In this document: piece by piece, positions 1 through 59,925 of the stretch
How positions within the stretch are numbered: position 1 is the first letter of the stretch
Layout of the letters: every line of letters starts with the position of its first letter
Source of the DNA: Patescibacteria group bacterium
GTDB taxonomy: Bacteria; Patescibacteriota; Minisyncoccia; Phycocordibacterales; Phycocordibacteraceae
Reading direction: 5' to 3'
Length of the DNA: 59,925 nucleotides
NCBI GenBank assembly: GCA_018969385.1
Contig: JAGWYL010000003.1
Coordinates: 1 to 59,925 of the forward strand
The notes under the pieces: model-generated
What the model was told of the DNA's origin: nothing
Database searches by the model: none
What the model saw: only the letters and a program-made list of their open reading frames with translations
Position numbers and translations under genes: made by a program

Positions 1-90
1 GCGGCCCGCGGTTCGAATCCTCCACCTTTCGGCACAAAGCCAGAAAAAGCCGGACATACCGTGTCCGGCTTTTTCTGGCTTTGTGCGCCG
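1..90. repeat. Copy 1 (truncated by window edge) of a tRNA-associated hairpin element
   Basis: Exact 90-bp match to 1366-1455. Contains a perfect 25-bp inverted repeat (32-56/62-86, loop TACCG) and a GGTTCGAATCC T-arm-like motif. Confidence 0.95.
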
Positions 91-112
91 TATGGCACGA
101 GGTTAGAACGGC
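82..112. repeat. 31-bp direct repeat, left copy
   Basis: TGTGCGCCGTATGGCACGAGGTTAGAACGGC matches 724-754 at 28/31; the pair brackets the kinase gene. Confidence 0.9.
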
Positions 113-113
113 A

Positions 114-704
114 CTAGCTATTCAGGGTGAAAGGCTTTAATCCGTCTATGACGACATCGGCATAGCTTTTTGGGTTATCTCTCGCAAAATATTCGTCTTC
201 CTCCTTAAGCCAGTTTTTCCATTCCGCCTCAACTTCCTTTTGAGTTTTTCCTGTAGCAAGGTCGCGTTCCGTCCCCCGCCTGAAACAGACATCCTCCGGT
301 GTATCGATGAAAATTGCCATACTTATGTACTTTCGAAACTCCCGTCTTGAAGAACTCACACCTTCAAGAATCATAATAGGGGTTACAGGCTTATCGATTA
401 CGGGTTCGGGTTTATGGTTAGGCCACCATTTTGATCGCGGATAACTAATATTAGTTGCACCGGCCATAATTGGCTCAAAGACTCTCTCTATGATAATTGG
501 CCACCAGTTAAGCGGGTTATCCCAACTTGCAAAATCATCCTGACGGATAACCTCAGCGTTCAATACCTCCGAAAGTAGACCTGCAAATGTTGATTTACCA
601 GAACCACCATGCCCGTCTATGGCGATGAAAAGTACATTGCCGACTTTCGGTGATTTTTTTGCGAGAGATTCTCTTATTCGAGCAAGTAGCTCCGAATCGC
701 GCAT
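114..704 (-). CDS. P-loop nucleoside/uridine kinase-like protein
   Basis: IAIDGHGGSGKST Walker A, DDF, ILEGV motifs. Start moved to MRDSELL (704). Visibly more AT-rich than the backbone. Confidence 0.8.
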   Translation of the reverse strand: MRDSELLARIRESLAKKSPKVGNVLFIAIDGHGGSGKSTFAGLLSEVLNAEVIRQDDFASWDNPLNWWPIIIERVFEPIMAGATNISYPRSKWWPNHKPEPVIDKPVTPIMILEGVSSSRREFRKYISMAIFIDTPEDVCFRRGTERDLATGKTQKEVEAEWKNWLKEEDEYFARDNPKSYADVVIDGLKPFTLNS

Positions 705-723
705 TGTCAAAATATACACTATC

Positions 724-754
724 TGTGCGCCCTCTGGCACGAGATTAGAACGGC
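724..754. repeat. 31-bp direct repeat, right copy
   Basis: TGTGCGCCCTCTGGCACGAGATTAGAACGGC; begins with the same TGTGCGCC as the tRNA-Tyr 3' end on this strand. Confidence 0.9.
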
Positions 755-766
755 TATGGAGGGTGT

Positions 767-1297
767 ATGATTCTGGGTATGAATGACTTGCACGCGAGAT
801 GGTCGCATAGATGGCTATCGCCGAAGGCTGAGGCGCGAAAGTCCGCAATTCACGGCACAGGAGTTTTTGCAGTTGAATCCATTAAACAGGGCGAGACCGT
901 CGGCGTGCTTGGCGGGGTCGTCGTGCCCGTGAGCGACATACGTGAATATTGGAAAATCATGGGGCATGTCGGAATTCAGATCGACGATGGATTCTTTATC
1001 GTTCCGACGACACGCGACGAACTCGAAAGCAAAGGCGTTTTTAACCATTCGTGCGATCCGAACATTGGGTACAGCAATAGCATTACCTTTGTCGCAATGC
1101 GAGACATTGGTGCCGGTGAAGAGCTCGTGTTTGACTACGCGTTCAATGAGACCTATCACAACCCTATGGAATGCCATTGCGGCACCGCCCACTGTAGGAA
1201 GATGTTTACGGGAAACGACTGGAAACTGAAAGAATTGCAGGACAGATACGGCGCGTACTTCTCGCCCTATCTCCGTTCGAAGATTGGCAAAGCTTAG
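767..1297 (+). CDS. SET-domain lysine methyltransferase with post-SET cysteines
   Basis: HGTGVFA, NHSCDPN, RDIGAGEELVFDY, CHCGTAHCR motifs; GGAGG upstream. Confidence 0.9.
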   Translation: MILGMNDLHARWSHRWLSPKAEARKSAIHGTGVFAVESIKQGETVGVLGGVVVPVSDIREYWKIMGHVGIQIDDGFFIVPTTRDELESKGVFNHSCDPNIGYSNSITFVAMRDIGAGEELVFDYAFNETYHNPMECHCGTAHCRKMFTGNDWKLKELQDRYGAYFSPYLRSKIGKA

Positions 1298-1299
1298 GT

Positions 1300-1318
1300 G
1301 TGCGCCGGGTAGGATTCG
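1300..1318 (-). repeat. 19-bp duplication of the tRNA-Tyr 3' end (att-like)
   Basis: GTGCGCCGGGTAGGATTCG is identical to 1448-1466. Confidence 0.95.
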
Positions 1319-1365
1319 CCTCTTGGCCTGCTGGCCTCGAGACCTTTGTGCCCTCTTCGGGCACT

Positions 1366-1455
1366 GCGGCCCGCGGTTCGAATCCTCCACCTTTCGGCAC
1401 AAAGCCAGAAAAAGCCGGACATACCGTGTCCGGCTTTTTCTGGCTTTGTGCGCCG
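1366..1455. repeat. Copy 2 of the tRNA-associated hairpin element
   Basis: Identical to 1-90; 25-bp perfect stem at 1397-1421/1427-1451 abutting the tRNA 3' end. Confidence 0.95.
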
Positions 1456-1532
1456 GGTAGGATTCGAACCTACGTAGCCGCAAGGGCGACTGGTTTACAG
1501 CCAGTTGCGATTGACCACTCCGCCACCGACGC
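1449..1532 (-). tRNA. tRNA-Tyr (GTA)
   Basis: Acceptor stem GCGTCGG/CCGGCGC, D arm TGGCGGAGTGGTCAATCGCA, anticodon arm ACTGG-CTGTAAA-CCAGT, long variable arm, GGTTCGAATCC T arm. CCA not encoded. Confidence 0.95.
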
Positions 1533-1561
1533 AATGAGGCTGAGTATAGCCGAAACCCGAA

Positions 1562-2818
1562 CTATCTTCCAGTCTTGAGCACGAGAACATCACGCTTCCC
1601 TTTCCGGACAAGCGCGTGGCCGCCCGGGAGGTCGCCTGCGTAGATTTTCTGGTCGGGGTCGGTAATGGTCATGCCGCCAAGCGTGATGCCCTTCCCTTCG
1701 ATGAGCCGCCGCGCGTCCGACTTCGATGTCGCGACCCCTCCCTCGACGAGCACCTCCGCGAGCGAGCGTCCGGTATCAAGGTCGGACCTTGATACGGTGA
1801 CGGAAGGAGCCTCGGCGAGGGCGACGGCGAGGGCGTCACGGGAAAGCTCCGTGAACGGCGTGTCGCCGAACAAGGCGTCCGTGGCCGCGGCCGCGAAGGC
1901 GGCCGCGGCGGGTCCGTGGACGGCTTCGGTGACGAGGCGCGCGAGCGTTTCCTGCGCCTCGCGCGCGGACGGATCCGCGGCATGCTTCTCCATGAGCGCC
2001 ATGATTTCTCCGATCGGCAGGTCGGTGTACACCATGAAATACCGCTCAAGTCCCGCATCAGGCAACTGCAGCCAGAACTGATAGAACCGGAAGGGCGACG
2101 TCTTCTTCGGGTCGAGCCACACGGGGTTGCCCTCGCTCTTGCCGAATTTCTTGCCGGCCGCGTCCGTGATGAGCGGTACGGTGAGAGCATACGTCTCGGC
2201 ACCGGTCTTCTTCCGAATGAGGTCGACGCCGGAAAGAAGATTCGTCCATTGGTCCGTGCCGCCCACCTGGAGGTCGCAGCCATACTTCGCATGGAGCATC
2301 AGGAAGTCGTAACCCTGGAGGAGCGCGTACGTGAACTCGGTAAAGGAGATGCTCTCGTCCGGCGTCGCAAGGCGCTTCGCGATGAGCTCGCGCTTCACGA
2401 GGTCGTTGACGCTGAAATGCTTCGCGACATCGCGGAGGAACGGGATGAGCTTCAGCTTTCCGAGCCAGTTCGCATTGTCCACCATCGTAAAGCGGGTCTG
2501 GTGGAGGATTCCTTTCAGCTGCTTCTTGAGCGCCTGCGCGTTCTTCGCGAGCGTTTTCTCGTCAAGGAGCGTCCGCTCCCCCACTTCGCGCGGGTCGCCT
2601 ATCATCCCCGTGCCGCCGCCGACGAGGAAGATGAGCTTGTGTCCCGCTTCCCCGAGGCGCTTCATGAGGAGGATGGGCACCAGGTGGCCCACGTGAAGCG
2701 AGTCGGCGGTCGGGTCGATGCCGAGGTACGCGGTCCGGGGCTTTCCCAATATGGTCTCAAGCGGCGCGGAGGTCTGTTCCGCGAGTCCGCGCGCCACGAG
2801 TTCTTCGGCGAATGTCAT
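1562..2818 (-). CDS. tyrS: Tyrosine--tRNA ligase
   Basis: YLGIDPTADSLHVGH, LQGYDF, QVGGTDQWTN, KFGKS motifs and C-terminal S4 domain; start at MTFAEEL. Confidence 0.97.
   Translation of the reverse strand: MTFAEELVARGLAEQTSAPLETILGKPRTAYLGIDPTADSLHVGHLVPILLMKRLGEAGHKLIFLVGGGTGMIGDPREVGERTLLDEKTLAKNAQALKKQLKGILHQTRFTMVDNANWLGKLKLIPFLRDVAKHFSVNDLVKRELIAKRLATPDESISFTEFTYALLQGYDFLMLHAKYGCDLQVGGTDQWTNLLSGVDLIRKKTGAETYALTVPLITDAAGKKFGKSEGNPVWLDPKKTSPFRFYQFWLQLPDAGLERYFMVYTDLPIGEIMALMEKHAADPSAREAQETLARLVTEAVHGPAAAAFAAAATDALFGDTPFTELSRDALAVALAEAPSVTVSRSDLDTGRSLAEVLVEGGVATSKSDARRLIEGKGITLGGMTITDPDQKIYAGDLPGGHALVRKGKRDVLVLKTGR
1773..1795. repeat. Perfect 11-bp-arm palindrome inside tyrS
   Basis: GTATCAAGGTC-G-GACCTTGATAC; encodes VSRSDLDT in frame. 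Confidence 0.7.
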
Positions 2819-2889
2819 ACGGGCTAGTATACCGCATTCGCCGATACGGGAATGCGCGGGCACGCAAGAAGCAGTAGTATACCGGTATC

Positions 2890-3561
2890 ATGAAGCGTCC
2901 ATTCGGCACCATTCTGAAATATGAGGACATGAAGGATGTTCCTGCCGCTGACAGCGGCGAGTCGCTCGTCGAAGTCGGCACGTATGACCCAGCCATCCTT
3001 GCCGAGTATGAGCAGCATGACATGCGTCCGTACACGGGCGAGCAGATATTCGTTCGCGACACGCTCGCACGGAAGCTGGCGAACGTTAATGACGCGCTTA
3101 TGCAAAGCGGATTGCGTCTGCGCGTGGTGTACGGCTATAGGCATCCGGAGGTGCAGACGCTTTATTTCAACCGACGCAAGGATGCACTGCGCAAGGAACG
3201 TGCGCGCCTCTCCGAAGATGAACTTACCGCACTTGCACACAACTACACTGCCGAGCCGTCCCTTGGCGGCCATCCGATGGGAGCGGCCGTCGACCTGACT
3301 ATGGCCGGAAAGGATGGCATGCCGGTTGATATGGGAACTGCCATATCGGACTTCAGCACGGAAAAGATCGTCACTGATGCAGCCGGCCTGACCAGCGAGC
3401 AGGTGCGGAATCGGCGCATGCTTCATGACGCGATGGTTGCCGAAGGATTCGCGCCATACTACGGGGAGTGGTGGCATTTCTCGTATGGAGACAAGGAGTG
3501 GGCGGCATTTTACGGTAGGCCATCCGCACTGTTCGCGCGGGTCAATTTCAAATTCCCGTAG
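2890..3561 (+). CDS. D-alanyl-D-alanine dipeptidase (VanX/DdpX-like, M15)
   Basis: VVYGYR, GGHPMGAAVDLT and EWWHFSYGD zinc-peptidase motifs. Confidence 0.88.
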   Translation: MKRPFGTILKYEDMKDVPAADSGESLVEVGTYDPAILAEYEQHDMRPYTGEQIFVRDTLARKLANVNDALMQSGLRLRVVYGYRHPEVQTLYFNRRKDALRKERARLSEDELTALAHNYTAEPSLGGHPMGAAVDLTMAGKDGMPVDMGTAISDFSTEKIVTDAAGLTSEQVRNRRMLHDAMVAEGFAPYYGEWWHFSYGDKEWAAFYGRPSALFARVNFKFP

Positions 3562-3576
3562 TACAGTAGTACGCAT

Positions 3577-4929
3577 ATGAAGTCAGTCGCAGATACTTGG
3601 AGTCTCGGTGACGGTTCAGTGAATACCGAGCGGTATTCCCCTTCTCTAGCGGGCACGCTGCTCGTCAACGACGGGACGGCTGTCCACGACGTCGCTGAAC
3701 TGGTTGCCCGGTACGGTTCTCCGCTTGAGATTTTCATTCCGGATACGCTTTCGACACGCGTGCGTGCGGTTCGTGACGCGTTTGATGCAGAGATTCGAGC
3801 CGCGGGATACCGCGGCTCTTTCGCATACCACTATCCGATGAAGGTGAATCAGCGGAAGGAGTTCGTCATGACTGCGGTTCGCGCGGGCGCGAACCTGGAA
3901 ACCTCGTCTCGCAACGAGCTCGCGCTCCTGAAGCGCGCATTCGATGACGGTACGCTCCCGAATTCGGTTCGTGTGCTCTGTAATGGCCCCAAGACGGAAG
4001 CATACCTCGCGCTTGCGCTCGAGATGCATCGCGAGGGGCGCAGCGTCACGCCGATAATCGAGAGCGAAGAGGAGCTGCGCGCCCTCGAAACGTATGACGG
4101 ACCCGTCGGCGTCCGTGCGGACATGAAGCTCAAGATAAGCTCTCATTGGGACAAGAAACATAACCGCTTCGGACTTCCTGAAGATCAGCTGCTCTCGCTT
4201 CCAGCGATACCGAATCTCACCATCGTTTCGTATCACATCAGCTCGCAGATCGAGTCGCTCGACGAAGTCGTGAAGCCGGTCGAGCACATCGTCCAGGTGT
4301 ATGCCGCCCTGCACAAAAGGAACCCCGGGCTTACCACCGTGAACATCGGCGGCGGCGCGGGCATCCCGTATAAGAAGAAGCCGCTCTATTCTATCGAGGA
4401 GCTCGCGGCGGGCGTTGTCCATGCGTGCGCAAGCGCCGCGAAGGCCAATGCAGTGGAGCAACCGAACATCATTTGCGAGTGGGGCCGCTTCATGGCGGCA
4501 CCGGCACAGCTTACGGTCTTCAAGATCATCGGCGCGAAGCGCATCGTCGATGCGCCGGCGAAAGCCTGGTACATCATAGACGGCAGTTTCATCACGGACC
4601 TTCCCGATACCTGGTCCATCCACCAGCGCTGGCATTTCGTTCCCGTCAACGGGCTTGGAAGTGCGGGTCAAACGCCGGTCTGGTTCGCGGGAAGTTCGTG
4701 CGACAGTGATGACGAATACGTACCGGACGAGGGCGCGATAATGATGCCGCCGCTTAGCGACTCCGCACTCTATGTAGCGGCACTCGACACGGGTGCATAT
4801 CAGGACTCTCTTTCTTCGCGGCACTGCCTCCTTTCCCATCCGCGCCGCATTGCCTTGGCGGGCGGACACGTGAGCGAGCACGATGCACCGGATACGCCGG
4901 TGTCCATTGGCGCTCTTTTCGGCTGGTGA
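3577..4929 (+). CDS. PLP-dependent fold-type III basic amino acid decarboxylase (arginine decarboxylase-like)
   Basis: YHYPMKVNQ PLP-lysine motif (SpeA-like YPxKxNQ), NIGGG, CEWGRF, SCDSDD, DTGAYQ. Confidence 0.8.
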   Translation: MKSVADTWSLGDGSVNTERYSPSLAGTLLVNDGTAVHDVAELVARYGSPLEIFIPDTLSTRVRAVRDAFDAEIRAAGYRGSFAYHYPMKVNQRKEFVMTAVRAGANLETSSRNELALLKRAFDDGTLPNSVRVLCNGPKTEAYLALALEMHREGRSVTPIIESEEELRALETYDGPVGVRADMKLKISSHWDKKHNRFGLPEDQLLSLPAIPNLTIVSYHISSQIESLDEVVKPVEHIVQVYAALHKRNPGLTTVNIGGGAGIPYKKKPLYSIEELAAGVVHACASAAKANAVEQPNIICEWGRFMAAPAQLTVFKIIGAKRIVDAPAKAWYIIDGSFITDLPDTWSIHQRWHFVPVNGLGSAGQTPVWFAGSSCDSDDEYVPDEGAIMMPPLSDSALYVAALDTGAYQDSLSSRHCLLSHPRRIALAGGHVSEHDAPDTPVSIGALFGW

Positions 4930-4946
4930 ACGGACCTGTCGGTAAA

Positions 4947-4975
4947 TTGACGGAGGTCATTTTTTGACTTATAAC
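4947..4975 (+). promoter_or_regulatory. Sigma70-type promoter for argS
   Basis: TTGACG-17 nt-TATAAC. Confidence 0.7.
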
Positions 4976-5039
4976 TATTGCGGACTGCCGGAATCGGCAT
5001 GTTCCATCCGCAACCAAGAACCAAGGAAAGGACAGCGCA

Positions 5040-6785
5040 ATGCTGGGCCAGATCGAAACAGCGCTCTCTAAGGCGCTCACTTCCGTGTTTGGCGTCGCGC
5101 ACAAGCCGACACTCACACGGACACCAAATCTCAAATTCGGCGACGTCGCATGGAATTGCATCCCCGCTGCGAAGGCGGCTGGCATTGAACCGGCGAGGAT
5201 GGCCACGGAGCTCGCCACCGAGCTCTCCGCCTCGCCGCTTATCAGTGCCGTCTCGACGCAGGGGCCATACCTGAATATCACGGTCGTTTCGAAGGTGCTC
5301 TTCGGGACTGCCGTGACGCTCTCTGGCGCGTCCGGGCGCATCCAGACGGAGCAGCCGAAACGTGTGATGGTGGAATACCTTTCCCCCAACACGAACAAGC
5401 CGCTTCACCTCGGGCACGTTCGTAACGGCGTGCTCGGCATGGCTTTGTCGAACATCCTGCATGCAGCCGGACATACGGTTATCAAGGCCGACCTGGTGAA
5501 CGACCGCGGCATTCACATCTGTAAGAGCATGCTCGCCTACCTGAAGACGGGAGCGAACATGACGCCTGAGTCGCTCGGCAAGAAGCCGGATCACTTCGTG
5601 GGCGACATGTACGTCAAGTACGACAAGCTTGAGAAGGCGGCGAAGGAAGATGGCACGGACAAGAAGCTCGAAGCCGAACTTACGCTCATGCTGCAGAAGT
5701 GGGAGGACGGCGACCCGGATACCATCGCTCTCTGGGAAAAGATGAACGGGTGGGTCTATGAAGGGTTCGAGAAGACCATGGAGACCTACGGCTTCCGCTT
5801 CGACAAGATGTATTACGAGTCCGGGCTGTACAAGCTCGGCAAGGACATCGTCGAAGACGGGCTTGCGCGCGGCATCTTCACGCGCTTGCCCGACGGAGCG
5901 GTCGCCTATGAGCTGCCAATCGATCAGTTCGGGACGAATCCGGACGGCGGCCCGCAGCTGTTCACGCTGCTCCGGGCGAACGGGACCTGCCTCTACACCA
6001 CGCAAGATCTGGCGACGGCGAAGCTCAAGTTCGAGGAGTTCGCCCTCGATCGTTCCATCTATGTGGTCGGCGACGAGCAGGACCAGCATTTCAAGAGCCT
6101 GTTCTCGGCTCTTGGTGCTCTCGGCTATGACTGGGCTCTCCAGTGTTCCCACTTCTCCTACGGGATGGTGGAACTTCCGGAGGGCCGCATGAAGTCGCGC
6201 GAAGGCACGGTCGTGGACGCTGATGACCTCTACAGCGACATGGTCAAACGGGCCAGCGCTGCAATCAGTCAGAAGAGCGGCGAGCAGGATGACGGGCAGC
6301 TTGCGCGGCGCGGGGAGACCCTCGCACTCGCAGCTATCAAGTTCTTCCTGCTCTACCCTGCACCGAAGACGACCATCGTCTACGATCCGGCCAAGTCGCT
6401 CGACTTCGAGGGCGAGACCGGGGCGTACTGCCTTTACGCGTATGCTCGCATCAAGAAGCTGTTGCAGACAGCGCGGATGCAGGGAATCTCCTGGTCGTCG
6501 CTGCGGTATCCTGCATCTCTCACCGATGACGACCGCCTACTGGCGCTCGAGCTCCTCGAGTTCCCGCAGACGGTCTTCAACGCAGCCGAAGTGGAAAAGC
6601 CGGCCCATGTCGCGCGCAAGGTCCTGAAGCTTTCCCGGACGCTTCATCGGTTCTATGCGAACCAGCCGGTGCTTACGAGTCCTCCGGCCGTCCGTGAAGC
6701 GCGCCTTGCGCTCCTCGAGGCGACCGCAAAGACGATCGCCTGGGGGCTGGAACTTCTCGGTATCGATGTTCTTGAGCAAATGTGA
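5040..6785 (+). CDS. argS: Arginine--tRNA ligase
   Basis: EYLSPNTNKPLHLGHVRN, NDRGIHICK, MKSREG, FEGETGAYCLYAYARI; purine-rich SD upstream. Confidence 0.96.
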   Translation: MLGQIETALSKALTSVFGVAHKPTLTRTPNLKFGDVAWNCIPAAKAAGIEPARMATELATELSASPLISAVSTQGPYLNITVVSKVLFGTAVTLSGASGRIQTEQPKRVMVEYLSPNTNKPLHLGHVRNGVLGMALSNILHAAGHTVIKADLVNDRGIHICKSMLAYLKTGANMTPESLGKKPDHFVGDMYVKYDKLEKAAKEDGTDKKLEAELTLMLQKWEDGDPDTIALWEKMNGWVYEGFEKTMETYGFRFDKMYYESGLYKLGKDIVEDGLARGIFTRLPDGAVAYELPIDQFGTNPDGGPQLFTLLRANGTCLYTTQDLATAKLKFEEFALDRSIYVVGDEQDQHFKSLFSALGALGYDWALQCSHFSYGMVELPEGRMKSREGTVVDADDLYSDMVKRASAAISQKSGEQDDGQLARRGETLALAAIKFFLLYPAPKTTIVYDPAKSLDFEGETGAYCLYAYARIKKLLQTARMQGISWSSLRYPASLTDDDRLLALELLEFPQTVFNAAEVEKPAHVARKVLKLSRTLHRFYANQPVLTSPPAVREARLALLEATAKTIAWGLELLGIDVLEQM

Positions 6786-6852
6786 CCGTTGAATTCTTGC
6801 CGGTCACGAACTGTGGCGTCCTACGGGGCGCCACTTTCTTTTGATACCTCTT

Positions 6853-6881
6853 TTGACAAATTCTCTGATATTTTATATTGT
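6853..6881 (+). promoter_or_regulatory. Probable promoter of the 205-aa gene
   Basis: TTGACA-17 nt-TATTGT in an AT-rich spacer. Confidence 0.5.
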
Positions 6882-6916
6882 TCGTCTGAAACTTCATAGC
6901 TGCGAGAGGTAACGCT

Positions 6917-7534
6917 ATGTCGCTTGTTCTTCCGACTGATGACGTCCCACGACGACCCCGCGGGAAGCCGTTGACGCCGGTCGAAGCACATCCCGTTTGG
7001 GAAGCCGGCCATTATTACGCGGTGAAGGGCGCGACCGAATGGTCACGCGTCGGATGGGAACTACTCGAGCGGCTCGCGCACCCCGAGGCCGCACGTCTGC
7101 TTTTCATCGACGATGTGCACGAACTCGACGAAGTTGGTACGCACGAACGGGATAATCCCCGCATCGACTTCAACCCGTCATCCACGCACACCGTCATGGA
7201 ATCCGAAGTCCTTGACGATGCCTACGAGGTGCTTGAACCGCTCATGCGGCTGCCGAAACGAAAGCGAGTACGGTATTCGGCCAACAAGAAGACCTGGCGG
7301 TGCTCCGGTCATCTGCTCATCCGCGATGACAGCATCCCCACCTGCCTCTTCTACGACCTTGGCCTGACAGTGCGCAAATGCCTTCTTGGCTATCGTTCGG
7401 CGGTCAACATCTTGCCGAAAGCGTACGAGCTTCAGCAGCGGCGGCTTCGGAAAGTGGTTAATAAGGCATTGCCGGGATTCGGACTTACGGTCATCCTGCA
7501 TGACCTCGACGGAAACTGGGAATATCTGGAATGA
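6917..7534 (+). CDS. Hypothetical protein, possibly Rossmann/HUP-like alpha/beta fold
   Basis: GAGG SD and own promoter; EAGHYY, LLFIDDVH, AVNILP segments. Confidence 0.65.
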   Translation: MSLVLPTDDVPRRPRGKPLTPVEAHPVWEAGHYYAVKGATEWSRVGWELLERLAHPEAARLLFIDDVHELDEVGTHERDNPRIDFNPSSTHTVMESEVLDDAYEVLEPLMRLPKRKRVRYSANKKTWRCSGHLLIRDDSIPTCLFYDLGLTVRKCLLGYRSAVNILPKAYELQQRRLRKVVNKALPGFGLTVILHDLDGNWEYLE

Positions 7535-7641
7535 CCACGATTCACATAGCAGTTTAGCGGCATGCATTTTTCCTCAATGCATGCCGTTACTTTTTATATG
7601 CGGATGCGTCACGGGCCCTGGTGCGGTAGTATGGTGCAATC

Positions 7642-8349
7642 ATGGATACGAAGAAGACCATAGGGGTCCTTGGCGGCATGGGCGCGGCCGCATCCGCTGA
7701 TTTCTATCAGCGGCTCGTCGAGCTTGCGCAGAAGGAATTCGGCGCGGTCAGGGATTCGGACTTCCCTCCCATGCTCATCTATAATCTTTCCATACGCGAT
7801 TTCGACGAGACCGGCGTCGTAGATGCTGACAGCGTCATCGCTCAGCTCGTCGCGGGTGTGCGGACACTTGAGTCCGCCGGTGCCGATTTCTTCGTCGTGC
7901 CCTGCAATACGGTACACCGCTTCGCGAAGGAGATGAGCGACGCGGTTTCCATCCCGCTCGTGAGCATCATCGACGCCACCGCTGACGCGGTACAGGACGA
8001 TGGCCTGAGGAAGGTCGGTATTCTGAGCTCACAGACGACGCGGAACGAATCGTTATATGAAAAGGCGCTCGCGTCTCGCGGCATAGCGGTGCTCCACGCG
8101 GATGATGCGGAGCAGGCGAAAATCAATGAGGTCATCGCGCACGTCATGCGGGGCACGAACGGCGCCGAGGACGTGGCGGCGCTTGCGGCAATCGCGAACC
8201 GCTTCAAAGCCGAGGGCGCTGAGGGCGTCGCGCTCGGCTGCACCGAATTGCCGCTCGCCATCACGCAAAAGGACGCCGCTCTTCCGCTCTATGGCTCGAC
8301 GGAAATCCTGGCCCGCGCCGCGCTCAAGTACTCGCTCGGGACTGCGTAG
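7642..8349 (+). CDS. Aspartate/glutamate racemase family protein (RacX/YgeA-like)
   Basis: GVLGGMG, PCNT and GCTE catalytic cysteine motifs. Confidence 0.92.
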   Translation: MDTKKTIGVLGGMGAAASADFYQRLVELAQKEFGAVRDSDFPPMLIYNLSIRDFDETGVVDADSVIAQLVAGVRTLESAGADFFVVPCNTVHRFAKEMSDAVSIPLVSIIDATADAVQDDGLRKVGILSSQTTRNESLYEKALASRGIAVLHADDAEQAKINEVIAHVMRGTNGAEDVAALAAIANRFKAEGAEGVALGCTELPLAITQKDAALPLYGSTEILARAALKYSLGTA

Positions 8350-8433
8350 CGGCGCAGCGTCTCGACAAGCAGGATATGGCGTGCCATAGTGCTCGCGGAG
8401 CGCTATTGCTTCGCACACATTGGAGTACGTCCG

Positions 8434-9446
8434 ATGCAACGAAATCAGCATCCTGTACAGCAGTTGGCGACGGGCGAGAAGCTGTCCGTCACCTCCTATA
8501 GATTCTCGAGTTCACAGCACGGGCCGAAAGTCTATCTCCAGGCGAATATCCACGGTCCTGAGGTGCTCGGCACCGCAGTGCTCACGAAGCTGCTTCCCTG
8601 GTTGCACGAAATGGAAACCAAGGATATGTGCGGTTCCGTGATAGTCGTGCCCTGCGCGAACCCCATGGCCGTCCAGCAGACGGCATACAACAGCATGATA
8701 GGGCGCTGGAACGGCAGGAGCGGCATGAACTGGAATCGCATCACACCCCTGTCGGCGAATGGAGCGGCCATCTGGAGGAGCGGCAGTTTTACGAAAGGAT
8801 CAAGAACGCTCCAAACCCGTCGATAGAGAAGAAGCTTGCTGCGACCTTGCGCGTCTTATCCTGGAGTGCCGATTACGTAGTGGATATCCACACGACGGGC
8901 AATGAGAGCATCGTGCACCTTTTCACGTTCTCGTGGATGGATGAGGCGTTCGCGAGACTCGGCTGCCCGGTACACATCCACATCGATGACGACGGACCGG
9001 CGGGCGCATTCGACGAATCCCATGTGCTTCCGTTCCTAAAATCGATGTCGAGGGACCTCATACCGAAGGCGTGCACGTGGGAGATCGGCTCGCATGGCAG
9101 GATTCCGTCCCAAACGCTGCTCGACCGCAGCGTCGTTCTCAAGCTATGGCTCCGTTCTGTCTGGGACGGAACCACTGCACAGTCTAATGCGCGGTCACTG
9201 TCGAAGCCGGCAGCATTCAAGCGGCTCGGGCATCTGCATGCGCCGTTCGGGGGCTACTACACGTGGCAGAAGAAACCCGGTAGCGCGGTCAAGGCTGGAG
9301 AGACGTATGCGTACGTTTTCCAACCCTGGAACGGGATACGCCGGAAGGCCGTCGCCGAGTTCGACTTCGTCTTGCTCGGCATCTATGGCGCCGACGCGAC
9401 CGCAGCGCACGAACAGATCGGCTGTTTTGCCGCCGACCCGGTGTAG
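8434..9446 (+). pseudogene. Succinylglutamate desuccinylase/aspartoacylase (M14-like) gene split by a frameshift
   Basis: First frame has QANIHGPE, PCANP and NWNR. The second frame continues with DYVVDIHT and a C-terminal biotinyl-like segment. Frames join around the C4 run at 8746-8749. Confidence 0.8.
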
Positions 9447-9582
9447 TACAAGGGGTCTTGTGCATATATGTTCCGTCTGCAATGGCTGATCCTCACGGGT
9501 CGGCCATTGTTCTATAAAAATCGGGTCCGATCCAGCATGATGCCGGAGTCGGACCCGAAACAGACCGTGTGTGGCCTGTACG

Positions 9583-10572
9583 TTACTTCACCCATGCCGT
9601 GCCGCTTCTCCCCGGAAGACGTCCTTGCTTCGAGAAGCTCAGACGTTCGAAGCATTCAGAGTTTCGGAGTGCTTCCGGCAGTCCGTCGAGCGGGACAATT
9701 GCACACGACGCGCCCCGGTTAGACGCTTCTGCGAGAAATGCGTCCAGCATAGCGGCGAGCGCTTCCTCGCCGTCGAAGCGCGAGTAAGCGACATTCGTCA
9801 TGACAGCGGTGCCTTCCTGGAACGAGTACAGCGCGCAGCCGTGTGTCGCCTCATCGACCGTAAAGACACGGTACTGCTCAAGAGTGTTCATGATACGCTC
9901 GCGGCCCTGATCCCCGGCGTAGTCTTCGCCGAGGAAGAGCTTGATTTCCGGTACATCAGTAAGCTCGGCCTTCCTGACGAACTTGAAGCGCCGCATGTCC
10001 GAGTGCACGAACGTTCCGGAGCCGCTCGCCGTCAGAAGTTCCGCGAGAAGCGCGTGTGGATGGTGCGCATCGAACAGATGAACTGTCTCCACCGCGCGTT
10101 CGCAGGCGTTCGCAGCAAGGTCGAGGGTCAGTGTCCAGTCCCGGCTCACTTTCCCGTCGGCAATAAGCTTACGGACTTCCGAAACCGAGGCGTTATTGAG
10201 AACCGTGCCGTCCGCGAGCGTGCAGTTGCCCTCGCACAGGAGGATGAGCTTGTGCAAATTGCACTCATTCGCGATACCGGCGACGTACTCCTTCTCGTTG
10301 CCCCGGACGACGGACTGGACATAGATGGAGTCGGGCAGACCGTTCCAGAACATAGCGTCCATGGCTTCCGCGACGATGACAGGAACGCCATTCTCAAGGA
10401 GAAGCTCGATGTCCTCGCTGAGGATGGCCATATCATCGGAGTGGATTTGCGCGATGCCGTACGGCATGATGAGCACGTTACGGCCGCGCGTGTTGCGCAG
10501 ACAGTGGAGCGCTGCGCGGACCGCTGCAGTGTCGTCGGCGTAGGCGCGTCGCCGCGCTTGCTTTTCAGACAT
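9583..10572 (-). CDS. Degenerate ArgA-like protein (amino-acid-kinase domain plus GNAT-like domain)
   Basis: VHLFDAHHPHALLAELLTASGSGTFV, then VRKAELTDVPEI; AAGGAG SD. Confidence 0.7.
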   Translation of the reverse strand: MSEKQARRRAYADDTAAVRAALHCLRNTRGRNVLIMPYGIAQIHSDDMAILSEDIELLLENGVPVIVAEAMDAMFWNGLPDSIYVQSVVRGNEKEYVAGIANECNLHKLILLCEGNCTLADGTVLNNASVSEVRKLIADGKVSRDWTLTLDLAANACERAVETVHLFDAHHPHALLAELLTASGSGTFVHSDMRRFKFVRKAELTDVPEIKLFLGEDYAGDQGRERIMNTLEQYRVFTVDEATHGCALYSFQEGTAVMTNVAYSRFDGEEALAAMLDAFLAEASNRGASCAIVPLDGLPEALRNSECFERLSFSKQGRLPGRSGTAWVK

Positions 10573-10719
10573 CAGATACTCCTTCGCCCTATCAGAGGGC
10601 TTGACTGAGAGTTACGGGGAGTTTGGACGACATGAGTTGGAAAATATCGTCCGAAAACACTTTACACCGCACGTCAAGCACTGTCCACTTGACATGCGGT
10701 CATGATGTCGTGCCAAAAA

Positions 10720-12342
10720 TCAGGCGACAAGCGGCAATTCGACGATGAAGGTGGAGCCCCTATCCTTCCCTTCCGACTCGGCGCGGATGGTACCGCCGTG
10801 GGCAGTCACGATGTTCTTCGCGATGAAGAGCCCGTAGCCGGTCGAGTGGACGTTTATCTTTTGCGATTCCTTGCCGTGGCCGCCTTCCGTGAAGAGGCGT
10901 GCCTTGTCCTCGTCCGTGATGCCGACGCCCGTGTCCTTGACCGCGAAGACGGCTTTCCCGTCCTTTCTCGAAAGCGTGACATTGATGCTTCCCGAAGGCG
11001 TGTAGTTGATGGAGTTGTCCACGAGGTTCCCGAGTACGTGATCGCCGAGCTCCACCTTGTCGGCGGATACGGTATACGGCTTACCCGCTTCATCGGCTGC
11101 GTACGTGAGCGTAAGGCCCTTCGCATCGGCGTGCTCCCTGAGCTTCGCGACCGCTGCGGCTGCGAGCGCATCGAGGTCGAGCGGCTCCTTCGTATACTCC
11201 ACGGTCCCCTTCTTCTGGTTCGAGGCCTTGAGGATCTGCAGAACGGACGTCACGCTGTCACGCGATTGCGTGAGGGCGCGGTCGACGAACGGCTTCATGC
11301 CGTCCGGCAGCGCGCCGAAGTCGCCCTCGGAAAGCGCCGCGAAGGCGCCCATGTCCTTCGTGAGGAAGTTCTTCACCTCGTGGCTGATGAAACGGATGAG
11401 GTTTTCCTGCCGCTGGTTCGTGTCTTCAAGTTCTACGGCGAGCTTCTCTATCCGCTCCCGCTGTTCCACCTCCTTTACGACGCCGCGCGCGAGAAGAAGG
11501 CCGACGATGAGGATGAGCACGAACAGGCTGGTCCGGAAGAGTATGAGGATAGGATCGGTGGTGAAGATGAGCTCGAGCAGTGTCGCTATCGCGAGTGCGG
11601 ACACGAGGAGCGCCGTTCCGATCTCTTTCACGTTCAGCACGCGTCCCGTATAGATCGCGTATGCCGTCAATCCGATGAACGGGAGCAGGAATAGCGTCCC
11701 GAACGCAACGAAAGAGGAATTGCCGAGAAATGCGGGGAGTATGAAGCTGAACGCGAGTATTAGCAGTATCGTGGCGAACGTGCCGAGCAGTATCAGGCGG
11801 TACGGCCTTCGCTCCGCGCCCTGCGCACGGAGCGTCTTTTGCACCAGGAAGAACAGAGCGCCGATATCGAGCATGAGAACCAGGATGCCGAACAGGATGA
11901 TTCCGGGGCCGTTGACGACCTGGGTTACCTGCCCGTTTACGGAAAAGCTGCTGACCGCCGTGAAGACGAGCGGCGTGAGCGTGATGACCGAAACGAGGAG
12001 CGTCGCTGGAAGCACGGCGAGACGATACCAGCGAGGCAAGGGATGCTCCCGGTCCGGAAAGACGAAGAAGAAGGTGAAGAGCGAATAGGCGAACCAGACC
12101 GCGGTGAACATGATCATCCGCAGGAACCACAGCACGATAAGGGGGCTTGAGGACTGGTAGATCGCGTAGTTGAAAAGGCTCCAGACGACCGACGTTCCCG
12201 TGAGCGCCAGGAAGAAGCGATGCGTGATGCTGCCCATGTCGCTCAGATACACGACGAAACCCGTCGATATGAGTATCGCGGCTACCGCACCTACGGAAAG
12301 GAGCCCCGCGTTAACGTCGATTGCCAGGACCCCGTTCAGCAT
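10720..12342 (-). CDS. Sensor histidine kinase with N-terminal multi-TM domain
   Basis: Many hydrophobic helices, H-box ISHEVKN, N-box NLVDNSINYT, DTGVGI, STGYGLFIAK; start MLNGVL. Confidence 0.93.
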   Translation of the reverse strand: MLNGVLAIDVNAGLLSVGAVAAILISTGFVVYLSDMGSITHRFFLALTGTSVVWSLFNYAIYQSSSPLIVLWFLRMIMFTAVWFAYSLFTFFFVFPDREHPLPRWYRLAVLPATLLVSVITLTPLVFTAVSSFSVNGQVTQVVNGPGIILFGILVLMLDIGALFFLVQKTLRAQGAERRPYRLILLGTFATILLILAFSFILPAFLGNSSFVAFGTLFLLPFIGLTAYAIYTGRVLNVKEIGTALLVSALAIATLLELIFTTDPILILFRTSLFVLILIVGLLLARGVVKEVEQRERIEKLAVELEDTNQRQENLIRFISHEVKNFLTKDMGAFAALSEGDFGALPDGMKPFVDRALTQSRDSVTSVLQILKASNQKKGTVEYTKEPLDLDALAAAAVAKLREHADAKGLTLTYAADEAGKPYTVSADKVELGDHVLGNLVDNSINYTPSGSINVTLSRKDGKAVFAVKDTGVGITDEDKARLFTEGGHGKESQKINVHSTGYGLFIAKNIVTAHGGTIRAESEGKDRGSTFIVELPLVA

Positions 12343-12344
12343 AG

Positions 12345-14357
12345 CTATATTGGAAAGGTAGCACGATAATGGCCGTGATTGTAGAAGTTGATAACCGCAT
12401 CGGGGTGAAGCGCGGCAGCCTCGGCTCTGGAGTTGAATCTGACTGACGAAAAGACGGCGGCATTGAGGAACACGGGACTGTGCCACCCGGTCAGGCTGAG
12501 GAGCGGAAGGACTATCTCGTTACGGTATCCGTCATAATTGAGCGTACGAGAGGCGAAGTCGCGCATCTCCGCTACGAGCCGCGCTCGCTCTCCTTCCGGG
12601 AGATGATGGAGGAAGAGGACGGTCATCGCGATGTCGAAAAAATGCGGAGGAAATGCCGTCGGGAGCGTGAAGATGTCGTTATCCGCGGCTATGACCAGTA
12701 TCGAGTCGCCTGCTTCCCGCTCGTAATCAAGCAGCGCCTCCTTCGTGAGGCCGCTCACATGGATGAAACGGACACCCGGAAGATTCCGCAGGTTCCTTTC
12801 AGCATAGGCGCGCGCGCCCGAAGATATGTCGAATCCGACGATGGTGACGGGGCAGTGTGCGTCGTGTGCCCCAAGCCGTTCGATGAACTGTCGCTCCGCT
12901 TCCATGCTGCCACTCCCGAGCGAAGCGATGCGAAGGCGCGTACCGCCCGGCACGCGTGCTGCGGATTCGGTAAGGTAGCCGACGACCGGCTCTATGATTC
13001 CCGGCCGCGGTCTCCGTTCGATTTCCGACATCTTCTCGTGGAAGATCTCGTCGAGTTCGGGAAGCAGCTCGTTTATTTCGAGCAGGTGTTCGCGCCGTAT
13101 GCGTTTACGCGCGCCGTACAGCCATGTAAGGTAGCGTAAGGGTGAGCGGAGGGATTCGAAGAAAAGGATATTCTGTTCCACGGCGTACTGCTGATCCGGC
13201 AGGCCGTACGAAAGCATGCCGAGTTTCGCTGCAACCGCGTCGAGCTGTGCGCGCCGTTCGGTAGGAACAGCGGACGCCTGTGCGCGCCCGTCAACGGAAC
13301 TTTCCGGCACCTTCCGATAGCTTACCTCCGTCGGCGGCGCGGACTTTCCGATGCGGAAGACGAGGATGGGCGTCGTGCCGGCGGGTACGAGCTGCTTGAT
13401 TGCTTCATAGGCGCCGCCGATACGGGACCTGTCTGCATTCCCAAACAGCCGCGCGACCGCCGGGATGTCGAGGGAGCGAGCAAGGAACAGGAGACCGGTG
13501 ACAATCTGCACCGAATAGCCGTTCGCGGCGGCGCCGAGCCATGCGCGCTCAAGCGCGCGTCCGGTCTCAAGATAGGCAGAGCGGTCAAGCGTGCTGCCGT
13601 AGAGCACGACGAGCGCGGACGCGCTCGCATCCTGCTTCGCGTTCGTTTCCGCGACGAGGGTCGGGAAGCCGGCGAGAGAAAGGAGGCGGGCGACCGGCCA
13701 GTAGCGCAGGATAGCGAAGAGAGCCTTTGCGGGCGGCGGAAGCTCCAAGGTGTCGATGTGCAAGCCGGGCTCGCCTGCCCGATTCCTTGCCGCAGACCAG
13801 AAGATGCTCCCGAAGAAAAGCGCGTGCAGCGGCCGGTTGGACAGCGCCGTCTCCTCCATCACCGTGAGCGCGCGCGCGGCGCGCTCCATGCGCTCGCGTT
13901 CCTCTATGAGGGCGATACCGACTCCAGACTCGGAACCCCTCACAGCATCCCTAAGCGCCTCGCGCATCGCATCCGAGAGCGGCGCGACCGCATACGCCTT
14001 CCGGTTCGTGTGGCGCTTCAGGATGGAACGGCGCAATGCAGCCTCTTGCGCGCTCGGTTCGCCGCCCGAGGAAAGCTCAAGCGTAGCTACGCGCTCCCCT
14101 TCCGCATGGTACGTCACGCGCGGCAGGAAGCCTTGCGAGAGGGATTCCAGCCGCGCGTTCTCTATAGCGGCGCCGAGCGCGATGAGCGTGCCGCTTCGTT
14201 CGAAATTCAGGAGCTCATTGTCGAGTTCGGGCCGATAGAAGAAGTCGATTGCGGACCCGCGGACCTCGAACCGCCACGGCTGCGAATTATCGCCGGACGG
14301 CGCGGCGGCGGCGGCTTCAAGTATCGCTCGCAGCTTTTCCGGAGGTATGCCGGCCAT
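12345..14357 (-). CDS. Nitroreductase-family domain fused to a class I SAM-dependent methyltransferase
   Basis: AAPSGDNSQPWRF, RHTNRKAY, TGRALERAWL in the N half; IASLGSGS, VGFDIS, FDIAMTVLFLHHL in the C half. Confidence 0.85.
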   Translation of the reverse strand: MAGIPPEKLRAILEAAAAAPSGDNSQPWRFEVRGSAIDFFYRPELDNELLNFERSGTLIALGAAIENARLESLSQGFLPRVTYHAEGERVATLELSSGGEPSAQEAALRRSILKRHTNRKAYAVAPLSDAMREALRDAVRGSESGVGIALIEERERMERAARALTVMEETALSNRPLHALFFGSIFWSAARNRAGEPGLHIDTLELPPPAKALFAILRYWPVARLLSLAGFPTLVAETNAKQDASASALVVLYGSTLDRSAYLETGRALERAWLGAAANGYSVQIVTGLLFLARSLDIPAVARLFGNADRSRIGGAYEAIKQLVPAGTTPILVFRIGKSAPPTEVSYRKVPESSVDGRAQASAVPTERRAQLDAVAAKLGMLSYGLPDQQYAVEQNILFFESLRSPLRYLTWLYGARKRIRREHLLEINELLPELDEIFHEKMSEIERRPRPGIIEPVVGYLTESAARVPGGTRLRIASLGSGSMEAERQFIERLGAHDAHCPVTIVGFDISSGARAYAERNLRNLPGVRFIHVSGLTKEALLDYEREAGDSILVIAADNDIFTLPTAFPPHFFDIAMTVLFLHHLPEGERARLVAEMRDFASRTLNYDGYRNEIVLPLLSLTGWHSPVFLNAAVFSSVRFNSRAEAAALHPDAVINFYNHGHYRATFPI

Positions 14358-14360
14358 ACG

Positions 14361-15482
14361 CTACAGTCCGATGGATGCGAAGAAGTTCGCTCGCGCCGCT
14401 TCGCGGTTCGAAACGGTTTCCGGCGCATGGTAATCAGGGTCAAGAAGCGCATCGAGGCTCACCTCGCACTTTTCCTCCCGCACCGGCAGCCCGAGCGCGA
14501 GGCGCTTCAGCACATAGGCGATGGCCGCTCCGGAAAGCGTCGCCGCGTCGCCCGGCTGCGGCCAGGAGTATATCTCGCGGCCCACCTGGAGGAGCGATTG
14601 CATCATGCGTTCCGTGACGAAGTGCTGCCCTGCTATCTTCGTCGCGAGTTTCGGAAGCTCGGAGGGTTCGAACGACTTGAAAGACTCGAGCGTCACGTCG
14701 CCGATGATGCCGTTGAAGAGCGGCTTTGCGCGGTCGAGGTCGAATCGCTCCGTCTCGATGATGATGTTGTCGCCGTTGTCGGTCGCCATCACCACCGGTA
14801 TGCCGCGCTCGCGCGCGGCGATGCGGAGGCGTATCTTCATCTCAAGGTTGTCCGTTTCCTCGACGAGGACGTCCACGCCCGAGAGGAACTCGGCAAGATT
14901 CCCGTCAGTGACGCCTCCGTCATAGGCCGTGATGTCCGCATAGGGGTCGAGCTGGTAGAGGTACTCGCGCACCAGGTCCGCCTTCTTCCGCCCCACGGAA
15001 AGGAAGTCGAAGCGGATGCGGTTCAGGTTCGACGGGGAGACCTCGTCCGGGTCGGCTATCTTGATGCTCCGCGCGCCACCCATGAGCGCGAACGTAAGTG
15101 CGCCGTGGCTGCCCACGGATAGCCCCGCGTACGCGACGGTGAGTCCATAGAGCTTCTGCTGCTCCTCGTGCGTTACGATATTCCTGTTGCGCGCCGTGCG
15201 AATCTCAAGATGCTCGTCGCAGGGCAGGTAATGCGCAAGCGTGCCGCTCCAGGGAAAGTAGAACCACTCGCCGAGGGCGTCGGGAGCGCGTAGGGCGGCA
15301 TACGCATCCTTATACGCCGCGAGGTCGGCCGCATAATCCTTGATGAACTTATAGCGCGGATTACGGATGAGGAACTGGTCCTCAAGCAGGAGGTCGTACC
15401 GGTCTACCACCCGGGTCGGCGAAAGGCGTGCCTTAAATTCCGCAAAGGTCTCCTTCGCACGATCGAGCCGCTCCGGCCTCAT
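14361..15482 (-). CDS. ThiF/E1-like adenylating enzyme, Rv1355c/MoeY type
   Basis: WFYFPWSG, RTARNRNIVTHEEQ, YAGLSVGS, ADPDEVSPSNLNRI, EETDNLEMK. Confidence 0.88.
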   Translation of the reverse strand: MRPERLDRAKETFAEFKARLSPTRVVDRYDLLLEDQFLIRNPRYKFIKDYAADLAAYKDAYAALRAPDALGEWFYFPWSGTLAHYLPCDEHLEIRTARNRNIVTHEEQQKLYGLTVAYAGLSVGSHGALTFALMGGARSIKIADPDEVSPSNLNRIRFDFLSVGRKKADLVREYLYQLDPYADITAYDGGVTDGNLAEFLSGVDVLVEETDNLEMKIRLRIAARERGIPVVMATDNGDNIIIETERFDLDRAKPLFNGIIGDVTLESFKSFEPSELPKLATKIAGQHFVTERMMQSLLQVGREIYSWPQPGDAATLSGAAIAYVLKRLALGLPVREEKCEVSLDALLDPDYHAPETVSNREAARANFFASIGL

Positions 15483-15506
15483 GGAAAAATCTTAGCACGT
15501 TTCGGC

Positions 15507-17060
15507 TTAGGAAGGGCGCACCACCCATTGCTGCTTCACGCCCGGCCTGAAATAGAGCGGGTCCTCGTACGGCCAGAAGACGAGGCGGGGCTCCGCGCGC
15601 TTTCCGAGGAATTCGGAAAGCTCGCGATACTCGGAATTCTTCTCGCGGAGGTTCTTTACGATTTCCGTAAGCAGTTCCGCCTGGAGCACCTTGCCGGCCT
15701 CCTTGCCGGGCTTCTGCTCGATGTTCACTTCGAGGTACTGGTCCTGGTTGTGGTCGTACTTCGTGACGAGCGCTATCTTGCCCGTCATGTGCGGAGCGAA
15801 CCGCTTGTCGAGGAGCACCTGGCGTATCGTTTCCGGGTAGATCTGGAGCCCGTAGAGCGTCGTCGCGAGGTCGATGCGCTCGTAGACGTAGACGAACGGG
15901 AGCTTCAGCACCTGCTTCGCAATGCCCGCCTTGCGTATCTCGCGCTCGAGATCGATGCCGTGCGTACGGCAGCGCTCGACGATTTCCTTGAACGAATAGA
16001 CGCCGCCGTGGTCGCCGATGGAATAGCGGATGAGCGGGAGCGCGCTGTCCCCCGTGAGGAGGACTTCCCCGTTCGGCGCTTCGAACGAGACGAACTCCGG
16101 CAGGTACTGCGCGAGCGTGGGCGTCTTCATGGTGCCGCGGAAGAGGTCGTTGAAGAGCGCTTCGTTGTCGCGCGCGAGGCGGCGGATGAGTATGGAAAGC
16201 GGCGTCTCGAACGCCATGGTGCCGATGTCGGCGCTGCCGTAGATGTTCGCGGTATCGGTGAGCGGGTTCTTCACGTTCGCGCGCGACGCGACGTAATCGC
16301 GGAACTCCTCGGTGAATGCTTCCGCAGCGAAGAGAAGCGCGACCCGGTGCTTGTCGAACGTCGCGCCATGCGCCGGCGCCTCGTCGATGACGTCTTTCAG
16401 GAACGGCGGGTAGCCGGCCAGTATGAGCTGTTCGTACTGCGGTGCGAGGTCGCGCAGTATCTTGAATATCTCGGACTTGTTGATGCCGGGCGTTATGACG
16501 GAGACGGGATATCCGCGCCGTCCGAGGAGGTCGAACGCCTCATACGTGATGAGTCCGCCGATCCAGACGCCCATACCGAAACAGACGATGACGAGCGTCG
16601 ACTTATTGAGTTCGAGCGAGCTCGAGCGATAGAAGAGCTCGTGTATGAACGAAGAGTGGTCGTCCACTTCGTGCGAACGCCCGAAGTACGTCGGCGCGCC
16701 CGTCGAGCCGGACGTTGCGGTGAGGACGTGCGGCGCGCGCAGCGAACCGTTCCAGAAGAGTTCCTTGAACGGGTATGCGTGCAGGTAATTCTGCTTGGTG
16801 ACCGGAGGCACGATGGCGAGGTCCGACGGCGATTCCACGAGCTCCGCATGCACGTGATTATCCTTGAGGAAGCGCTTGTACGCGGGAACGCCGCTCGCCG
16901 CGCGCTTGAAGAGGTCAAGCGCCGTGCGCTGCTGGCTGCGCGACCATTCCTGGCTCGTTTTCGCGGAGAGCTGCTCGAGCAACGGCACATGCGTTCGCGC
17001 CGCAGCGTTTCCGTTCGCATTCCTACCGCGGCTTATCGGCCGCAGGCTGGATCGCTTCAT
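15507..17060 (-). CDS. Phenylacetate-CoA ligase-like (PaaK/F390 synthetase family) adenylate-forming enzyme
   Basis: TSGSTGAPTYF, FGMGVWIGG, AGYPPFL, YGSADIG, LIRYSIGDHG. Confidence 0.87.
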   Translation of the reverse strand: MKRSSLRPISRGRNANGNAAARTHVPLLEQLSAKTSQEWSRSQQRTALDLFKRAASGVPAYKRFLKDNHVHAELVESPSDLAIVPPVTKQNYLHAYPFKELFWNGSLRAPHVLTATSGSTGAPTYFGRSHEVDDHSSFIHELFYRSSSLELNKSTLVIVCFGMGVWIGGLITYEAFDLLGRRGYPVSVITPGINKSEIFKILRDLAPQYEQLILAGYPPFLKDVIDEAPAHGATFDKHRVALLFAAEAFTEEFRDYVASRANVKNPLTDTANIYGSADIGTMAFETPLSILIRRLARDNEALFNDLFRGTMKTPTLAQYLPEFVSFEAPNGEVLLTGDSALPLIRYSIGDHGGVYSFKEIVERCRTHGIDLEREIRKAGIAKQVLKLPFVYVYERIDLATTLYGLQIYPETIRQVLLDKRFAPHMTGKIALVTKYDHNQDQYLEVNIEQKPGKEAGKVLQAELLTEIVKNLREKNSEYRELSEFLGKRAEPRLVFWPYEDPLYFRPGVKQQWVVRPS

Positions 17061-17079
17061 GTGCGAACACTCTAACACA

Positions 17080-18105
17080 TCATGAGATATTTGTGAAGAC
17101 CTTTGCGAAGTTATCCACAACCCCGCCCATGTCCTCCGGCGAGGGGATGGCGATACGAAGCGTGTCGACGAGGAGTGACTTGGCCTCCGGGAAGCGGCTC
17201 ATATCCTCCCCGAGGGCGACGCGGACGCCGAGTCCCCCGAGCTTTTCGGCTGCCTCGCGCGCATGCGGAACATGAATGAACGCGAAGTTCGTTTCCGTGG
17301 GGAGCGTCTGCACGTTCGGAAGCGCTTGGAGCGCCTCGAAGAAGGACGCTCGCATCCTGATGACCGCGTCGCGCCTCTCCTTCACCTTTTCCGCGCGGCC
17401 AAGGAGCGCGAGCGCCGCAGCGGCGCTTTCGTGCGCGACCGGCCACGGCAGGAGTTCCCTTTGCATGCGTTCCACCGCTTCAGGTGCGGCGATGGCGTAG
17501 CCTACGCGCGCGCCCGGTATGCCGAACGCTTTCGAAAGGGTGCGCAGGATGATGAGATTCGGCTTGAGCGTGAGAGACGGCAGGAGCGTCCGTCCGGAGT
17601 ATTCGAAGTACGCTTCGTCGGAAACCGTGATGACATCATTTAGGGATGCGGTTTCAAGCACGCGCGCGGCATCCGCATCCTTGATGCCGCAGCCGAGCGG
17701 GTTGTTCGGGTTGCAGAGGAACACCGCCTTCGGCTTCCCTGCGGTAATCGCGGCAAGCGTGCGGCGCAGCGGGAATTCCGGCTCTCCCGCCTCGCTTTCG
17801 TACGGCACCGGCACGATTTCCGAACCGACGCGGTCGAGGATGCGCTCATAGCCGTAGAACGTGGGTACGGGCAGCACCGCTTCGCCCTTCCCCACGTACG
17901 CGCGGGCTATCGCCTCTATGGCCGCATCGGAGCCGGGAGTCACGAGGATGCAATCCTCCGGCACGTCGGCGTACGCGGCAAGCGCCGCCTTGAGCGCCGT
18001 GTAGTCCGGATACGTGCCGAGTTCCATCCGCCCGAATCCGCGTGCCGCTTCGACGAGCTCGTCGTCGAGGAGCCAGTAGCTTTCGTTCTTATCGAGGGGA
18101 ATCAT
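17080..18105 (-). CDS. HisC-like class I/II PLP aminotransferase
   Basis: TPGSDAAI, LCNPNNP, DEAYFEY, RTLSKAFGIPGARVGY. Confidence 0.88.
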   Translation of the reverse strand: MIPLDKNESYWLLDDELVEAARGFGRMELGTYPDYTALKAALAAYADVPEDCILVTPGSDAAIEAIARAYVGKGEAVLPVPTFYGYERILDRVGSEIVPVPYESEAGEPEFPLRRTLAAITAGKPKAVFLCNPNNPLGCGIKDADAARVLETASLNDVITVSDEAYFEYSGRTLLPSLTLKPNLIILRTLSKAFGIPGARVGYAIAAPEAVERMQRELLPWPVAHESAAAALALLGRAEKVKERRDAVIRMRASFFEALQALPNVQTLPTETNFAFIHVPHAREAAEKLGGLGVRVALGEDMSRFPEAKSLLVDTLRIAIPSPEDMGGVVDNFAKVFTNIS

Positions 18106-18108
18106 AGG

Positions 18109-18153
18109 GACAGCGTACAGCGTACAGGTTGCAGCGTACAGTCGTACAGGTTG
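18109..18153. repeat. 7-bp-period tandem array
   Basis: GTACAGC/GTACAGG/TTGCAGC units immediately upstream of the aminotransferase start. Confidence 0.85.
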
Positions 18154-18174
18154 TGCATACTGAACGTGGTCAAT

Positions 18175-18203
18175 TTGACATTTGAAACGTGTGGGGGTAT
18201 TAT
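18175..18203 (+). promoter_or_regulatory. Near-consensus sigma70 promoter of the T-box leader
   Basis: TTGACA-17 nt-TATTAT. Confidence 0.85.
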
Positions 18204-18209
18204 CCTTTC

Positions 18210-18510
18210 AGACGATTCCTGATAACCGTAATGCTTTCGATTCCGGTCCCCCGTGAGATAGGCAAAGCCGTCATCTCACGGGGGGTTGGGCCGGAATCGC
18301 TCCGTGAGATAGGCAAAGCCGCCATCTCACGGGGCAAGGCGGCTTCTGCGTGAGTGGAAGCCCGGACTCCCCCGTAATCATGGGATACCCGATGTCGCGA
18401 GAGCGGAGTCGGCATGAGGTTCGCCTTCGGGCGGACAAAGTAAGGTGGCACCGCGGAAATCCGCCCTTACGATACGAGCGCATTGCGTTCGCATCGCGAG
18501 GGCGGTTTTT
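18210..18510 (+). ncRNA. T-box riboswitch leader
   Basis: Stem III GTTCGCC-TTCG-GGCGGAC, T-box AAGGTGGCACCGCGG (18442-18456), antiterminator partner CGCCCTT, terminator CCGCCCT...AGGGCGG followed by T5 (18461-18510). The 5' boundary is estimated from the promoter. Confidence 0.85.
18251..18334 (+). repeat. Two tandem 33-bp hairpin repeats in the T-box leader
   Basis: CCGTGAGATAGGCAAAGCCG(T/C)CATCTCACGGGG at 18251-18283 and 18302-18334, one mismatch. Confidence 0.9.
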
Positions 18511-18549
18511 CATTTTGGAAACCGCATTGTCCTTTGGAAGGGTACTCAG

Positions 18550-19380
18550 ATGACAGAGGAATTCGTGTTCACCAATGAGCTCATCGCCGGGTCTGTAACG
18601 CTCCGTGGCGACGCGAAGGCGGTCATAAGCACCGTCGCATACGAGCATCCCGACGGGATGCCGGCGCGGTTCGCGGCAGGGCTCATTCCGGCATTCGTCC
18701 TCGCACGCCAATTGCGTGAGAGAGGCATCTTCACCATTGTCCGGATCATCGATCCGACGAGGGTGGCCAACTACTGCAACGGCTGGCAGATGGGGTCGGA
18801 TAAGCTTGACCAGGTCGTCGGTGAGCTCGCGGCGATGCTTGAGGATCGGATCAGCACTACCGAATCGTGCATGCCGCTCACGGGAACGAGCATCCGCCTC
18901 CTCCGAAGCTTGGCGAACGAGCTTGAGGAAGCCGATGGCGCTGTGGGCGAGATGCTTGAACGGTTGCGCTGCTCGGGTCGGCGACACGGAGGTGAGAATG
19001 GTGCGCGTAACGTTGCGCTTTACGCGGCTGCACACCCGTTCTCGTGGCTCGATCTCTTGCACGATTCGTTGTGGAGGGGTCGGTCTTATGAGGCATATCA
19101 GCACATAAACCTCATGAGCAAACCGGAGAGCCGCTTCAGCGTGATGCGCGCATATCTCCGCGACCGTCATCCGGAGATCGCATCGAAAGCGCCGAGGATC
19201 GACCTCGAGATGAAGGTCTGCAATACGCCTTGCTACCTTCGCCTCGACGATGAGCCGACCTTCGACGACTTCATGCGCGACGGTTACGACACGACGCTTG
19301 AGACGTATTACGCCTTACGAACGCGGTCGCAGAACCATCGTCGTGCCTATAACGACTTCAAGGTGCTTTCCCGTTACTGA
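18550..19380 (+). CDS. Hypothetical T-box-controlled protein, possibly class I aaRS/CDPS-like fold
   Basis: SD GGAAGG; directly after the T-box terminator and followed by its own terminator. Confidence 0.75.
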   Translation: MTEEFVFTNELIAGSVTLRGDAKAVISTVAYEHPDGMPARFAAGLIPAFVLARQLRERGIFTIVRIIDPTRVANYCNGWQMGSDKLDQVVGELAAMLEDRISTTESCMPLTGTSIRLLRSLANELEEADGAVGEMLERLRCSGRRHGGENGARNVALYAAAHPFSWLDLLHDSLWRGRSYEAYQHINLMSKPESRFSVMRAYLRDRHPEIASKAPRIDLEMKVCNTPCYLRLDDEPTFDDFMRDGYDTTLETYYALRTRSQNHRRAYNDFKVLSRY

Positions 19381-19393
19381 AAGTGCCTATTAC

Positions 19394-19434
19394 GCCCGGT
19401 ACCGCATACTTCGTGCGGCACCGGGCTCCCTTTT
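19394..19434 (+). terminator. Intrinsic terminator-like hairpin
   Basis: GCCCGGTACCGCA / TGCGGCACCGGGC followed by TCCCTTTT. Confidence 0.6.
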
Positions 19435-19461
19435 ATCGGAAACTCCTAGTATGATTCGCCT

Positions 19462-20154
19462 ATGAAGACACTCGGCATGCTCGGCGGCGTCGGTCCGCAG
19501 ACGACCGCGGAGACCTATCTTTCGGTCATAGAGGCGGTCCGCAAGGCCGGCCGCGACTCCTATCCCCCCATCGTCGTGTACAATCTCCCCTTTCCCTTCC
19601 GCGTCGAACGCGAAGCGATAGTGGAAGGAAGGAACGCGGAGCAGATGATTCCCTTCCTGACCGAGGGTGCTCGGGTTCTCGAACGTTCGGGTGCCGATTT
19701 CGGCATCCTTCCCTGCAATACGCTCCACGCTTACATCGAGGATGTCCGAAAGGCGTCCTCCGTCCCTTTCCTGTCCATACTTGAGGAAACGGCGCGCGCG
19801 CTTTCTGCGTTCGAACCGAAGACGATAGGATTCCTGGCGACACGCTCCACGCTCGCAAGCGGCATATACGAGCGCGCGCTCGCAGGGACCGGACGAGCGT
19901 TCGTCTATCCGGCGGAGGATGAACAGATGGCGCTTACGGAGATGATAGTGCGCCTCCTTGCGGGTTCCCCCGGATATGAAGAACGCGCGGTCGTGGAGAC
20001 GGTGGCGGAGTCGCTCGCCGCCCGCGGCGCAGACGTCATCCTGCTCGCCTGCACCGATATCCAGCTCGCGGCGAGACACGCTGACGTGCCCGTGCCGATA
20101 GTCGACACGATGGAAGTGCTTGGCAATGCGGCTGTTCGCGAACTCCTCGCCTGA
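19462..20154 (+). CDS. Second aspartate/glutamate racemase family protein
   Basis: GMLGGVGP, PCNT, ACTD motifs. Confidence 0.9.
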   Translation: MKTLGMLGGVGPQTTAETYLSVIEAVRKAGRDSYPPIVVYNLPFPFRVEREAIVEGRNAEQMIPFLTEGARVLERSGADFGILPCNTLHAYIEDVRKASSVPFLSILEETARALSAFEPKTIGFLATRSTLASGIYERALAGTGRAFVYPAEDEQMALTEMIVRLLAGSPGYEERAVVETVAESLAARGADVILLACTDIQLAARHADVPVPIVDTMEVLGNAAVRELLA

Positions 20155-20155
20155 C

Positions 20156-20638
20156 CTACGCAAGCAGGATGAGCGCGGCCAGAGGACCCACGAACCACCA
20201 GAAGAAGAGCTGGGTATCCGTGAAGAGCGTGATGAGCGGCTTGCCGATGTCGTACACGGTCTGGAACGCGAGCACCTGATAGAGAAGCGTCAGGATGAAG
20301 CCTGCGGTGAGTACGGAAATGACGATGAGCGAGAAGACGCCGAAGAGGTTGAAATCCACGGCGACCTTGCGGACGAGGTAGAACGCCGCGCCCGCGAGGA
20401 CGGCGAAGAGCACGAGCGAGACGAGGAACGCGGAAGCGCCCGATGCCTTCACGAGCGCTGCGCGATACGGGAAGACGCTGTAGATGGCGTATGCCACGTA
20501 AAGCGAGATGACGCACGCGACGAACGGCCCGCGTCCGGCCGTGCGCGCGAAGATGAATATCGCGACGGCAAGCGCGATAAAGATGAGCATCCCCGTGGCA
20601 TCACTCGTTATTACTGCAGCAAGAAGCGGCGTCTGCAT
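20156..20638 (-). CDS. Hypothetical multi-pass membrane protein
   Basis: Several hydrophobic helices; codon style matches the backbone. Confidence 0.75.
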   Translation of the reverse strand: MQTPLLAAVITSDATGMLIFIALAVAIFIFARTAGRGPFVACVISLYVAYAIYSVFPYRAALVKASGASAFLVSLVLFAVLAGAAFYLVRKVAVDFNLFGVFSLIVISVLTAGFILTLLYQVLAFQTVYDIGKPLITLFTDTQLFFWWFVGPLAALILLA

Positions 20639-20699
20639 GCGCTCAGCTTACCGCCTTTGGCGTGTCGCTGATAGTGCCCGCCTGTGCATTTTCCTGAAG

Positions 20700-20731
20700 C
20701 CTGTCAGCTGTACGCTGTAACCTGTCAGCTA
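20700..20731. repeat. 7-bp-period tandem array
   Basis: CCTGTCA GCTGTAC GCTGTAA CCTGTCA GCTA, just after the dnaJ stop. Confidence 0.85.
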
Positions 20732-20733
20732 TT

Positions 20734-21816
20734 TCAGAGCCCTTCCGTCTTCAGGTCCTCGACCGCTTTCTTCGCGTTGCCCGAAAGTTTCTGCGGCATG
20801 ATGACGCGAACGTTGATGAGCAGGTCGCCGCGCGTTCCCTGGAGCGCTACGCCCTTGCCGCGGATGCGCAGCACCTCTTCCGCGCGCCGCATCGCGGGTA
20901 CTTTCACTTCTATGGTCTTGCCGTCGATGGTTTCGACGGAAACCGTGGCGCCGAGAAGCGCATCCGTGAGCTTCACCGGAAGCTCCATGAGAAGATTCGC
21001 GCCGTCCTTGCGGAAGACCGGATGCGGCTGCACGTGCACTTTGACGTAGAGGTCGCCCGGCGTGCCGCCCTTCACCGCTTCGCCCTTCTGCGGAAGGCGT
21101 ATCATCTCGCCGTTGTCCATGCCCGCGGGAATGTCTATGGAAATCTCTTCTTCCTTGCGGTGCACGCCGTGTCCGCCGCAGGCGGTGCACTTCTCCTTCG
21201 GAATCTTGCCGGTCCCTTCGCAGGCCGGGCAGGCGCGCACGCTGGTGAATGCGCCAAGGATGGAATTGCGCGTCTCATGCACGCGCCCCGAGCCGCCGCA
21301 GGTGGAACAGGTCTCAAGTTCGGTTCCCGGCTTAGCGCCGGAGCCGTGGCACACGTCGCAGGCGGACACTTTCGCGAGCAGCACGGAGCGTTTCGCGCCA
21401 AGGACGGACTCCTTGAAGGAAATCTGGATGTCGATGGAGATGTCGCGTCCGCGCTTCCCGCGTGCCTGCCGGCTGCCGCCGAAGATATCGCCGAAGCCGT
21501 CGAACAGGTCGCCGAAGTCGAACTCCGCTCCCTGGCCGCCGAAGCCCTGCTGGAACTGCGAGAAGTCGAACCCGCCGAAGCCGGCGCCCTGTCCCTGCGA
21601 TCCGCCTCCCGCGAAGGATTGCCCGTAGGTGTCGTACTCCCGACGGCGCTTGTCATCGCCGAGAACGCTGTACGCCTCCGTTATTTCCTTGAACTTCGCT
21701 TCGTCGCCGCCCTTGTCCGGGTGATACTTCTGGGCGAGCTTGCGGAACGCTTTCTTGATGTCGTCCTTCGACGCCTTCTTGTCGACGCCGAGCGTTTCGT
21801 AGTAATTCTTGGCCAT
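20734..21816 (-). CDS. dnaJ: Chaperone DnaJ
   Basis: J domain with HPD, G/F region, four CxxCxGxG repeats. Confidence 0.98.
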   Translation of the reverse strand: MAKNYYETLGVDKKASKDDIKKAFRKLAQKYHPDKGGDEAKFKEITEAYSVLGDDKRRREYDTYGQSFAGGGSQGQGAGFGGFDFSQFQQGFGGQGAEFDFGDLFDGFGDIFGGSRQARGKRGRDISIDIQISFKESVLGAKRSVLLAKVSACDVCHGSGAKPGTELETCSTCGGSGRVHETRNSILGAFTSVRACPACEGTGKIPKEKCTACGGHGVHRKEEEISIDIPAGMDNGEMIRLPQKGEAVKGGTPGDLYVKVHVQPHPVFRKDGANLLMELPVKLTDALLGATVSVETIDGKTIEVKVPAMRRAEEVLRIRGKGVALQGTRGDLLINVRVIMPQKLSGNAKKAVEDLKTEGL

Positions 21817-21918
21817 AGGTATCGAGATTATACGCGCATCCCTAAGGTATGCAAAAAGCTAGCCGCAAGCACCATGAATATGATGCTTGCGGCTATTCGC
21901 GGACGGCGCGCTGCGGCG

Positions 21919-22311
21919 TCAAGTGAGCTCGAACGTGCCCTTTTCGAACACGGTGTGCTTCCCGGCCGTCGTCATCGGGCGCCTCGCTTCCGGCTCCGAC
22001 ACATAGTGCGTGAGCCAGACGGTTCGCGTCTCCCCCGCCACCTTGATGGTGATGGAATCGCAGCCGGAATGGTCGCCGAAGTGCGGTGTGGCGCTCTTGA
22101 TCGTGCCGATAATCATCCCGGCGGGGTCATCGTCGCGCACGAACTTGAACTGGCGCCCCACGAGCTGCTCGGGGTCCGTAATCTCAGGCGGCAGCCCGAG
22201 AATCTTGAGCACTTCGCGTATGGGCGGCGATGCGCGCGGTACGTAAGCTTCCTTGCGGGCGGCAACCGCGGCGGGCGTGTCCACCTGCCCTTCTTCTACA
22301 TGTCTTGTCAT
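21919..22311 (-). CDS. Orphan hypothetical protein inserted between dnaK and dnaJ
   Basis: AGGAGG SD and a strong own promoter. Confidence 0.6.
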   Translation of the reverse strand: MTRHVEEGQVDTPAAVAARKEAYVPRASPPIREVLKILGLPPEITDPEQLVGRQFKFVRDDDPAGMIIGTIKSATPHFGDHSGCDSITIKVAGETRTVWLTHYVSEPEARRPMTTAGKHTVFEKGTFELT

Positions 22312-22338
22312 ACGGAACTCTCCTCCTGATTCGAGAGA

Positions 22339-22366
22339 ATTATATCACACGCTACCTATACGTCAA
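22339..22366 (-). promoter_or_regulatory. Promoter of the orphan gene
   Basis: TTGACG-16 nt-TATAAT with extended TGn. Confidence 0.7.
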
Positions 22367-22398
22367 TTCACGCGAAGACGAGCGGCATCCATTCATAC

Positions 22399-22428
22399 GC
22401 ACGCGGCCCACATGTACGGGCCGCGTGC
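22399..22428 (-). terminator. Hairpin downstream of dnaK
   Basis: GCACGCGGCCC / GGGCCGCGTGC 11-bp stem. Confidence 0.55.
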
Positions 22429-22450
22429 AGTGTGGGAACCGCCTGTATGG

Positions 22451-24352
22451 CTACTCCTTCTCCTTGAACTCCGCGTCCGTGGGGCCGCCCGAGGCATCCG
22501 AGGGCGGCGGGGTCTCCCCTCCCGGGGCGGCGCTTCCCGAGTCCTGCTGCGCCTTCATCATCGCCTCCCCTATCTTGGAGAGCGAAGCGGAGAGCGCCTC
22601 GGTCGCGGACTTGAGCGCATCCGCATCCTCGCCACCGCGCGCGGCCTTCACCGCCTCCGCCTTCTCGTTCACTTCCTTCACGATATCCGCAGGGGCTTTG
22701 CCGCCCGCGTCCTTCACCGCTTTCTCCGCCGTGTAGACCATCTGGTCCGCGACATTGCGCGCGTCCGCGAGCGCCTTGCGCTTCTCGTCCTCGCCCGCGT
22801 GCATCTCCGCGTCTTTCTTCATCTTCTCGATATCGGCATCCGAGAGCCCGGTGGAGCCTTCGATGCGGATGCTCTGCTCCTTGCCGCTCGTCTTCTCCTT
22901 CGCCTTGACCGTGAGGATGCCGTTCGCGTCGACATCGAAGGTCACCTCGACCTGCGGAAGCCCTCGCGGCGCGGGCGGTATGCCGTCCAGCATGAACTTG
23001 CCGAGCGACTTGTTGTCAGCGCTCATCGCGCGCTCGCCCTGCGTGATGTGGATTTCCACGGAGGTCTGGTTATCCGCGGCGGTGGAGAAGGTCTGGGAAC
23101 GCGAGGTCGGTATGGCGGTATTGCGCTCGATGAGCTTCGTCGCGACGCCGCCCATCGTCTCTATCGCGAGCGAAAGCGGTATGACGTCGACGAGGAGGAT
23201 ATCCTTCACGTCGCCCTGCATGATGCCGGCCTGTATGGCCGCGCCTACCGCCACCACCTCGTCCGGATTCACGCCCATGTGCAGCTCCTTCCCGAACAGC
23301 TTCTTCACCTCCTCCTGTATCTTCGGCATGCGCGTCTGGCCGCCGACCATGACAATCTCATTGATGTCGGAAGGCTTCAGGTTCGCGGCGTCGAGCGCAC
23401 GCTTCGTGATGTCGATGGAGCGCGTGATGTATTCCTCCGCAAGGGACTCGAGGGTGGCGCGCGTCATCTTCACGAGAAGGTGCTGCGGCGTGCCGCCCGA
23501 GTCCACGGTGATGAACGGTATGTTCACTTCGGACTCGTTCGAAGAGGAGAGCTCGTGCTTCGCCTTCTCCGCCGCTTCGTCGAGGCGCTGGAGCGCGAGC
23601 GGGTCCTTGGACACGTCGATGCCGCTCTGCCTCTTGAATTCGTCCGCAAGATACCGGACGATCTTCTGGTCGATGTCGCGGCCGCCCATGTGGCTGTCCC
23701 CGTCCGTGGACTTCACTTCGATGACGTCGTCGCCGACCTCGAGCACGGATACGTCGAAGGTGCCGCCGCCGAAGTCGAAGACGACTATCTTCTCATCCTT
23801 CTTCTTATTGAAACCGTACGCGAGCGCCGCGGCCGTAGGCTCGTTGATGATGCGCTTCACGTCGAGGCCCGCTATCTTCCCCGCCGCCTTCGTGGCGCTT
23901 CGCTGGCTGTCGTCGAAGTATGCAGGAACGGTGATGATGGCTTCGGTAATCTTCTCTCCGAGCTTCGCCTCCGCGTCCGCCTTCATCTTGCCGAGAATCA
24001 TCGCGGAAATCTCTTCGGGACGGTAATCCTTGTCGCCAAGGTGAATCAGGACGCCGCCGTCTGGACCTTCCTTCACTTCGTACGGGACGATGTCCTTATC
24101 GCGCTTCACGGCTTCATCGGAAAAGCGGTGACCCATGAAGCGCTTGATGCCGTAGATGGTGTTCTTGGGATTCGTGACGCCCTGGCGCTTTGCGAGCGTG
24201 CCCACGAGCCGCTCGCCGTTCTTCGCGATGGCGACGACGGACGGCATGGTGCGCGAACCTTCCGCGTTCTCAAGGACGCGCGGTTCGCCGCCCTCCATGA
24301 TAGCCATGGCGGAATTCGTAGTGCCGAGGTCAATGCCGAGTATCTTTGCCAT
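22451..24352 (-). CDS. dnaK: Chaperone DnaK
   Basis: [36 protein letters not shown]. Confidence 0.99.
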
Positions 24353-24360
24353 AAGAAATA

Positions 24361-24393
24361 GGTTACAGGTGACAGCGTACAGCTGACAGCTTA
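24361..24393. repeat. 7-bp-period tandem array
   Basis: GGTTACA GGTGACA GCGTACA GCTGACA GCTTA, just upstream of dnaK. Confidence 0.85.
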
Positions 24394-24449
24394 TAAATGC
24401 ATCCTCCGCGCCCGTAGCAAAACCATTTTATACATTTTAACCTTCGCCA

Positions 24450-24989
24450 TCAAGCATGGCCAGCGAAGTGGTAGACGCGGACTTTGGCCGGGCGGATGAC
24501 GGAGTCCCCGAGTTTCCAACCCCTTTCCAGGACCGCAGAGACGGTATCGTCCGCTCCGGCGGAAGGCGCCGGATCCTGGCCGAGCGCGTCGTGGAGCGCT
24601 GGATTGAAGGCTTCACCCGCTTCCCCGAGCGGTTCGAGTCCGAGCGACGAGAAGCCGCCCTCGAGCTGCCTCACGATGCCTGCGAAGCCTTCCGGCAGCC
24701 CGCCGTGCTCCTTCGCGCGCTCGAGCGCGTCGAAGGCGGGCAGGAGCGCCTCCGCCGCTTTTATTACGCCGCGCATCCTCTCTGCCTTCTTCTCTTCGTC
24801 GAACCGCTTAAGCGCGTTCACGTAGTCCGCCTTTGCACGCTGCCAGCCGTCAAGGTACTCCTGCTTCTCCGTCTTGCAGGCGTCCAGTTCGCTCGTGAGC
24901 TTCGCGATTCGCTTCTCCGGGTCGCTCCCCCTAGGCGGCTCGTTATTTTCCGGTTCGAATTCGAACTCTTCGTCTCCTGTCTCACTCAT
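24450..24989 (-). CDS. grpE: Nucleotide exchange factor GrpE
   Basis: RAKADYVN, FNPALHDA, GWKLGDSVIRPAKV. Confidence 0.95.
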   Translation of the reverse strand: MSETGDEEFEFEPENNEPPRGSDPEKRIAKLTSELDACKTEKQEYLDGWQRAKADYVNALKRFDEEKKAERMRGVIKAAEALLPAFDALERAKEHGGLPEGFAGIVRQLEGGFSSLGLEPLGEAGEAFNPALHDALGQDPAPSAGADDTVSAVLERGWKLGDSVIRPAKVRVYHFAGHA

Positions 24990-25020
24990 GCGCCAACTAT
25001 GCCCGAAGTTCTGGGGCAAA

Positions 25021-25416
25021 TCAAATCTGATCACCGCGGAATATGGCTTCTACATTGTTACCTTCCGGGTCGAGCACGAAAGCAACATAGCGCCCGGTCG
25101 GATAGCGCTCCCTGCCACCGGGTGCTCCGTAGTCTGTTGCGCCAGCTCCTATGGCCGCTGCATAGAACGCCTCGACAGTCCCCTCCGAGTCTGCAGAGAA
25201 CGCAACGTGCAATCCTTTCGAGACCGATCTCCCCTCCTTCGGCATCGAAATCCAGAAGAAGGGTCTGTCCACGCCGTATCCGCAAGACGTCTCCTTCTCA
25301 AGCAGTCGACGCATATTGAGTGGCGCTAGTGCGGCGTCATAAAAATGAAGCATCTTCCGATAGTCCAGGACGGCGAATCCGATGTGGTCAAGCGGGCTTA
25401 GTACCATCTCCGTCAT
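25021..25416 (-). CDS. VOC/glyoxalase family protein
   Basis: DHIGFAV, HVAFSA, FVLDPEGNNVE. Confidence 0.88.
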   Translation of the reverse strand: MTEMVLSPLDHIGFAVLDYRKMLHFYDAALAPLNMRRLLEKETSCGYGVDRPFFWISMPKEGRSVSKGLHVAFSADSEGTVEAFYAAAIGAGATDYGAPGGRERYPTGRYVAFVLDPEGNNVEAIFRGDQI

Positions 25417-25446
25417 TAATCCGATGATAGCATCGGGCGGTCCAAA

Positions 25447-25481
25447 TCGATATCAAGGTCCTCGATATCAAGGTCCGACCT
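25447..25481. repeat. Tandem 15-mer ending in an AGGTCCGACCT palindrome
   Basis: TCGATATCAAGGTCC x2 followed by GACCT. Confidence 0.75.
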
Positions 25482-25513
25482 CGCCGCGATGTCAACTTTT
25501 ACAGGCAAACGAA

Positions 25514-25535
25514 AGCGTCCCCATCCGGGGACGCT
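25514..25535 (-). terminator. Terminator hairpin after rpsI
   Basis: AGCGTCCCC-ATCC-GGGGACGCT. Confidence 0.65.
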
Positions 25536-25542
25536 CCTTCGA

Positions 25543-25941
25543 TTAACGCTTACTCCACTGCTTCCGCTTCCTGGCTTTGACGAGTCCCGGCTTCTTGCGC
25601 TCCTTCGCGCGCGGGTCGCGGGTGAGGAGTCCCTCCGCTTTGACCGCCTTGCGGGTATTCGGTTCCGCCTTGATGAGCGCGCGAGCGATGGCATGGCGCA
25701 CCGCGGCGGCCTGCGCGGCGATGCCGCCGCCCGAGACCTGTGCCCTCACCGCGTACGTCTTCGCCGTTTCGGTTCCCGTGAGCGCCTCCGTCGCGACCTT
25801 GGTGCGTTCGTCCGTGTGGAAATAGTCCGCGGCAGAAACGCCGTTCACGGTAACGGATGCGGAGTCCGCCTCGACGAGCCGCACGCTCGCGATGGCGGTC
25901 TTCCTGCGTCCGACTGCTTGGATGGTATCTTTCGTAGCCAT
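25543..25941 (-). CDS. rpsI: 30S ribosomal protein S9
   Basis: GRRKTAIA, GGGIAAQA, RKRKQWSKR. Confidence 0.98.
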   Translation of the reverse strand: MATKDTIQAVGRRKTAIASVRLVEADSASVTVNGVSAADYFHTDERTKVATEALTGTETAKTYAVRAQVSGGGIAAQAAAVRHAIARALIKAEPNTRKAVKAEGLLTRDPRAKERKKPGLVKARKRKQWSKR

Positions 25942-25947
25942 TGTATT

Positions 25948-25973
25948 TCTGTACGCTGTCAGCTGTACGCTAA
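25948..25973. repeat. 7-bp-period tandem array
   Basis: TCTGTAC GCTGTCA GCTGTAC GCTAA between rplM and rpsI. Confidence 0.8.
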
Positions 25974-26374
25974 TCTTTTATCGTAAGACGCTTCATGCGC
26001 TCCTTGCGGAGGCGGTTGCGCGGAATCATGCCGTCCACCGTCTTGCGGATGACCTCGGCGACGCCCTTCTTCGCGATGAGTTCGGCCATCGTGGTGGCGC
26101 GCTGGCCGCCCGGATAACCCGTGTAGCGCAGGTACACCTTCCCTGCCGTGCGGCGCTCCGAAAGATGGAGCTTGTCCGCGTTCGTGATGACGACCTTCAC
26201 GGGGAGGACGCGCTCCTTCGTGAACTGCGCCATGCGCTTGCCGAGAAGAGCGTGCGCAGCTTCGCTCGCGACGCGTCCGAGCGTGCGGTCCGTGGCGTCG
26301 ATGGCGTACGTCGCCGGGGAGACGGCGCGCTTTGCGGCTTTCTTCTTCGTGGATGCGTTCATTGCGGTTGTCAT
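25970..26374 (-). CDS. rplM: 50S ribosomal protein L13
   Basis: IDATDRTLGRVAS, YTGYPGG, GMIPRNRL. Confidence 0.97.
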   Translation of the reverse strand: MTTAMNASTKKKAAKRAVSPATYAIDATDRTLGRVASEAAHALLGKRMAQFTKERVLPVKVVITNADKLHLSERRTAGKVYLRYTGYPGGQRATTMAELIAKKGVAEVIRKTVDGMIPRNRLRKERMKRLTIKD

Positions 26375-26406
26375 GGTGTTTTACAGGAAATCGGAGTACG
26401 AGGCAA

Positions 26407-26760
26407 CTAGACGAAGGCGATGTACGCGAGCTTGCGCGCATCGTTCGCGCCGCGCTTCGCGCGCTTCACGATGCGCGTGTACCCGCCTGCGCGTTCCGCA
26501 TAGCGCGGTGCGACCGCTGCGAAGAGCTTCTTGACGGCGGCCTCGTCCGCGAGGCTTGCAGCCGCGAGGCGGCGGCTCGCGAGCGTTCCCCGCTTCCCAT
26601 AGGTGACGAGACGCTCGATGTACGGGCGCAGCTCCTTCGCTTTCGCTTCAGTGGTTGAGATGCGTTCGTGCATGATGAGAGAACGCGCCAAGGAGCGCAG
26701 CAGCGCGCGCCGCTGGTTCGTCGGCCGGTTGAACGCACGTCCTTTTGATCGGTGTCGCAT
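26407..26760 (-). CDS. rplQ: 50S ribosomal protein L17
   Basis: MRHR, ERISTTEAKAKELR, RAGGYTRI. Confidence 0.98.
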   Translation of the reverse strand: MRHRSKGRAFNRPTNQRRALLRSLARSLIMHERISTTEAKAKELRPYIERLVTYGKRGTLASRRLAAASLADEAAVKKLFAAVAPRYAERAGGYTRIVKRAKRGANDARKLAYIAFV

Positions 26761-26783
26761 AGGTCAGTACCAGGAAGCAACTG

Positions 26784-27737
26784 CTAATCCGCCTTGAGCG
26801 AAAGACCGAGCCCGGCAAGCGCCGCCTCGATTTCCGTTATGGCCTTGTCGCCGATGCCATCCAGTTCCTTAAGCGCACTTGCGGTCTTGCGCGCAAGGCC
26901 CGCTGCGGACTTGATGCCCGCCTCCTCGAGTGCCGTCGTGACGCGCGTCGAAAGGCCGAGCTCCGAGACCTTCGCCTTTCCGCCGGCGGCGGAACCGCTC
27001 TCGACGGAAGCGGATTCAGAGGCGCTCGCCTCCGCTTCCGTCTCCGGCTCCTCCTGGAAGCCGATGATGGACTTGAGCTGATTTATCATTATCTCGATGG
27101 AACGCTCGAGCGCCTCATGCGGCTTCACCGTGCCGTTCGTCTCGATGAGGATGCGGAGGCGGTTGAAGTCCGTGCGGTCGCCGACGCGCATGTTCTCCAC
27201 TTCGTAGTTTACGCGGCGGATAGGCGTGAACGTCGCATCGAGCGCGATGGTGCCGATGTCTACCTTGTCGCGGGTGAGCACCTCGCGCGGCACGTAGCCG
27301 AGGCCGCGCTCGACGGTCGCTTCGAGTTCGAAGTCCACCTTGCCCGAAATGTCCGCGATGTGCTGGTCCGGGTTGGCTATCTCTACCTGCGAAGGCAGCG
27401 TGAAGTCCTTCGCGGTGACCGTCTTCGGGCTCTTCACGGAAAGACGGATGGTCTGCGCATCATCGCCGTGAAGGACGAAGTGGATGCGCTTCAGGTTAAG
27501 CAGGATTTCCATGACGCTCTCGCGGACGCCCTCGATGGTGGCGTATTCGTGCGGGACGTTCTCTATCTTCACGGACGTGATGGCCGCGCCTGGAAGCGAG
27601 GAAAGGATGATGCGGCGGAGGCTGTTGCCGAGCGTGTGGCCGTACCCGGGGTACAGGGAGTCTATCTCGTAGGTGCCGACCATCTCCTCTTCGGAAACGA
27701 TGCGGGGCTTACTCGGGAGCGTGACGTGGTATTCCAT
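26784..27737 (-). CDS. rpoA: RNA polymerase alpha subunit
   Basis: GYGHTLGNSLRRIILSSLPG, IALDATFTPIRRVNY, alpha-CTD. Confidence 0.98.
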   Translation of the reverse strand: MEYHVTLPSKPRIVSEEEMVGTYEIDSLYPGYGHTLGNSLRRIILSSLPGAAITSVKIENVPHEYATIEGVRESVMEILLNLKRIHFVLHGDDAQTIRLSVKSPKTVTAKDFTLPSQVEIANPDQHIADISGKVDFELEATVERGLGYVPREVLTRDKVDIGTIALDATFTPIRRVNYEVENMRVGDRTDFNRLRILIETNGTVKPHEALERSIEIMINQLKSIIGFQEEPETEAEASASESASVESGSAAGGKAKVSELGLSTRVTTALEEAGIKSAAGLARKTASALKELDGIGDKAITEIEAALAGLGLSLKAD

Positions 27738-27768
27738 AACTCAATCGATTACCGGCGTGTAAATAAGG

Positions 27769-28377
27769 CTAGCGGCTGTAGAACGAGAGCACGGCACTCA
27801 TGTCTCCCGCGGGGTCCGCGGAGAGAAGCGTCGGCAGGGTCGAAACTTCGCCTTGCATGTCCTTCGGACTCCACGAGAGCCACGACGGAAGCGGACGCTC
27901 CGCGAAGCGTTCCGCGAACCCTTCGAACCCCTTGTGGGCCCTGCTCCCGTCGCGCACCGCGATGCGGTCGCCGACGGAAACCATGTGCGAAGGCACGCGG
28001 ATCTTCTTGCCGTTCACCGTGATGTGCCCGTGCGCGACCATCTGGCGCGCGCCCCGGCGGGTCGGCGAAAGGCCGAGCCGCCAGATGATGTTGTCGAGAC
28101 GCATCTCGAGCGTCCGGTGCAGGAGCTCCGCGGGGTTCGCGCCGTGCTTCGCCATGACTTCCTTCACGTAGCGCGCGAACTGCCGTTCCGGAACGCCGTA
28201 GGTGATGCGGACCTTCTGCTTCTCGAGCATCTGCTTCCCGTACTCGGACGGACCGCGGCCGCGGCGCTTCACGCGTCCGCCGCGCGCTTCGGAAAGCGCG
28301 AACTTCTGCGTCTGCGCCTTTTCGAAGACGCTTGCGCCGAGGCGCTTCGCTATCTTGTATCGGGGTCCGGTTTTCAT
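27769..28377 (-). CDS. rpsD: 30S ribosomal protein S4
   Basis: GPRYKIAKR, SEYGKQMLEKQK, EMRLDN, ARQMVAHGH. Confidence 0.98.
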   Translation of the reverse strand: MKTGPRYKIAKRLGASVFEKAQTQKFALSEARGGRVKRRGRGPSEYGKQMLEKQKVRITYGVPERQFARYVKEVMAKHGANPAELLHRTLEMRLDNIIWRLGLSPTRRGARQMVAHGHITVNGKKIRVPSHMVSVGDRIAVRDGSRAHKGFEGFAERFAERPLPSWLSWSPKDMQGEVSTLPTLLSADPAGDMSAVLSFYSR

Positions 28378-28413
28378 GAAGAATGGATGAGAAGCTTATC
28401 GATGGATCAAATG

Positions 28414-28848
28414 CTACACGCGGCGCGGCTTCGGCGGACGCGGGCCGTTATGCGGGACAGGCGTCGCATCCTTGATGCTGCGTATCTGCACGCCCTTGCC
28501 CGCGAACGCGCGAAGCGCGCTCTCGCGGCCGGCGCCGATGCCGCGGATGATGACATCGGCTTCCTTGAGGCCGATCTGCATGCCCTTCTCGCCGAGGAGC
28601 TCGCCCACCTTCGCCGCCGCATACGGCGTGGACTTGCGCGCGCCGGAGAAGCCGAGCGAACCCGCGGAAGAGGACATGACCGCATTGCCCTTCTCGTCCG
28701 TGAGGACCGCCTTCGTATTGTTGAAGGTGGCTTCCACGTGCAGGATGCCGCGCTCGAGGCGGCGCTTCGATGACTTCGAGAGCGCGCGCTCCTTGCGCCC
28801 CTGGTCGAGGCCGCGTCCGGATTTCTTGATGATTCGTTTCTTTCCCAT
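28414..28848 (-). CDS. rpsK: 30S ribosomal protein S11
   Basis: ATFNNT, RKSTPYAA, TPVPHNGPRP. Confidence 0.98.
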   Translation of the reverse strand: MGKKRIIKKSGRGLDQGRKERALSKSSKRRLERGILHVEATFNNTKAVLTDEKGNAVMSSSAGSLGFSGARKSTPYAAAKVGELLGEKGMQIGLKEADVIIRGIGAGRESALRAFAGKGVQIRSIKDATPVPHNGPRPPKPRRV

Positions 28849-28872
28849 GGTGATGAATGATTAGGGTACGGC

Positions 28873-29253
28873 CTACGTCTTCTCGAGCGTACGGCGGCCG
28901 GAACCCATCGTCTTGCGCACGTTTCCGCGGACGGTGCGCGAATTCGTCTTCGTGCGGCCCCCGCGCACCGGGAGGTGGCGCTCATGGCGCATGCCGCGCG
29001 CCGAGCGGATGTCCTTCAAGCGCTTGATGTCCTGGCCGATCTCGCGGCGGAGCTCTCCTTCGATGGTGTAGCCCTCGCAGAGCTCGCGCACGGTCCGTTC
29101 CTCTTCCGTCGAGAGGTCCTTGCCCTTCTTGGAAAACGCTATGCCCGCTTTGGTGAGGATATCCTTAGCGCGTGCGGGACCGATGCCGTAGATGAGCGGC
29201 AGCGTGTAGGACAGCTGTTTGTCGTCGGGAAGGGTGACACCTGCGATACGCAT
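28873..29253 (-). CDS. rpsM: 30S ribosomal protein S13
   Basis: MRIAGV, IYGIG, LPVRGGRTKTNSRT. Confidence 0.98.
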   Translation of the reverse strand: MRIAGVTLPDDKQLSYTLPLIYGIGPARAKDILTKAGIAFSKKGKDLSTEEERTVRELCEGYTIEGELRREIGQDIKRLKDIRSARGMRHERHLPVRGGRTKTNSRTVRGNVRKTMGSGRRTLEKT

Positions 29254-29285
29254 AGATACGGGTAGGATTAACGTACGTAAACGAT

Positions 29286-29402
29286 TCAGCCCTGGCGCGC
29301 CTTCCGGCGCGGATTGCGCTTATTGATACGATACAGGCGCCCGCCGCGGCGGACTATCTGATCTCCAGGCTGCTGTTTCTTGATTGAAGCGCGCACTTTC
29401 AT
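29286..29402 (-). CDS. rpmJ: 50S ribosomal protein L36, cysteine-free type (missing from the ORF track)
   Basis: Manual translation [38 protein letters not shown], between infA and rpsM. Confidence 0.95.
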
Positions 29403-29436
29403 GACTGCGGTACGAGATTGAAAACTTTATAAAGCC

Positions 29437-29655
29437 TTAAGTCAGGCGGCGCACTATCCTCGCCCGACCGCCGTACGGATCCTCGATAAGCTCGACTTGG
29501 TCGCCCATGAGAACGCGTATGCGATGCAAACGCATCCTCCCCGCCAGGTACGCTAGTACCAGTTCGTCGGAAGGCATACGGACACGGAAAAGCTGGTTAG
29601 GCAACACCTCTTCGACAGTTCCAACTGCCGTTTCTTTAGCCTCTTTTTCTTCCAT
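29437..29655 (-). CDS. infA: Translation initiation factor IF-1
   Basis: GTVEEVLPNQLFRV, AYLAGRMR, IRVLMGDQV. Confidence 0.96.
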   Translation of the reverse strand: MEEKEAKETAVGTVEEVLPNQLFRVRMPSDELVLAYLAGRMRLHRIRVLMGDQVELIEDPYGGRARIVRRLT

Positions 29656-29710
29656 GTGACGCGTTATGCATCTTAACAGGACTGCTTATGCGAGTCAATG
29701 CGCACCCCGG

Positions 29711-30922
29711 TCAGGAGGGGCTGTTGACCACCACCGTGATGCCTTTCGGGTCCGCGGGGAAGGTTCCGGACCAGAAGGGGCGCAGGACGATGAGGGCCTT
29801 TTTCACCTCCGGGAAGCCGGACAGCACCACCTGCGCCGCGTCGCGGGTCTTCCCAGCGACCGCGCTCGCGATCTTACCCGGATCGACCGTCCACACGATG
29901 GTTACGTTCCCGGAGAGGGAGAACGAGACGGAGGTCGCGTCCGCATTGGGGGCACTTCCCGAAGGCTTGAGCGTGAGCCCGCTCGTGCCGGTAAGCGTCA
30001 CCGGTTCCCCGTGATAGGCGGCGCCGAGCACCTGGGCCGACACCGCGGACGCGAGAGCGGATTCAGGAAAGACAATCGCGAGCGCGCTTCCCTTCTCCTT
30101 CACGTCAACATTGCCCGTGGCGCTCGATGCCGCGGGCGGTAGTGCGGTGTAGGTCTCGAAGTCCGCGCCGGGCAGGAGGATGTATCCCGGAGGAACATCC
30201 GCGGCAAGCGCGGTCTTGAGGTCCCCTCCGAGCGTGGTCGTGAGGGCCGCTTCCGTCTTTGCAGCGGTCGCCGCATCGACCTTCGGACGCGTGCCGGAGA
30301 AGCCGCCCGCCATCGGTGCGGTCGACTTCGCGTACACTTTCGTGAACTCCGACGTGCCGGCGAATCCGGGGACCGTAAAGGAAGTCGCACCGATATTATA
30401 GGAGTCGCCGGTCTTGTCCGCATAGACCATCGCGGACACGGTTCCGGGAGTTCCGCCCTTGGCGGCAGGAACGGTGATGGCGGCGTGGATGCGGTACACG
30501 AGCCCGCTCGTGCTCTCGAAACGCGTCTTCGCGACGAGCGGCTGCGCCTTCGTCTGCTCGTTGTAGACCGTAATCATGCCGGAGGCGGCAGTATCGACCG
30601 TCTCGCTTCCGGTGCTCGGCACGGTCTGCGTCGCGAGCTTCTCAACCGAGATGAATTCGAACGGCAGCGAAGAGGTCGAGGTCATGGCGGTGAAAGTGCC
30701 GTTCACGAGCACCGAATCGGTGGTCGGGTCTACCTCGATGCGCGCGCCGGAGAAGAAGTAGAGGACGCCCACGGACACTCCGATGACCGCGATGACGATG
30801 ATAACGAGCAGATACGGGAAGCGTCGCTCGCTCCGCGGCGGAGGCGACGTAAGCGGTTCTCCCGCGTCTTCCTGCGGTCTCACGCGTCTTGAAGGAGGGA
30901 TGATGTCGTCAAAAGTGCGCAT
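29711..30922 (-). CDS. Membrane-anchored hypothetical protein (resembles the baseplate-J-like proteins annotated in Parcubacteria)
   Basis: One N-terminal TM helix and a beta-rich extracellular part (ASGMITVYN, VYADKTGDSYNI). Family from recollection only. Confidence 0.6.
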   Translation of the reverse strand: MRTFDDIIPPSRRVRPQEDAGEPLTSPPPRSERRFPYLLVIIVIAVIGVSVGVLYFFSGARIEVDPTTDSVLVNGTFTAMTSTSSLPFEFISVEKLATQTVPSTGSETVDTAASGMITVYNEQTKAQPLVAKTRFESTSGLVYRIHAAITVPAAKGGTPGTVSAMVYADKTGDSYNIGATSFTVPGFAGTSEFTKVYAKSTAPMAGGFSGTRPKVDAATAAKTEAALTTTLGGDLKTALAADVPPGYILLPGADFETYTALPPAASSATGNVDVKEKGSALAIVFPESALASAVSAQVLGAAYHGEPVTLTGTSGLTLKPSGSAPNADATSVSFSLSGNVTIVWTVDPGKIASAVAGKTRDAAQVVLSGFPEVKKALIVLRPFWSGTFPADPKGITVVVNSPS

Positions 30923-31041
30923 GCGGGTATCATTAGGCGGAATGCGTGCAGTATACCGCTTCCTAGGCGGGGCGGATACCGCTTTCTGTGCATTACCCGG
31001 TACCCAGCTGAAAATCCCCTTCGGCGATTGTCGTTCGTGCC

Positions 31042-32208
31042 TTAGCGGACGCTTACCTGTTCGGTGCTCTTGTTCGCGAAAAGCGCGAGCATGGAGAGGA
31101 ATTCGTCAGCGTGCGCCTCGCCGCGCGTGTGAATGTAGGGTGCGAGCTGTTCCGGAGCGACCGGTATGACGGAAAAGGGCTCGTCGGAAAGCCGCAGTTC
31201 CGGGAGCGGCGTCTCGACGATGAGGCGCTGCATGAACGGCCGGACATCCGCGTCGGAAAGGAGGAATACCACGCGCGGCAACGGGAAGCGGGACGCGAAA
31301 TCCGCGAGCGTCTCACGGAACCGCGTACGCCAAGTCTCGCGCGCTTCGCCAAGACGCGTGTCGTCGACGCGCGTGGCAACCGCATCATCGGCAAGCCGCC
31401 GCATGTCCGGCAGCGCGCCCGCCTCCCCGGCGCCGGCGTGCGCATGCGCGAGACGCAAAAGGTCGTTGAGGCCGCAGGAGCACGTCGCTACGTCGACCAG
31501 TATGCCGCGCTTCACGAGGCTCACGGCCGTGGCCTCTCCCGTAACGTCGACGATGAGGTAGTCGCGCTCATGCGGGTACACGTCGCGGAATACGGTGTAA
31601 GCGACGAACGGGAACCCCACGACGCGCATGGATTTGCGGTTATAGGCGCGTGCGATAGCGCCCTTTATCGCGAGCGCGGCCTGCTCAAGAAGCGTCGTGG
31701 TGAGCACGACAAGTTCTGCACGCGTCGCGCGCTTGCCGAAGGGCTCGTTCGTCTCGTATCCGTTCAAGAGCGTCGCGATGACCGCATGATCGGTAAGCAC
31801 CCTCCCGGGCTCGAGACGAGCTTCCTCCTTGCCGAAGGTCTCGGAAATCAGCGCATGAGAGAAGGTGAACGCGGACTTGCGCTCGACTATCCTGACGTCG
31901 ATATCGGTCTTCTCCCACGGAGCGGCAACGGAAACGAGTATGTCGTCAACCGCCCCGGAACCGGTTCCGCGCGCGAGCGCGGCGGCGCCTTCGCGGGTCA
32001 AGCGGCCGAGCAGGTCCGAAAGCGCGCGCTCGAGGTCCGAAAGCAGGAGCGAGTCCTCGCGCATGCGTATCTCTTCCCGCGCGGTATAGAGTATGACCGG
32101 CATGTCGTCATCCGCGAATGCGGCATACGCGCCGCCGACGGATGCGGAACCGATGTCGATGAGCGCGAGCGTCCGACGCTTCTTGCGGAAGAGACTGCCG
32201 AAGTGCAT
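31042..32208 (-). CDS. Hypothetical protein with FtsA/PilM-like actin-fold motifs
   Basis: LIDIGSASVGG and LIVDVTGEAT phosphate-loop-like motifs; start MHFGSLF. Confidence 0.6.
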   Translation of the reverse strand: MHFGSLFRKKRRTLALIDIGSASVGGAYAAFADDDMPVILYTAREEIRMREDSLLLSDLERALSDLLGRLTREGAAALARGTGSGAVDDILVSVAAPWEKTDIDVRIVERKSAFTFSHALISETFGKEEARLEPGRVLTDHAVIATLLNGYETNEPFGKRATRAELVVLTTTLLEQAALAIKGAIARAYNRKSMRVVGFPFVAYTVFRDVYPHERDYLIVDVTGEATAVSLVKRGILVDVATCSCGLNDLLRLAHAHAGAGEAGALPDMRRLADDAVATRVDDTRLGEARETWRTRFRETLADFASRFPLPRVVFLLSDADVRPFMQRLIVETPLPELRLSDEPFSVIPVAPEQLAPYIHTRGEAHADEFLSMLALFANKSTEQVSVR

Positions 32209-32260
32209 GGGCTGATTATACGATACGCCCGTGCGCTTCCTAATGCTCCGCGCGCATCCT

Positions 32261-34195
32261 TTACGGCGCGGCGAGTACCGCTTTGATTCGGCGGACGCCG
32301 GCAGAGGAAGCTTCCTCCTTCTGGATCTTGAAGCGCTTTCCGCCTTCTCCGAGTTCCGCGGTGTTCGCGACATGCGGCCCGCCGCAGAACTCGATGGAGA
32401 ACGCGTCGGCAAACTTCGGATCGGCATCTGAAGCGTCTTTGGGGCCGACGGAATATACGCTCACCTGTTCCGGATATGTGGCGCCGAATTCGTGCTCCGC
32501 GCCGAGCTTCTCCGCATCTTCCTTTCTCATGACGGTGCGGGTCACCGGGAGCGCCTCGCCTATCTTCTCGTTCACGATGCGCTCGACCTCCCTCTTCTGC
32601 TCGTCCGTCAGCTTCGTGCCGTAGTTGAAATCGATACGGAGGCGCTCGCTCGTGATGTTGCTTCCGCGCTGATGCACCTCCGGCCCGAGTACCATCTGGA
32701 GCGCCTTTAGCAGGATGTGATGCGCGGTGTGATAGCGGATGGTTTCAGCCTGGTGGTCCGCAAGCCCGCCCGCGAACTTCTGCGCGGCGCCGGCACGGGA
32801 TTCCTCTCGGTGCTTCTTCATCAGGCCTTCATACAAGTCGAGTTCCTGGTCGCTCATTGTTATGCCGTGTTCTTCCGCGATTTCGCGCGTAAGTTCCAAA
32901 GGGAAACCGTATGTAGTGAATAGAACAAACGCATACGACCCAAGTATTTGCTTATATTTTTCGAGCTGCCGTTCTAGTTCACGCATGCCGTTCGCGAGCG
33001 TCTTCCGGAACTGCGCCTCTTCCTTCGCAAGCTCGTCACGGATGAAATCATGATTCGCCTTCACGAACGGATACTGGTCCGCATAGGCGTCTCCGTAGCC
33101 CTCAGCGACTTCGGGAAGCACAGTATCCTTGATGCCGAGCTTGTCCGCCTCGCGGATGCTTCGGCGGATGAGGCGGCGCAGCACATAACCCTGTTCGCTG
33201 TTCGCGGGCGTGATGCCGCTAGCAAGCATGAAGGACGCGGCGCGCATGTGGTCGAGGACGATGCGGAACGAACGGGTCGTCGCGGCGTCTGTGCCGTACC
33301 CCGTGCCGGAGCGCTCTGTGATGACATTCCGCGCCGCATCGAAGACATCTATGAGGAAGACATCCGGATCGCCGTGCGTCGCAGCCGCGAGCCGCTCAAG
33401 CCCGCCGCCGAAGTCGACGTTCCGCTTCGGAAGCTCGCCGAAGGAATCATCGCTCTTCTTTATGAATTGCATGAACACCGAGTTGCCTATCTCGATGAAG
33501 CGGCCGCAATCGCAGTTCGGATGACACTCGCGGCCGAAGCGCGGGTCGTGCGGCACACCGAAGTCGTAGAAGACTTCCGAGTCCGGTCCGCCGATTTCGC
33601 CCGAGGGCATCTTGCTCGGCGTGCCCGCGCGGCTCCACCAGTTCTTCTTGGCACCGTAGGCGAAGATGCGGCCGCCCTGCATGCCGAGCTCGCCGCCGCG
33701 CTCCTCGGTATCGAGCGCTACGAATGCAGCGTTAATTCCCTCTTTCGCAAACAGCTCTTTCCAGATCCCTACGGACTCGTCGTCTGCCGGCATGCCCGCT
33801 TCCTTATCGCCAGAGAAAACGGTGACGTAGAGGTTCTTAGGGTCGAGCCCCAGCCCGCTCTTGCCGTCCGTGAGGAATTCGAAGAACCACGGCAGCTGCT
33901 CCGCTTTGAAATAATCGCCGAGGCTCCAGTTTCCGAGCATCTCGAAAAACGTGGTGTGGCGGTTATCGCCCACTTCTTCGATGTCGTCGGCGCGGAAACT
34001 CATCTGCGAATCGACGAGGCGCGTACCTTCCGGGTGCGCCTGTCCCATGAGATACGGCACCAGAGGCTGCATGCCCGAACTCGTGAAAAGGGTCGTCGGG
34101 TCGTTCTCCGGCACGACGGGCGCTGAGGGAATGACCGCGTGTCCGCGCGCTTTGAAGAAATCGAGATAGCGCTTGCGCACTTCTGAAACGTTCAT
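32261..34195 (-). CDS. alaS: Alanine--tRNA ligase, short form without C-Ala domain
   Basis: TLFTSSGMQP, HTTFFEMLGNWS, HTAHH and EFCGGPH editing motifs. Confidence 0.97.
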   Translation of the reverse strand: MNVSEVRKRYLDFFKARGHAVIPSAPVVPENDPTTLFTSSGMQPLVPYLMGQAHPEGTRLVDSQMSFRADDIEEVGDNRHTTFFEMLGNWSLGDYFKAEQLPWFFEFLTDGKSGLGLDPKNLYVTVFSGDKEAGMPADDESVGIWKELFAKEGINAAFVALDTEERGGELGMQGGRIFAYGAKKNWWSRAGTPSKMPSGEIGGPDSEVFYDFGVPHDPRFGRECHPNCDCGRFIEIGNSVFMQFIKKSDDSFGELPKRNVDFGGGLERLAAATHGDPDVFLIDVFDAARNVITERSGTGYGTDAATTRSFRIVLDHMRAASFMLASGITPANSEQGYVLRRLIRRSIREADKLGIKDTVLPEVAEGYGDAYADQYPFVKANHDFIRDELAKEEAQFRKTLANGMRELERQLEKYKQILGSYAFVLFTTYGFPLELTREIAEEHGITMSDQELDLYEGLMKKHREESRAGAAQKFAGGLADHQAETIRYHTAHHILLKALQMVLGPEVHQRGSNITSERLRIDFNYGTKLTDEQKREVERIVNEKIGEALPVTRTVMRKEDAEKLGAEHEFGATYPEQVSVYSVGPKDASDADPKFADAFSIEFCGGPHVANTAELGEGGKRFKIQKEEASSAGVRRIKAVLAAP

Positions 34196-34216
34196 TGCAT
34201 CGAAGATACCACGGCG

Positions 34217-35482
34217 CTATTTCTTAGGGAACGTGCCGGATGCCGCGAGCGACAGGCGTGAGAGCGGCACGAGGTCCGCCGCCTGGCGGATGTCCGCGAG
34301 CGATACCGCGCGGATGATATCGGGAAGCGCGTAGAGGTAGTCGAGCTCCCGCCCTTCGGTTCCGATGCGATGCAGGGCGCGCGCAAGGCCGCGCGACGTG
34401 GAGAGCGAGACGAGGTATGAGCCGGCGAGTTCCTCGTGCTTCCTCGCGAGCGCTTCCTCCGTGAGGCCGTTCACGAAGAACTCACGCACTTCGGCGCGAA
34501 GCTTGGCGAGCGACTCTTCGTACCGCTCCGGCGAGAACGTGGCCCACACCTTGAGACAGCCGTCCGCGCCGTCTTCGAATCCGCCGAGCCGCGCGTAGAC
34601 GCCGTAGGAAAGGCCGTCGCGCTCGCGGATAGTCTGCATGAGGTGCGACGTGACGCTTCCGCCGAGCATCTCGGCCAGCACGAAGGATGGGTGGAAAAGA
34701 GGGTCGGCAGTCGTGATGCCGAGCGTCGCGCCGAGGAACACGTCGACGTTCGCCTTGTCCCGCATCGGGATGAGCTTCACGTCAGCGTTCGGCATCTTGC
34801 GGTTCCGTATCTTGGGAACGCCCGCTTCGGTTCCCCGCTTGAGCCGCTTGAATGCCGCATCCGCAGCCGCCCTCGCCTCCTCAGGAACGAGGTCGCCAGT
34901 GATGGAAAGGACAAGACCGCCGGTGCCGAGCATCTTCCGGAACGCGAGAAGCTCGGGACGCCGTACCGAACGGACGCTGCGTTCGAACGCGTCGAGCGAG
35001 CCCGGATGATTCACATGAGCATCGTCATAGAGAAGATTCAAGAGCGCGCGTTCCGCCGCAGCGCGCGTGTCTGAACGCTCTTCGCGGATATTCCCTGCGG
35101 CGCGCGCCTTAGCGGCGCGCACTTCAGCCTCAGGAAAAGCCGCGAGCGTGAGGCTCTCGCTCGCCGCATGAAGCAGGAACGGGAGGTCTTCCGGAAAACA
35201 GCGTCCGGAAAAATACGTGCGGTCGCCGTCCGCAAAGAACGAGAGCTCCGCGGCGCGGTCCGAAAGCGCGCCGCGGAACGCATCCTTGCGCTTCTTGGTT
35301 GTTCCGGCATCGAGCAGTCCCGCCGCAAGAATCGGCAGCGCTTCCTTCGCGCGCGCGACATGATTCGGTCCGCCGAAGACGCTCCCCTCTACCGAGACCA
35401 CGTCAGGGGTGGGCAGCGCGGCTATGAACAGCCGGCCTCCCGCGAGTTCCGCTTCCGCTGCCTTGTGCGTGTCGCGCATCAT
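34217..35482 (-). CDS. M16 (insulinase) family non-catalytic subunit
   Basis: No HxxEH; IRERDGLSYGVYA; start overlaps the upstream stop (ATGA). Confidence 0.85.
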   Translation of the reverse strand: MMRDTHKAAEAELAGGRLFIAALPTPDVVSVEGSVFGGPNHVARAKEALPILAAGLLDAGTTKKRKDAFRGALSDRAAELSFFADGDRTYFSGRCFPEDLPFLLHAASESLTLAAFPEAEVRAAKARAAGNIREERSDTRAAAERALLNLLYDDAHVNHPGSLDAFERSVRSVRRPELLAFRKMLGTGGLVLSITGDLVPEEARAAADAAFKRLKRGTEAGVPKIRNRKMPNADVKLIPMRDKANVDVFLGATLGITTADPLFHPSFVLAEMLGGSVTSHLMQTIRERDGLSYGVYARLGGFEDGADGCLKVWATFSPERYEESLAKLRAEVREFFVNGLTEEALARKHEELAGSYLVSLSTSRGLARALHRIGTEGRELDYLYALPDIIRAVSLADIRQAADLVPLSRLSLAASGTFPKK

Positions 35483-36792
35483 GCCTGTGTCGAGACGAAC
35501 CAGCCCGCGGTCTGCGCGTCGTCCGTAAAGTACCGTTTCGCGACCTCGCGGATCTTCGCGGAGGTGACGGACGACAGCGCGCGCGGAAAGAGCGTGAAGC
35601 GCGTCCAGTCTCCAGCAGCTATCTCTTCGTTCATCGCGGAGAGGAACGCGTACGGGCCGTCCCGACGCGCCGCTATCGCCGCGCGCACGTTCTTCTTCGC
35701 GCGCGTAAGCTCCGCGGGCTCGACGCCCTTCGCGGCGATGCGCGCGTACTCGTGCTTCACGAGCAGCTCCGCCTTCGCGTGCGCGGTGCGCGGCGAGAGC
35801 GTCACGTACGTCGTGAACAGGGACGGGTCGTGGAACTGATAGCACATGGCGGTCACGGACGTGGCGAGTGCGGTGTCCACGAGCGACCGGTAGAGCCTGC
35901 TCGTCTTGCCGTCCGAAAGTATGAGCGAAAGCAGTACGAGCGCCGGCATGTCCGGGTGCGTCGCCTGGGGAATCTTGTGCGCGAGCGCCATCATGTCCGC
36001 GCCGCCCGCGCGCGTGAGCGTCACGCGCCGCTCGCCCTCCTGCTTCGGCTCGACGGTGTAGAGCGCGGGAATCGGGTGAGGCGCTTTCGGGTGCGCGCCG
36101 AACTGTTCGGCGATGTGCGCGAGGGTTTCCGCTTCGTCGAAACCGCCCGCAACGGTTACGGTGGCATTGTCCGGCCAGTAGAAGTCGTCATAGAACGCCT
36201 TCAAACGCTCGATAGGCACGTTCTCTATGTCGCTCCGCCACCCTATCGTGGAGTGGTGGTACGGGTGCGCCTCGTACGCGAGCGCCCAAAGCTGCTTGTC
36301 GAGCGCCTCGAACGGCTGGTTCTCTCCGCGCTCATACTCGTTCCGCACCACCGGCATCTCCGAGACGCGGTCTTCTTCGCGGATGCGCGCGCGGCGCATG
36401 CGGTCCGCTTCGAACGAGATAGCGGTCGGCAAAAGTTCCCGCGGCAGCACTTCGAAATAGTTCGTCCGGTCCGTCCACGTCGTCGCGTTCACCAAGGCGC
36501 CCTTCGCCTCGAGCAGGTTCCAGAGGTCATTCCCCTTCTCGCGATTGTAATTCTCCGAACCCTTGAACATGAGGTGTTCGAGGAGATGCGTAGCGCCGGT
36601 GTAACCGAGCGCTTCGTTCCGAGAGCCGACGCGATACGTGACCATGAATCCCGCGACGGGCGAATCGGGATGCGGCGCGAGCAGTATCGTGAGGCCGTTC
36701 CCCTCGAGTCGGTATTCGTGTATGCCTTCCTGTTCGCGGACGAACGTGGTGCCGGGAACATAGGGCGGAGCAAAGACGTGCGTGCGCGGCAT
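35479..36792 (-). CDS. M16 zinc peptidase catalytic subunit
   Basis: HLLEHLMFKGS, NATTWTDRTNY, FYDDFYWPDNA. Confidence 0.92.
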   Translation of the reverse strand: MPRTHVFAPPYVPGTTFVREQEGIHEYRLEGNGLTILLAPHPDSPVAGFMVTYRVGSRNEALGYTGATHLLEHLMFKGSENYNREKGNDLWNLLEAKGALVNATTWTDRTNYFEVLPRELLPTAISFEADRMRRARIREEDRVSEMPVVRNEYERGENQPFEALDKQLWALAYEAHPYHHSTIGWRSDIENVPIERLKAFYDDFYWPDNATVTVAGGFDEAETLAHIAEQFGAHPKAPHPIPALYTVEPKQEGERRVTLTRAGGADMMALAHKIPQATHPDMPALVLLSLILSDGKTSRLYRSLVDTALATSVTAMCYQFHDPSLFTTYVTLSPRTAHAKAELLVKHEYARIAAKGVEPAELTRAKKNVRAAIAARRDGPYAFLSAMNEEIAAGDWTRFTLFPRALSSVTSAKIREVAKRYFTDDAQTAGWFVSTQA

Positions 36793-36896
36793 CGGTGCAG
36801 GATACCAAGCGCGCGGACCCCCGGCAATTCGGCGGCGCGGGCGAGCACTCCAAAAGCCGTGCAGACCAAGCGCGAAGCGGTCTTGAATCCGACGCG

Positions 36897-37565
36897 CTAC
36901 AGCCAGTCTATCGGCTCCTTCCCGTTCGCGATGAGATATTCGTTCGCCTTCTTGAAGTGCCCGTTGCCGAAGAATCCAGCGTTCGCGGAGAAAGGGGAAG
37001 GGTGCGGTGATTCGAGCACGAGGTGCTTCTCGCGGTCGATGTGCGCGCCCTTCGCCTTCGCATAGTTCCCCCACAGCATGAAAACCAGATGCTCCCGTTC
37101 CGAGGAGAGCGCGGCGACCGCCGCATCCGTAAACCGCTCCCAGCCCTTCCCCTGATGCGAGCCGGCGAGGCGCGCGCGAACCGTAAGCGTGGCATTGAGG
37201 AGCAGGACGCCCTGCGCGGCCCAGCGTTCGAGGCTCCCGTCGCGATGCGCCATCGGCTTGCCGTACTCGCTTTCGATTTCCTTGAAGATGTTCTGGAGGG
37301 ACGGCGGAAGCGTGACGCCTTCGTCGACGGCGAAACAGAGCCCGTTCGCCTGCCGCGGGCCGTGGTACGGGTCCTGTCCCAGGATGACGACTTTCACCGA
37401 ATCGAACGGACAGAGGTCGAACGCGCGGAAGATGTATCTCGGCGGCGGGTACACGGTCTCGCCCGCGTACTCCTTCTTAACGAACGCGGTCAGTTCGGCG
37501 AAGTACGGCTCATCGAACTCGCCGGCAAGCCTCTCCTTCCAGGACGGGTCTATGCGCACTTCCAT
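36897..37565 (-). CDS. ung: Uracil-DNA glycosylase
   Basis: GQDPYHG, PPSLQNIF, HPSPFSA. Confidence 0.98.
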   Translation of the reverse strand: MEVRIDPSWKERLAGEFDEPYFAELTAFVKKEYAGETVYPPPRYIFRAFDLCPFDSVKVVILGQDPYHGPRQANGLCFAVDEGVTLPPSLQNIFKEIESEYGKPMAHRDGSLERWAAQGVLLLNATLTVRARLAGSHQGKGWERFTDAAVAALSSEREHLVFMLWGNYAKAKGAHIDREKHLVLESPHPSPFSANAGFFGNGHFKKANEYLIANGKEPIDWL

Positions 37566-37568
37566 AGC

Positions 37569-37832
37569 TCACGCGAACGCGCCCTCCTCCGCAAGGAGCG
37601 CCCGCTTCTTCCGGGAGCCGCCGCGATTGTACCGGCCTACGGAACCGTCCGCTCGGACGACGCGGTGGCAGGGTACGGCGGGGTCATAGTTACGCTTCAT
37701 GATGCTGCCCACGGCGCGCGCGGCGCCCGGATGGCCGGCAGCCGCGGCGACTTCGCCATAGGTGCGCGTCTGCCCCTTCGGAATCTGTCGGACGATGTCG
37801 CGCACGTGCGCGGCGAATGCCGTATCCTTCAT
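37569..37832 (-). CDS. Minimal O6-methylguanine-DNA methyltransferase (C-terminal domain only)
   Basis: TYGEVA, ARAVG, PCHRVV. Confidence 0.88.
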   Translation of the reverse strand: MKDTAFAAHVRDIVRQIPKGQTRTYGEVAAAAGHPGAARAVGSIMKRNYDPAVPCHRVVRADGSVGRYNRGGSRKKRALLAEEGAFA

Positions 37833-38620
37833 GGCTTCTTCGCGGATGCGCGATGGAGCGCAAGCAGCTTCTTTCCCGCGGCTTCGCGGTACGGGCAGAA
37901 TTCGCAGGCGCCGCCCGAAGGCGGGACCGCATCCGCATCGAGGCAGGCCTGGATTTGCGGAAGGACTTCATCTATCCAGTCCGTGGTTCCAGTACACGGC
38001 ACGACGGTGACCTCGAACTCGAGCTTGCCGTCGAACGCCTCCTTGTCCGAACTCGCGTTCGCGTACACGAAGTAGCCGGTGTCGGACACAGGAAACCCGT
38101 TCTGGCGCAGGAGCCACTGGTATACGCCCATCTGCCGGCGATACTGCTCTTCCCACGAAGAATCCGCGAGCGATTCGATGGTCCCGCTCTTCGACGTTGC
38201 CTTATAGTCTACGACGATGAGCTCGCCCTTCGGGTTCACCCAGATATCGTCCACCGCGCCGGAAATCGTAAAGCCCGTCGGCTTGTGGTGATATTCGATG
38301 CCTTCGAAATTCTCCCTCCAGGTGCCCATTCGCGCGTGCGCGAAGGGTACGGCGTCAATCTTGTAGTGCGTCATGAGAGGATGCGCGGAGCCGGCCGCGC
38401 GGTGCGCGTCGAACTCCTTCTTCAGAAGCGCGTCAACCGCGACGTTCAGCGTGAATGCGGGACCGCGGGGCCTCGCGGTCCCGAGCTTGTTGTCGAGATA
38501 GAAACAGCGCGGGCACTCCATGAACAGGTCTATCTTCGAGCGCGAAAGACGCCACTTCTTGCCGCCGTAGTTCCAATCGGCGCTGCGGTTCGGGTTATAC
38601 GATTTCTTGAATTCGCTCAT
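37829..38620 (-). CDS. PD-(D/E)XK nuclease family protein
   Basis: SGAVDD, VVDYKAT, QMGVYQWL; CPRC and CEFCPY. Confidence 0.88.
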   Translation of the reverse strand: MSEFKKSYNPNRSADWNYGGKKWRLSRSKIDLFMECPRCFYLDNKLGTARPRGPAFTLNVAVDALLKKEFDAHRAAGSAHPLMTHYKIDAVPFAHARMGTWRENFEGIEYHHKPTGFTISGAVDDIWVNPKGELIVVDYKATSKSGTIESLADSSWEEQYRRQMGVYQWLLRQNGFPVSDTGYFVYANASSDKEAFDGKLEFEVTVVPCTGTTDWIDEVLPQIQACLDADAVPPSGGACEFCPYREAAGKKLLALHRASAKKP

Positions 38621-38623
38621 GCG

Positions 38624-39145
38624 CTAGTTGGCGAACGTACTGAAAGGCGCGACGACCGGCTGTCCGGTATCGAAGTCGACATAGACGCTGTCGTCCGCGA
38701 GATTGAACGCGCCGTCGCCGTTGTCGCGGTAGAGCACCACCGCATAGGTGCCGCCCTGCACGGTAGCGCGCAGAAGCGGCACGACGACGTTTATCGACGG
38801 TCCGCGCACGTACCGAGCGCCGAGCGCATTGCCGCGTTCGCTGCCGTGGTACTCATGCACCACCACCCAGACGCCGGGCGGCGGGACGGTGACGGATTCG
38901 ACGATGACCGAATCGCCCGCAGCTTGGTCCTTTACGGAGACCGCGCCGCTCGCGTCCTGCGGGAGCGACGGCGTGGAGGTGGCGCTCGCCGCGGAAACGG
39001 TATCCGCGCCCGTGCCGGGCGCGGGCGGAAGCGCGATATCGCTCGGGCTCGAATACCACACCACGGTGACCACCATGCCGATGCCGACGCCGAGCGCGAT
39101 GAGGCCGACGGTGCGGAGGTTCGACTCAGAATTGCTGTTGTTCAT
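38624..39145 (-). CDS. Hypothetical membrane-anchored protein
   Basis: One TM helix, then a beta-rich domain (GVWVVVH, ALGARY, YAVVLYRDNGD). Confidence 0.65.
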   Translation of the reverse strand: MNNSNSESNLRTVGLIALGVGIGMVVTVVWYSSPSDIALPPAPGTGADTVSAASATSTPSLPQDASGAVSVKDQAAGDSVIVESVTVPPPGVWVVVHEYHGSERGNALGARYVRGPSINVVVPLLRATVQGGTYAVVLYRDNGDGAFNLADDSVYVDFDTGQPVVAPFSTFAN

Positions 39146-39977
39146 ACGGATGCGGCAAGGCGAGGAGCGCATCCGCTTCCGCAAGCGTCTCCCCGATGCG
39201 CTCCGGGGGAAGGCCCGCGGCGGCGAGCGCCTCTTTCCTTTCCCGTAGCATATCACACGCGGTCACGCCCGCCTCGATGAGGAGGCGCTTCTCGTTCTTC
39301 TTAAGCGACGAGAGCGCGGTGACGGGATATACGCGAGCAAAGCACATGCGGTCGTAGAGGTTCCCGCGTGCCGGGTAATCCCAGCCGATGAGTTCCACGC
39401 CGGAGCAGGACGCATACTGGACGGCCTGGCTCGTGAACTTCGTATTGGTGATGAGGAAGCCGCGGTCGACGGGACAGGTCTGGAATTGCGATTCGCAGTT
39501 CCAGATGTCGTCGAAGCGGGATTTGACGTAGAGCGCGACCTTGACGTCCGTCCGGTAGCCGACGTCATTATGATACTTGAGCTCCGCGGCGAGGTTCTCG
39601 CCGCCGCGCGTCGCGTAGAAATCCGTCTCGTGGGTCACGCACTTCCCTTTCATGAGCTTGCGCGTCTCCACCGTCCATCCCTCCTTGCGGAAGAGGTGCG
39701 ACACGAAATCCTCGAACGGGTGGCCGGTCGGCCCGAACCCGAGCAGCGCGCGGCGGAGCGCATAGCGCGCGGCGACGGGCTTCGTCTCGTTGCGCAAGAG
39801 CGTGAACGCCCGCCGGTATACGTCATGCGTCCGGGAACCTTCGCGCACCGTGCGGGCGACCTCTTCGGCGATGCCGTGCGCGGCGTGCTTGCCCGCGCCG
39901 GAACGCAGCAGCGATTCCTCGAGCTTGCGGGAGTCGAACGCTTCGGCGCTCCCATCCGATTTTATGATGGTCGGCAT
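39126..39977 (-). CDS. ATP-cone plus restriction-endonuclease-like protein
   Basis: IIKSDGSAEAFDSRKL (ATP-cone), GFGPTGHPFE, HETD, AELKYH. Confidence 0.82.
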   Translation of the reverse strand: MPTIIKSDGSAEAFDSRKLEESLLRSGAGKHAAHGIAEEVARTVREGSRTHDVYRRAFTLLRNETKPVAARYALRRALLGFGPTGHPFEDFVSHLFRKEGWTVETRKLMKGKCVTHETDFYATRGGENLAAELKYHNDVGYRTDVKVALYVKSRFDDIWNCESQFQTCPVDRGFLITNTKFTSQAVQYASCSGVELIGWDYPARGNLYDRMCFARVYPVTALSSLKKNEKRLLIEAGVTACDMLRERKEALAAAGLPPERIGETLAEADALLALPHPYEQQQF

Positions 39978-39978
39978 A

Positions 39979-40425
39979 TCACTTGGCCGCCTGCGCTCCT
40001 GTCGTCGTCGCGAGCGCGCCGTTCACGTAGAGCGAGATGTCCGCGTCGGCAGGTGCCGTCGCGGTGACGGAGAACGGCTTCGTATCGGGAAGCATGAGGC
40101 AGCTTCCGGTATCCGGCGGCGCGGAAATGTCGACGCGTATCCGCTCGGGAGTCGACGACGCATCGGTTGTCGCAGCGGCGGTGACGACATAGCAGGGAGT
40201 CGGCACCGCTACCGAGCCGCTTACGGTGTGCGTACCCCTGCGATAGGAATCGGCATATGAATCGAGCGCCACCGGAGGCGCTTCCGCAGCGACCTTAGGA
40301 GCAGGCACGGCGACTTCGCGCGCGCGCTCCACGGAAATGGAGTATGCGGCGAGGAGGACGATGCCGACGCAAAGAAGCGCTACCCAGAACTGCGGCCGCC
40401 GCGTCATTTCAAGAAACCGTGCCAT
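39979..40425 (-). CDS. Hypothetical secreted/membrane-anchored protein
   Basis: N-terminal hydrophobic helix; PTPCY and CLML cysteine pair. Confidence 0.65.
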   Translation of the reverse strand: MARFLEMTRRPQFWVALLCVGIVLLAAYSISVERAREVAVPAPKVAAEAPPVALDSYADSYRRGTHTVSGSVAVPTPCYVVTAAATTDASSTPERIRVDISAPPDTGSCLMLPDTKPFSVTATAPADADISLYVNGALATTTGAQAAK

Positions 40426-41488
40426 GAATGCCGTCTATGATACCACCGCCGAGCAGTTCGTCACCCGCATAGAGCGCGAGCGACTGGCCCGTTGCGACAT
40501 AGTCCGAAAGCGGCATCTCGGGAACGAAGATACCCCCACGCGCACCTTTCTTCGTGAACGTGCCGGAAACGCGCTGACCGTGGTAGCGGTACTGCGCGGT
40601 AACCGGTCCCGTGCAAGGCGCGAGCAGGTTCACCTCAAAGAGCGAGAGCGCGCGCGGCGCTTCGAAGATGCCCTGCGGCCGCGCGCTATGCGAGACGATG
40701 AGTTCGTTATCCCGCATCCGCTTTCCGACCACGTACCACGGACCCGCGGCAGCATCCCTAAGCGCGACGCGCTCGCCGAGCGTATAGAGCACGGCCCCGT
40801 CGTGCGTTCCCGCTTCCCCGCCGTCCTCGTCGAGCGCCTTTCCCGCAATGGGCGAGAATTCGGTGCGGAGATACTCCTCCACCGAGACCGCGCCGAGAAA
40901 ACAGATGCCCTGGCTGTCCCGCTTCGACGCGACCGGCAAGCCGAAGCGCCGCGCCTGCGAGCGGACGTGGATCTTCTCCATGCCGCCCACGGGAAAGAGC
41001 GTCATGTCGAGCGCGGCTTTCGAGACCGCCCAGAGAAAGTAACTCTGGTCCTTGGCGGGGTCGCTTCCGCGCAAGACGTGCGTCTCTCCGCCATCATGCG
41101 TTATGCGCGCGTAGTGGCCCGTCGCAAGGTATGCCGCGCCCCGCTCTTTCGCATAGCGCGCGAACGCGCCGAACTTCACGTCGCGATTGCACATGACATC
41201 CGGATTCGGCGTACGGCCGTCCGCGTATTCCCGGAGCAAGTAGTCGATGACGCCGCGGCGATACTCTTCGCTCGCGTCGAGCGTCCTAAACGGGATGCGC
41301 AGGTGCGCCGCGACGCGCATCGCGTCCCTGCGGTCTTCCGCCCACGTACACGGCATGCCGGGCGGATACCATCCCTTGATGAAGACGCCCGTGACGCGGG
41401 CGCCCGCCCGCTTGAGGAGCGCGGCGGAGACGGCGGAATCGACGCCTCCCGAGAGGCCCACGTACACCGCTTGTCCGCGCAGGTTCAT
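40409..41488 (-). CDS. mnmA: tRNA 2-thiouridine synthase MnmA
   Basis: SGGVDS, TPNPDVMCN, ATGHYAR, KDQSYFL, DSQGICF. Confidence 0.97.
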   Translation of the reverse strand: MNLRGQAVYVGLSGGVDSAVSAALLKRAGARVTGVFIKGWYPPGMPCTWAEDRRDAMRVAAHLRIPFRTLDASEEYRRGVIDYLLREYADGRTPNPDVMCNRDVKFGAFARYAKERGAAYLATGHYARITHDGGETHVLRGSDPAKDQSYFLWAVSKAALDMTLFPVGGMEKIHVRSQARRFGLPVASKRDSQGICFLGAVSVEEYLRTEFSPIAGKALDEDGGEAGTHDGAVLYTLGERVALRDAAAGPWYVVGKRMRDNELIVSHSARPQGIFEAPRALSLFEVNLLAPCTGPVTAQYRYHGQRVSGTFTKKGARGGIFVPEMPLSDYVATGQSLALYAGDELLGGGIIDGIHGTVS

Positions 41489-41579
41489 CCCTTTTATATA
41501 GCATCACTTGACGCGGCGGCGAAGCGTGCGATTCTATAGCTGCTCGGACGTTCGAGCTCTCGTGCGAAAGGAGGCTGTC

Positions 41580-41879
41580 ATGCACGGCCTTGTACATTCA
41601 CAGCATGAGTTATTCGGCCTGATTTATATTCTCTTACACGGGCCGGTAACCGTAAAGAACCCGAAGAAACGGCGCGATACCCTGACGCTTCAGCCTGCGG
41701 ACGGCGGATTCGAAGTCCTCGAGCTATGCGTGTGCGTCTCCACGCGCACGCGACGCGGCAGGCCATGGTACGTCATTCCGGAGCGCGGCGGACGCGGTCT
41801 CCCGATACGCCAGTGGGAAGCACTTCAGGAAAAAGGAGTCGTCACTATCGGGAAATACAAGGAGGGTCGCGATGCATAA
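41580..41879 (+). CDS. Orphan hypothetical protein (opposite strand to neighbours)
   Basis: Strong AAGGAGG SD before ATG 41580. Confidence 0.5.
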   Translation: MHGLVHSQHELFGLIYILLHGPVTVKNPKKRRDTLTLQPADGGFEVLELCVCVSTRTRRGRPWYVIPERGGRGLPIRQWEALQEKGVVTIGKYKEGRDA

Positions 41880-41906
41880 CACTGCCGTCGCGACCCTCTA
41901 CCCTTT

Positions 41907-42911
41907 TTATAGGTACAAGAGTTGGTTACGCTCATGCTCCGCGTACGTCCTCGCGTAGTGCATCTTTCCGTCCTTTCCGGTGAGGTAGTAGAGGTCGGCG
42001 GTCTTCGCGGGTGTGAGAGCGGCAAGAAGCGCGTCGAGTCCGGGATTGCATATGGGACCGGGCGGCAACCCCGCGTGCAGATACGTGTTATAGGGCGAGT
42101 CGCTCGACAGTTCCGCGAGCGAAGGGGCGTGCGTCGCCGTCCCTTCGATATAGCCGAACACCGCATCGACCTGGAGCGGCATCCCGAGACGCACGCGGTT
42201 CCAGAGTATGCCGGCGACCATGCGACGGTCCGCGGGCGTACGCGCTTCCTTCTCGATGAGCGACGCCATCGTGACGATGTCCGGAAGCGCATGTCCCGAT
42301 GCTGCGATAGCGGGCGTTATGCTCGCGATGCGCGCATCGAAGTTGGCGCGCATCGCCGCTACGATATCCGCCGCAGACGCGGATGGGAGGAACTCGTACG
42401 TATCGGGAAACAGGTAGCCTTCGTCCCCTTTCGCGGCGGCGATGAACGACGGAGCGTCCGCTTCCGGAAGCTCGCGTGCGATAAGCGCGGACATGTCGCG
42501 GACCGTATAGCCTTCCGGGAAAGTGATGCGGACGGCGGCTATGCCGAACGCGCCGTGCGTAAGGCGTTCCGCAACGCCTGCGATGCCAAGGGGCCTCGTG
42601 AAGCGGTACACGCCGGCCTTAAGAGCGCTCGCGCGTCCGGCGACGCGCACGTACGCCGAAAAGAGTCCGGCGGACGTTATTATGCCGTTCGTAGAAAGCG
42701 ACGTGGAAATCTCGGACAGCGGCTCTCCCGCGCGTATCGTGACGTACGCATCGTTCGGGAACGAGGCGGCGGGCACGAGGAACGCGAACGCGTAGCAGGC
42801 GAGCGCAAGGAGGAAAAGAGCGGACCCGTACGCGTAGCGGGCGCGGAAGGAATGCAGGTGTTCGGCAACCGCGCGCCGCGCGCCGTAAAATCCGCGAAGG
42901 AGTGCTTCCAT
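41907..42911 (-). CDS. mltG: Endolytic transglycosylase MltG
   Basis: ITFPEG, EGYLFPDTY, MASLIEKE, PYNTY, GLPPGPICNPG. Confidence 0.95.
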   Translation of the reverse strand: MEALLRGFYGARRAVAEHLHSFRARYAYGSALFLLALACYAFAFLVPAASFPNDAYVTIRAGEPLSEISTSLSTNGIITSAGLFSAYVRVAGRASALKAGVYRFTRPLGIAGVAERLTHGAFGIAAVRITFPEGYTVRDMSALIARELPEADAPSFIAAAKGDEGYLFPDTYEFLPSASAADIVAAMRANFDARIASITPAIAASGHALPDIVTMASLIEKEARTPADRRMVAGILWNRVRLGMPLQVDAVFGYIEGTATHAPSLAELSSDSPYNTYLHAGLPPGPICNPGLDALLAALTPAKTADLYYLTGKDGKMHYARTYAEHERNQLLYL

Positions 42912-42915
42912 GGAA

Positions 42916-44298
42916 CTACGTCGGCAGGTTCGAAGGCGCCGACGTGGTGGTCGACTGTATGCGCGAAAGGGACGGCGTCGCGACGGCGGAAGACGGGATG
43001 TGGAAGAGCGTCGCTATTTCCTCGACGCTCATCGTCATCCACGGCATCTTGAACGGCTCGTTGAAGTACGAACGGCGCCGCGCGGCTTCCAAGAGTTCCG
43101 TCATCTTGCGCCGCGTGCGGAAGAAGCCGGGGTCTTCCCACGGATAATCGTAGAATTCCTCCGACCAGCGGCCGGCCGCTTCAAGCCCGTTGAACTGCTC
43201 GGATGAGAAGGGGCGGAACATGGTGCTCGTCAGCATGCCGTGCATCGCGCTCTTGTGCTTTCCCGGAGCGGTGATGTAGAGGCAGCGGATGCCGATGTCG
43301 AACGCGACCTTGCCGATATTGCGCTCGATGGCTGCCATGATATCCACCTGGCCTTTCGTCGGGTTCGGGAATCCGCGCGACTTTCGCACCACCTTCGTCA
43401 CGGGGTCAACGTACTCGACCTCGCTCGTGACCTCTTCGCGTATCTGCTGCACTATCTCGTGCCCTTCGTCCTTCCAGGTGTACTTCCCTCCTTTCTTATT
43501 CTTCTTGCCCTTGTACTTGTCGCCCTTCGTCATCTGGATGACGAAATGCAGCCAGACCTGTTCGCCGGGACCGAGCGAACCGAGGAACTCGAGCACCTGC
43601 GCCATCGGGTCTATCTGCTCCTCGGCCTTGAGGCGGGGCTGGTCGAGGCCGTAGTCGACGTAGGATTTTATCGGATACGGATCCGGCTTCGTATGCTGGT
43701 ATTCGCAACCCCATATATCCTGCACCGGGTCCGTGACGGCTACGCCGAGCGTGTAGTCCGGAACTTCGACGAGCTGGATGCCGGGGTACTGCGCGTAAAA
43801 GCTGCTCTCCACCTGGCGGCGGATACGGTCCCAGACCCAGATATAAAAATGGAGCTTGCCTTCGACGGAGACTATCTCGAACGACCACCACGGCTTCACG
43901 CGGCCGAGCCAGTAGCGCTTGTACCAGGTGTTGATGCCCGGCGCGAAATGGATTCCGGCAAGCACCGCTTCCATCGCGAGCGGAGACTTGCGCGTATCGC
44001 GAGGCAGGCGCAACTCAAGGAGCACCGGTTTCTGGAGGTCGTGCGCCATGAACATCGCCTGCCGGTACTGTATCCAGCGTATCCAGGAGAAGCGCCACAC
44101 GATGTACGGCATCCAGAGAGGCGCGAAAAAGAGCGTGAGGCGGAATCCCGAAACGATGACGTCCGGCGCGAAGAGGTACATGACGAAGACCGCGAGCACG
44201 TACGCCGGGATGAGCACGAACGCCGAGAAGGTGAAGCCGTATGCTTTTCTCGTCCCCTCCGCCCAGCTTTCGAGCGCGTGCAGGAATGGAAGTTCCAT
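42916..44298 (-). CDS. Conserved hypothetical protein with N-terminal TM helices
   Basis: 460-aa ORF with backbone codon style; WWSFEIVS, YAQYP, EEIATLFHIP. Confidence 0.75.
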   Translation of the reverse strand: MELPFLHALESWAEGTRKAYGFTFSAFVLIPAYVLAVFVMYLFAPDVIVSGFRLTLFFAPLWMPYIVWRFSWIRWIQYRQAMFMAHDLQKPVLLELRLPRDTRKSPLAMEAVLAGIHFAPGINTWYKRYWLGRVKPWWSFEIVSVEGKLHFYIWVWDRIRRQVESSFYAQYPGIQLVEVPDYTLGVAVTDPVQDIWGCEYQHTKPDPYPIKSYVDYGLDQPRLKAEEQIDPMAQVLEFLGSLGPGEQVWLHFVIQMTKGDKYKGKKNKKGGKYTWKDEGHEIVQQIREEVTSEVEYVDPVTKVVRKSRGFPNPTKGQVDIMAAIERNIGKVAFDIGIRCLYITAPGKHKSAMHGMLTSTMFRPFSSEQFNGLEAAGRWSEEFYDYPWEDPGFFRTRRKMTELLEAARRRSYFNEPFKMPWMTMSVEEIATLFHIPSSAVATPSLSRIQSTTTSAPSNLPT

Positions 44299-44368
44299 AT
44301 CACCCGCAGTATACCGAGCGACGGTTCAAAACCGAAACGACTTGTTCCCAGGTATGCCGGAGAAAGCC

Positions 44369-44492
44369 GAAGAGCGCACCGCCCTTTGGCGGTGCGCTCT
44401 TCATGAAGAGGCATGCGTGTTCTTTTCCTTGGTTCCCGGCGAGCGAACGCGCGGTTCGGAAGCCTAAAGGAGTTCGCTTCCGAACCGCGCGT
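44369..44492. repeat. Two long perfect intergenic hairpins
   Basis: 15-bp stem 44369-44383/44388-44402 and 17-bp stem 44447-44463/44476-44492. Confidence 0.85.
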
Positions 44493-44512
44493 CCCGAGCC
44501 GGTCTTGGAGTC

Positions 44513-45574
44513 CTACGCCGCCTGATACGTTCCTTCCTTGGAACGCTTGAAGTAGCGGCGGTCGTTGAGGTTCACGAGGATGGTGTTGTCCTTCACGTAG
44601 CGCGTCTTCTTCACCGCGGCGATGACCTCTTCCTTCGTGAGCGGCTTCTTCGCGAGCGCTTCGCGGATGACGTCGCGCACGACGCCCGGCTTATAGCCCC
44701 ACTCCTTGAGCGCGTAGAGTCCGCGGCCCACGAGCACGAAGCGCGAGTCCTTGATGAGCTCATTGTGCGTGGTCGCCACGTGCGCGCGCTTATTGAAAAG
44801 CGTACCGATGGCTTTCGCCACCTCGCTGAAATGCATCGGCTTCCCGTGGCGCTTAATGGCGAGGTACGCGTAATCGCGGATGCCCTTCGTGCGGATGCCG
44901 GAAGAGGTCGCGCGTCCCCATTCGGCGAGCGGATTGACAGAAATGGTCTTGGAGAGCGAAAGCCAGCGCTTCAGCACCTCTTCATTGCGGTACGCGTCGT
45001 TCACCTCCTTGAGCTCGTCGAGGAAGCGGTCCATGAGCTCGCTCTCCGGCACCACGTCCTCGTCATCGAGCGAAAGGTAGAGTTTCGAAAGCGCTTCGTG
45101 CACGCGTTCGGCCGTATTCTTATCCACATGCCAGCGCGCGTAGAAGTCGTCCGTCTCGCGTTCGCGGAAGAACGCGCTTCCGACGACGAGGAGGAAGCGG
45201 ATGCGGTTGCGCGCCTTCTCGTCCTTCGAAAGGCCGGCGAGCAGCTCCTCTTCGGCGACGATACCGCCGAGGCCGGCGACATGCTTGCGAAGCTCTTCGA
45301 ACGACGCGCCCGCATCCGCGAAGGCCTTTCCGGCGCGGACGGCATCGAGACCCGCTGCCTCTATCTGCCGCACGCGCTCGCGCGTGACGTCCCAGCGGGA
45401 GCCGATCTCTTCAAGCGTCTGGCGCACGGCCGAGGTGCCGAGACCGAAGCGGAGCGTCAAGACTTCCCGGGCGCGGCTCGGTATCTCGGCAAGCAAGCGC
45501 TTCACGAGCGCCGCCGTGTCGAAACTGAGTTCGAACGTGCCCTTCGTCTTCTTCGTTCCGGTCGTCTTAGCCAT
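44513..45574 (-). CDS. Sigma70 region 4 plus C-terminal winged-HTH protein
   Basis: LRFGL...TLEEIGSRWDVTRERVRQIE; C-terminal KPMHFSEV...HNELI...FVLVGRGLYAL. Confidence 0.8.
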   Translation of the reverse strand: MAKTTGTKKTKGTFELSFDTAALVKRLLAEIPSRAREVLTLRFGLGTSAVRQTLEEIGSRWDVTRERVRQIEAAGLDAVRAGKAFADAGASFEELRKHVAGLGGIVAEEELLAGLSKDEKARNRIRFLLVVGSAFFRERETDDFYARWHVDKNTAERVHEALSKLYLSLDDEDVVPESELMDRFLDELKEVNDAYRNEEVLKRWLSLSKTISVNPLAEWGRATSSGIRTKGIRDYAYLAIKRHGKPMHFSEVAKAIGTLFNKRAHVATTHNELIKDSRFVLVGRGLYALKEWGYKPGVVRDVIREALAKKPLTKEEVIAAVKKTRYVKDNTILVNLNDRRYFKRSKEGTYQAA

Positions 45575-45639
45575 ACGTTGCGTGATTTATATGTGTTCTA
45601 ATATACAGGATAACGGGAAATTAGTCAAATCGCCCGAAT

Positions 45640-48519
45640 CTACGCTGCCGGAAGCACGATATTCAGCACCTTGCCCGCGATATATACCACCCGGAGAGGC
45701 TCCCTTCCCGCAAGGAGCGCGGCAACCGCCGGGAGCGCGCGCGCCTTCTCGAGCGCGTCAGCTTCGCTAAGGCTCTTCGCGAGGATGAGATTCCCGCGCA
45801 GCTTGCCGTTCACCTGCACCGCCACCGTCTCGGTATCGCTCTCGAGGTCGCGGGCGTCCGCGACCGGCCACGGCGCCTCTGCGACGAGACCCGCGCCGCC
45901 AAGCGAACCGTAGAGGTGTTCGGAAAGATGCGGCGCGAACGGCGCGAGCATGACGAGGAAGGCGCGCACTGCCTCGCGCGGCACGGTCGGCGCGTCTTCG
46001 AATCCGTTCAAGAGCGTCATGAGCGCCGCGACTCCCGTGTTGAACTTGAACCGGTCGCCGTCCGCGGCGATCTTCACGCTCGCGCGCGCGAGCGCCTTCC
46101 GCAGCGCGTCATCCACGGGCGCGTCCGTCGCGCGTTCTGCGAGCCGGACGACGCGCTCGAGGAACTTGCGCATGCCCGCCACGCCCTCAAGGCTCCACGG
46201 GTACGCGCCCGGTTCGTTATAGGGGCCGATGAAGGCGAGGAAGATGCGGACCGCATCCGCACCGTACCGGGCGACGAAGTCGTCCGGATTCACGACGTTC
46301 CCTCTCGACTTCGACATCTTCTGGCCGTCCGGTCCCATGATGAGACCCCGATTGAACCGTTCGCGAAACGGTTCCGCCGTCGGAACGAGCGCGAGGTCAT
46401 AGAGCGCCTTGTGGAAGAAGCGCGCGTAGAGGAGATGCATCGTGGTGTGCTCGCTCCCGCCCGAATAGCGGTCGACGGGCAGCCAGTCCTTCATCGCCTT
46501 CGGCTCGGAGAAGCGCTCGGCATCGCCCGCGTCGAGATAACGGAGGAAATACCAGGAGGAGTCGACGAACGTGTCGAGGGTGTCGAACTCCGGGGTCCAT
46601 CCCTTGCCGAAGATGTTCTCGACGCGCGCGGCAAGCTCCTTCGAGGAAGCGAGCGGCGGTTCGCCGGTGGGCGTGAAGTCGACGTCCGTCGGAAGTTCCC
46701 ACGGCAGATGCTCCGCCGGAACCGCATGCGGTTTCCCCTCGGGATCGTACACGATGGGGATGGGACACCCCCAGTAGCGCTGGCGCGAGACGAGCCAGTC
46801 GCGTAAGCGGTAGTTCGTGACCGGTTCCCCGCCGACTTCTCTAACGATGTCCGGAATCGCTTCGCGATTGTTCCGCCCGGTGTACGCACCGGAGTCGACC
46901 AGGATGCCGCCGCCCGTATACGCCGCATCGTGCCCTTGCATGCGTTCCCACACGACGTCGCGCTCCATGAGCGTGAGGAAGTCGCGAACCTCGTCCCGCG
47001 GTATCCAGAGCGTCTCGTGCTTGGCGTCTTCTTCCGCCGATACGCTTTCGCGCTCGCCGTTCGCAAGCTCGAAATAAAGGTAGCGGAACCGCGCGCGGAC
47101 GTTATGCTTCTTCTGCTGGTGGAAGAACTCGATGTACGAGATACCTCCGAGCTGGCGCACGAACGCGGGATGCAGGTACCCGGACTCTTCACGAATCTCG
47201 CGGATGCCCGTTTCTTCCGGCGTCTCGCCCTCTTCGATGCCGCCGGAAATGAATGAGCGTATGTCCGGATGTTCGCGCCACTGGATGCACAGGTACTCGT
47301 CCTTCTCCCAGTGCTTCACGATGCACATGACCGCGTTGCGTTCCGTAAACGGCTCATCCTCATGAACGGCATCGCCGCCGGTCTCGCGATGCGAAACGGG
47401 CGCTACGACCTGGCGGACAGGCAGGTCGTGCTTCTTCGCGAAGTCGAAGTCGCGCTCATCGTGCGCCGGTACCGCCATGACGGCGCCCGTGCCGTAGGAA
47501 GCGAACACGTAGTCCGCGACATACACCGGAATCTCTTCCTTGGTCGCCGGATTCACCGTGATGACGCCTTCGAGCCGCACGCCGGTCTTGTCCTTATTCT
47601 CCGAGCGTTCGCGCTCCGTCTTCCGCCGCGTCTCCTCGATGTACGCGGCGACGTCCGTCTCGTTCGCAAGGGACGGCAAAAGCTCGCCGACGAGCGGATG
47701 TTCCGGCGCGAGCACGAGGTACGTCGCGCCGTAGAGCGTGTCCGCGCGCGTCGTGAAGACATCTACGCGCACAGGCTCCATGCTTCGCGCATCCTCCACC
47801 GATGCGGTTTCCGCAGCGCGTATGAAAAAAGGGATGCGCGCGCCTTCGGACTTCCCTATCCACGCGCGCTCGGCCTCCTTTATCTCTTCGCGCCACGCGA
47901 GCGCATCAAGGTCGGCAAGCAGGCGCTCCGCATAGTCCGTAATCTTGAGGAACCACTGCGTCAAGTTCCGTTCCTCGACCGGCGTGCCGCACCGTTCGCA
48001 CGCGCCGTCGATTACCTGCTCGTTCGCGAGCACGGTGCGGTCCTTGGGGCACCACTTCACGGGCGCCTTCCGTCGCTCCGCAAGCCCGTGCTCGTAGAGC
48101 TTCGTAAAGAGCCACTGCGTCCAGCGATAGTAATCCGGTTCGCACGTGACCACTTCCTTCGACCAGTCGAAGGATGCGCCCATGCTCGCGAGCTGCGCGC
48201 GCATGCGCTCCATGTTCGCGTAGGTCCATGCCTTCGGATCGAGACCGTGCTTGATTGCCGCGTTCTCGGCGGGCAGGCCGAACGCGTCGAACCCTATGGG
48301 AAAGAGCACGTTCCTCCCGCGCGCGCGGAGCATGCGCGCGTAGATGTCCGTAACCGAAAACGCGTACCAGTGCCCTATGTGGAGGTCTCCCGAGGGATAC
48401 GGGAATTCGACAAGGAGGTAATACGGTTCCTTCCCGGCCTCATCAAGGTCCGTCGTACCGTAGCCGGCGGCCTTCCAACGCTCCTGCGCTTCCTTCTCTA
48501 TCCGCGTATGGTCGTACAT
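45640..48519 (-). CDS. leuS: Leucine--tRNA ligase with inserted Nudix domain
   Basis: FPYPSGDLHIGH, FTTRADT, SRQRYWGCPIP, KMSKS; Nudix box GGIEEGETPEETGIREIREESG. Confidence 0.96.
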   Translation of the reverse strand: MYDHTRIEKEAQERWKAAGYGTTDLDEAGKEPYYLLVEFPYPSGDLHIGHWYAFSVTDIYARMLRARGRNVLFPIGFDAFGLPAENAAIKHGLDPKAWTYANMERMRAQLASMGASFDWSKEVVTCEPDYYRWTQWLFTKLYEHGLAERRKAPVKWCPKDRTVLANEQVIDGACERCGTPVEERNLTQWFLKITDYAERLLADLDALAWREEIKEAERAWIGKSEGARIPFFIRAAETASVEDARSMEPVRVDVFTTRADTLYGATYLVLAPEHPLVGELLPSLANETDVAAYIEETRRKTERERSENKDKTGVRLEGVITVNPATKEEIPVYVADYVFASYGTGAVMAVPAHDERDFDFAKKHDLPVRQVVAPVSHRETGGDAVHEDEPFTERNAVMCIVKHWEKDEYLCIQWREHPDIRSFISGGIEEGETPEETGIREIREESGYLHPAFVRQLGGISYIEFFHQQKKHNVRARFRYLYFELANGERESVSAEEDAKHETLWIPRDEVRDFLTLMERDVVWERMQGHDAAYTGGGILVDSGAYTGRNNREAIPDIVREVGGEPVTNYRLRDWLVSRQRYWGCPIPIVYDPEGKPHAVPAEHLPWELPTDVDFTPTGEPPLASSKELAARVENIFGKGWTPEFDTLDTFVDSSWYFLRYLDAGDAERFSEPKAMKDWLPVDRYSGGSEHTTMHLLYARFFHKALYDLALVPTAEPFRERFNRGLIMGPDGQKMSKSRGNVVNPDDFVARYGADAVRIFLAFIGPYNEPGAYPWSLEGVAGMRKFLERVVRLAERATDAPVDDALRKALARASVKIAADGDRFKFNTGVAALMTLLNGFEDAPTVPREAVRAFLVMLAPFAPHLSEHLYGSLGGAGLVAEAPWPVADARDLESDTETVAVQVNGKLRGNLILAKSLSEADALEKARALPAVAALLAGREPLRVVYIAGKVLNIVLPAA

Positions 48520-48546
48520 GCGTAAGAATGCGCAGTATAGCGCACG

Positions 48547-49506
48547 CTAGCGGAGCGTCTTCGGCGCGGGCGGATACCGCTCCGGGTCGATGGTGCGCGC
48601 GAAGCACGCCTGGCCGGCCGCGTGCGCCCAGCCCTCCGTGCTGCCGCTTCCAAGCGACGCGGGGGAAGGTCCCGCGGTTGCCGAATCAAGACTCGGACGA
48701 TTGAAATCGGCGCAGAGCTCGAATGTCGTCGTGCCGGTCGCCCGGTATCCGTACGCTGCGCCGGTCTGCGGGTCCGTCGGAATCGCGGAACCGGACAGCG
48801 GGTCGGCAAGGGCGGCAAGCGTCGCCGGCAGCGCCGCCTTCTGCTGCCAGTAGTTCACCACCTGCCACTGTATGGTCGAAAGGTCATTCGTCTTCTGCGC
48901 GTCAAGACGCATGAGGCGCGCGTCTGCGGGCGTTCCCACGATAAAAAAGCCGACGACGATGCTCGCGAGCGCGATAAGCGCGAACGCGCCGCAGAGATAC
49001 CGCTCCGTGCGCAGGTGGACATCCCAATAGCCTCGCAGGTCGTAGGTGAAGTATCCGAACGCGAGTATCGCGACGATGAGCACGACAAGCACCTTGAGCA
49101 GGAACGCCAGGGTGAGCTCTTCGCCGCGGAAGAACGAGGTCAGGAGCGTGATGACGTCGATGGCCACCGTGGCGCCAGCTGCGAAGAGCGTGAACAGGAC
49201 GGCCCAGCGGCGCACCCATACGTCTCTTCGCGAGGGGTCGCGCGCGATGGAGCGGCGGATGAGGAGCGCGAGCGCGACGTAAACGGGCGCGAGCACGAGA
49301 AGCGATGCCATCTCATAGGGCATGCCGCCCGCGTACGGGTCCGGCCGGTAGGAGAGCACGTTCGGCAGGCCGTAATCGATGTAGTTGAATATGAGAAAGA
49401 CGAACGAGACGACAGACCAGTAGAGCGCGAGCATCGCCCCGGCCCACATGAAGAAGTCCTTCGGCGTTACCCGCGCACGCGCGGCGGTTTCTGCGGTCGG
49501 TTCCAT
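48547..49506 (-). CDS. Hypothetical membrane protein (DUF5671-like)
   Basis: Multiple TM helices, C-terminal PTDPQTG...YGY...FELCADF. Confidence 0.7.
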   Translation of the reverse strand: MEPTAETAARARVTPKDFFMWAGAMLALYWSVVSFVFLIFNYIDYGLPNVLSYRPDPYAGGMPYEMASLLVLAPVYVALALLIRRSIARDPSRRDVWVRRWAVLFTLFAAGATVAIDVITLLTSFFRGEELTLAFLLKVLVVLIVAILAFGYFTYDLRGYWDVHLRTERYLCGAFALIALASIVVGFFIVGTPADARLMRLDAQKTNDLSTIQWQVVNYWQQKAALPATLAALADPLSGSAIPTDPQTGAAYGYRATGTTTFELCADFNRPSLDSATAGPSPASLGSGSTEGWAHAAGQACFARTIDPERYPPAPKTLR

Positions 49507-49687
49507 CGCGTGATTATACCACGCGATATGAAATACGAAGACCCACGAAGGAATCTTCGCGGGCCTTTGGTTTACAGAGCGAATTCTTCGCGCCAGCGTA
49601 GAGCACTATCTTCTTCTTGCCGCTATGGCTATGGCTCTACGCTGCTGTTTTCCAAAGAACATCTTGTCTTCCCTTGTGACGCCTGCG

Positions 49688-50131
49688 CTATCCCTGCAGG
49701 ATGTCATTGAATCTGGCACGCACATACTTCAGGACGCCCTCTCGGTTGCGGAAGAGCACCTTGAGCGGATCGCATTCGCGCCCAGACCCGAATCGAGCCT
49801 CCGGCGAGATATGCCCGTTGTACTCAACGGATACGCACAGGTCGCGTCCGCATGGACGAATCCTGATAAGAGCGCGAGCCTTTGACGGCTCCACGAGATC
49901 TACGCCGAGGTCACTGAAGCTCTCGAGTATCATCTCGCCCGTGCTCTCACGCAGGTCCGTATCCTTTGCGGAAATGGATACCCGCTTTATCCAGGAGCGA
50001 TCCGATACCCGCGTATGCCCCGTGACATGCGTTATGCACGAGCGCTGCGGCGGGTAGTACGCCGGGCTTTCGCTTGCGCACGCCCCGAGAAGGAGCGGCG
50101 CAGCAAGAACGATGACTGCCTTCGTGTTCAT
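49688..50131 (-). CDS. Putative lipoprotein
   Basis: Lipobox LLLGAC; AGGAGG SD. Confidence 0.6.
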   Translation of the reverse strand: MNTKAVIVLAAPLLLGACASESPAYYPPQRSCITHVTGHTRVSDRSWIKRVSISAKDTDLRESTGEMILESFSDLGVDLVEPSKARALIRIRPCGRDLCVSVEYNGHISPEARFGSGRECDPLKVLFRNREGVLKYVRARFNDILQG

Positions 50132-50140
50132 CGTCGCCTC

Positions 50141-50548
50141 CTATCGCACGGAGCCGAGGATATACGGAAGCAGGTAATGCTCCGGTGCCGTGAGGAACGC
50201 GTAGGCAACAACCAACGCGAGCCCAACGAACACTTCGCCCGATTGCCGGCGAAACAAGCCATGCGGCATCAGGTAAATCACGATGCAGGCGATGATGCCC
50301 GCATCGATGAATATCTTCATCGCCGCAGTGAAGCCGGGGATGAAGAGTACGCCGATTGCAAGCGCGGCTCCGGTCGCGAGCTTCAGGTCATGAGTCTGCC
50401 TCTTGAAGGCAGCCTCGTAGACAAGGCCGACGACCGCGAAGGCCAGCAACCCGATGACAACGTAAATGCGTACGTCCTGTGCAGACGTGTGCGCACTGAC
50501 CACCGTGGTAGCATGCTGCAACCACGGGGCAACGTGGTGGTATTTCAT
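50141..50548 (-). CDS. Hypothetical membrane protein
   Basis: About 4 hydrophobic helices; GGGAG SD before ATG 50548. Confidence 0.55.
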   Translation of the reverse strand: MKYHHVAPWLQHATTVVSAHTSAQDVRIYVVIGLLAFAVVGLVYEAAFKRQTHDLKLATGAALAIGVLFIPGFTAAMKIFIDAGIIACIVIYLMPHGLFRRQSGEVFVGLALVVAYAFLTAPEHYLLPYILGSVR

Positions 50549-50629
50549 CTCACACTCCCTATTGTGCAACCGCTCAATTTGCGGCGATGTACTGTAACAC
50601 TATATTGGCCTGCTTGTCAAGCCCTCCGA

Positions 50630-50915
50630 CTTTCCCTTCTCTTAAAGCATTCCGGGCCCCATTCTGCCCTTGCTCCACCCCTCCACGACTCATGCTCGCT
50701 TTGCGCTGGCCTTGCTGGCCACCCCTTCCGAAAGCGTCTCACTTTCCTCCCGTTGCCCCATCCCTCTTGTTCCCTGCGACCTGTTCCATCCCTTCCGCTC
50801 CCCATCCCTCTTGTTCCCCTCGTCTCATACCTTCCCCCACCCTCGTGTCTCTTTCCGTCCTCTTTCCGTCCCTTTTTCGTCCGCTTTCCGTCTCTTCTCC
50901 GTCCCCTTCCCCCGT
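50630..50915. repeat. Polypyrimidine/polypurine low-complexity tract
   Basis: Strongly C/T-rich plus strand; 19-bp direct repeat at 50756-50774 and 50800-50818; CTTTCCGTC x3. Confidence 0.8.
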
Positions 50916-50919
50916 TTGA

Positions 50920-50966
50920 TGCAAAAGAACCTTAACGCAACTTTGTTGCGTTAAGGTTCTTTTGCA
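50920..50966. terminator. Perfect 22-bp hairpin downstream of ychF
   Basis: TGCAAAAGAACCTTAACGCAAC-TTT-GTTGCGTTAAGGTTCTTTTGCA. Confidence 0.7.
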
Positions 50967-51022
50967 TTCAGGAGTGAGGAAGGGCAGATGGATTAAGAGC
51001 ACCGTGGCGGGGAGAAGTGCGG

Positions 51023-52132
51023 TTAGGAGTGGAGGAAAACCATCACGTCCCCGTCCGCGACCACGTATTCTTTCCCTTCCGTGCGGACGAGCCCCTTTTC
51101 GCGCGCGGCGGCGTAGGAGCCCGCGGACAGGAGCGACTCGGCGGCGATGACTTCCGCGCGGATGAACTTGTCCATGAAATCGGTGTGTATCGCCGCGCCG
51201 GCGACGGGTGCCGTCGCGCCCCTCGGGATGGTCCACGCGCGCGTTTCCTTCACGCCGGTGGTGAAAAATGATATGAGGTCGAGCGTCGCGTACGCGCCGC
51301 GGATGAGGTCCGCGAGCCCGTCCGCATGCACGCCAAGTTCCTCACGGAATCCGGCGCGGTCTTCGTCCGCGACATCGTTGAGCTCCCGTTCGGTCGCGGC
51401 GTCCACCATGACGTAGCGGGAGCCGAGCGCTGCAATCGCTTCGTATGCCTCCGCCGCGCGGCCGTCCGTAAGCTCGTCGAGGTTGTGCCCGCCGGACTTG
51501 CGGTTGAGCGCATAGAGGACCGGCTTCATCGTGAGGAGATTGAGGTGCGCGATGAGCGCGATCTCTTCGTCCGAAAGCCCCGCCTTGCCCGCGAAGGTTC
51601 CGCGCGCGAAGGCTTGGCCGAGCTTCGCGAGAACGGCTGCCTCGGCGATGGCCGCCTTCTGGCCGGCCTTCACGTCGCGCGCAAGCTTCTCCTCGCGCTT
51701 CTTGACCTGTTCCGAGTCCGCGAGTACGAGCTCGAGGTTGATTATCTCGATGTCGCGCACCGGATTCACTTCCCCGTCCACATGATGGATGTCCGCATCG
51801 TCGAAGAAGCGGACGACCTCGAGGATGGCGTCCGTCTCGCGGATATGCGTGAGGAACTGGTTGCCGAGGCCCTCGCCTTCGGACGCACCGCGCACGAGCC
51901 CCGCGATATCCACGAATTCGACCGCGGCGGGAACCGTCTTCTCGGAAGACGAAAACTTAGCGAGCGCCTCAAGGCGCGCATCCGGCACGCCGACGACGCC
52001 CACCGACGGGTCGATGGTGCAGAACGGATAGTTCTCCGCCGGCACGCTCGCCTTGGTGAGCGCATTAAAAAGCGTCGATTTCCCGACGTTCGGCAGTCCG
52101 ACGATTCCTATCTTCAGTTGTGTACTGGCCAT
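51023..52132 (-). CDS. ychF: Ribosome-binding ATPase YchF
   Basis: [46 protein letters not shown]. Confidence 0.97.
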
Positions 52133-52325
52133 AATAAGTTGAAATAACCGGGATGAACCCCGACACTTGAAGCTTCTCTTGCGTGCCGACAATCTTCTCT
52201 ACGGTTCTCAATACTATCGCACGTTTCTGTTCGAAGTTCAAATCGCCTGACAGAAGTTCCTCCATCGATTCGGCGTAGTCGTTGATCTCTTCCCCACTTG
52301 GCGTTGGGTTATAGTCATTCTTCAA
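52065..52325 (-). pseudogene. Probable C-terminal remnant of a large serine recombinase overlapping the ychF start
   Basis: FEQKRAIVLRTVEKIVG...GFIP resembles LSR C-termini (recollection); no catalytic N-terminus; reads into ychF in another frame. Confidence 0.55.
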
Positions 52326-52331
52326 TCCCGT

Positions 52332-52628
52332 ATGTTAAGTGTCAAAGAATTAGTCTCCCCGTACCGTGGCTCTGAAAAGACCTACGAGATGGTTAAGGAC
52401 CAGATAGAAGAACGCTGGGGTGAGGAGTGTGCCGAGGAGTTCGATCCCACATGCGACGCAATGCCTTACGCCTCTTGGGTCGCCTACGGGTACCAGGTAA
52501 GGAAGGGCCAGAAGTCGCTCAAATCGATTACATTCATCGATTCCAAAGACGCAACAACGGGCGAAGTGAGAAAAATAAAGAGAACGGTGAATTTATTCCA
52601 TCGTCGCCAGGTCGAGAAAGCCCCATGA
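52332..52628 (+). CDS. ArdC N-terminal-like ssDNA-binding protein
   Basis: YASWVAYGYQVRKGQK...LFHRRQVE pattern. Confidence 0.6.
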   Translation: MLSVKELVSPYRGSEKTYEMVKDQIEERWGEECAEEFDPTCDAMPYASWVAYGYQVRKGQKSLKSITFIDSKDATTGEVRKIKRTVNLFHRRQVEKAP

Positions 52629-52858
52629 TTACCAAACGCATGACGGTTACTCGTGCCCCTGGGACCGAGAATACGCCCATGGTGAAGATTGCGAATCGTA
52701 CGCTTGACGCTATGGGCTTCGGAATCGGCGCATCAGTCGTTGTTGCTTACGAGCAGGAACGAAACGTTATTAGTATCAGCTTAGGAACTAAACATGAATC
52801 AAACATCTTATCGAAGTCGCCTGTCGCCTTACCAGCTCAAACCGCAGCATCCCATTGA
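52625..52858 (+). CDS. SymE/AbrB-like small protein
   Basis: PMVKIANRTLDAMGFGIGASVVV pattern; ATGA overlap with the upstream stop. Confidence 0.45.
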   Translation: MITKRMTVTRAPGTENTPMVKIANRTLDAMGFGIGASVVVAYEQERNVISISLGTKHESNILSKSPVALPAQTAASH

Positions 52859-53366
52859 TGTGATGCGTGCGAAGGTTTACGACGTGCAAGACAAAGAGAA
52901 TCCTATACGCGCCGAGATTGAGAAGTGCATCGGCACCCACACTATCAAGGCAGTAGTCGAAGAAGATCGGCAGACGCTCGATGCAATGGGCGTGGACGGA
53001 TTGATATCGTTCCTTTGCACTATGACCAAAGACGGCCGCGTGCTGTCGCAGGGTCGTGGCAGTGCAATGATTGGACCTCAAAATCGATTCTTTCAGAGAA
53101 CTGTTGCGTGTGCCTTTAATTCGGCCTTGGCAGATGCCGCTATCCGGGCAACAAAGGTATTAGATCAGCTTCGTGACAAATCAGGAGCAGAGGAAACATA
53201 CGAAGATAGCGCCCCGGAACCTGCTACTGATAAGCAACGGGAATATCTCAAACAGTTGATTCAAGCCAACGTGAGAGACGAGAGTGCGCTTGCTACGTGG
53301 ATGAATCGCATCGGTGAGATCTCGAAGTCGGAAGCATCAGACGCGATAAAGTCATTCAAGAACTAG
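52794..53366 (+). CDS. Hypothetical phage-like protein, possibly Rad52/Sak-like single-strand annealing protein
   Basis: GRVLSQGRGSA...AFNSALADA, then C-terminal PATDKQREYL...SKSEASDAI module. Confidence 0.5.
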   Translation: MNQTSYRSRLSPYQLKPQHPIDVMRAKVYDVQDKENPIRAEIEKCIGTHTIKAVVEEDRQTLDAMGVDGLISFLCTMTKDGRVLSQGRGSAMIGPQNRFFQRTVACAFNSALADAAIRATKVLDQLRDKSGAEETYEDSAPEPATDKQREYLKQLIQANVRDESALATWMNRIGEISKSEASDAIKSFKN

Positions 53367-53373
53367 TTGTGGT

Positions 53374-53556
53374 ATGAGGTATCGAGTTTGGCTATCTGAA
53401 ACAGAGCCATTGCCCGTTGAGGTTGAAGCCGACAATCCCACTCACGCACAGCAAAAGGTCGAGGAGATGCTGTATAAGGGAACGCTGTGGGAGGAAAATT
53501 CAATCGAAATGAGCGAGGGGTGTCTTGAAGTCAGTAGTGTTGAACAGGTCGCGTAA
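53374..53556 (+). CDS. Small acidic hypothetical protein
   Basis: 60-aa ORF continuing the plus-strand operon up to a terminator. Confidence 0.5.
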   Translation: MRYRVWLSETEPLPVEVEADNPTHAQQKVEEMLYKGTLWEENSIEMSEGCLEVSSVEQVA

Positions 53557-53558
53557 AA

Positions 53559-53595
53559 ACAAGAACGGCGGGTCTTTTGGATCCGCCGTTCTTGT
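53559..53595. terminator. Bidirectional terminator between convergent island genes
   Basis: ACAAGAACGGCGG / CCGCCGTTCTTGT 13-bp stem. Confidence 0.7.
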
Positions 53596-53610
53596 TGTGT
53601 TGCCTAGAGA

Positions 53611-53724
53611 TCAAGCTCGTCTACGGGTGGCTTTCTCCAGAGTTTCAGCATCCGTAAGCTTGATTCCGTAATGCTTGAGATACAACGCTCTGAATTCGTC
53701 GAGCTTGTCTTTCGGGATCATCAT
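53611..53724 (-). CDS. 37-aa ORF (MMIPKDKLDEFRALYLKHYGIKLTDAETLEKATRRRA), possibly truncated
   Basis: Manual translation; ATGA-coupled to the upstream gene. Confidence 0.4.
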   Translation of the reverse strand: MMIPKDKLDEFRALYLKHYGIKLTDAETLEKATRRRA

Positions 53725-54059
53725 TGCGAGCGTGCGACACACTTCCTCGAGCCGTTGCTTTCCCACTGATATCCGGAATCGCACACGCAAATGGGGACAT
53801 CATCTGAATCGCTTAATCCGCCCCAGACCGCGTGTGGCCCCCAGCTCCTTTCGCAAATACGATCCGGTTCCACACAATCAGATGCAACCAGCGGGTCATT
53901 CTCAAGAGCCGTGTTCCCTGTTATTGCATTGACCCGGTCGCAGACTCTCTTGGCTACGGACAGTTCGCTTGCCGTCGGTGCCTGAGGTTTGAATGAATAG
54001 AATACGACCGCAGCAAACGCCGCTATGATCACCAGTCCGATGAGCGTTTGGCGGGTCAT
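53721..54059 (-). CDS. Membrane-anchored cysteine-rich protein with an EGF-like C-terminus
   Basis: N-terminal TM helix, six Cys, CVCDSGYQW...C. Confidence 0.55.
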   Translation of the reverse strand: MTRQTLIGLVIIAAFAAVVFYSFKPQAPTASELSVAKRVCDRVNAITGNTALENDPLVASDCVEPDRICERSWGPHAVWGGLSDSDDVPICVCDSGYQWESNGSRKCVARSQ

Positions 54060-54062
54060 GAC

Positions 54063-54293
54063 TTACACAAATAACGAATACACAAAGATACCTACCACAA
54101 TGAAAGTGGCCCAAAAGAATCGATGAGCCGCGGCATCAGGGTTTTGTCCTGTAGCACCTTGTTCCCGCTTCTCGGCCGGGCTGAGCTCGAAACTGAGCGC
54201 TGCAAGGATAGCCACGATAGACAGCCACATATGCTGGTCCCACAAACGATACGCGGCGATTGCACCCAGAATCCATACAACAATCTGCAACAT
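54063..54293 (-). CDS. Small membrane protein
   Basis: Three hydrophobic segments from MLQIVVW. Confidence 0.45.
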   Translation of the reverse strand: MLQIVVWILGAIAAYRLWDQHMWLSIVAILAALSFELSPAEKREQGATGQNPDAAAHRFFWATFIVVGIFVYSLFV

Positions 54294-54771
54294 AGGAAAG
54301 ACGCTTAGCCGGGTAATGCTGGCGCGTCGTGTATCTATAGACACTGAACCGCATGCCAGCTGGTCTTGCGACCCGTGACCCTTTCGGACCACGACCCAAC
54401 GAAGGAATGGCTGAACATGCGGTTCAGTGTCTTCGTTGGGTTTTCTTGGCCATGCCTACGGTTTAAGCCGTAAGTTTAGGCCACTCACCTATAAATCTTA
54501 TCATGTGACTAAAGAGAACCCTATGCACTAGGGTAAAGTCCATAAAACACGATTTGCGATTATGCACTGGAGTAAATATCAGACGATATGTTTTGATCCG
54601 ATTGTTACTTACTCTTGCTAGCTTTAGCGGTTTTGAGAGCCAGCCGTTTTGCTTCCCGCTTTCGTCCACCCCTCCAAAGCGTCCTATTGTCCGGTGGCGG
54701 GAGTTTGATAGTGAAGTTGAACGGAATCCCCTTCCCTCGCCCTGAGCCTAAAAATTGGCCGCTAGAGAGCA

Positions 54772-54792
54772 GACAATGCCTACGCGCAGCAT
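54772..54792 (-). pseudogene. Displaced original 5' end of ychF
   Basis: ATG CTG CGC GTA GGC ATT GTC = MLRVGIV, then divergence and a stop soon after. Confidence 0.8.
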
Positions 54793-54841
54793 CAGCCCAA
54801 GGTACAGCGAACGGACCGAAATGGGAAGGTCGCGCGCGCGG

Positions 54842-55366
54842 TCACGAAGGCGAATCCTTCGGGACGTACGTGCGCGTGAGTATGTGCGCGTACTCGAGCA
54901 CGCCTCCCGTGACGAACACGCCGACGGCGTACAGGACGCACATGCCGAAATACCCGAGTCCGACGCCGCCGAAGAACGTGAGGAGCAGTATCCCGAGGTA
55001 CCCGGAGAGCGAGACCGCGCCGCCGAACCAGAGCGGGACATAGCGCTTCGCCATGAGCCAGAGGTCGAAGATGATGAAAAGTATGAGCGTATTCTCGAAC
55101 CAGAACGCTGCGGTGAGCACCCGTTCCGACCCGAAGGGACTGCCGTACTCAAGAAGCGCGAGAAGCGGATTCACGATGAGGAGCGCGAGCACGCTCGCCG
55201 CGAGCGCGCGGCCGAGCCGCGTGAGGTACACGCGCTCGTGCTCGTCCATGACGCCGTCCGCAAGCGCACGCACGCGCCCGTATTCGGCGAAGAGCGCGAT
55301 GCCCGCGCCAAGGAGCGCGGCGAGCGCGTGAAGGTCAATGAGAAGCGGATAGACGACGTCCGTCAT
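54842..55366 (-). CDS. Hypothetical multi-pass membrane protein
   Basis: Several hydrophobic helices; backbone codon style. Confidence 0.7.
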   Translation of the reverse strand: MTDVVYPLLIDLHALAALLGAGIALFAEYGRVRALADGVMDEHERVYLTRLGRALAASVLALLIVNPLLALLEYGSPFGSERVLTAAFWFENTLILFIIFDLWLMAKRYVPLWFGGAVSLSGYLGILLLTFFGGVGLGYFGMCVLYAVGVFVTGGVLEYAHILTRTYVPKDSPS

Positions 55367-55369
55367 GGG

Positions 55370-55597
55370 CTAGCGCTGCATGAGCTTCTGCAGTTCTCCG
55401 CGATACTTGCGCATGACCTCCATCGAAGCCTTCATCTCGCTCTCTCCTCCTTTCTTGCGGCGCTCGACCTCCTCGCTAATCTTCTTGAACAGGTCCGGGT
55501 CCTTCTTCACGAGCGCGAGTATCTGCTCCCGCTGCGCCTCCGGCACGTCCTTCATCTTCCAATTCGCCACCAGACGCAGTATGAAATCTTTCAGCAT
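55370..55597 (-). CDS. Small helical hypothetical protein
   Basis: 75 aa, extended -10 box upstream. Confidence 0.7.
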   Translation of the reverse strand: MLKDFILRLVANWKMKDVPEAQREQILALVKKDPDLFKKISEEVERRKKGGESEMKASMEVMRKYRGELQKLMQR

Positions 55598-55684
55598 AGT
55601 TCGTAAAGGATACCACGCGCCATGCGGGTGAGAAGCGTACGGCCTTGAAGGGTACTTCGCCGGCGCGCTGTTCGGACACGCGCG

Positions 55685-56098
55685 TCAGTCCGGCTGGACG
55701 GGATGATAGCGAAGCACGAGGCCGCGGATGGTGCGCGTGGCGAAGTAGAGGCTTACGAGGAAGATGAGCGCGATGACGGTCACCAGGATGTCCTTCAAGG
55801 AGAAGCCGAGGCCTGCGCGGTAGCGGTCGAGCGCGGAGCCGCCGAATATGAGAAGTCCGGCGACGGCGAGCAGCAGGTTTATCCAGTGAATCCCGCGCTG
55901 GCGCGGATTCGTGACGCCTGCGGCAAGCACGAGCGCCAGTAAGACGATGATGGTCGAGAACGCGGAAAGCAGATTGTCGCCCGCGACGGACTCCGTTATG
56001 AATACGAGTATCGCGGCGAACACGAACAGCACCCGCACGATGTCACCGTAGTAGTGCGGAACGCTCCTGAAATGCGAACCATGTGGTTGGTCATCCAT
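55685..56098 (-). CDS. Hypothetical membrane protein
   Basis: About four TM helices. Confidence 0.7.
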   Translation of the reverse strand: MDDQPHGSHFRSVPHYYGDIVRVLFVFAAILVFITESVAGDNLLSAFSTIIVLLALVLAAGVTNPRQRGIHWINLLLAVAGLLIFGGSALDRYRAGLGFSLKDILVTVIALIFLVSLYFATRTIRGLVLRYHPVQPD

Positions 56099-56157
56099 GA
56101 TGGGCGGGATGATACCACATTATTTCCATTTCGGCAAGGAGTTGGGGATAACGCCTG

Positions 56158-56586
56158 CTAGTGCAGATGGGTGAAAAGATACAGCCCGAGAGGCAGGAGC
56201 CAGGTGAACCAGTCGAAGATGCCCTTACGCCAGAGCTGGCGGTAGATGCGGCGCTGCAGATAGAATTCCTGGAACGTTATGAACGCGGTCGTGAGCGCGA
56301 GGACGACGTAGAGCGCGGCGGCGTTCCCGAAAAAGCGCTGCGAGATGAAGGCCGCGAAAAAGAGGATGAGAAGCGCGCCTGCGAGGTGGAAGAGCGCGCG
56401 ATAGAGCGAAAGAGAGTAGCCGTACCGTCCCCTGCCGTACCGCCGGAACGAACGGTTAAGCGCGGCGTCGTATGCGCGCGTGCCGCGCACCCATTGCCCG
56501 CGGACGCGGGCGCGAAACGGATACATCCGGTCCGGCAGCGTGACGAGCGCATGGTATGAGTCCTTCACGAACGCGTGGCGACGCAT
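56158..56586 (-). CDS. Hypothetical membrane protein
   Basis: TGCTATACT 6 nt before ATG; C-terminal TM helices. Confidence 0.65.
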   Translation of the reverse strand: MRRHAFVKDSYHALVTLPDRMYPFRARVRGQWVRGTRAYDAALNRSFRRYGRGRYGYSLSLYRALFHLAGALLILFFAAFISQRFFGNAAALYVVLALTTAFITFQEFYLQRRIYRQLWRKGIFDWFTWLLPLGLYLFTHLH

Positions 56587-56637
56587 GGATACAGTATAGC
56601 AACGCGCTTCGCGCGCGCGGGCCGATGCGCACTCGCG

Positions 56638-56883
56638 CTAGAGGATGACCGTCGCCTGGTTCGAAGAGATTTCCGCGATGCCACCCGCGTGAACTTCGAA
56701 GTGATAGGCCTGTCCGTCCGCGGCTTCCACGTACGCTTCGCCCTGTGAGAGCTCGGCAACGGTCGGCTCGTGATTCGCGAGTACGGTGAACACCCCTTCC
56801 GTCCCCGGAAGCCGTACGGCATTCGCTTCCCCGTCGAAGAGATTCTCGCCGACGCGCGCGATGGTGAGATGGAAAGTCTTCAT
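56638..56883 (-). CDS. atpC: ATP synthase epsilon subunit (beta-sandwich only)
   Basis: LPGTEGVFTVLANHEP, GGIAEI; follows atpD. Confidence 0.9.
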   Translation of the reverse strand: MKTFHLTIARVGENLFDGEANAVRLPGTEGVFTVLANHEPTVAELSQGEAYVEAADGQAYHFEVHAGGIAEISSNQATVIL

Positions 56884-56920
56884 ACGAGCCGGCAGTGCAC
56901 GCCCTCTGAATTTTCAGGAA

Positions 56921-56951
56921 GCTGCACGCTGTACGCTGCACGCTGTAAGCT
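56921..56951. repeat. 7-bp-period tandem array
   Basis: GCTGCAC GCTGTAC GCTGCAC GCTGTAA GCT between atpD and atpC. Confidence 0.85.
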
Positions 56952-56959
56952 CATGCGCA

Positions 56960-58333
<1,374 letters not shown>

Positions 58334-58337
58334 CTAT

Positions 58338-58437
58338 AGCTTACAGGTTGCAGCTTACAGCGTGCAGCTTTTAATGCAAAATCTTGTAATTCATACGGTT
58401 CGGAAGCTGCCAGCTGTACGCTGTCACCTATCAGCTA
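58338..58437. repeat. Two inverted 7-bp-period arrays between atpG and atpD
   Basis: AGC TTACAGG TTGCAGC TTACAGC GTGCAGC (58338-58370) and GCTGCCA GCTGTAC GCTGTCA CCTATCA GCTA (58406-58437). Confidence 0.85.
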
Positions 58438-59339
58438 GCTAACGCTTCGCGGCCGCCCACGATTTCCGACACTTCGCGCGTGATGGCCGCCTGGCGCACT
58501 TTGTTGTACTTGCGCGTCAGGAGTTCCGCCATCTCATCGGACTTGTCCGATGCGCTCTTCATCGCGACCATGCGCGCGGAATGTTCCGAAGCCTTCGCCT
58601 CGAGCAGCATGTGGTAGAGCGACACCGCGACGAGGCGCGGGACGAGCACCGCGAGCACCTCTTCCGGCGACGGCTCCACCATGTAGGACGCGGGCGAAGC
58701 GACGGGCGCGTCGTCGCTCCACTTCCCCTTCGCCGGCGTGATGTCGGACACGAGCCGGCTGATGCCTTCGAGCGAAAGCGGCAGGAGCTTGCGCAGGGTC
58801 GGCACCTGTTCGAAGGTGGAACGGAAGTTGCTGTACGCCGCGACGACCTCGTCGAACTCACCCGCGAGGAATCCCGCGGAGAGCTTCCGGGAAAGCTCCT
58901 GCATCACGGAAAGCGGAACGTCGTCGCGCTTGTTCTCGAACGCTTCCGGAATCGCGTAACCGCGGCGGCGGAAGTACTCCTCGCCCTTCCTCCCGTATGC
59001 GTAGACGATGACATCGTTCACGTCCCTGCCCTTCACGAAGCGCGCCGCTTCCTTGATGACGCCGCTGTTGAGCGCGCCCGCGAGTCCCTTGTCGCTCGTG
59101 ATGAGGACGAGCGCGGTCTTCTTCACGGCACGCTCGCGCGCGAGCGGATGCCGCGCGAGGTCCGCGCTTCCCGAAAGGCGCGCGAGCACGGAGAGCGCGG
59201 CGCGCGCATACGGGCGTCCGGCAATCGCGGACCCCTGGGTCTTGCGCATCTTCGCCGCGGAGACGGCCTCCATCGCGCGCGTGACCTTGTTCGTGCGCTT
59301 CTTCGCGCTTATCTGATTCTTGATGTCCTTGAGAGCCAT
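58431..59339 (-). CDS. atpG: ATP synthase F1 gamma subunit
   Basis: KVTRAMEAVSAAKM, SDKGLAG, SEHSARMVAM, RQAAITREVSEI. Confidence 0.98.
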   Translation of the reverse strand: MALKDIKNQISAKKRTNKVTRAMEAVSAAKMRKTQGSAIAGRPYARAALSVLARLSGSADLARHPLARERAVKKTALVLITSDKGLAGALNSGVIKEAARFVKGRDVNDVIVYAYGRKGEEYFRRRGYAIPEAFENKRDDVPLSVMQELSRKLSAGFLAGEFDEVVAAYSNFRSTFEQVPTLRKLLPLSLEGISRLVSDITPAKGKWSDDAPVASPASYMVEPSPEEVLAVLVPRLVAVSLYHMLLEAKASEHSARMVAMKSASDKSDEMAELLTRKYNKVRQAAITREVSEIVGGREALAS

Positions 59340-59379
59340 ACGTGAATATGCGGTCTGCGGGAAGCAAGCGTACGTTTCC

Positions 59380-59925
59380 TTATGCGCCCGCGGGAGCGTG
59401 CAGCTTCACGAACGCTTCGAGCTTTTGGCGAAGCACCTTCTCCGTCGCGTCGCTGATGACCTTCTCCTCGCGGATAGCGCCGAGTTCCGCGCCCGCTTCG
59501 CGCAGGAGGTAGTCGCGGAGCTTGCGTTCCATCGCGCTCGCATCATCGGGAGCGAACGAGTCGAAGTAGCCGTTTGTCGCGGCGAAGATGACCGCGGCCT
59601 CCATCTCGAACGGAAGCGGTTCGCCGCGATTCTGCTTAAGGATTTCCGTCATGCGGCGTCCCGAATCTATCTGCTTCTTCGTTTCCGGGTCGAGGTCGGA
59701 CGAGAACTGCATGAACGCCTCAAGCTCGCGGAACTGGGCAAGTTCGAGCTTTATCTTTCCGGACACTTTCTTCATCGCTTTCGTCTGCGCGGAGGAGCCC
59801 ACGCGCGAGACGGAGATACCGACGTTAACCGCGGGACGAAGACCCTTGTTGAAGAGGTCCGTCTCGAGGAATATCTGCCCGTCCGTGATTGAGATGACGT
59901 TCGTCGGGATGTACGCGGAAACGTC
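59380..59925 (-). CDS. atpA: ATP synthase F1 alpha subunit, 3' part (runs off window)
   Basis: [38 protein letters not shown]. Confidence 0.97.

Follow-up and report, generated by a model that had tools for sequence, protein, structure and literature searches.

Behind the tRNA-Tyr gene of an uncultured CPR bacterium lie two compositionally foreign single genes, a kinase-like gene and a SET-domain gene, each ending in a 27-nt site that in two related contigs marks the far end of elements carrying a large serine recombinase (LSR). The arrangement is best read, with moderate confidence, as a small stack of cassettes built on serine-recombinase-type sites with no recombinase nearby, and the comparison with an integron is apt only in respect to its architecture.

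The window, i.e. the whole stretch of DNA analysed, is a complete contig of 59,925 nucleotides (JAGWYL010000003.1) from a Paceibacteria/Kaiserbacteria-like genome. A second contig of the same assembly, JAGWJQ010000013.1, overlaps window positions 1-1454 at 100% identity and supplies the left flank. The features of the locus are as follows.

1562..2863, minus strand: tyrS (tyrosyl-tRNA synthetase), the conserved anchor gene, with the true start probably at the ATG at 2818.
1448..1532, minus strand: tRNA-Tyr (GTA), directly downstream of tyrS on the same strand; its 3' end (GTTCGAATCCTACCCGGCGCAC) is the B-type (attB-like) half-site.
1299..1455, minus strand: unit U2, a tRNA-linked repeat containing, in tRNA orientation, a terminator-like 25-bp hairpin, an inverted acceptor/T-arm copy, a small hairpin and a 20-nt exact copy of the tRNA 3' end.
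1397..1451, no strand assigned: perfect 25-bp stem with a 5-nt loop, whose inner part, GCCGGACA-loop-TGTCCGGC flanked by A5 and T5, reads as a bidirectional intrinsic terminator for tRNA-Tyr.
1299..1318, minus strand: copy of the tRNA-Tyr 3' end at the end of U2, an inferred attL-type junction (a B-type half-site next to the SET cassette).
767..1297, plus strand: SET-domain protein gene, cargo of cassette 2, antisense to the tRNA; the database gene call starts at 779 (172 aa).
725..751, minus strand: long-form site LF-B (GTTCTAATCTCGTGCCAGAGGGCGCAC), a P-type half-site which together with 706-724 forms an internal attP-like junction between the two cassettes; a promoter-like site for the kinase gene spans it.
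114..704, minus strand: uridine-kinase-like P-loop kinase gene (196 aa), cargo of cassette 1, co-directional with the tRNA.
83..109, minus strand: long-form site LF-A (GTTCTAACCTCGTGCCATACGGCGCAC), a P-type half-site joined to the U1 repeat, inferred to be an attR.
1..90, minus strand: front 90 nt of unit U1, including the hairpin at 32-86; U1 continues 66 nt to the left on JAGWJQ010000013.1 and ends in a 15/16 copy of the tRNA end.

The tRNA was identified by ARAGORN and by the Rfam tRNA model (61 bits), and tyrS by Pfam tRNA-synt_1b (E = 1e-76). The TyrRS has relatives of 60-74% identity in Paceibacteria/Kaiserbacteria MAGs, and tyrS is closely followed by tRNA-Tyr in 35 of 40 relatives. The cargo genes were assigned from Pfam SET (E = 1.7e-12) and from Pfam PRK/AAA_18/AAA_33. 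Exact-protein look-ups with the SET protein (767 start), the kinase frame taken as 114-707 and the TyrRS (418 aa) returned nothing.

Every repeat described in the original prediction was found at its coordinates, and the observation is confirmed. Positions 1-90 equal 1366-1455 exactly, and each copy holds a perfect 25-bp stem with a 5-nt loop (32-56/62-86 and 1397-1421/1427-1451); the hairpin occurs only twice in the window, against 0 expected by chance. The copy of the tRNA 3' end is a 20-nt exact repeat (1299-1318 = 1447-1466). The 31-nt repeats (82-112 and 724-754) are 90% identical and bracket the kinase-like gene. The inverted T-arm copy (1375-1386 against 1459-1470) is real, and positions 1299-1475 of the minus strand are predicted to fold at -105.8 kcal/mol (z = -9.7). 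Some corrections are required. The 90-nt repeat is longer than described: with the left-flank contig it becomes a unit of ~157 nt, 88% identical overall, with 100% identity over the last 92 nt and about 72% before that. The absence of an integrase from the window holds as far as this partial check goes, with no LSR found by tblastn and no tyrosine-recombinase box-II motif.

The accompanying interpretation, that single genes are captured one at a time at the tRNA 3' end in an integron-like array that probably continues to the left, is only partly supported. Supported are the foreign composition of the two single-gene units, their boundaries of repeats related to the tRNA 3' end, and the variability of gene content at the tRNA-Tyr flank, which is a hotspot of variable genes in relatives. 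The GC content of the kinase and SET genes is 0.448 and 0.513, respectively, against 0.614 for the rest of the window, and no SET or kinase homolog lies at this locus in 80 relatives. Not supported is the continuation of the array: on the overlapping contig it stops at the second repeat unit, followed by a CsgG-like gene and then by trpS-asnS-pepA-scpA-scpB.

The hairpin element, proposed as a delimiter of the cassettes, is not supported in this role either. It is the front part of the U unit, the terminator-like unit downstream of the tRNA, duplicated on both sides of the insert. The same architecture of the unit is seen at L003, L008, L029, L025 and L093 (L numbers denote loci and contigs of other genomes). 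Relatives have non-homologous long hairpins at the same place that also absorb the acceptor 3' end (L017, L038, L025), without any cassettes. The U units fit the definition of E. coli tRNA-linked repeats (TLRs; PMC8144298), which lie immediately downstream of a tRNA/rRNA gene and end in 18-19 nt identical to its 3' end: U2 matches 20/20 and U1 15/16, while L003, L025 and L029 match 15-21 nt. There is no sequence homology to the E. coli TLRs, as no Rfam family reached its gathering score on U in the window or in L003, L008 and L029. Rfam scans found only the tRNA, and the miRNA and LOOT hits on the hairpin are far below their gathering scores. A hidden second tRNA or tmRNA end at 1299-1391 on the plus strand was considered, but neither ARAGORN nor Infernal supports it. 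A dispersed REP-like or terminator element, named beforehand as an outcome that would contradict the cassette reading, was also looked for: the element has only its two copies in 60 kb and none in 100 related loci, and an exact search with the loop left free gave 0 hits in metagenome contigs and 0 in viral contigs. It is neither a dispersed nor a shared mobile element.

The small hairpin differs between U1 and U2 by 3 compensatory base-pair changes, and in the L003-type units, which have a conserved fold, 13 of 42 pairs carry compensatory changes, which is compatible with an RNA role. An explanation at the RNA level alone was considered, in which all the tRNA-end copies would be processing or stability signals in a long tyrS/tRNA-Tyr read-through transcript, as proposed for the E. 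coli TLRs, with units multiplied by unequal crossing-over and without site-specific recombination. The constant tRNA orientation of the sites, and of most cargo, agrees with this view. It may well be true for U, but not for the long-form sites, which are 5 nt too long to mimic a tRNA end, are conserved in sequence across genomes of 35-61% GC, bound LSR elements, and flank unrelated foreign genes, of which SET is antisense to the tRNA. As an explanation of the whole locus it is unlikely.

The 31-nt repeats are the informative boundaries. Their 27-nt core (GTTCYAAYYTCGTNCCANACGGCGCAC), referred to as the long form (LF), recurs in 15 other CPR contigs, behind tRNA-Tyr and on the same strand wherever that tRNA lies on the contig. 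A search with the degenerate LF pattern found 13 metagenome contigs, where a rough estimate of chance hits is only a few. LF lies downstream of tRNA-Tyr on the same strand in L088, L090, L093 and L094, and directly before trpS in L091 and L098. Two genomes reached by other routes also carry it: L020, found through TyrRS, and L100, found through the LSR. L093 repeats the layout of the window (tRNA, U with its end copy, element, LF, U), and its junction analogous to 1299-1318 joins the U-end copy to a flank that directly abuts true tRNA-Tyr ends in L021 and L090.

In L088 (6.8 kb) and L100 (4.7 kb) the element runs from the tRNA-Tyr end to an LF and encodes an LSR abutting the tRNA (Resolvase + Recombinase, with Zn_ribbon_recom in L088), plus a Rep protein. 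These are the only two complete LSR elements with an LF that were seen. LSR homologs also abut tRNA-Tyr in L021, L022 and L099, and the family has more than 3398 members, many of them from CPR, whereas no LSR relatives were found in viral contigs. No LSR gene lies in the 60-kb window or in the 9 kb seen to its left.

The offset between the two types of half-site is that of serine integrases. The distance from the GTTC.AA motif to the end of the shared GGCGCAC core is 27 nt in LF and 22 nt in the tRNA end, across about 18 LF sites, in agreement with the published rule that the zinc-ribbon-domain (ZD) motif lies 5 bp nearer the centre in attB than in attP (PMC3783163). The U-end copy lacks a full GTTCGAA motif. 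In the single case of L096 an LF-bounded unit follows a tRNA-Leu whose end (CGGGCAC, against GGCGCAC in LF) differs upstream of the terminal AC, which points to a crossover at these last 2 nt; serine recombinases cross over at a 2-bp central dinucleotide and need no long identical overlap. In the right-hand (P') halves inverted symmetry is only weak: an inverted motif was found in 5 of 17 sites, against 11% in controls, so that complete attP sites are not demonstrated for the cassettes. The inverted tRNA-end copy was rejected as a B' half of attB in linear DNA, because it lies 21-45 nt from the core.

Tidy one- or two-gene arrays with the same boundary motif and different cargo occur in L020, L087, L090 and L094. 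In five arrays the units are 0.53-1.1 kb, with the ORF start 21-42 nt after the core and the stop 2-32 nt before the next LF. In the window the SET gene is inverted within its unit. SET homologs elsewhere (L082-L085) are not at tRNA-Tyr and carry no LF. The best kinase homolog (L099) lies on the 5' side of a tRNA-Tyr that carries an LSR element, not inside that element, and the kinase next to SET in L083 is not a close relative of the kinase of the window.

It is less likely, though possible, that the kinase and SET units are not mobile cassettes but leftovers of two larger LSR elements, which integrated one after the other and then lost their recombinase, Rep and most cargo by deletion. Full elements with an LSR exist at the same site, some tRNA-proximal flanks in genomes without an LSR look like retained LSR-side arms (L090, L005), and the P' halves of the cassettes are unconserved. 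However, random deletion should not repeatedly leave intact single ORFs packed within 2-42 nt of the sites, as in five independent arrays, and a second integration would still need a usable attB after the first, so this view does not remove the problem of stacking.

An integron-like platform, in which a tyrosine recombinase or HUH nuclease would use the long hairpin as a folded, attC-like site, is very unlikely. The single-gene architecture and the perfect hairpin speak for it, and the 7-8-nt common core would also suit a tyrosine-recombinase overlap region. Against it, no tyrosine-recombinase box-II motif was found in the window or in the left contig, and the genes on both flanks are housekeeping genes. 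The boundaries at 83-109 and 725-751 are not palindromic, and the hairpin does not separate the two cassettes, occurring only after the tRNA end and after LF-A. The elements bounded by the same motif encode serine, not tyrosine, recombinases, and the L096 case argues against a 7-nt identical overlap region.

The window starts in one copy of the repeat and JAGWJQ010000013.1 ends in the other, so the copy number of the 1365-bp loop (repeat, kinase and SET) rests on the path of the assembler, and the graph X-R-loop-R-tRNA is equally compatible with an empty chromosome plus a circle. An artefact of assembly, with the loop misplaced, collapsed or extrachromosomal, is nevertheless unlikely: both contigs independently traverse the unique junctions, L093 and L020, from other studies, show the same kind of layout, and the two U copies differ outside the 92-nt identical part and hence are not one collapsed sequence.

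We therefore describe the region as the tRNA-Tyr to trpS variable spot of a CPR genome with the order, in tRNA orientation, tRNA-Tyr, U2, SET cassette, LF-B, kinase cassette, LF-A, U1, CsgG-like gene, trpS. In this view the cassettes are bounded by attachment-type sites of a CPR-wide family of tRNA-targeting LSRs, the tRNA 3' end or its 20-nt copy at the end of U2 being the B-type half-site and the 27-nt core the P-type. The kinase cassette would have entered first, at the junction between the U2-end copy and U1, leaving LF-A joined to U1 as an attR-type site; the SET cassette would then have entered at the same B half, leaving the internal attP-like junction at LF-B and the attL-type junction at 1299-1318. 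Integration would have been carried out by an LSR encoded elsewhere, acting in trans. The right-hand halves are barely conserved, so recognition seems dominated by the B and P halves, which would let the B half be reused and cassettes stack. Canonical serine integrases do not recombine attP with attL, hence stacking requires relaxed specificity, and no relative shows the uninterrupted tandem U-U that this history assumes. The analysis itself establishes the sites, their conservation across the family, their link to LSR elements and the 5-nt offset, whereas the order of events, the action in trans, the reuse of the B half, integration at the U copy rather than at the tRNA itself, catalysis of recombination on these sites and any transcription or processing of U are inferences.

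Among described systems, the composite staphylococcal cassette chromosome (SCC) islands at orfX/rlmH, integrated by the large serine recombinases CcrAB/CcrC, likewise occupy the extreme 3' end of one conserved gene as tandem elements bounded by repeats of the target end, with recombinase-less 'pseudo-SCC' members beside complete ones and varied accessory or defence cargo (PMC6243372). Two tandem units of this kind are present in the window and likewise in L020, L090, L094 and L087, but the target is tRNA-Tyr, or a copy of its end, the units are single genes of 0.5-1.1 kb rather than elements of tens of kb, and the recombinases are only distantly related, by shared Pfam domains. The resemblance is in how the system would work, not in membership. 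With the attP/attB/attL/attR sites of the serine integrases of A118/LI, Bxb1 and phiC31 the locus shares two site types with a common short core, the 5-bp offset, a shorter attB and, in the related elements, an integrase gene next to one end (PMC3783163). Those systems recombine only attP with attB, giving one element per site, whereas here several P-type sites are stacked and the right-hand halves look unconstrained; tRNA 3' ends are not known to be the usual targets of serine integrases. The U units differ from the E. coli TLRs (e.g. the units of the tyrT-tyrV operon and rrA/rrB/rrF), which are also associated with terminators and occur in one to several copies, in carrying inverted copies of the acceptor and T-arm and, in the window, in being separated by inserted genes. 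With integrons the locus shares arrays of mostly co-oriented single-gene cassettes, each with a recombination-type site at its 3' end, next to a fixed anchor downstream of a promoter, but there is no IntI and no folded palindromic attC, the sites are of serine-recombinase type, the anchor is a tRNA end, and several cassettes appear to carry their own promoter. Genomic islands integrated in tRNA genes by tyrosine integrases are also bounded by copies of the tRNA 3' end, but these are exact repeats and a tyrosine integrase is present, while here the distal repeat has a 5-nt insertion relative to the tRNA end, the shared core is only 7-8 nt, and the linked enzymes are serine recombinases.

A more far-reaching possibility, which we regard as speculative and rather unlikely, is that CPR bacteria carry a serine-recombinase counterpart of the integron. 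A family of tRNA-targeting LSRs would recognize essentially one half-site on each partner, the tRNA-Tyr 3' end and the 27-nt cassette site. The tRNA-side site would stay usable after each insertion, so that promoter-bearing single-gene cassettes stack one at a time, and the U repeat would supply extra landing sites that keep the tRNA joined to its own terminator.

In practice, these repeats break MAG assemblies exactly at this locus. A serine-recombinase family with short tRNA-based sites, possibly tolerant of one arbitrary half-site, would be of interest for genome engineering with serine integrases. The U unit appears to be a conserved structured RNA next to tyrS and tRNA-Tyr, and is a candidate RNA. 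CPR bacteria have tiny genomes, and few described routes by which they gain genes are known. A defined hotspot behind tRNA-Tyr with recognizable 27-nt site scars would explain strain-level variation, the cargo seen here including methylases, an Abi-type protein, hydrolases, a kinase and a SET protein, and the scars offer a simple way to find such cargo in metagenomes.

The repeats described in the original prediction were all found in the sequence at the stated coordinates. The features at the start of the window are as follows:
1-90 and 1366-1455, a 90-nt exact direct repeat, each copy holding a perfect 25-bp stem with a 5-nt loop
82-112 and 724-754, a 31-nt repeat, the two copies 90% identical
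114-704, minus strand, a 196-aa uridine-kinase-like gene, bracketed by the 31-nt repeat
767/779-1297, plus strand, a SET-domain gene
1299-1318, a 20-nt exact copy of the 3' end of tRNA-Tyr
1448-1532, minus strand, tRNA-Tyr(GTA), directly after tyrS

The hairpin occurs nowhere else in the window. The tRNA end together with the element folds into a long predicted hairpin (-105.8 kcal/mol, z = -9.7). A LOOT RNA (Rfam RF03000) at 54362-54482 on the minus strand, scoring 81.9 bits against a gathering score of 46.4, is unrelated to these features.

The TyrRS relatives (60-74% identical) are all Paceibacteria/Kaiserbacteria-type CPR MAGs. The window is an entire contig of 59,925 bp. A second contig, JAGWJQ010000013.1 of NCBI assembly GCA_028865695.1 (locus L081), carries the same SET and kinase genes and overlaps window 1-1454 at 100% identity (L081 9223-10676), ending inside the second repeat copy, while the window begins inside the first. 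The deposited assembly holds the same 1454 nt twice, at the ends of two contigs that could be merged across this locus. The assembler broke at this repeat, and neither the number of loop copies nor any empty-site or circular variants can be read from the contigs, although we consider an assembly artefact unlikely. The left flank consists of scpB-scpA-pepA-asnS-trpS, a gene for a CsgG-like lipoprotein, and then the repeat. Contrary to what had been proposed, the array does not continue to the left, and no recombinase is present in that flank. The repeat itself is a unit of ~157 nt (designated U, with U1 as the left copy and U2 at 1299-1455). The two copies are identical over the last 92 nt and about 72% identical before that, and a small hairpin differs between them by three compensatory base-pair changes (GTGCCC/GGGCAC against GGCGCC/GGCGCC).

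In 35 of 40 relatives, tyrS is followed closely by tRNA-Tyr, and beyond the tRNA the conserved order is (pyrD)-trpS-asnS-pepA-scpA-scpB. Between the tRNA and trpS there are 0-4 unrelated small genes, which differ from genome to genome, and none of the 80 loci retrieved has a SET or kinase homolog. The spot is therefore a genuine variable-gene hotspot, which satisfies one of the tests set beforehand for the proposal, the comparison of gene content across relatives. The kinase (GC 0.448) and SET (GC 0.513) genes stand out against 0.614 for the rest of the window. In 4 of 35 relatives (L010, L012, L029 and L032) tRNA-Tyr is inverted relative to tyrS, so the tRNA itself has flipped in this clade. 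About a dozen relatives have inserts of 0.5-1.6 kb on the 5' side of the tRNA. In one relative, L026, a 45-nt direct repeat of the tyrS 3' end (11194-11238 and 12122-12166, 98% identical) flanks a PaaX/Cas2-like gene inserted between tyrS and tRNA-Tyr, and a 38-nt palindrome is also partly repeated there. In the case of the SET gene, close homologs in other CPR contigs sit in a recurring DUF1653-SET neighbourhood (L083 4552-5837, L084 423-1195 and L085 541-1915), to which L083 adds an AAA_18 P-loop protein, not a close relative of the window's kinase, and L085 a second SET gene.

Several relatives have a long hairpin directly after tRNA-Tyr, the outer stem of which absorbs the acceptor 3' end (GGCGCACA ... 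TGTGCGCC), with stem sequences that are unrelated between genomes (L017, L038 and L025). The inner part of the window's hairpin, GCCGGACA-loop-TGTCCGGC between A5 and T5, reads as a bidirectional intrinsic terminator. The whole U architecture is shared by the loci L003, L008, L029 and L093, and comprises a spacer or hairpin, an inverted acceptor copy, an inverted T-arm copy, further hairpins, and a 15-21-nt direct copy of the tRNA 3' end. These units of ~155-175 nt are located as follows:
L003, 11910-12064
L029, 11537-11703, minus strand
L008, ~8292-8443
L093, two copies, after 6050 and after 3206, minus strand

Five such units give a consensus fold of 42 pairs, 13 of which carry compensatory changes, with the closing stem made of the inverted acceptor copy and the terminal tRNA-end copy. 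One hairpin has a loop, CUGUAAG, that resembles the anticodon loop of tRNA-Tyr. The unit looks like a conserved structured RNA. A unit downstream of a tRNA whose last 18-19 nt repeat the 3' end of that tRNA is exactly how the E. coli tRNA-linked repeats (TLRs) are defined (PMC8144298), but there is no sequence similarity to them, and no Rfam family matches the unit. We therefore read the 90-nt element as the front part of a TLR-like, probably RNA-level, unit and not as the cassette delimiter that it had been taken for.

The 31-nt repeats are of a different kind. In tRNA orientation, the two copies read GTTCTAACCTCGTGCCATACGGCGCAC and GTTCTAATCTCGTGCCAGAGGGCGCAC, and the true tRNA end reads GTTCGAATCCTACCCGGCGCAC. 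They share the outer GTTC.AA motif and the GGCGCAC end, with 5 extra nt in between. A loose pattern for this shape, run over about 1.3 Mb of retrieved loci, hit almost only true tRNA-Tyr ends, these two sites, and two sites in the relative L020, where the order is tRNA-Tyr, GDSL-lipase gene, long form, PIG-L gene, long form, terminator, with both genes packed tightly between the sites. A degenerate pattern then found 13 metagenome contigs, where our own rough estimate of chance hits is only a few. Among these contigs, the long form (LF) lies behind tRNA-Tyr on the same strand in L088, L090, L093 and L094, occurs twice, 0.5-0.9 kb apart, in L087, L090 and L094, and lies directly before trpS in L091 and L098. 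The consensus is GTTCYAAYYTCGTNCCANACGGCGCAC, in genomes of 35-54% GC, and the cargo includes DUF5680, TfoX_N, an alpha/beta hydrolase, DNA methylases, an AIPR protein and an HD protein. A purely RNA-level reading of the LF sites is considered unlikely.

The LF sites are linked to large serine recombinases (LSRs). In L088 the stretch from the tRNA-Tyr end to the LF is a 6.8-kb element, the first gene of which, convergent with the tRNA and overlapping it, encodes a 514-aa LSR (Resolvase, Recombinase, Zn_ribbon_recom), followed by a Rep protein and a nuclease. Locus L100, reached independently through an 83%-identical recombinase, is a 4.7-kb element that runs from tRNA-Tyr through the LSR and Rep to an LF and is followed by core genes; its tRNA-side arm matches that of L088. 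LSR homologs also abut tRNA-Tyr in the loci L022, L021 and L099. In L021, a 138-nt inverted repeat (11397-11524 and 13843-13978, 87% identical) brackets the LSR region just behind tRNA-Tyr. In L099 (645-4594), the closest homolog of the window's kinase (70% identical) lies just 5' of a tRNA-Tyr, the 3' end of which carries an LSR element with APH-family and AadA_C-family genes, which are families of aminoglycoside-modifying enzymes. The recombinase family is very large, and many members are annotated as CPR. Other members sit next to tRNA-Gln (L101-L103; in L101 the LSR is at 10001-11509 and tRNA-Gln at 11449-11520) and tRNA-Leu (L104; LSR at 10001-11548, tRNA-Leu at 11579-11661), convergent with the tRNA. 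The L101-type element carries a dense set of defence-type genes, namely DpnI, Mrr-NTPase, ThsB-TIR, a BsaWI-type restriction-modification pair and a zeta toxin.

For serine integrases, the attB half-site carries the same zinc-ribbon-domain (ZD) motif as attP but 5 bp nearer the centre, and attB is about 10 bp shorter (PMC3783163). The 22-nt tRNA end against the 27-nt LF fits this rule, with the tRNA end behaving, as far as sequence shows, as a B-type half-site and LF as a P-type half-site. In a single case, locus L096, an LF-bounded unit (899-1411, minus strand) that ends in a Tyr-type long-form site follows a tRNA-Leu(taa) whose 3' end (CGGGCAC) differs from the LF core upstream of the final AC. 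This one case suggests occasional use of a second tRNA as target and would point to an exchange at the last two bases, as expected for a serine recombinase.

With this key, the window can be read in tRNA orientation as listed here.
Inferred reading of the elements behind tRNA-Tyr, with window coordinates
tRNA-Tyr, 1448-1532: B-type half-site at its 3' end
U2, 1299-1455: ends in a 20-nt B-type copy (1299-1318), attL-type junction
SET cassette, 724-1298: cargo antisense to the tRNA
LF-B, 725-751: with the following arm (706-724), an attP-like internal junction
Kinase cassette, 82-723: cargo co-directional with the tRNA
LF-A, 83-109: joined to U1, attR-type junction
U1, 1-90 and further left: followed by the CsgG-like gene and trpS

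Both the tRNA and LF-A are followed by the same 92 nt. The insert therefore sits between two U copies, at the junction formed by the tRNA-end copy of U2 and the start of U1. The same layout is found in L093, where the end copy of the first U is joined to a flank that directly abuts true tRNA-Tyr ends in L021 and L090, from which we infer that a U-end copy can serve as the integration point. Across five arrays the units are 0.53-1.1 kb, with ORFs starting 21-42 nt after the core and stopping 2-32 nt before the next LF. Several units have promoter-like boxes just after the core. In the window, a sigma-70-like promoter for the kinase gene (711-740, minus strand) spans the cassette junction, with the -35 box (GTGCCA) inside the long-form site and the -10 box (TATATT) in the following arm, and similar -10-like boxes follow the core in L020, L090 and L094.

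The site family and its position behind tRNA-Tyr, its use as the distal boundary of LSR elements, the 5-nt offset, the foreign composition of the cargo and the tidy geometry of the units are established by the sequence comparisons. All conclusions on mechanism are computational, and it is only by inference that an LSR acting in trans catalysed the insertion of the cassettes, that the kinase cassette came first and the SET cassette second, and that the B-type half is reusable. The idea of reuse rests on the lack of conservation of both right-hand halves: the chromosomal flanks after distal LFs are unrelated to one another, and the cassette-side arms show only weak inverted symmetry (5 of 17 against 11% in controls). 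This view has its weak points, as no LSR was seen in the 60 kb of the window and 9 kb of left flank, canonical serine integrases do not recombine attP with attL, no uninterrupted tandem U-U was found in relatives, and only two complete elements with both LSR and LF were seen. We cannot rule out the main alternative, which keeps the serine-recombinase sites but sees the units as deletion remnants of larger elements, although we regard it as the less likely one.

The original interpretation, that single genes are captured one at a time at the tRNA 3' end in an integron-like array, is supported in part: the variable-gene hotspot is real, but the array looks like an integron only in outline, and the integron or HUH reading is unlikely. 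We found no paper describing serine-recombinase cassette stacks at tRNA-Tyr in CPR bacteria, while cryptic inovirus-like elements with serine recombinases in CPR have been noted in general terms. The U units match the definition of E. coli TLRs, and the site logic is that of phage serine integrases. In how it works, the closest known system is the staphylococcal SCC composite island, in which serine recombinases integrate elements at the very end of one conserved gene, and complete and recombinase-less elements stack in tandem (PMC6243372).

Follow-up and report, generated by a model that had tools for sequence, protein, structure and literature searches.

An accessory island in a small Patescibacteria genome with an extra arginyl-tRNA synthetase, a probable arginine decarboxylase and a stand-alone protein shaped like the synthetase core

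Duplicated aminoacyl-tRNA synthetases acquired by transfer are exemplified by the mupirocin-resistant IleRS2 and the indolmycin-resistant TrpRS2, and an operon of argS and lysA, in which an arginyl-tRNA synthetase (ArgRS) adjoins a fold-III PLP decarboxylase, occurs in Corynebacterium and Mycobacterium. Stand-alone paralogues of the class-I synthetase catalytic core include GluQRS/YadB (PDB 1NZJ, 4A91), MshC and the cyclodipeptide synthases. For valanimycin, a decarboxylase (VlmD) and a paralogue of SerRS (VlmL) are known, with a tRNA-dependent step. The locus described here resembles several of these systems in part, and has a core of type-B ArgRS and a small protein, termed mini-ArgRS below, in common with the arginine deiminase (arc) islands of CPR and Saccharibacteria.

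Layout and transcription units of the island

The locus occupies positions 2890–10572 of the window, the whole stretch of 59,925 nucleotides that was analysed (GCA_018969385.1, contig JAGWYL010000003.1, positions 1 to 59,925). The source genome (G000; 757 kb, 92.6% complete) belongs to a tiny, parasitic-type bacterium of the CPR that is apparently unable to make arginine. All seven genes claimed for this region in the earlier note are present at the coordinates given there, and together they form an accessory island centred on a second ArgRS, a probable arginine decarboxylase (ADC) and an undescribed 205-residue protein with the shape of the ArgRS core. The features, in order, are as follows.

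2890–3561, + strand: M15D (VanX/DdpX-family) zinc dipeptidase, 223 aa (PF01427, 70 bits)
3577–4929, + strand: ADC, a short SpeA-like arginine decarboxylase of the fold-III PLP type, 450 aa (best matches to SpeA models and structures)
5040–6785, + strand: ArgRS2, full-length arginyl-tRNA synthetase with three domains (TIGR00456, 382 bits against a cut-off of 262)
6813–6834, + strand: terminator-like hairpin (9 pairs, 7 of them G-C) with T-tract, directly 3' of ArgRS2 (consensus scan only)
6853–6881, + strand: promoter-like site (TTGACA, 17 nt, TATTGT; agreement at 10 of 12 positions) ahead of the mini-ArgRS gene (consensus scan only)
6917–7534, + strand: stand-alone mini-ArgRS, 205 aa, predicted to fold like the Rossmann catalytic core of ArgRS
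7555–7589, + strand: terminator-like hairpin (14 pairs) with T-tract, after the mini-ArgRS gene (consensus scan)
7642–8349, + strand: PLP-independent Asp/Glu-type racemase, 235 aa (PF01177, 130 bits; TIGR00035, 169 against a cut-off of 93)
8362–8390, + strand: promoter-like site preceding the AstE gene (consensus scan)
8434–9446, + strand: frameshifted AstE/AspA-family (M14-like) zinc deacylase (PF24827 on the N-terminal half; intact homologues)
9583–10572, − strand: NAGS-like protein, 329 aa (NCBIfam NAGS, 69.6 bits against a cut-off of 344)

A single operon is not borne out; the region comprises several transcription units and sub-modules that recur separately. The M15 gene leads the first unit, followed after a 15-bp gap by ADC and then by ArgRS2, and the first hairpin begins 28 nt past the ArgRS2 stop codon, a suggestive placement. 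This hairpin and the one after the mini-ArgRS gene, both strong but from a consensus scan in which the total count of sites is not above that in shuffles, point to several units, and any co-regulation across the island is thus only inferred. The NAGS-like gene is convergent with AstE.

All genes of the block are accessory within the genus. The clustering exceeds chance for most of them, in that the sub-modules recur in other genomes, but not for the M15 gene, which has no conserved linkage. The accessory status of all block genes, the number of transcription units, the broken AstE gene, and a cargo between ArgRS2 and the flanks that varies among the source genome and two related ones (G176 and G487) would also suit a variable site on the chromosome, lying between tyrS and a kinase operon, that collects unrelated genes and forms no functional unit, ArgRS2 being a hitchhiker from a donor with argS inside an arginine operon. 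We consider this unlikely, given that three species have kept intact ArgRS2 and ADC genes side by side even at about 50% protein identity, that the trio of mini-ArgRS, racemase and AstE recurs without rearrangement in another CPR family, and that the NAGS-like and mini-ArgRS families are found repeatedly beside type-B ArgRS in independent families.

ArgRS2 and the adjoining decarboxylase

ArgRS2 is an extra copy, of a different type (type B) from the genus-wide enzyme, a duplication overlooked in the earlier note. The other ArgRS of the source genome (G000:C11:4871-6487) is 30–33% identical to it and is of the type present in 30 of 30 sampled genus genomes, among which only G176 additionally carries an orthologue of ArgRS2 (52%); G487 also keeps both types. 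Neither the HLGH motif nor the M-x-S-R-x-G loop varies in alignment A5, and the catalytic motifs are unchanged in both ArgRS types. ArgRS2 groups with sequences from G176, C7867-001 and metagenomes, and those of the source genome, G176 and G487 form one clade. ADC lies directly upstream of ArgRS2 in both of these related species, whereas both genes are absent from all 24 genus genomes tested for the two.

Like the transferred duplicates IleRS2 and TrpRS2, ArgRS2 is one of two full-length synthetases for a single amino acid and is phylogenetically foreign to its lineage. Unlike them, it has no known inhibitor or producer context, and in other CPR classes the foreign type apparently serves as the only, ordinary ArgRS (one first-look candidate each in a number of genomes); it also occurs in Poribacteria. 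The surroundings of type-B ArgRS elsewhere are those of plain arginine metabolism: arginine deiminase (ADI) lies directly upstream in G376, G241, G360, G342 and G464, an ADC lies 3 kb away in G241, and the synthetase is accompanied by argG in G401 and by argG-argH-argE-like genes in L087. An apparently sole ArgRS among such catabolic genes need not be a resistance copy.

Layouts of ADI, type-B ArgRS and mini-ArgRS, as in arc islands, were recovered in G360, G342, G464 and G376. The island described here differs from these in having ADC in place of ADI, which the source genome lacks, in that its type-B ArgRS is additional to the ArgRS found throughout the genus, in having no tRNA-Arg genes, and in that a racemase and AstE, not a ThrC-like enzyme, come after mini-ArgRS. 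The pairing of an ArgRS with a fold-III PLP decarboxylase recalls the argS-lysA operon, and a LysA-like decarboxylase does lie upstream of type-B ArgRS in L087; however, the decarboxylase of the window is SpeA-like (120 bits to the LysA model, against a cut-off of 298) and precedes argS, while a true lysA is located on another contig (C29).

The best NCBIfam matches of ADC are SpeA models, and its best PDB matches are the SpeA structures 3NZQ, 3N2O and 3NZP. It shares with SpeA the fold-III PLP family, the YPxKVNQ motif of the PLP-binding lysine, the GGG loop and the C-terminal Cys/Asp motif, but is much shorter (450 aa versus about 620–660 aa) and falls far below the equivalog cut-off (182 against 369), the match being limited to residues 46–325. 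Short SpeA-like enzymes of this kind make up a large family in the CPR, with at least 544 species loci, in which the YHYPMKVNQ motif, K89, GGG258-260, C375-D379 and Y408 are invariant. Among 80 loci of this family in other CPR genomes, the neighbours include agmatinase (13), deoxyhypusine-synthase-like (DHS-like) genes (9) and agmatine deiminase (6), as in speA-speB/aguA arrangements and in the agmatine-based homospermidine route, which uses the DHS-like SpeY (PMC10407285); only 4 of 81 family loci adjoin an ArgRS. The earlier note had taken the YPMKVNQ motif to favour arginine over DAP as substrate and had offered an arginine-to-agmatine module as one reading. Both proposals gain support from the SpeA matches, the agmatine-related neighbours of the family and the separate LysA.

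In contrast to SpeA enzymes with agmatine-using partners, the ADC of the window is paired with ArgRS, and agmatinase, agmatine deiminase and DHS were not found in the source genome at 92.6% completeness, nor was an antiporter or APC-family permease. With no agmatine consumer found, agmatine is probably the end product, a terminal polyamine of the cell; with no antiporter either, any role given to it is a guess.

The mini-ArgRS and its neighbours

The open reading frame at 6917–7534, which has a coding-like pattern of codon-position GC, gives no hits in Pfam or NCBIfam and had been labelled an orphan. That label does not hold at the level of predicted fold. In an AF2 model built from five sequences (pLDDT 86, pTM 0.80), the protein resembles the ArgRS catalytic core: the top 12 matches in VIA-align are all ArgRS (Z 15–16.5, the best at 16.5; rmsd about 3 Å over about 160 aa), ahead of GluRS (Z about 13) and GluQRS (Z 11–12), and Foldseek agrees. 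No significant similarity to ArgRS sequences was detected (hhalign probability 0.5%). The position of the HIGH motif reads (K/H)GPT, no KMSKS is seen, and the Add-1, insertion and anticodon-binding domains are missing. Mini-ArgRS is, like GluQRS/YadB, MshC and the cyclodipeptide synthases, a separate small Rossmann class-I core without an anticodon-binding domain; unlike GluQRS/YadB, its nearest fold is ArgRS rather than GluRS, and it is much smaller.

Members of this rare family (180–205 aa) adjoin type-B ArgRS in G360, G342, G464 and G376, representing three other CPR families, usually with arginine deiminase. In the distant G467, of another CPR family, the trio of mini-ArgRS, racemase and AstE is found in identical order, far from the only ArgRS of that genome, which is not type B. 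The most likely ligand of mini-ArgRS is arginine or something closely related to it. Its partners are small-molecule enzymes: the racemase, a ThrC-like PLP enzyme, a dipeptide-epimerase-like enzyme, and M20 and AstE deacylases.

The racemase is most similar in structure to the aspartate racemase of Pyrococcus (1JFL), has both catalytic cysteine motifs (PCNT and GCTE), and scores 178 against the CuyB model, whose cut-off is 190. Its orthologue in G467 (35% identity) likewise lies between mini-ArgRS and AstE, and a paralogue (34% identity) is located at 19462–20154 of the window. The AstE gene starts, by comparison with intact homologues, at ATG 8434, and its halves lie in different reading frames; the break falls at about 8740–8757, beside a run of four C at 8746–8749, and a −1 shift rejoins them. 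The halves are 54–56% and 38–39% identical to the intact gene of L087, and 52% and 36% to that of G467. The gene is either a pseudogene or an assembly error, and the trio may thus be non-functional in the source genome. An MpaA-type assignment of the hydrolase was rejected in favour of the AstE/AspA family, since its best structures are 3FMC and 8EIN and the match of the N-terminal half to Peptidase_M14 (E 8e-4) is below the Pfam cut-off.

The M15 dipeptidase, probably cytoplasmic, is below the equivalog cut-offs of both VanX and DdpX, and its H-x6-D and E-x-x-H motifs align with the zinc and catalytic residues of VanX (1R44). The earlier note had suggested salvage of host peptidoglycan stem peptides by the dipeptidase, the M14-like hydrolase and the racemase. 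In such a scheme, M15 would split D-Ala-D-Ala or similar dipeptides, γ-D-Glu-DAP-type bonds would be cut by the M14-like enzyme, the racemase would convert D-Glu or D-Asp to the L-forms, and LysA, encoded elsewhere, would convert DAP to lysine. The complete set of VanX catalytic residues, the intact racemase, the weak Peptidase_M14 match, the presence of LysA, and an L-Ala-D/L-Glu-epimerase-like gene at one mini-ArgRS locus agree with such a pathway. Even so, we find it very unlikely: just 2 of the 40 genus genomes have an M15 relative (32–35% identity), and in neither is any gene of the cluster close to it; the racemase and AstE travel with mini-ArgRS and arginine genes rather than murein genes; the hydrolase is of the AstE/AspA family and is frameshifted; and M15 and the racemase–AstE pair lie in different transcription units.

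The NAGS-like protein, called ArgA-like in the earlier note, matches positions 194–368 of the 441 of the NCBIfam model and nothing in Pfam. Its AF2 model (pLDDT 88.7) is closest to the NAGS of N. gonorrhoeae with CoA and L-Arg (3D2P; E 8e-19, TMq 0.67; see also 2R8V). As in ArgA, an amino-acid-kinase domain is joined to a GNAT-like domain, the kinase C-lobe keeps its E-L-x-T-x-x-G-x-G-T motif, and the long helix at the N-terminus is also retained (alignment A2 and model). Unlike ArgA, the protein has 329 rather than about 440 residues, the kinase N-lobe is truncated, the acetyl-CoA loop of the GNAT domain (Q/R-x-x-G-x-G/A) is not conserved, and the rest of the pathway is missing from the source genome. 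It probably no longer carries out acetyltransferase chemistry but retains the part that binds arginine, which makes it a candidate arginine sensor. Its family is small (about 25 full-length clusters among 1.8 billion representatives), and both other relatives that could be located (L087 and G457) lie within a few genes of type-B ArgRS.

With these partners, the island could also be read as a cluster for making or modifying, or for self-resistance to, an arginine-derived compound, to which the decarboxylase would contribute an amine, the synthetase-core protein a ligase, and the remaining enzymes racemization, acyl transfer and deacylation; ArgRS2 would be the producer's resistant target copy or supply Arg-tRNA for a tRNA-dependent step, comparable to VlmD and VlmL in valanimycin. 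An extra divergent synthetase is costly in a 757-kb genome, yet is conserved in three species; the partners of mini-ArgRS are all small-molecule enzymes; and a MacB/HlyD exporter stands beside the island in G176. Against this, type-B ArgRS is apparently the only ArgRS of several CPR genomes, among plain catabolic genes, each of the three related genomes has a different cargo, enzymes of condensation, NRPS, CDPS or Fem type were not seen, and AstE is broken in the source genome. On balance, such a cluster seems quite unlikely.

Arginine handling in an auxotrophic genome

Arginine auxotrophy, presumed in the earlier note, fits the gene content: argB, argG and argH were not found in the source genome, and the OTC model does not reach its cut-off, although at 92.6% completeness such absences fall short of proof. 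We think it moderately probable that the region is a lineage-specific form of an arginine island that recurs in Patescibacteria with type-B ArgRS as its anchor, and that it handles arginine scavenged from outside the cell. The first transcription unit would split this arginine between two fates, with the intact extra synthetase charging tRNA-Arg and the short SpeA-like enzyme forming agmatine; the M15 dipeptidase would be an unrelated passenger that shares the unit. Mini-ArgRS may work with the Asp-type racemase and the AstE-like deacylase in an accessory salvage or conversion step, and the NAGS-like protein may sense arginine.

Gene content and layout of the block

The genome to which the window (contig C24) belongs, G000, comprises 757,562 bp in 32 contigs and is 92.6% complete. 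Its 16S rRNA gene, on another contig (L001; G000:C25:2-2470), measures 2,469 bp against a model of 1,533 positions and carries large insertions, as is typical of CPR/Patescibacteria. The GC content of the window is about 60% throughout, and the seven-gene region is not deviant. The seven genes that the earlier note had named within 2890-10572 are borne out by an ORF listing and by Pfam and NCBIfam scans; the basis of each assignment is given in brackets.

2890-3561, + strand: M15/VanX-family dipeptidase, M15 (Pfam/NCBIfam)
3577-4929, + strand: fold-III PLP decarboxylase, ADC (Pfam/NCBIfam)
5040-6785, + strand: ArgRS, here ArgRS2 (Pfam/NCBIfam)
6917-7534, + strand: 205-aa ORF with no family match, here mini-ArgRS (ORF listing)
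7642-8349, + strand: Asp-type racemase (Pfam/NCBIfam)
ATG at 8434, break at about 8740-8757, + strand: AstE/AspA-family hydrolase in two frames, AstE (intact homologues)
9583-10572, - strand: ArgA-like ORF, here NAGS-like (ORF listing, NCBIfam)

A strong hairpin with a T-tract is found directly after ArgRS2 (6813-6834) and after mini-ArgRS (7555-7589), and promoter-like sites are found ahead of the mini-ArgRS gene and of AstE, in consensus scans whose overall site counts are at chance level. This arrangement suggests putative transcription units consisting of M15-ADC-ArgRS2, of mini-ArgRS, of the racemase, perhaps with AstE, and of the ArgA-like gene on the opposite strand. The block is not one operon: a single transcript is rejected on the strand of the last gene together with the hairpin and promoter-like sites, read within the chance-level counts of the scans. 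On the other side of M15, tyrS (1562-2863, - strand) is the sole TyrRS gene of G000; its listed GTG start lies only 26 bp from the divergent M15 gene, which makes an ATG at about 2815, 16 codons further downstream, the likelier start. Far from the block, the Rfam LOOT RNA motif (RF03000) gives a full-length match at 54362-54482 (- strand), with 81.9 bits against a gathering score of 46.4.

Predicted arginine decarboxylation and a second ArgRS

The PLP lysine, the glycine phosphate loop and the Cys/Asp motif of the C-terminal domain of SpeA-type decarboxylases are all present in ADC (PF02784, 77 bits), and no variation is seen among 26 family members in Lys89 of YHYPMKVNQ, GGG258-260, SCDSDD374-379 or DTGAYQ. 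SpeA provides the best models and structures, over the TIM-barrel half. With 450 aa, ADC falls below the SpeA equivalog cut-offs (NF003763, 181.8 versus 369; TIGR01273, 176.8 versus 624), only residues 46-325 being matched. Judged by these motifs, ADC would work like SpeA but represent a distinct short subfamily. The family, of about 452 aa, is Patescibacteria-wide, with at least 544 confirmed species loci in which the PLP lysine and active-site motifs are invariant. Its recurrent neighbours, in 80 clustered loci, are DUF378 (18), agmatinase (13), DHS-like (9) and agmatine deiminase (6) genes, which give strong indirect support for a predicted conversion of arginine to agmatine by the family. 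The choice of arginine over DAP as the probable substrate, made in the earlier note, gains from these neighbours and from the SpeA matches. A DAP decarboxylase (LysA) identity is rejected, as ADC reaches 119.8 bits for TIGR01048, whose cut-off is 297.9; a separate protein on contig C29, with 379.3, is the true LysA.

No agmatinase, agmatine deiminase or deoxyhypusine synthase (DHS) was found in the 92.6%-complete genome, which speaks against putrescine or homospermidine synthesis, and no APC-family permease was found in G000, which speaks against Arg/agmatine antiport for acid resistance or energy. Since both the agmatine consumers and an APC-type permease are missing from what was found, agmatine is most simply an end product in G000.

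ArgRS2 matches the Add-1, catalytic and DALR domain models (PF03485, PF00750 and PF05746) and scores 382 against 261.65 for TIGR00456. When used as a query against 30 genomes of the genus, it finds a single match in each, at 28-34% identity; G000 has such a gene (type A) on contig C11, and among the 30 only G176 has, in addition to the genus type, a 52%-identical orthologue of ArgRS2. Parcubacteria bacterium C7867-001 (G487), which we take to be a close relative from the identity of its type-A ArgRS (63% to the C11 type) and TyrRS (65%), likewise carries type A and an ArgRS2. The window ArgRS is a spare copy. Because the HIGH motif (HLGH) and the M384-x-S386-R387-x-G389 loop are invariant across both types (alignment A5), both copies of G000 look active.

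In a quick maximum-likelihood tree, from which the G176 'second ArgRS' row was disregarded (a very long branch due to faulty sequence extraction), the ArgRS2 of G000, G176 and C7867-001 and a few metagenome sequences form a supported clade, and the genus-wide type falls into a long-branch clade of its own. Outside relatives closest to ArgRS2 (47-49% identity) are the ArgRS of genomes labelled Poribacteria and of further classes of Patescibacteria. This type B is present in 24 of 300 sampled phylum genomes, in a number of which it is the sole first-look ArgRS candidate, and in none of the sampled members of the class of G000. A metagenome scan with ArgRS2 returned mostly ordinary type-B ArgRS of other organisms, the contig L087 alone being informative on the island. 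More than one ArgRS-like gene also occurs in other Patescibacteria: G241 has two type-B-like copies (C1:627343-629031 and 798939-800558), and G376 has a further match with 26% identity (C6:50123-51646).

ADC and ArgRS2 occur together in G000 and G176 within the genus, and in C7867-001; both are absent from the 24 genus genomes tested for both. In neighbourhoods called by a simple longest-ORF script, an ArgRS adjoins ADC in only 4 of 81 ADC loci (the window, G176, C7867-001 and a Nomurabacteria contig with the other ArgRS type). Although the pairing is seen repeatedly, the ADC family as a whole does not share it. In G000, G176 and C7867-001 the two genes occupy the same locus, flanked by tyrS and a kinase gene, with cargo that differs and always includes an AstE-type deacylase. 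Directly beside the ADC-ArgRS2-AstE island of G176 lies a MacB/FtsX-ABC-HlyD tripartite exporter (L006 11699-15307; L003 1977-5585). TyrRS recurs next to type-B ArgRS (G396, G457, C7867-001 and the window), a synteny across CPR classes.

Other arginine genes adjoin type-B ArgRS elsewhere. Arginine deiminase (ADI) is directly upstream in four genomes (G376, G360, G342 and G464) and one gene off in G241, a member of another class with ADC, an M29-like gene, ADI and type-B ArgRS in a row; argG is directly upstream in G401. On L087, a Parcubacteria-like contig of 39% GC, the order is LysA-like decarboxylase, ArgRS, GNAT, AstE-like, argG, argH, argE-like M20, NAGS-like and GNAT; the decarboxylase (7937-9431), upstream of ArgRS, is read as two overlapping ORFs, maybe from a frameshift or an assembly error. 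In four metagenome loci of one further lineage (L128, L148, L130 and L137), a different, 26%-identical fold-III decarboxylase and DHS-like and agmatinase-like genes lie directly upstream of ArgRS; this ties polyamine genes to argS a second time, independently.

A predicted stand-alone ArgRS core and its partners

The 205-aa ORF has no match in Pfam or NCBIfam, and an ESM Atlas search gave no usable match; its GC content at the three codon positions (0.67/0.41/0.67) is consistent with coding sequence. An AF2 model built from five sequences (pLDDT 86, pTM 0.80) retrieves class-I synthetases only in Foldseek, with E-values of 2e-5 to 1e-3. The top 12 structures in VIA-align are all ArgRS (Z 15-16.5), led by 1BS2 (Z 16.5, rmsd 3.0 Å over 161 aa), with about 160 of 183 residues aligned, followed by GluRS (about 13) and by CysRS and MetRS (about 12). 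The model corresponds to no more of ArgRS than residues of about 110-440 minus insertions, which make up the Rossmann core; it has no Add-1, insertion or DALR domain, and the protein ends with the core. The orphan is thus predicted to have the ArgRS catalytic-core fold, and since it would consist of the core only, it does not qualify as a conventional synthetase.

Homology to ArgRS at the sequence level is not significant in hhalign; the sole stretch aligned there pairs the signature D-G-T..Y.T-Q-D-L-G.A..K...I-Y-V-V..E-Q of ArgRS with D-G..P-T-C..L-D.G-L-T..K...I-N-I-L-P..Y-E.E-Q of the orphan. In a register set by eye, without a residue-level structural alignment, the HIGH position appears to read (K/H)-G-P-T, and no KMSKS-like loop was seen at the C-terminal end. 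The orphan has no similarity to a TrpRS-like protein encoded elsewhere in the window (18271-19170, - strand). Next to that gene lies a second Asp-type racemase (19462-20154, + strand), 34% identical to the first, and the layout of a small aaRS-like protein beside a racemase is seen twice in the window, with two aaRS-like proteins that are unrelated to each other.

The mini-ArgRS family is a rare one, with three proteins from metagenomes and members in 6 of 400 further genomes of the phylum. It follows ADI, ArgRS(B) and a ThrC-like gene in G360, and ADI and ArgRS(B) in G464; G342 has the order mini-ArgRS, ThrC-like, ArgRS(B), ADI, and G376 has ADI, ArgRS(B), methyltransferase, M20, epimerase-like, ThrC-like, mini-ArgRS, M20. 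As independent lineages for the link with type-B argS we count families f1, f191 and f211, kin not being independent; family f156, with its short contigs, is not counted. G467 repeats the order of the window trio, that is, mini-ArgRS, racemase and AstE; the genes are 67 and 9 nt apart, and the identities are 35% for the racemase and 52% and 36% for the two window halves of AstE. The only ArgRS of G467 is located elsewhere and is not type B, so the trio can stand alone; family f219 carries it away from its argS.

The racemase scores 168.8 against 93.1 for TIGR00035 and 120 bits with 1JFL, and both catalytic cysteine motifs, Cys88 (PCNT) and Cys200 (GCTE), are readable in the translation, which makes it a putative Asp/Glu-type PLP-independent racemase. 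In AstE, PF24827 matches the N-terminal half (38 bits), and HGPE (H-x-x-E) and a later DIHT are readable. The gene is split by one frameshift beside a run of four C, intact orthologues occur in L087 and G467, and no slippery heptamer, as for programmed frameshifting, was seen by eye at the break. In M15, GGHPMGAAVD and EWWH align with SSHSRGSAID and EWWH of 1R44 (PF01427, 70 bits); the predicted zinc ligands, H-x6-D and H, and the catalytic Glu of E-x-x-H identify a VanX/DdpX-family member, with scores below the equivalog cut-offs (VanX NF033115, 54 versus 320; DdpX NF007557, 64 versus 176).

A dipeptidase, a carboxypeptidase and a racemase had led the earlier note to offer salvage of peptidoglycan stem peptides as one reading of the block. 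No conserved co-occurrence of the three is seen; the racemase and AstE recur with mini-ArgRS instead. In 40 genomes of the genus a racemase is found in 3 and M15 in 2, at about 30-35% identity and with no cluster gene nearby, and within 10 kb on either side of the M15 homologues of G164 and G167 the other cluster genes are absent. The sole tie of M15 to the rest of the block is its 15-bp gap to the ADC gene. The block does not read as a cell-wall salvage set.

The last gene encodes a protein whose model (pLDDT 88.7) has as its best Foldseek match 3D2P, the N. gonorrhoeae NAGS with CoA and L-arginine (E 7.6e-19, TMq 0.67), and in which the amino-acid kinase and GNAT folds are predicted to be present. 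The NCBIfam NAGS score is 69.6 against a cut-off of 344, over model positions 194-368 of 441 only, and canonical NAGS aligns with no more of the NAGS-like protein than residues of about 95-290. In alignment A2, the GNAT loop (Q/R-x-x-G-x-G/A in NAGS) reads R-F/A-x-x-x-E/D with no conserved glycines, and G-I-P-R-V-H and E-L-F-T-x-x-G-x-G-T are kept. Such a degenerate NAGS may sense arginine. The family has about 25 full-length clusters (310-335 aa) among 1.8 billion representatives, and one full-length member in 300 phylum genomes, in G457, within the order TyrRS, NAGS-like, argE-like M20, type-B ArgRS, 217-aa ORF, GNAT and M20; L087 is the third located case.

A probable arginine-handling island in a presumed auxotroph

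Gene-neighbourhood co-occurrence holds for parts of the block. It joins three recurring sub-modules linked to type-B argS, namely ADC then ArgRS2; mini-ArgRS, racemase and AstE; and the NAGS-like gene. M15, with no conserved linkage, is a passenger added to them. What this analysis contributes is the presence of two ArgRS types, the pairing of one of them with ADC, the conserved trio with racemase and AstE, and the association of the NAGS-like gene. The presumed auxotrophy fits: no argB, argG, argH or ADI was found in the 92.6%-complete genome, and the OTC model, with a cut-off of 281 bits, reaches only 120. Arginine resynthesis from citrulline is rejected, no argG or argH having been found in G000, unlike L087 and G401. 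In the simplest interpretation, the block is an island that handles arginine and whose working core consists of agmatine synthesis plus a spare synthetase, beside a mini-ArgRS trio and a NAGS-like protein whose functions we infer. Of the two readings offered in the earlier note, arginine to agmatine is the supported one.

Aminoacyl-tRNA synthetase core paralogues form a short list (GluQRS, MshC and CDPS). Literature searches on a short ADC in CPR, a second ArgRS and a stand-alone ArgRS core found nothing relevant, and mini-ArgRS is a rare, apparently undescribed, stripped-down ArgRS core repeatedly linked to argS, ADI, racemases and deacylases. It is conceivable, although we hold it unlikely, that mini-ArgRS is a new tRNA-independent enzyme or sensor that activates or binds arginine or an arginine-like or acidic amino acid and that, with the racemase and an AstE/M20 deacylase (or a ThrC-like PLP enzyme), forms an undescribed conversion or conjugation pathway riding with the transferable type-B argS. 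If true, ultra-small auxotrophs would carry a portable 'arginine economy' kit, spare synthetase included. The proteins look soluble and are of small size, which makes the functional questions directly testable.

A genome of 757 kb gives about 1.7 kb to an additional ArgRS of foreign type, linked with an arginine decarboxylase and kept in three species. CPR/Patescibacteria live on scavenged metabolites and ration an essential amino acid. If the parts cooperate, the block would be a portable arginine-handling module with a new branch of aaRS-core paralogues; if they do not, it would still show cleanly how a minimal genome came to have a duplicate aaRS by transfer.

Follow-up and report, generated by a model that had tools for sequence, protein, structure and literature searches.

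TrzS, OxzB and TyzBC have been shown experimentally to be oxazolone synthetases, which convert N-acyl amino acids to unsaturated oxazolones. In TrzS, the ATP-binding aspartate is D217 and the flavin-site arginine is R540. A ThiF-like adenylating cyclase and a nitroreductase-fold FMN oxidase are common to OxzAB of Pseudoalteromonas rubra, TyzACB, TrzAS of Mycobacterium tuberculosis (Rv1355c is TrzS) and the locus described here. In the agr, com and cqs signalling systems, the signal or tailoring gene and the membrane half of the kinase vary together, giving pherotypes or specificity groups, and the catalytic half of the kinase is conserved.

CPR bacteria (Patescibacteria) represent a large share of bacterial diversity; their genomes are tiny, most live attached to other cells, and cultivation is very difficult. 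The locus lies in a window (the whole stretch of DNA that was analysed, 59,925 nt) from a Paceibacteria/Kaiserbacteria-like bacterium, and its initial annotation as CPR DNA was upheld. With slightly better than even confidence, the locus is interpreted as a conserved Patescibacteria cassette that couples small-molecule synthesis to a dedicated membrane receptor kinase. This reading takes in gene order, domain identities, conservation, accessory swaps and the co-variation of sensor and methyltransferase, all of which were observed directly.

Five genes follow each other on the minus strand in the order aminotransferase, ligase, ThiF-like protein, nitroreductase-methyltransferase and histidine kinase. 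The initially annotated gaps of 19, 24, 3 and 2 bp were confirmed by the ORF coordinates, and the gene types and their order by domain matches and structure models. The minus strand from 9400 to 19500 contained no terminator-like site in a consensus scan. A further ORF on this strand (9583-10572), the sixth, starts 147 bp past the kinase gene. It matched the NCBIfam amino-acid N-acetyltransferase model PRK05279 (2.3e-19) and, in the PDB, acetylglutamate kinase (9e-9) and the N-acetylglutamate synthase (NAGS) 2r8v (1e-5); the Pfam NAT domain was matched at 0.053 only. No homologues of this ORF were detected in 92 related loci. On its profile matches it is a possible amino-acid N-acyltransferase specific to this window and a possible sixth gene of the operon. 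The earlier statement that no acyltransferase is present holds for the conserved cassette: among 80 loci, none of the OxzA/TyzA/TrzA type was conserved in it, the four core genes alone recur widely, and a PaaK-fold ligase always occupies the acyltransferase's place. It does not strictly hold for the window, which carries the unrelated NAGS-like ORF downstream of the kinase.

Comparison was done with 80 related genome loci, apparently all from CPR bacteria except the GC-rich L076. Order and strand of the ligase-ThiF-nitroreductase-kinase core were kept across these loci, and the core was found in at least six named CPR candidate phyla (Kaiser-, Wolfe-, Lipton-, Lloyd-, Magasanik- and Doudnabacteria). 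Where the contig left room, the ligase was present in 67 of 68 loci, the nitroreductase in 76 of 77 and the kinase in 58 of 63, being missing in five; conservation of the kinase with the enzymes had been set beforehand as a test of the proposal, and it held across these phyla. Recurrence of this order in dozens of divergent genomes puts the arrangement far outside what chance would produce. Flanking genes were conserved among close relatives only. The fixed five-gene operon initially proposed gave way to a four-gene core with swappable accessories. No description of this cassette was found in the literature searched.

Strong conservation might also be expected of housekeeping enzymes for cofactor, tRNA or cell-envelope modification, with the adjacent kinase reflecting shared regulation of a core process beside a conserved dnaK-dnaJ neighbourhood. 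The cassette is widespread, its ThiF-like protein shares 44-77% identity among the named CPR phyla, it often lies between grpE-dnaK-dnaJ on the upstream side and aminoacyl-tRNA synthetase genes on the downstream side, and the ThiF relative TcdA cyclises a tRNA base. This explanation is nevertheless considered highly improbable: the accessories (methyltransferase, exporter, hydrolases, aminotransferase or dehydrogenase) vary as in specialised metabolism, close relatives carry differing sensor halves, and a scan of 185,579 species genomes with two exact peptide patterns, which does not estimate prevalence, confirmed only 166 relatives.

The first gene of the operon (17080-18105, minus strand, ORF of 341 aa) encodes a HisC-like aminotransferase, which matched Pfam Aminotran_1_2 (2e-39) and TIGR01141 hisC (3e-58). 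An equivalog-level match to HisC was not reached, at 197 bits against the cutoff of 276.55, and the protein was placed in the HisC/CobD-like subgroup of class I/II PLP enzymes. An aminotransferase was located directly upstream of the ligase in approximately 17 loci. In approximately 21 others the same slot was taken by a non-homologous, ScyB-like ELFV amino-acid dehydrogenase, for which the ScyB model was the best match (approximately 1e-84, 284 bits against an equivalog cutoff of 600). The aminotransferase of the initial annotation is part of the operon in this window and is swapped for an amino-acid dehydrogenase in other lineages, which gives two routes between an amino acid and a 2-oxo acid. 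Further accessories were a MacB/FtsX ABC exporter with HlyD in place of the kinase (one locus, L046), recurring S9 peptidases or alpha/beta-hydrolases (L003, L014, L077, L080 and L087), and an S66 carboxypeptidase with a truncated class II aaRS-like gene (L088). By their predicted functions, exporter, hydrolases and the L088 genes point to a secreted, amide-type small molecule. In Wolfe- and Liptonbacteria loci, stand-alone receiver genes immediately preceded the ligase gene, and approximately ten distant loci carried one to three of them adjoining or near the ligase.

Core gene 1 (15507-17060, minus strand, 517 aa from the ATG at 17060) encodes a PaaK-clade adenylate-forming ligase. No Pfam family was matched; NCBIfam PaaK (TIGR02155) was matched at 4e-16 and PaaK among PDB sequences at 5e-11. 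The AlphaFold model (pLDDT 85) showed the two-domain adenylate-forming fold of the PaaK type, with PaaK1/2 (2y27; 4.5e-24, probability 1.00) as best Foldseek match; PaaK1/2 and BT_0428 ranked first, followed by AjiA1, 2-hydroxyisobutyryl-CoA ligase and ClxA. The P-loop (T114-P123), D350 and the C-terminal catalytic K509 were invariant in 27 orthologues. Assignment as a true PaaK was rejected at 58 bits against an equivalog cutoff of 646, and the protein was classified as PaaK-like only. It could also be an ordinary CoA ligase. AjiA1, ClxA and the related NatL2 are described as ligases of heterocycle pathways that catalyse amide or ester bond formation directly (PMC12519233, PMC9400959, PMC7204872).

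Core gene 2 (14361-15482, minus strand, ORF of 373 aa) encodes the ThiF-like protein, a candidate adenylating cyclodehydratase, which matched NCBIfam NF005901, the Rv1355c family (1.7e-72, 244.8 bits), and Pfam ThiF (2e-21). Residues 32-358 were aligned with profile positions 45-349, including much of the N-terminal extension. Invariant in 18 orthologues were G120-S125, N152-R155, K167 and T234-D238, the last containing the 'ATDN' motif with D235. Core gene 3 starts 3 bp past the ThiF gene and forms residues 1-360 (13278-14357) of the 670-aa nitroreductase-methyltransferase ORF (12345-14357, minus strand). This part matched positions 375-716 of NF005901 (2e-45, 155.2 bits), the Acg-family FMN oxidoreductases (8e-34) and Pfam Nitroreductase (2e-10); it is a tandem nitroreductase-fold FMN oxidoreductase carrying the sequence 'PSGDNSQPWRF'. 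The two genes correspond to the N- and C-terminal halves of TrzS, a split TrzS/OxzB architecture that agrees with the OxzB-type pairing first proposed. The whole-protein cutoff of the Rv1355c family (476 bits) was not reached by the 244.8 and 155.2 bits of the two genes, and their chemistry may therefore differ. From these domain assignments, the likely product of the enzymes is an oxazolone-like molecule assembled from an acid and an amino acid. A point against a signal cassette of this kind is that the known oxazolone desaturases use O2 and that many CPR bacteria live without oxygen.

Characterised ThiF-like enzymes other than the oxazolone synthetases act on peptides, proteins or tRNA. The cassette enzymes might accordingly modify a peptide or protein, either in a RiPP-like pathway or by acting on the C-terminal end of a partner protein, and the kinase would regulate this or serve as peptide receptor; some loci do contain S9 prolyl oligopeptidases, an MvdD-like ATP-grasp enzyme, the S66 carboxypeptidase and the aaRS-like gene. 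Within the cassette and its surroundings, the coding strand of the 80 loci held no conserved small ORF for a precursor peptide; all conserved short ORFs were antisense shadows of core or flanking genes, and the gaps between the genes are only 2-24 bp. The alignment with the TrzS family over residues 32-358, with scores far above those against other ThiF families, likewise argues against peptide modification, which is regarded as improbable.

The methyltransferase part comprises residues 361-670 (12345-13277) of the fusion ORF and is an accessory. The fusion noted in the initial annotation is present but peculiar to this window: the methyltransferase was a separate gene of approximately 312 aa in 11 of 11 other genome loci carrying one, and in all 29 clusters that make up the family in a set of 5.8 billion proteins. 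Methylation of the product, originally proposed for the operon, could not be extended to the cassette in general, as the methyltransferase is a rare variant among the loci. Profile search against PDB sequences gave no significant match, and eight of 12 orthologues had sub-threshold matches to Pfam Methyltransf_25/11/12. The AlphaFold model (pLDDT 92.9) matched exclusively class I SAM methyltransferases in Foldseek, with CurJ C-MT, CmoA, SgvM and NovO/CouO at the top (E approximately 4e-8). An 'LGSGSME' loop with G121/G123 was invariant, as was D150. The predicted structure is a Rossmann-type class I SAM fold with a glycine-rich SAM loop.

Core gene 4 (10720-12342, minus strand, 540 aa from the ATG at 12342) encodes the histidine kinase. 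Its sensor half (residues 1-295, 11458-12342) has approximately 9-10 hydrophobic segments by hydropathy, taken as transmembrane segments, and the DHp and catalytic ATPase half comprises residues 296-540 (10720-11457). Pfam HisKA_7TM was matched at 6.9e-07 (29.8 bits, barely over the 28.6-bit cutoff) and HATPase_c at 4e-23. The H-box 'SHEVKNF' contains H321, and H321, N439/N443, D470-G472-G474 and G502-G504 (H, N and G1/G2 boxes) were kept in at least 90% of 64 kinase orthologues. Conserved residues of the sensor half were W54, N58, Y59, Y62, R75, K169, Y228 and K239. The sensor-domain family comprised 404 representatives at E<=1e-10; among the matches listed, full-length members were mostly 515-580 aa long with the sensor domain at the N-terminus. 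As judged from these alignments, kinases with this sensor domain form one uniform family.

Pairwise identities were compared by methyltransferase status in 24 close loci. In pairs differing in presence of the methyltransferase, the ThiF-like proteins were on average 73% identical (up to 89%) and the catalytic halves of the kinase 53% (up to 79%), whereas the transmembrane halves were just 38% identical and at most 44%; pairs in which both loci carried the methyltransferase had transmembrane halves 64% identical. Thus, L001 and L007 shared 88% identity in ThiF, 80% in the ligase, 67% in the catalytic half and 35% in the transmembrane half, which was 77% identical between L001 and L018. In neighbour-joining trees, methyltransferase-bearing loci were interspersed for ThiF and the catalytic half, and formed one clade for the transmembrane half, including L024 of a different ThiF lineage. 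A metagenome scan with motifs of the methyltransferase-linked sensor retrieved 12 loci, among them distant ones with ThiF 34-39% identical and L086 with a different gene order; the methyltransferase was directly upstream in 11 of the 11 that could be judged. Position 47 of the sensor was aliphatic in 20 of 20 methyltransferase loci and Phe in 46 of 54 others; position 84 was Phe or Tyr in 20 of 20, and among the 54 others His in 29, Gln in eight and Phe in eight. Few independent events underlie these statistics. The sensor half tracks presence of the methyltransferase; it follows neither enzyme phylogeny nor that of the catalytic half of the same kinase. Co-variation and recurrence of the pairing in these sequences suggest that the kinase senses the cassette product.

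The same association could be a by-product of physical linkage. Methyltransferase and sensor are encoded on adjacent DNA, and one recombination tract explains their joint inheritance without a functional link; the closest correlate of sensor distances is the neighbouring nitroreductase (r = 0.69). In that case the pathway would yield an effector (an antibiotic, a protective lipid-like molecule or a compound directed at the host, for example), and the kinase would merely control the pathway in response to another cue, for instance the surface of a host, stress on the membrane or a nutrient. The exporter locus L046 without kinase is in line with this, as are the AfsR/BTAD-type regulator of the non-CPR locus L076, which resembles ordinary biosynthetic clusters, and the description of M. 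tuberculosis oxazolones as lipids and not as signals. Against it, one module boundary coincides exactly with the nitroreductase/methyltransferase junction and the other, within the kinase gene, with the sensor/DHp junction. In a deeper sensor tree the methyltransferase-associated sensors did not form a single clade, with L070, L086 and the L085-L091 group placed apart, yet positions 47 and 84 differ also in these distant lineages. The sensor half is 35-45% identical across the named CPR phyla, equal to or above the catalytic half (24-38%, distant loci), and its helices contain polar residues; such conservation fits one conserved ligand class. Effector synthesis with an independently cued kinase is considered rather unlikely, and more weight is given to a cassette whose kinase reads its own product.

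For this signal-coupled cassette, the following pathway is proposed. The aminotransferase would interconvert an amino acid and a 2-oxo acid and supply a building block, a role that the amino-acid dehydrogenase would fill in other lineages. The PaaK-fold ligase would adenylate a carboxylic acid and couple it to an amino acid at the amino group, standing in for the acyl-CoA-dependent N-acyltransferase of the known oxazolone pathways. The carboxylate of the N-acyl amino acid would be adenylated and cyclised by the ThiF-like enzyme, and desaturation by the nitroreductase-fold flavoprotein would yield an unsaturated oxazolone-type heterocycle, as with OxzB, TyzBC and TrzS. In the variant of this window, the SAM-dependent methyltransferase may methylate the product or its 2-oxo-acid precursor. 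The hydrophobic product would be exported and sensed within the membrane by the putative ligand-binding domain of approximately 9-10 helices. Kinase output may pass through stand-alone receiver proteins, which are cassette-adjacent in some lineages and would be encoded elsewhere, if at all, in this genome.

We tentatively extend this to an ancient communication system of the CPR bacteria's own, a possibility held somewhat short of even: a new class of oxazolone-type autoinducers would be read by kinases with approximately 9-10 helices, in pherotype-like variants (methylated and unmethylated) with receptor-pocket changes at positions 47 and 84. The cassette is kept across many CPR lineages that have shed most of their metabolism, and therefore an important function is expected. 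It is a compact system of three to five soluble enzymes, one product and one kinase family. Should the product be a signal, it would represent a new chemical class of bacterial autoinducer and could help cultivation and the dissection of episymbiosis; the communication system might control how ultra-small bacteria behave towards each other or, as symbionts, towards a host. Oxazolone-synthetase chemistry would be extended to a ligase-dependent, acyl-CoA-free route, and the natural receptor variants are offered for the study of ligand specificity in membrane-embedded kinases.

Compared with the known oxazolone systems of Proteobacteria or Actinobacteria, the hosts of the cassette are CPR bacteria. 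Its ThiF-like and nitroreductase proteins are encoded by adjacent genes, as are TyzB and TyzC, whereas the N-acyltransferase (OxzA, TyzA or TrzA) is replaced by the PaaK-fold ligase, an enzyme for amino acid/2-oxo acid interconversion and sometimes a methyltransferase are added, and a histidine kinase is joined to the enzymes. No link to a histidine kinase was found in the literature consulted on the known oxazolone synthetase systems. The ligase shares its fold with ClxA, NatL2 and AjiA1 of benzoxazole pathways; these enzymes open heterocycle formation by adenylating an acid and transferring it to a nucleophile. ClxA and AjiA1 are among the solved structures nearest to it after PaaK itself, although sequence identity is only 14-18% and their partner is an amidohydrolase instead of ThiF and a flavoprotein. 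In scytonemin synthesis, the tryptophan dehydrogenase ScyB catalyses the entry step and converts an amino acid into an aryl-pyruvate building block; in contrast, the cassette loci lack other scytonemin genes, and the ScyB-like dehydrogenase is not found in this window.

The signalling systems agrBDCA of staphylococci, comQXPA of Bacillus and cqsA-cqsS of Vibrio differ from the cassette in their signals, as the proposed CPR signal would be neither a ribosomal peptide nor a hydroxyketone. No homology of the kinase to AgrC, ComP or CqsS was detectable; its sensor matches Pfam HisKA_7TM. A cassette of this type would be expected to encode a cognate response regulator with the kinase, but no response regulator gene is located anywhere in the 60-kb window; this operon has no DNA-binding response regulator, and other loci have stand-alone receiver domains only. 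As in those systems, the sensor half co-varies with a gene of signal synthesis and the catalytic half does not, here on adjacent DNA segments and with few independent events. The logic shared with all three is that signal-making genes stand beside a multi-pass histidine kinase, in the cassette within one conserved operon (gaps of 2-24 bp, 58 of 63 loci).

Five consecutive minus-strand genes, all arranged head to tail, were located in the window, encoding an aminotransferase (17080-18105, 341 aa), a ligase (15507-17060, 517 aa), a ThiF-like protein (14361-15482, 373 aa), a nitroreductase-methyltransferase (12345-14357, 670 aa) and a histidine kinase (10720-12342, 540 aa). The intergenic gaps of 19, 24, 3 and 2 bp agreed with the initial annotation, which had described an operon, and no terminator-like site was found on the minus strand within the five-gene run. 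The ligase start at 17060 was backed by full-length alignment with orthologues of 515-519 aa; a shorter product of 484 aa is called in one database entry.

The aminotransferase was assigned to the HisC/CobD-like PLP enzymes (Pfam, 2e-39), with the hisC model scoring under its cutoff. The ligase had no Pfam match and matched PaaK weakly by sequence. Its AlphaFold model (pLDDT 85) was best superposed on PaaK1/2 and BT_0428, followed by AjiA1, 2-hydroxyisobutyryl-CoA ligase and ClxA, and its P-loop, D350 and the C-terminal K509 were invariant in 27 orthologues. The ThiF-like protein matched the N-terminal half of the Rv1355c family profile (1.7e-72), and the nitroreductase part, i.e., the first 360 residues of the 670-aa protein, matched the C-terminal half (2e-45). 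For the last 310 residues of this protein, only sub-threshold methyltransferase matches were obtained by sequence, and single-sequence and profile searches of the PDB gave no significant match. Their identity was obtained by fold comparison alone: the confident model (pLDDT 92.9) has the fold of class I SAM methyltransferases and comes closest to natural-product C-methyltransferases, to CmoA and to SgvM, a methyltransferase of keto acids. The kinase contained about 9-10 hydrophobic segments, a Pfam HisKA_7TM match barely over the cutoff, and an intact H-box (H321), N box and G boxes. The sensor domain alone formed a family of 404 representatives (50% clustering, E ≤ 1e-10), and full-length members among the matches listed were mostly 515-580 aa long with the domain at the N-terminus.

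When a ThiF alignment was used to scan one genome from each GTDB species, 80 related loci were obtained, all apparently from CPR bacteria save one GC-rich locus (L076), and including Kaiser-, Wolfe-, Lipton-, Lloyd-, Magasanik- and Doudnabacteria. Source-named best relatives of ThiF and ligase were labelled Paceibacteria, Kaiserbacteria, Minisyncoccota or Patescibacteria, and with these labels the assignment of the host organism to the CPR was correct. The order ligase-ThiF-nitroreductase-kinase and the common strand were kept in nearly all loci, as found by tblastn with the window proteins as queries. Complete genomes with the cassette include OZ246418.1 and CP011209.1. Of the loci whose sequence extends far enough, 67 of 68 have the ligase, 76 of 77 the nitroreductase and 58 of 63 the kinase. 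The initial annotation had regarded absence of the kinase from loci that keep the enzymes as evidence against a signalling operon; by these counts, the opposite was clearly found. Wide recurrence was limited to the four core genes upon clustering of all ORFs.

Around this core, accessory genes were exchanged or added. The aminotransferase gene adjoined the ligase gene on its upstream side in about 17 loci, and the same slot was occupied in about 21 other loci by a non-homologous 350-aa amino-acid dehydrogenase of the ELFV family, with the tryptophan dehydrogenase ScyB as best model (about 1e-84, under its cutoff). The presence of two unrelated enzymes for amino acid/2-oxo acid conversion in one slot argues that this step is part of the pathway. 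The methyltransferase was rare: it formed 29 clusters within a set of 5.8 billion proteins and occurred in about 12 of the 80 loci. It was fused in frame to the nitroreductase in the window only, with a separate gene everywhere else. Extra genes between nitroreductase and methyltransferase were observed in two loci (L088, 1711-4978, and L087, 2-1030), encoding an unknown 377-aa protein, an S66 LD-carboxypeptidase and a truncated class II aminoacyl-tRNA-synthetase-like protein; an S9 peptidase gene was located upstream in L087. S9 peptidases or alpha/beta-hydrolases were inserted in several loci, and an MvdD-like ATP-grasp enzyme was added in one. Action of the enzymes on a peptide or protein was nevertheless judged quite unlikely, as no conserved precursor ORF was found: when ORFs of 18-90 aa within 1.5 kb of the cassette were clustered across 80 loci, only antisense shadows of core or flanking genes were conserved.

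In locus L046, the ligase, ThiF, nitroreductase and methyltransferase genes were followed, in the usual place of the kinase, by genes for a MacB/FtsX permease, an ABC ATPase and a HlyD-type adaptor (13179-15987). The apparently non-CPR locus L076 (GC 0.66, labelled Pseudomonadota) comprised ligase, ThiF and nitroreductase without the kinase, and a 1236-aa AAA/BTAD (AfsR-like) regulator was encoded in the position of the latter. One to three stand-alone receiver genes were located directly 5' of the ligase gene in loci of Wolfe- and Liptonbacteria. In the 60-kb window, neither phmmer searches with CheY and PhoB nor tblastn with receiver proteins of CPR bacteria revealed a response regulator or receiver gene. 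A housekeeping modification by the enzymes was considered highly improbable.

A divergent unit on the plus strand took up most of the sequence upstream of the aminotransferase gene. Its T-box-like leader (18307-18471) contained a good T-box motif, UAAGGUGGCACCGCG, and scored 34.9 bits (E 3e-6 for the stretch), below the Rfam gathering score of 93. Before the leader, the unit (18175-18525) had a near-consensus promoter-like site, TTGACA-17-TATTAT (18175-18203), and a pair of hairpin repeats of 33 nt each (18251-18283 and 18302-18334), and a terminator-like hairpin came after it (18502-18525). The unit was directed away from the operon, toward plus-strand ORFs and an amino-acid racemase gene (19462-20154). 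A conserved regulatory motif was sought 5' of the operon: close relatives carry TAGTACAATACAGGGAC before the aminotransferase start, and the window has unrelated repeats of the heptamer CTGTACG, in several copies at 18110-18153 directly 5' of the start codon. The racemase gene and its paralogue at 7642-8349, both of the Asp/Glu type (CuyB/asp_race-like, E about 1e-48 to 1e-52), lie on either side of the operon on the opposite, plus strand, and no counterpart of either was seen close to the cassette in its relatives. An N-acetylglutamate synthase/kinase-like ORF (9583-10572, minus strand), 147 bp 3' of the kinase gene, was not mentioned in the initial annotation and may encode an amino-acid N-acyltransferase. 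It had no counterpart in any of 92 related loci and may be either unrelated or a local source of an N-acyl amino acid. The two racemases and this ORF were rejected as parts of the system and treated as local neighbours, since they were conserved in no related locus. Upstream of the operon lie dnaJ (20734-21816, minus strand) and, further upstream, two minus-strand ORFs (22451-24352 and 24450-25034) that by size and position are probably dnaK and grpE. A similar chaperone-gene neighbourhood was present in about 16 related loci; grpE-dnaK-dnaJ upstream and aminoacyl-tRNA synthetase genes downstream flanked the cassette in subsets of loci only. Elsewhere in the window, a full-length match to the LOOT RNA motif of Rfam was obtained (54362-54482, minus strand; 81.9 bits, gathering score 46.4). 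A patch of low G+C content with short ORFs only (52000-54000; 0.51 versus about 0.62) adjoins a candidate GTPase-like gene (51023-52192, by reading of the translation) and may be a small inserted element.

Co-variation of the kinase with the methyltransferase was analyzed in 24 close loci with a ThiF at least 60% identical to that of the window, by comparing pairs of loci unlike in methyltransferase status. In these pairs, mean identity was 73% for ThiF (maximum 89%), 53% for the catalytic half of the kinase (maximum 79%) and 38% for its transmembrane half (maximum 44%), and the transmembrane half was 64% identical between loci that both had the methyltransferase. Locus L001, with methyltransferase, and locus L007, without it, had identities (%) of 88 for ThiF, 80 for the ligase, 67 for the catalytic half and 35 for the transmembrane half; the transmembrane half was 77% identical between L001 and L018, which both have the methyltransferase. 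The same pattern was found for L024, which belongs to another ThiF lineage. In neighbour-joining trees, methyltransferase loci were dispersed for ThiF and the catalytic half and formed a single clade for the transmembrane half. Conversely, a scan of metagenome contigs with motifs of the sensor type found with the methyltransferase returned 12 loci, and the methyltransferase gene was located immediately 5' of the kinase gene in all 11 that could be judged. These included distant loci with ThiF identities of 34-39% and one with the gene order ThiF-ligase-nitroreductase-methyltransferase-kinase (L086). All 20 methyltransferase loci have Leu, Ile or Val at sensor residue 47 and Phe or Tyr at residue 84. 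Of the 54 other loci, 46 have Phe at residue 47, and at residue 84, 29 have His, 8 have Gln and 8 have Phe. Strict monophyly of the methyltransferase-associated sensors failed at depth, where no single clade was formed, so the association is strong only among more closely related lineages and at residues 47 and 84. Mirror-tree correlations were suggestive (r = 0.69 for sensor versus neighbouring nitroreductase distances), but were rejected as evidence because they are confounded by gene adjacency. Since the methyltransferase gene adjoins the sensor-coding DNA, joint transfer of the two could also reflect linkage. With the co-variation on one side and this linkage on the other, a kinase that senses another cue and merely regulates the enzymes as an effector pathway was given some weight as an alternative, though a doubtful one.

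The preferred reading is a biosynthetic pathway with its own sensor. In OxzAB, TyzACB and TrzAS, an N-acyl amino acid is made by an acyl-CoA-dependent N-acyltransferase, followed by ATP-dependent cyclisation and desaturation by a ThiF-like cyclase and a nitroreductase-fold oxidase. For ClxA, NatL2 and AjiA1 of the PaaK clade, formation of amide or ester bonds directly from the acyl adenylate has been reported (PMC12519233, PMC9400959, PMC7204872). Because the cyclase and oxidase genes are adjacent in the cassette and a PaaK-clade ligase with amide- and ester-forming relatives takes the place of the acyltransferase, a corresponding pathway was proposed. Beside the observed architecture, conservation, functional swaps and co-variation, we infer all of its steps as follows. 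The aminotransferase or dehydrogenase would interconvert an amino acid and a 2-oxo acid, and the ligase would acylate the amino acid at the expense of ATP. Cyclodehydration by ThiF, desaturation by the flavoprotein and an optional methylation could then yield a hydrophobic product, which would be detected by the membrane domain of the kinase, with output via stand-alone receivers.

The cassette was not found described in full-text literature on oxazolone or ThiF-nitroreductase in combination with CPR, histidine kinase or quorum sensing, or on HisKA_7TM, and it is of high interest for CPR biology. Its enzymes resemble a split oxazolone synthetase in the way they would work, but differ from that family in two respects: they score below the family cutoff, and they lack the partner acyltransferase. 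The agr, comQXP and cqsA/S systems include pherotype-like variation limited to the tailoring gene and the membrane half of the kinase. The cassette, although without homology to them, has this logic in common with them.
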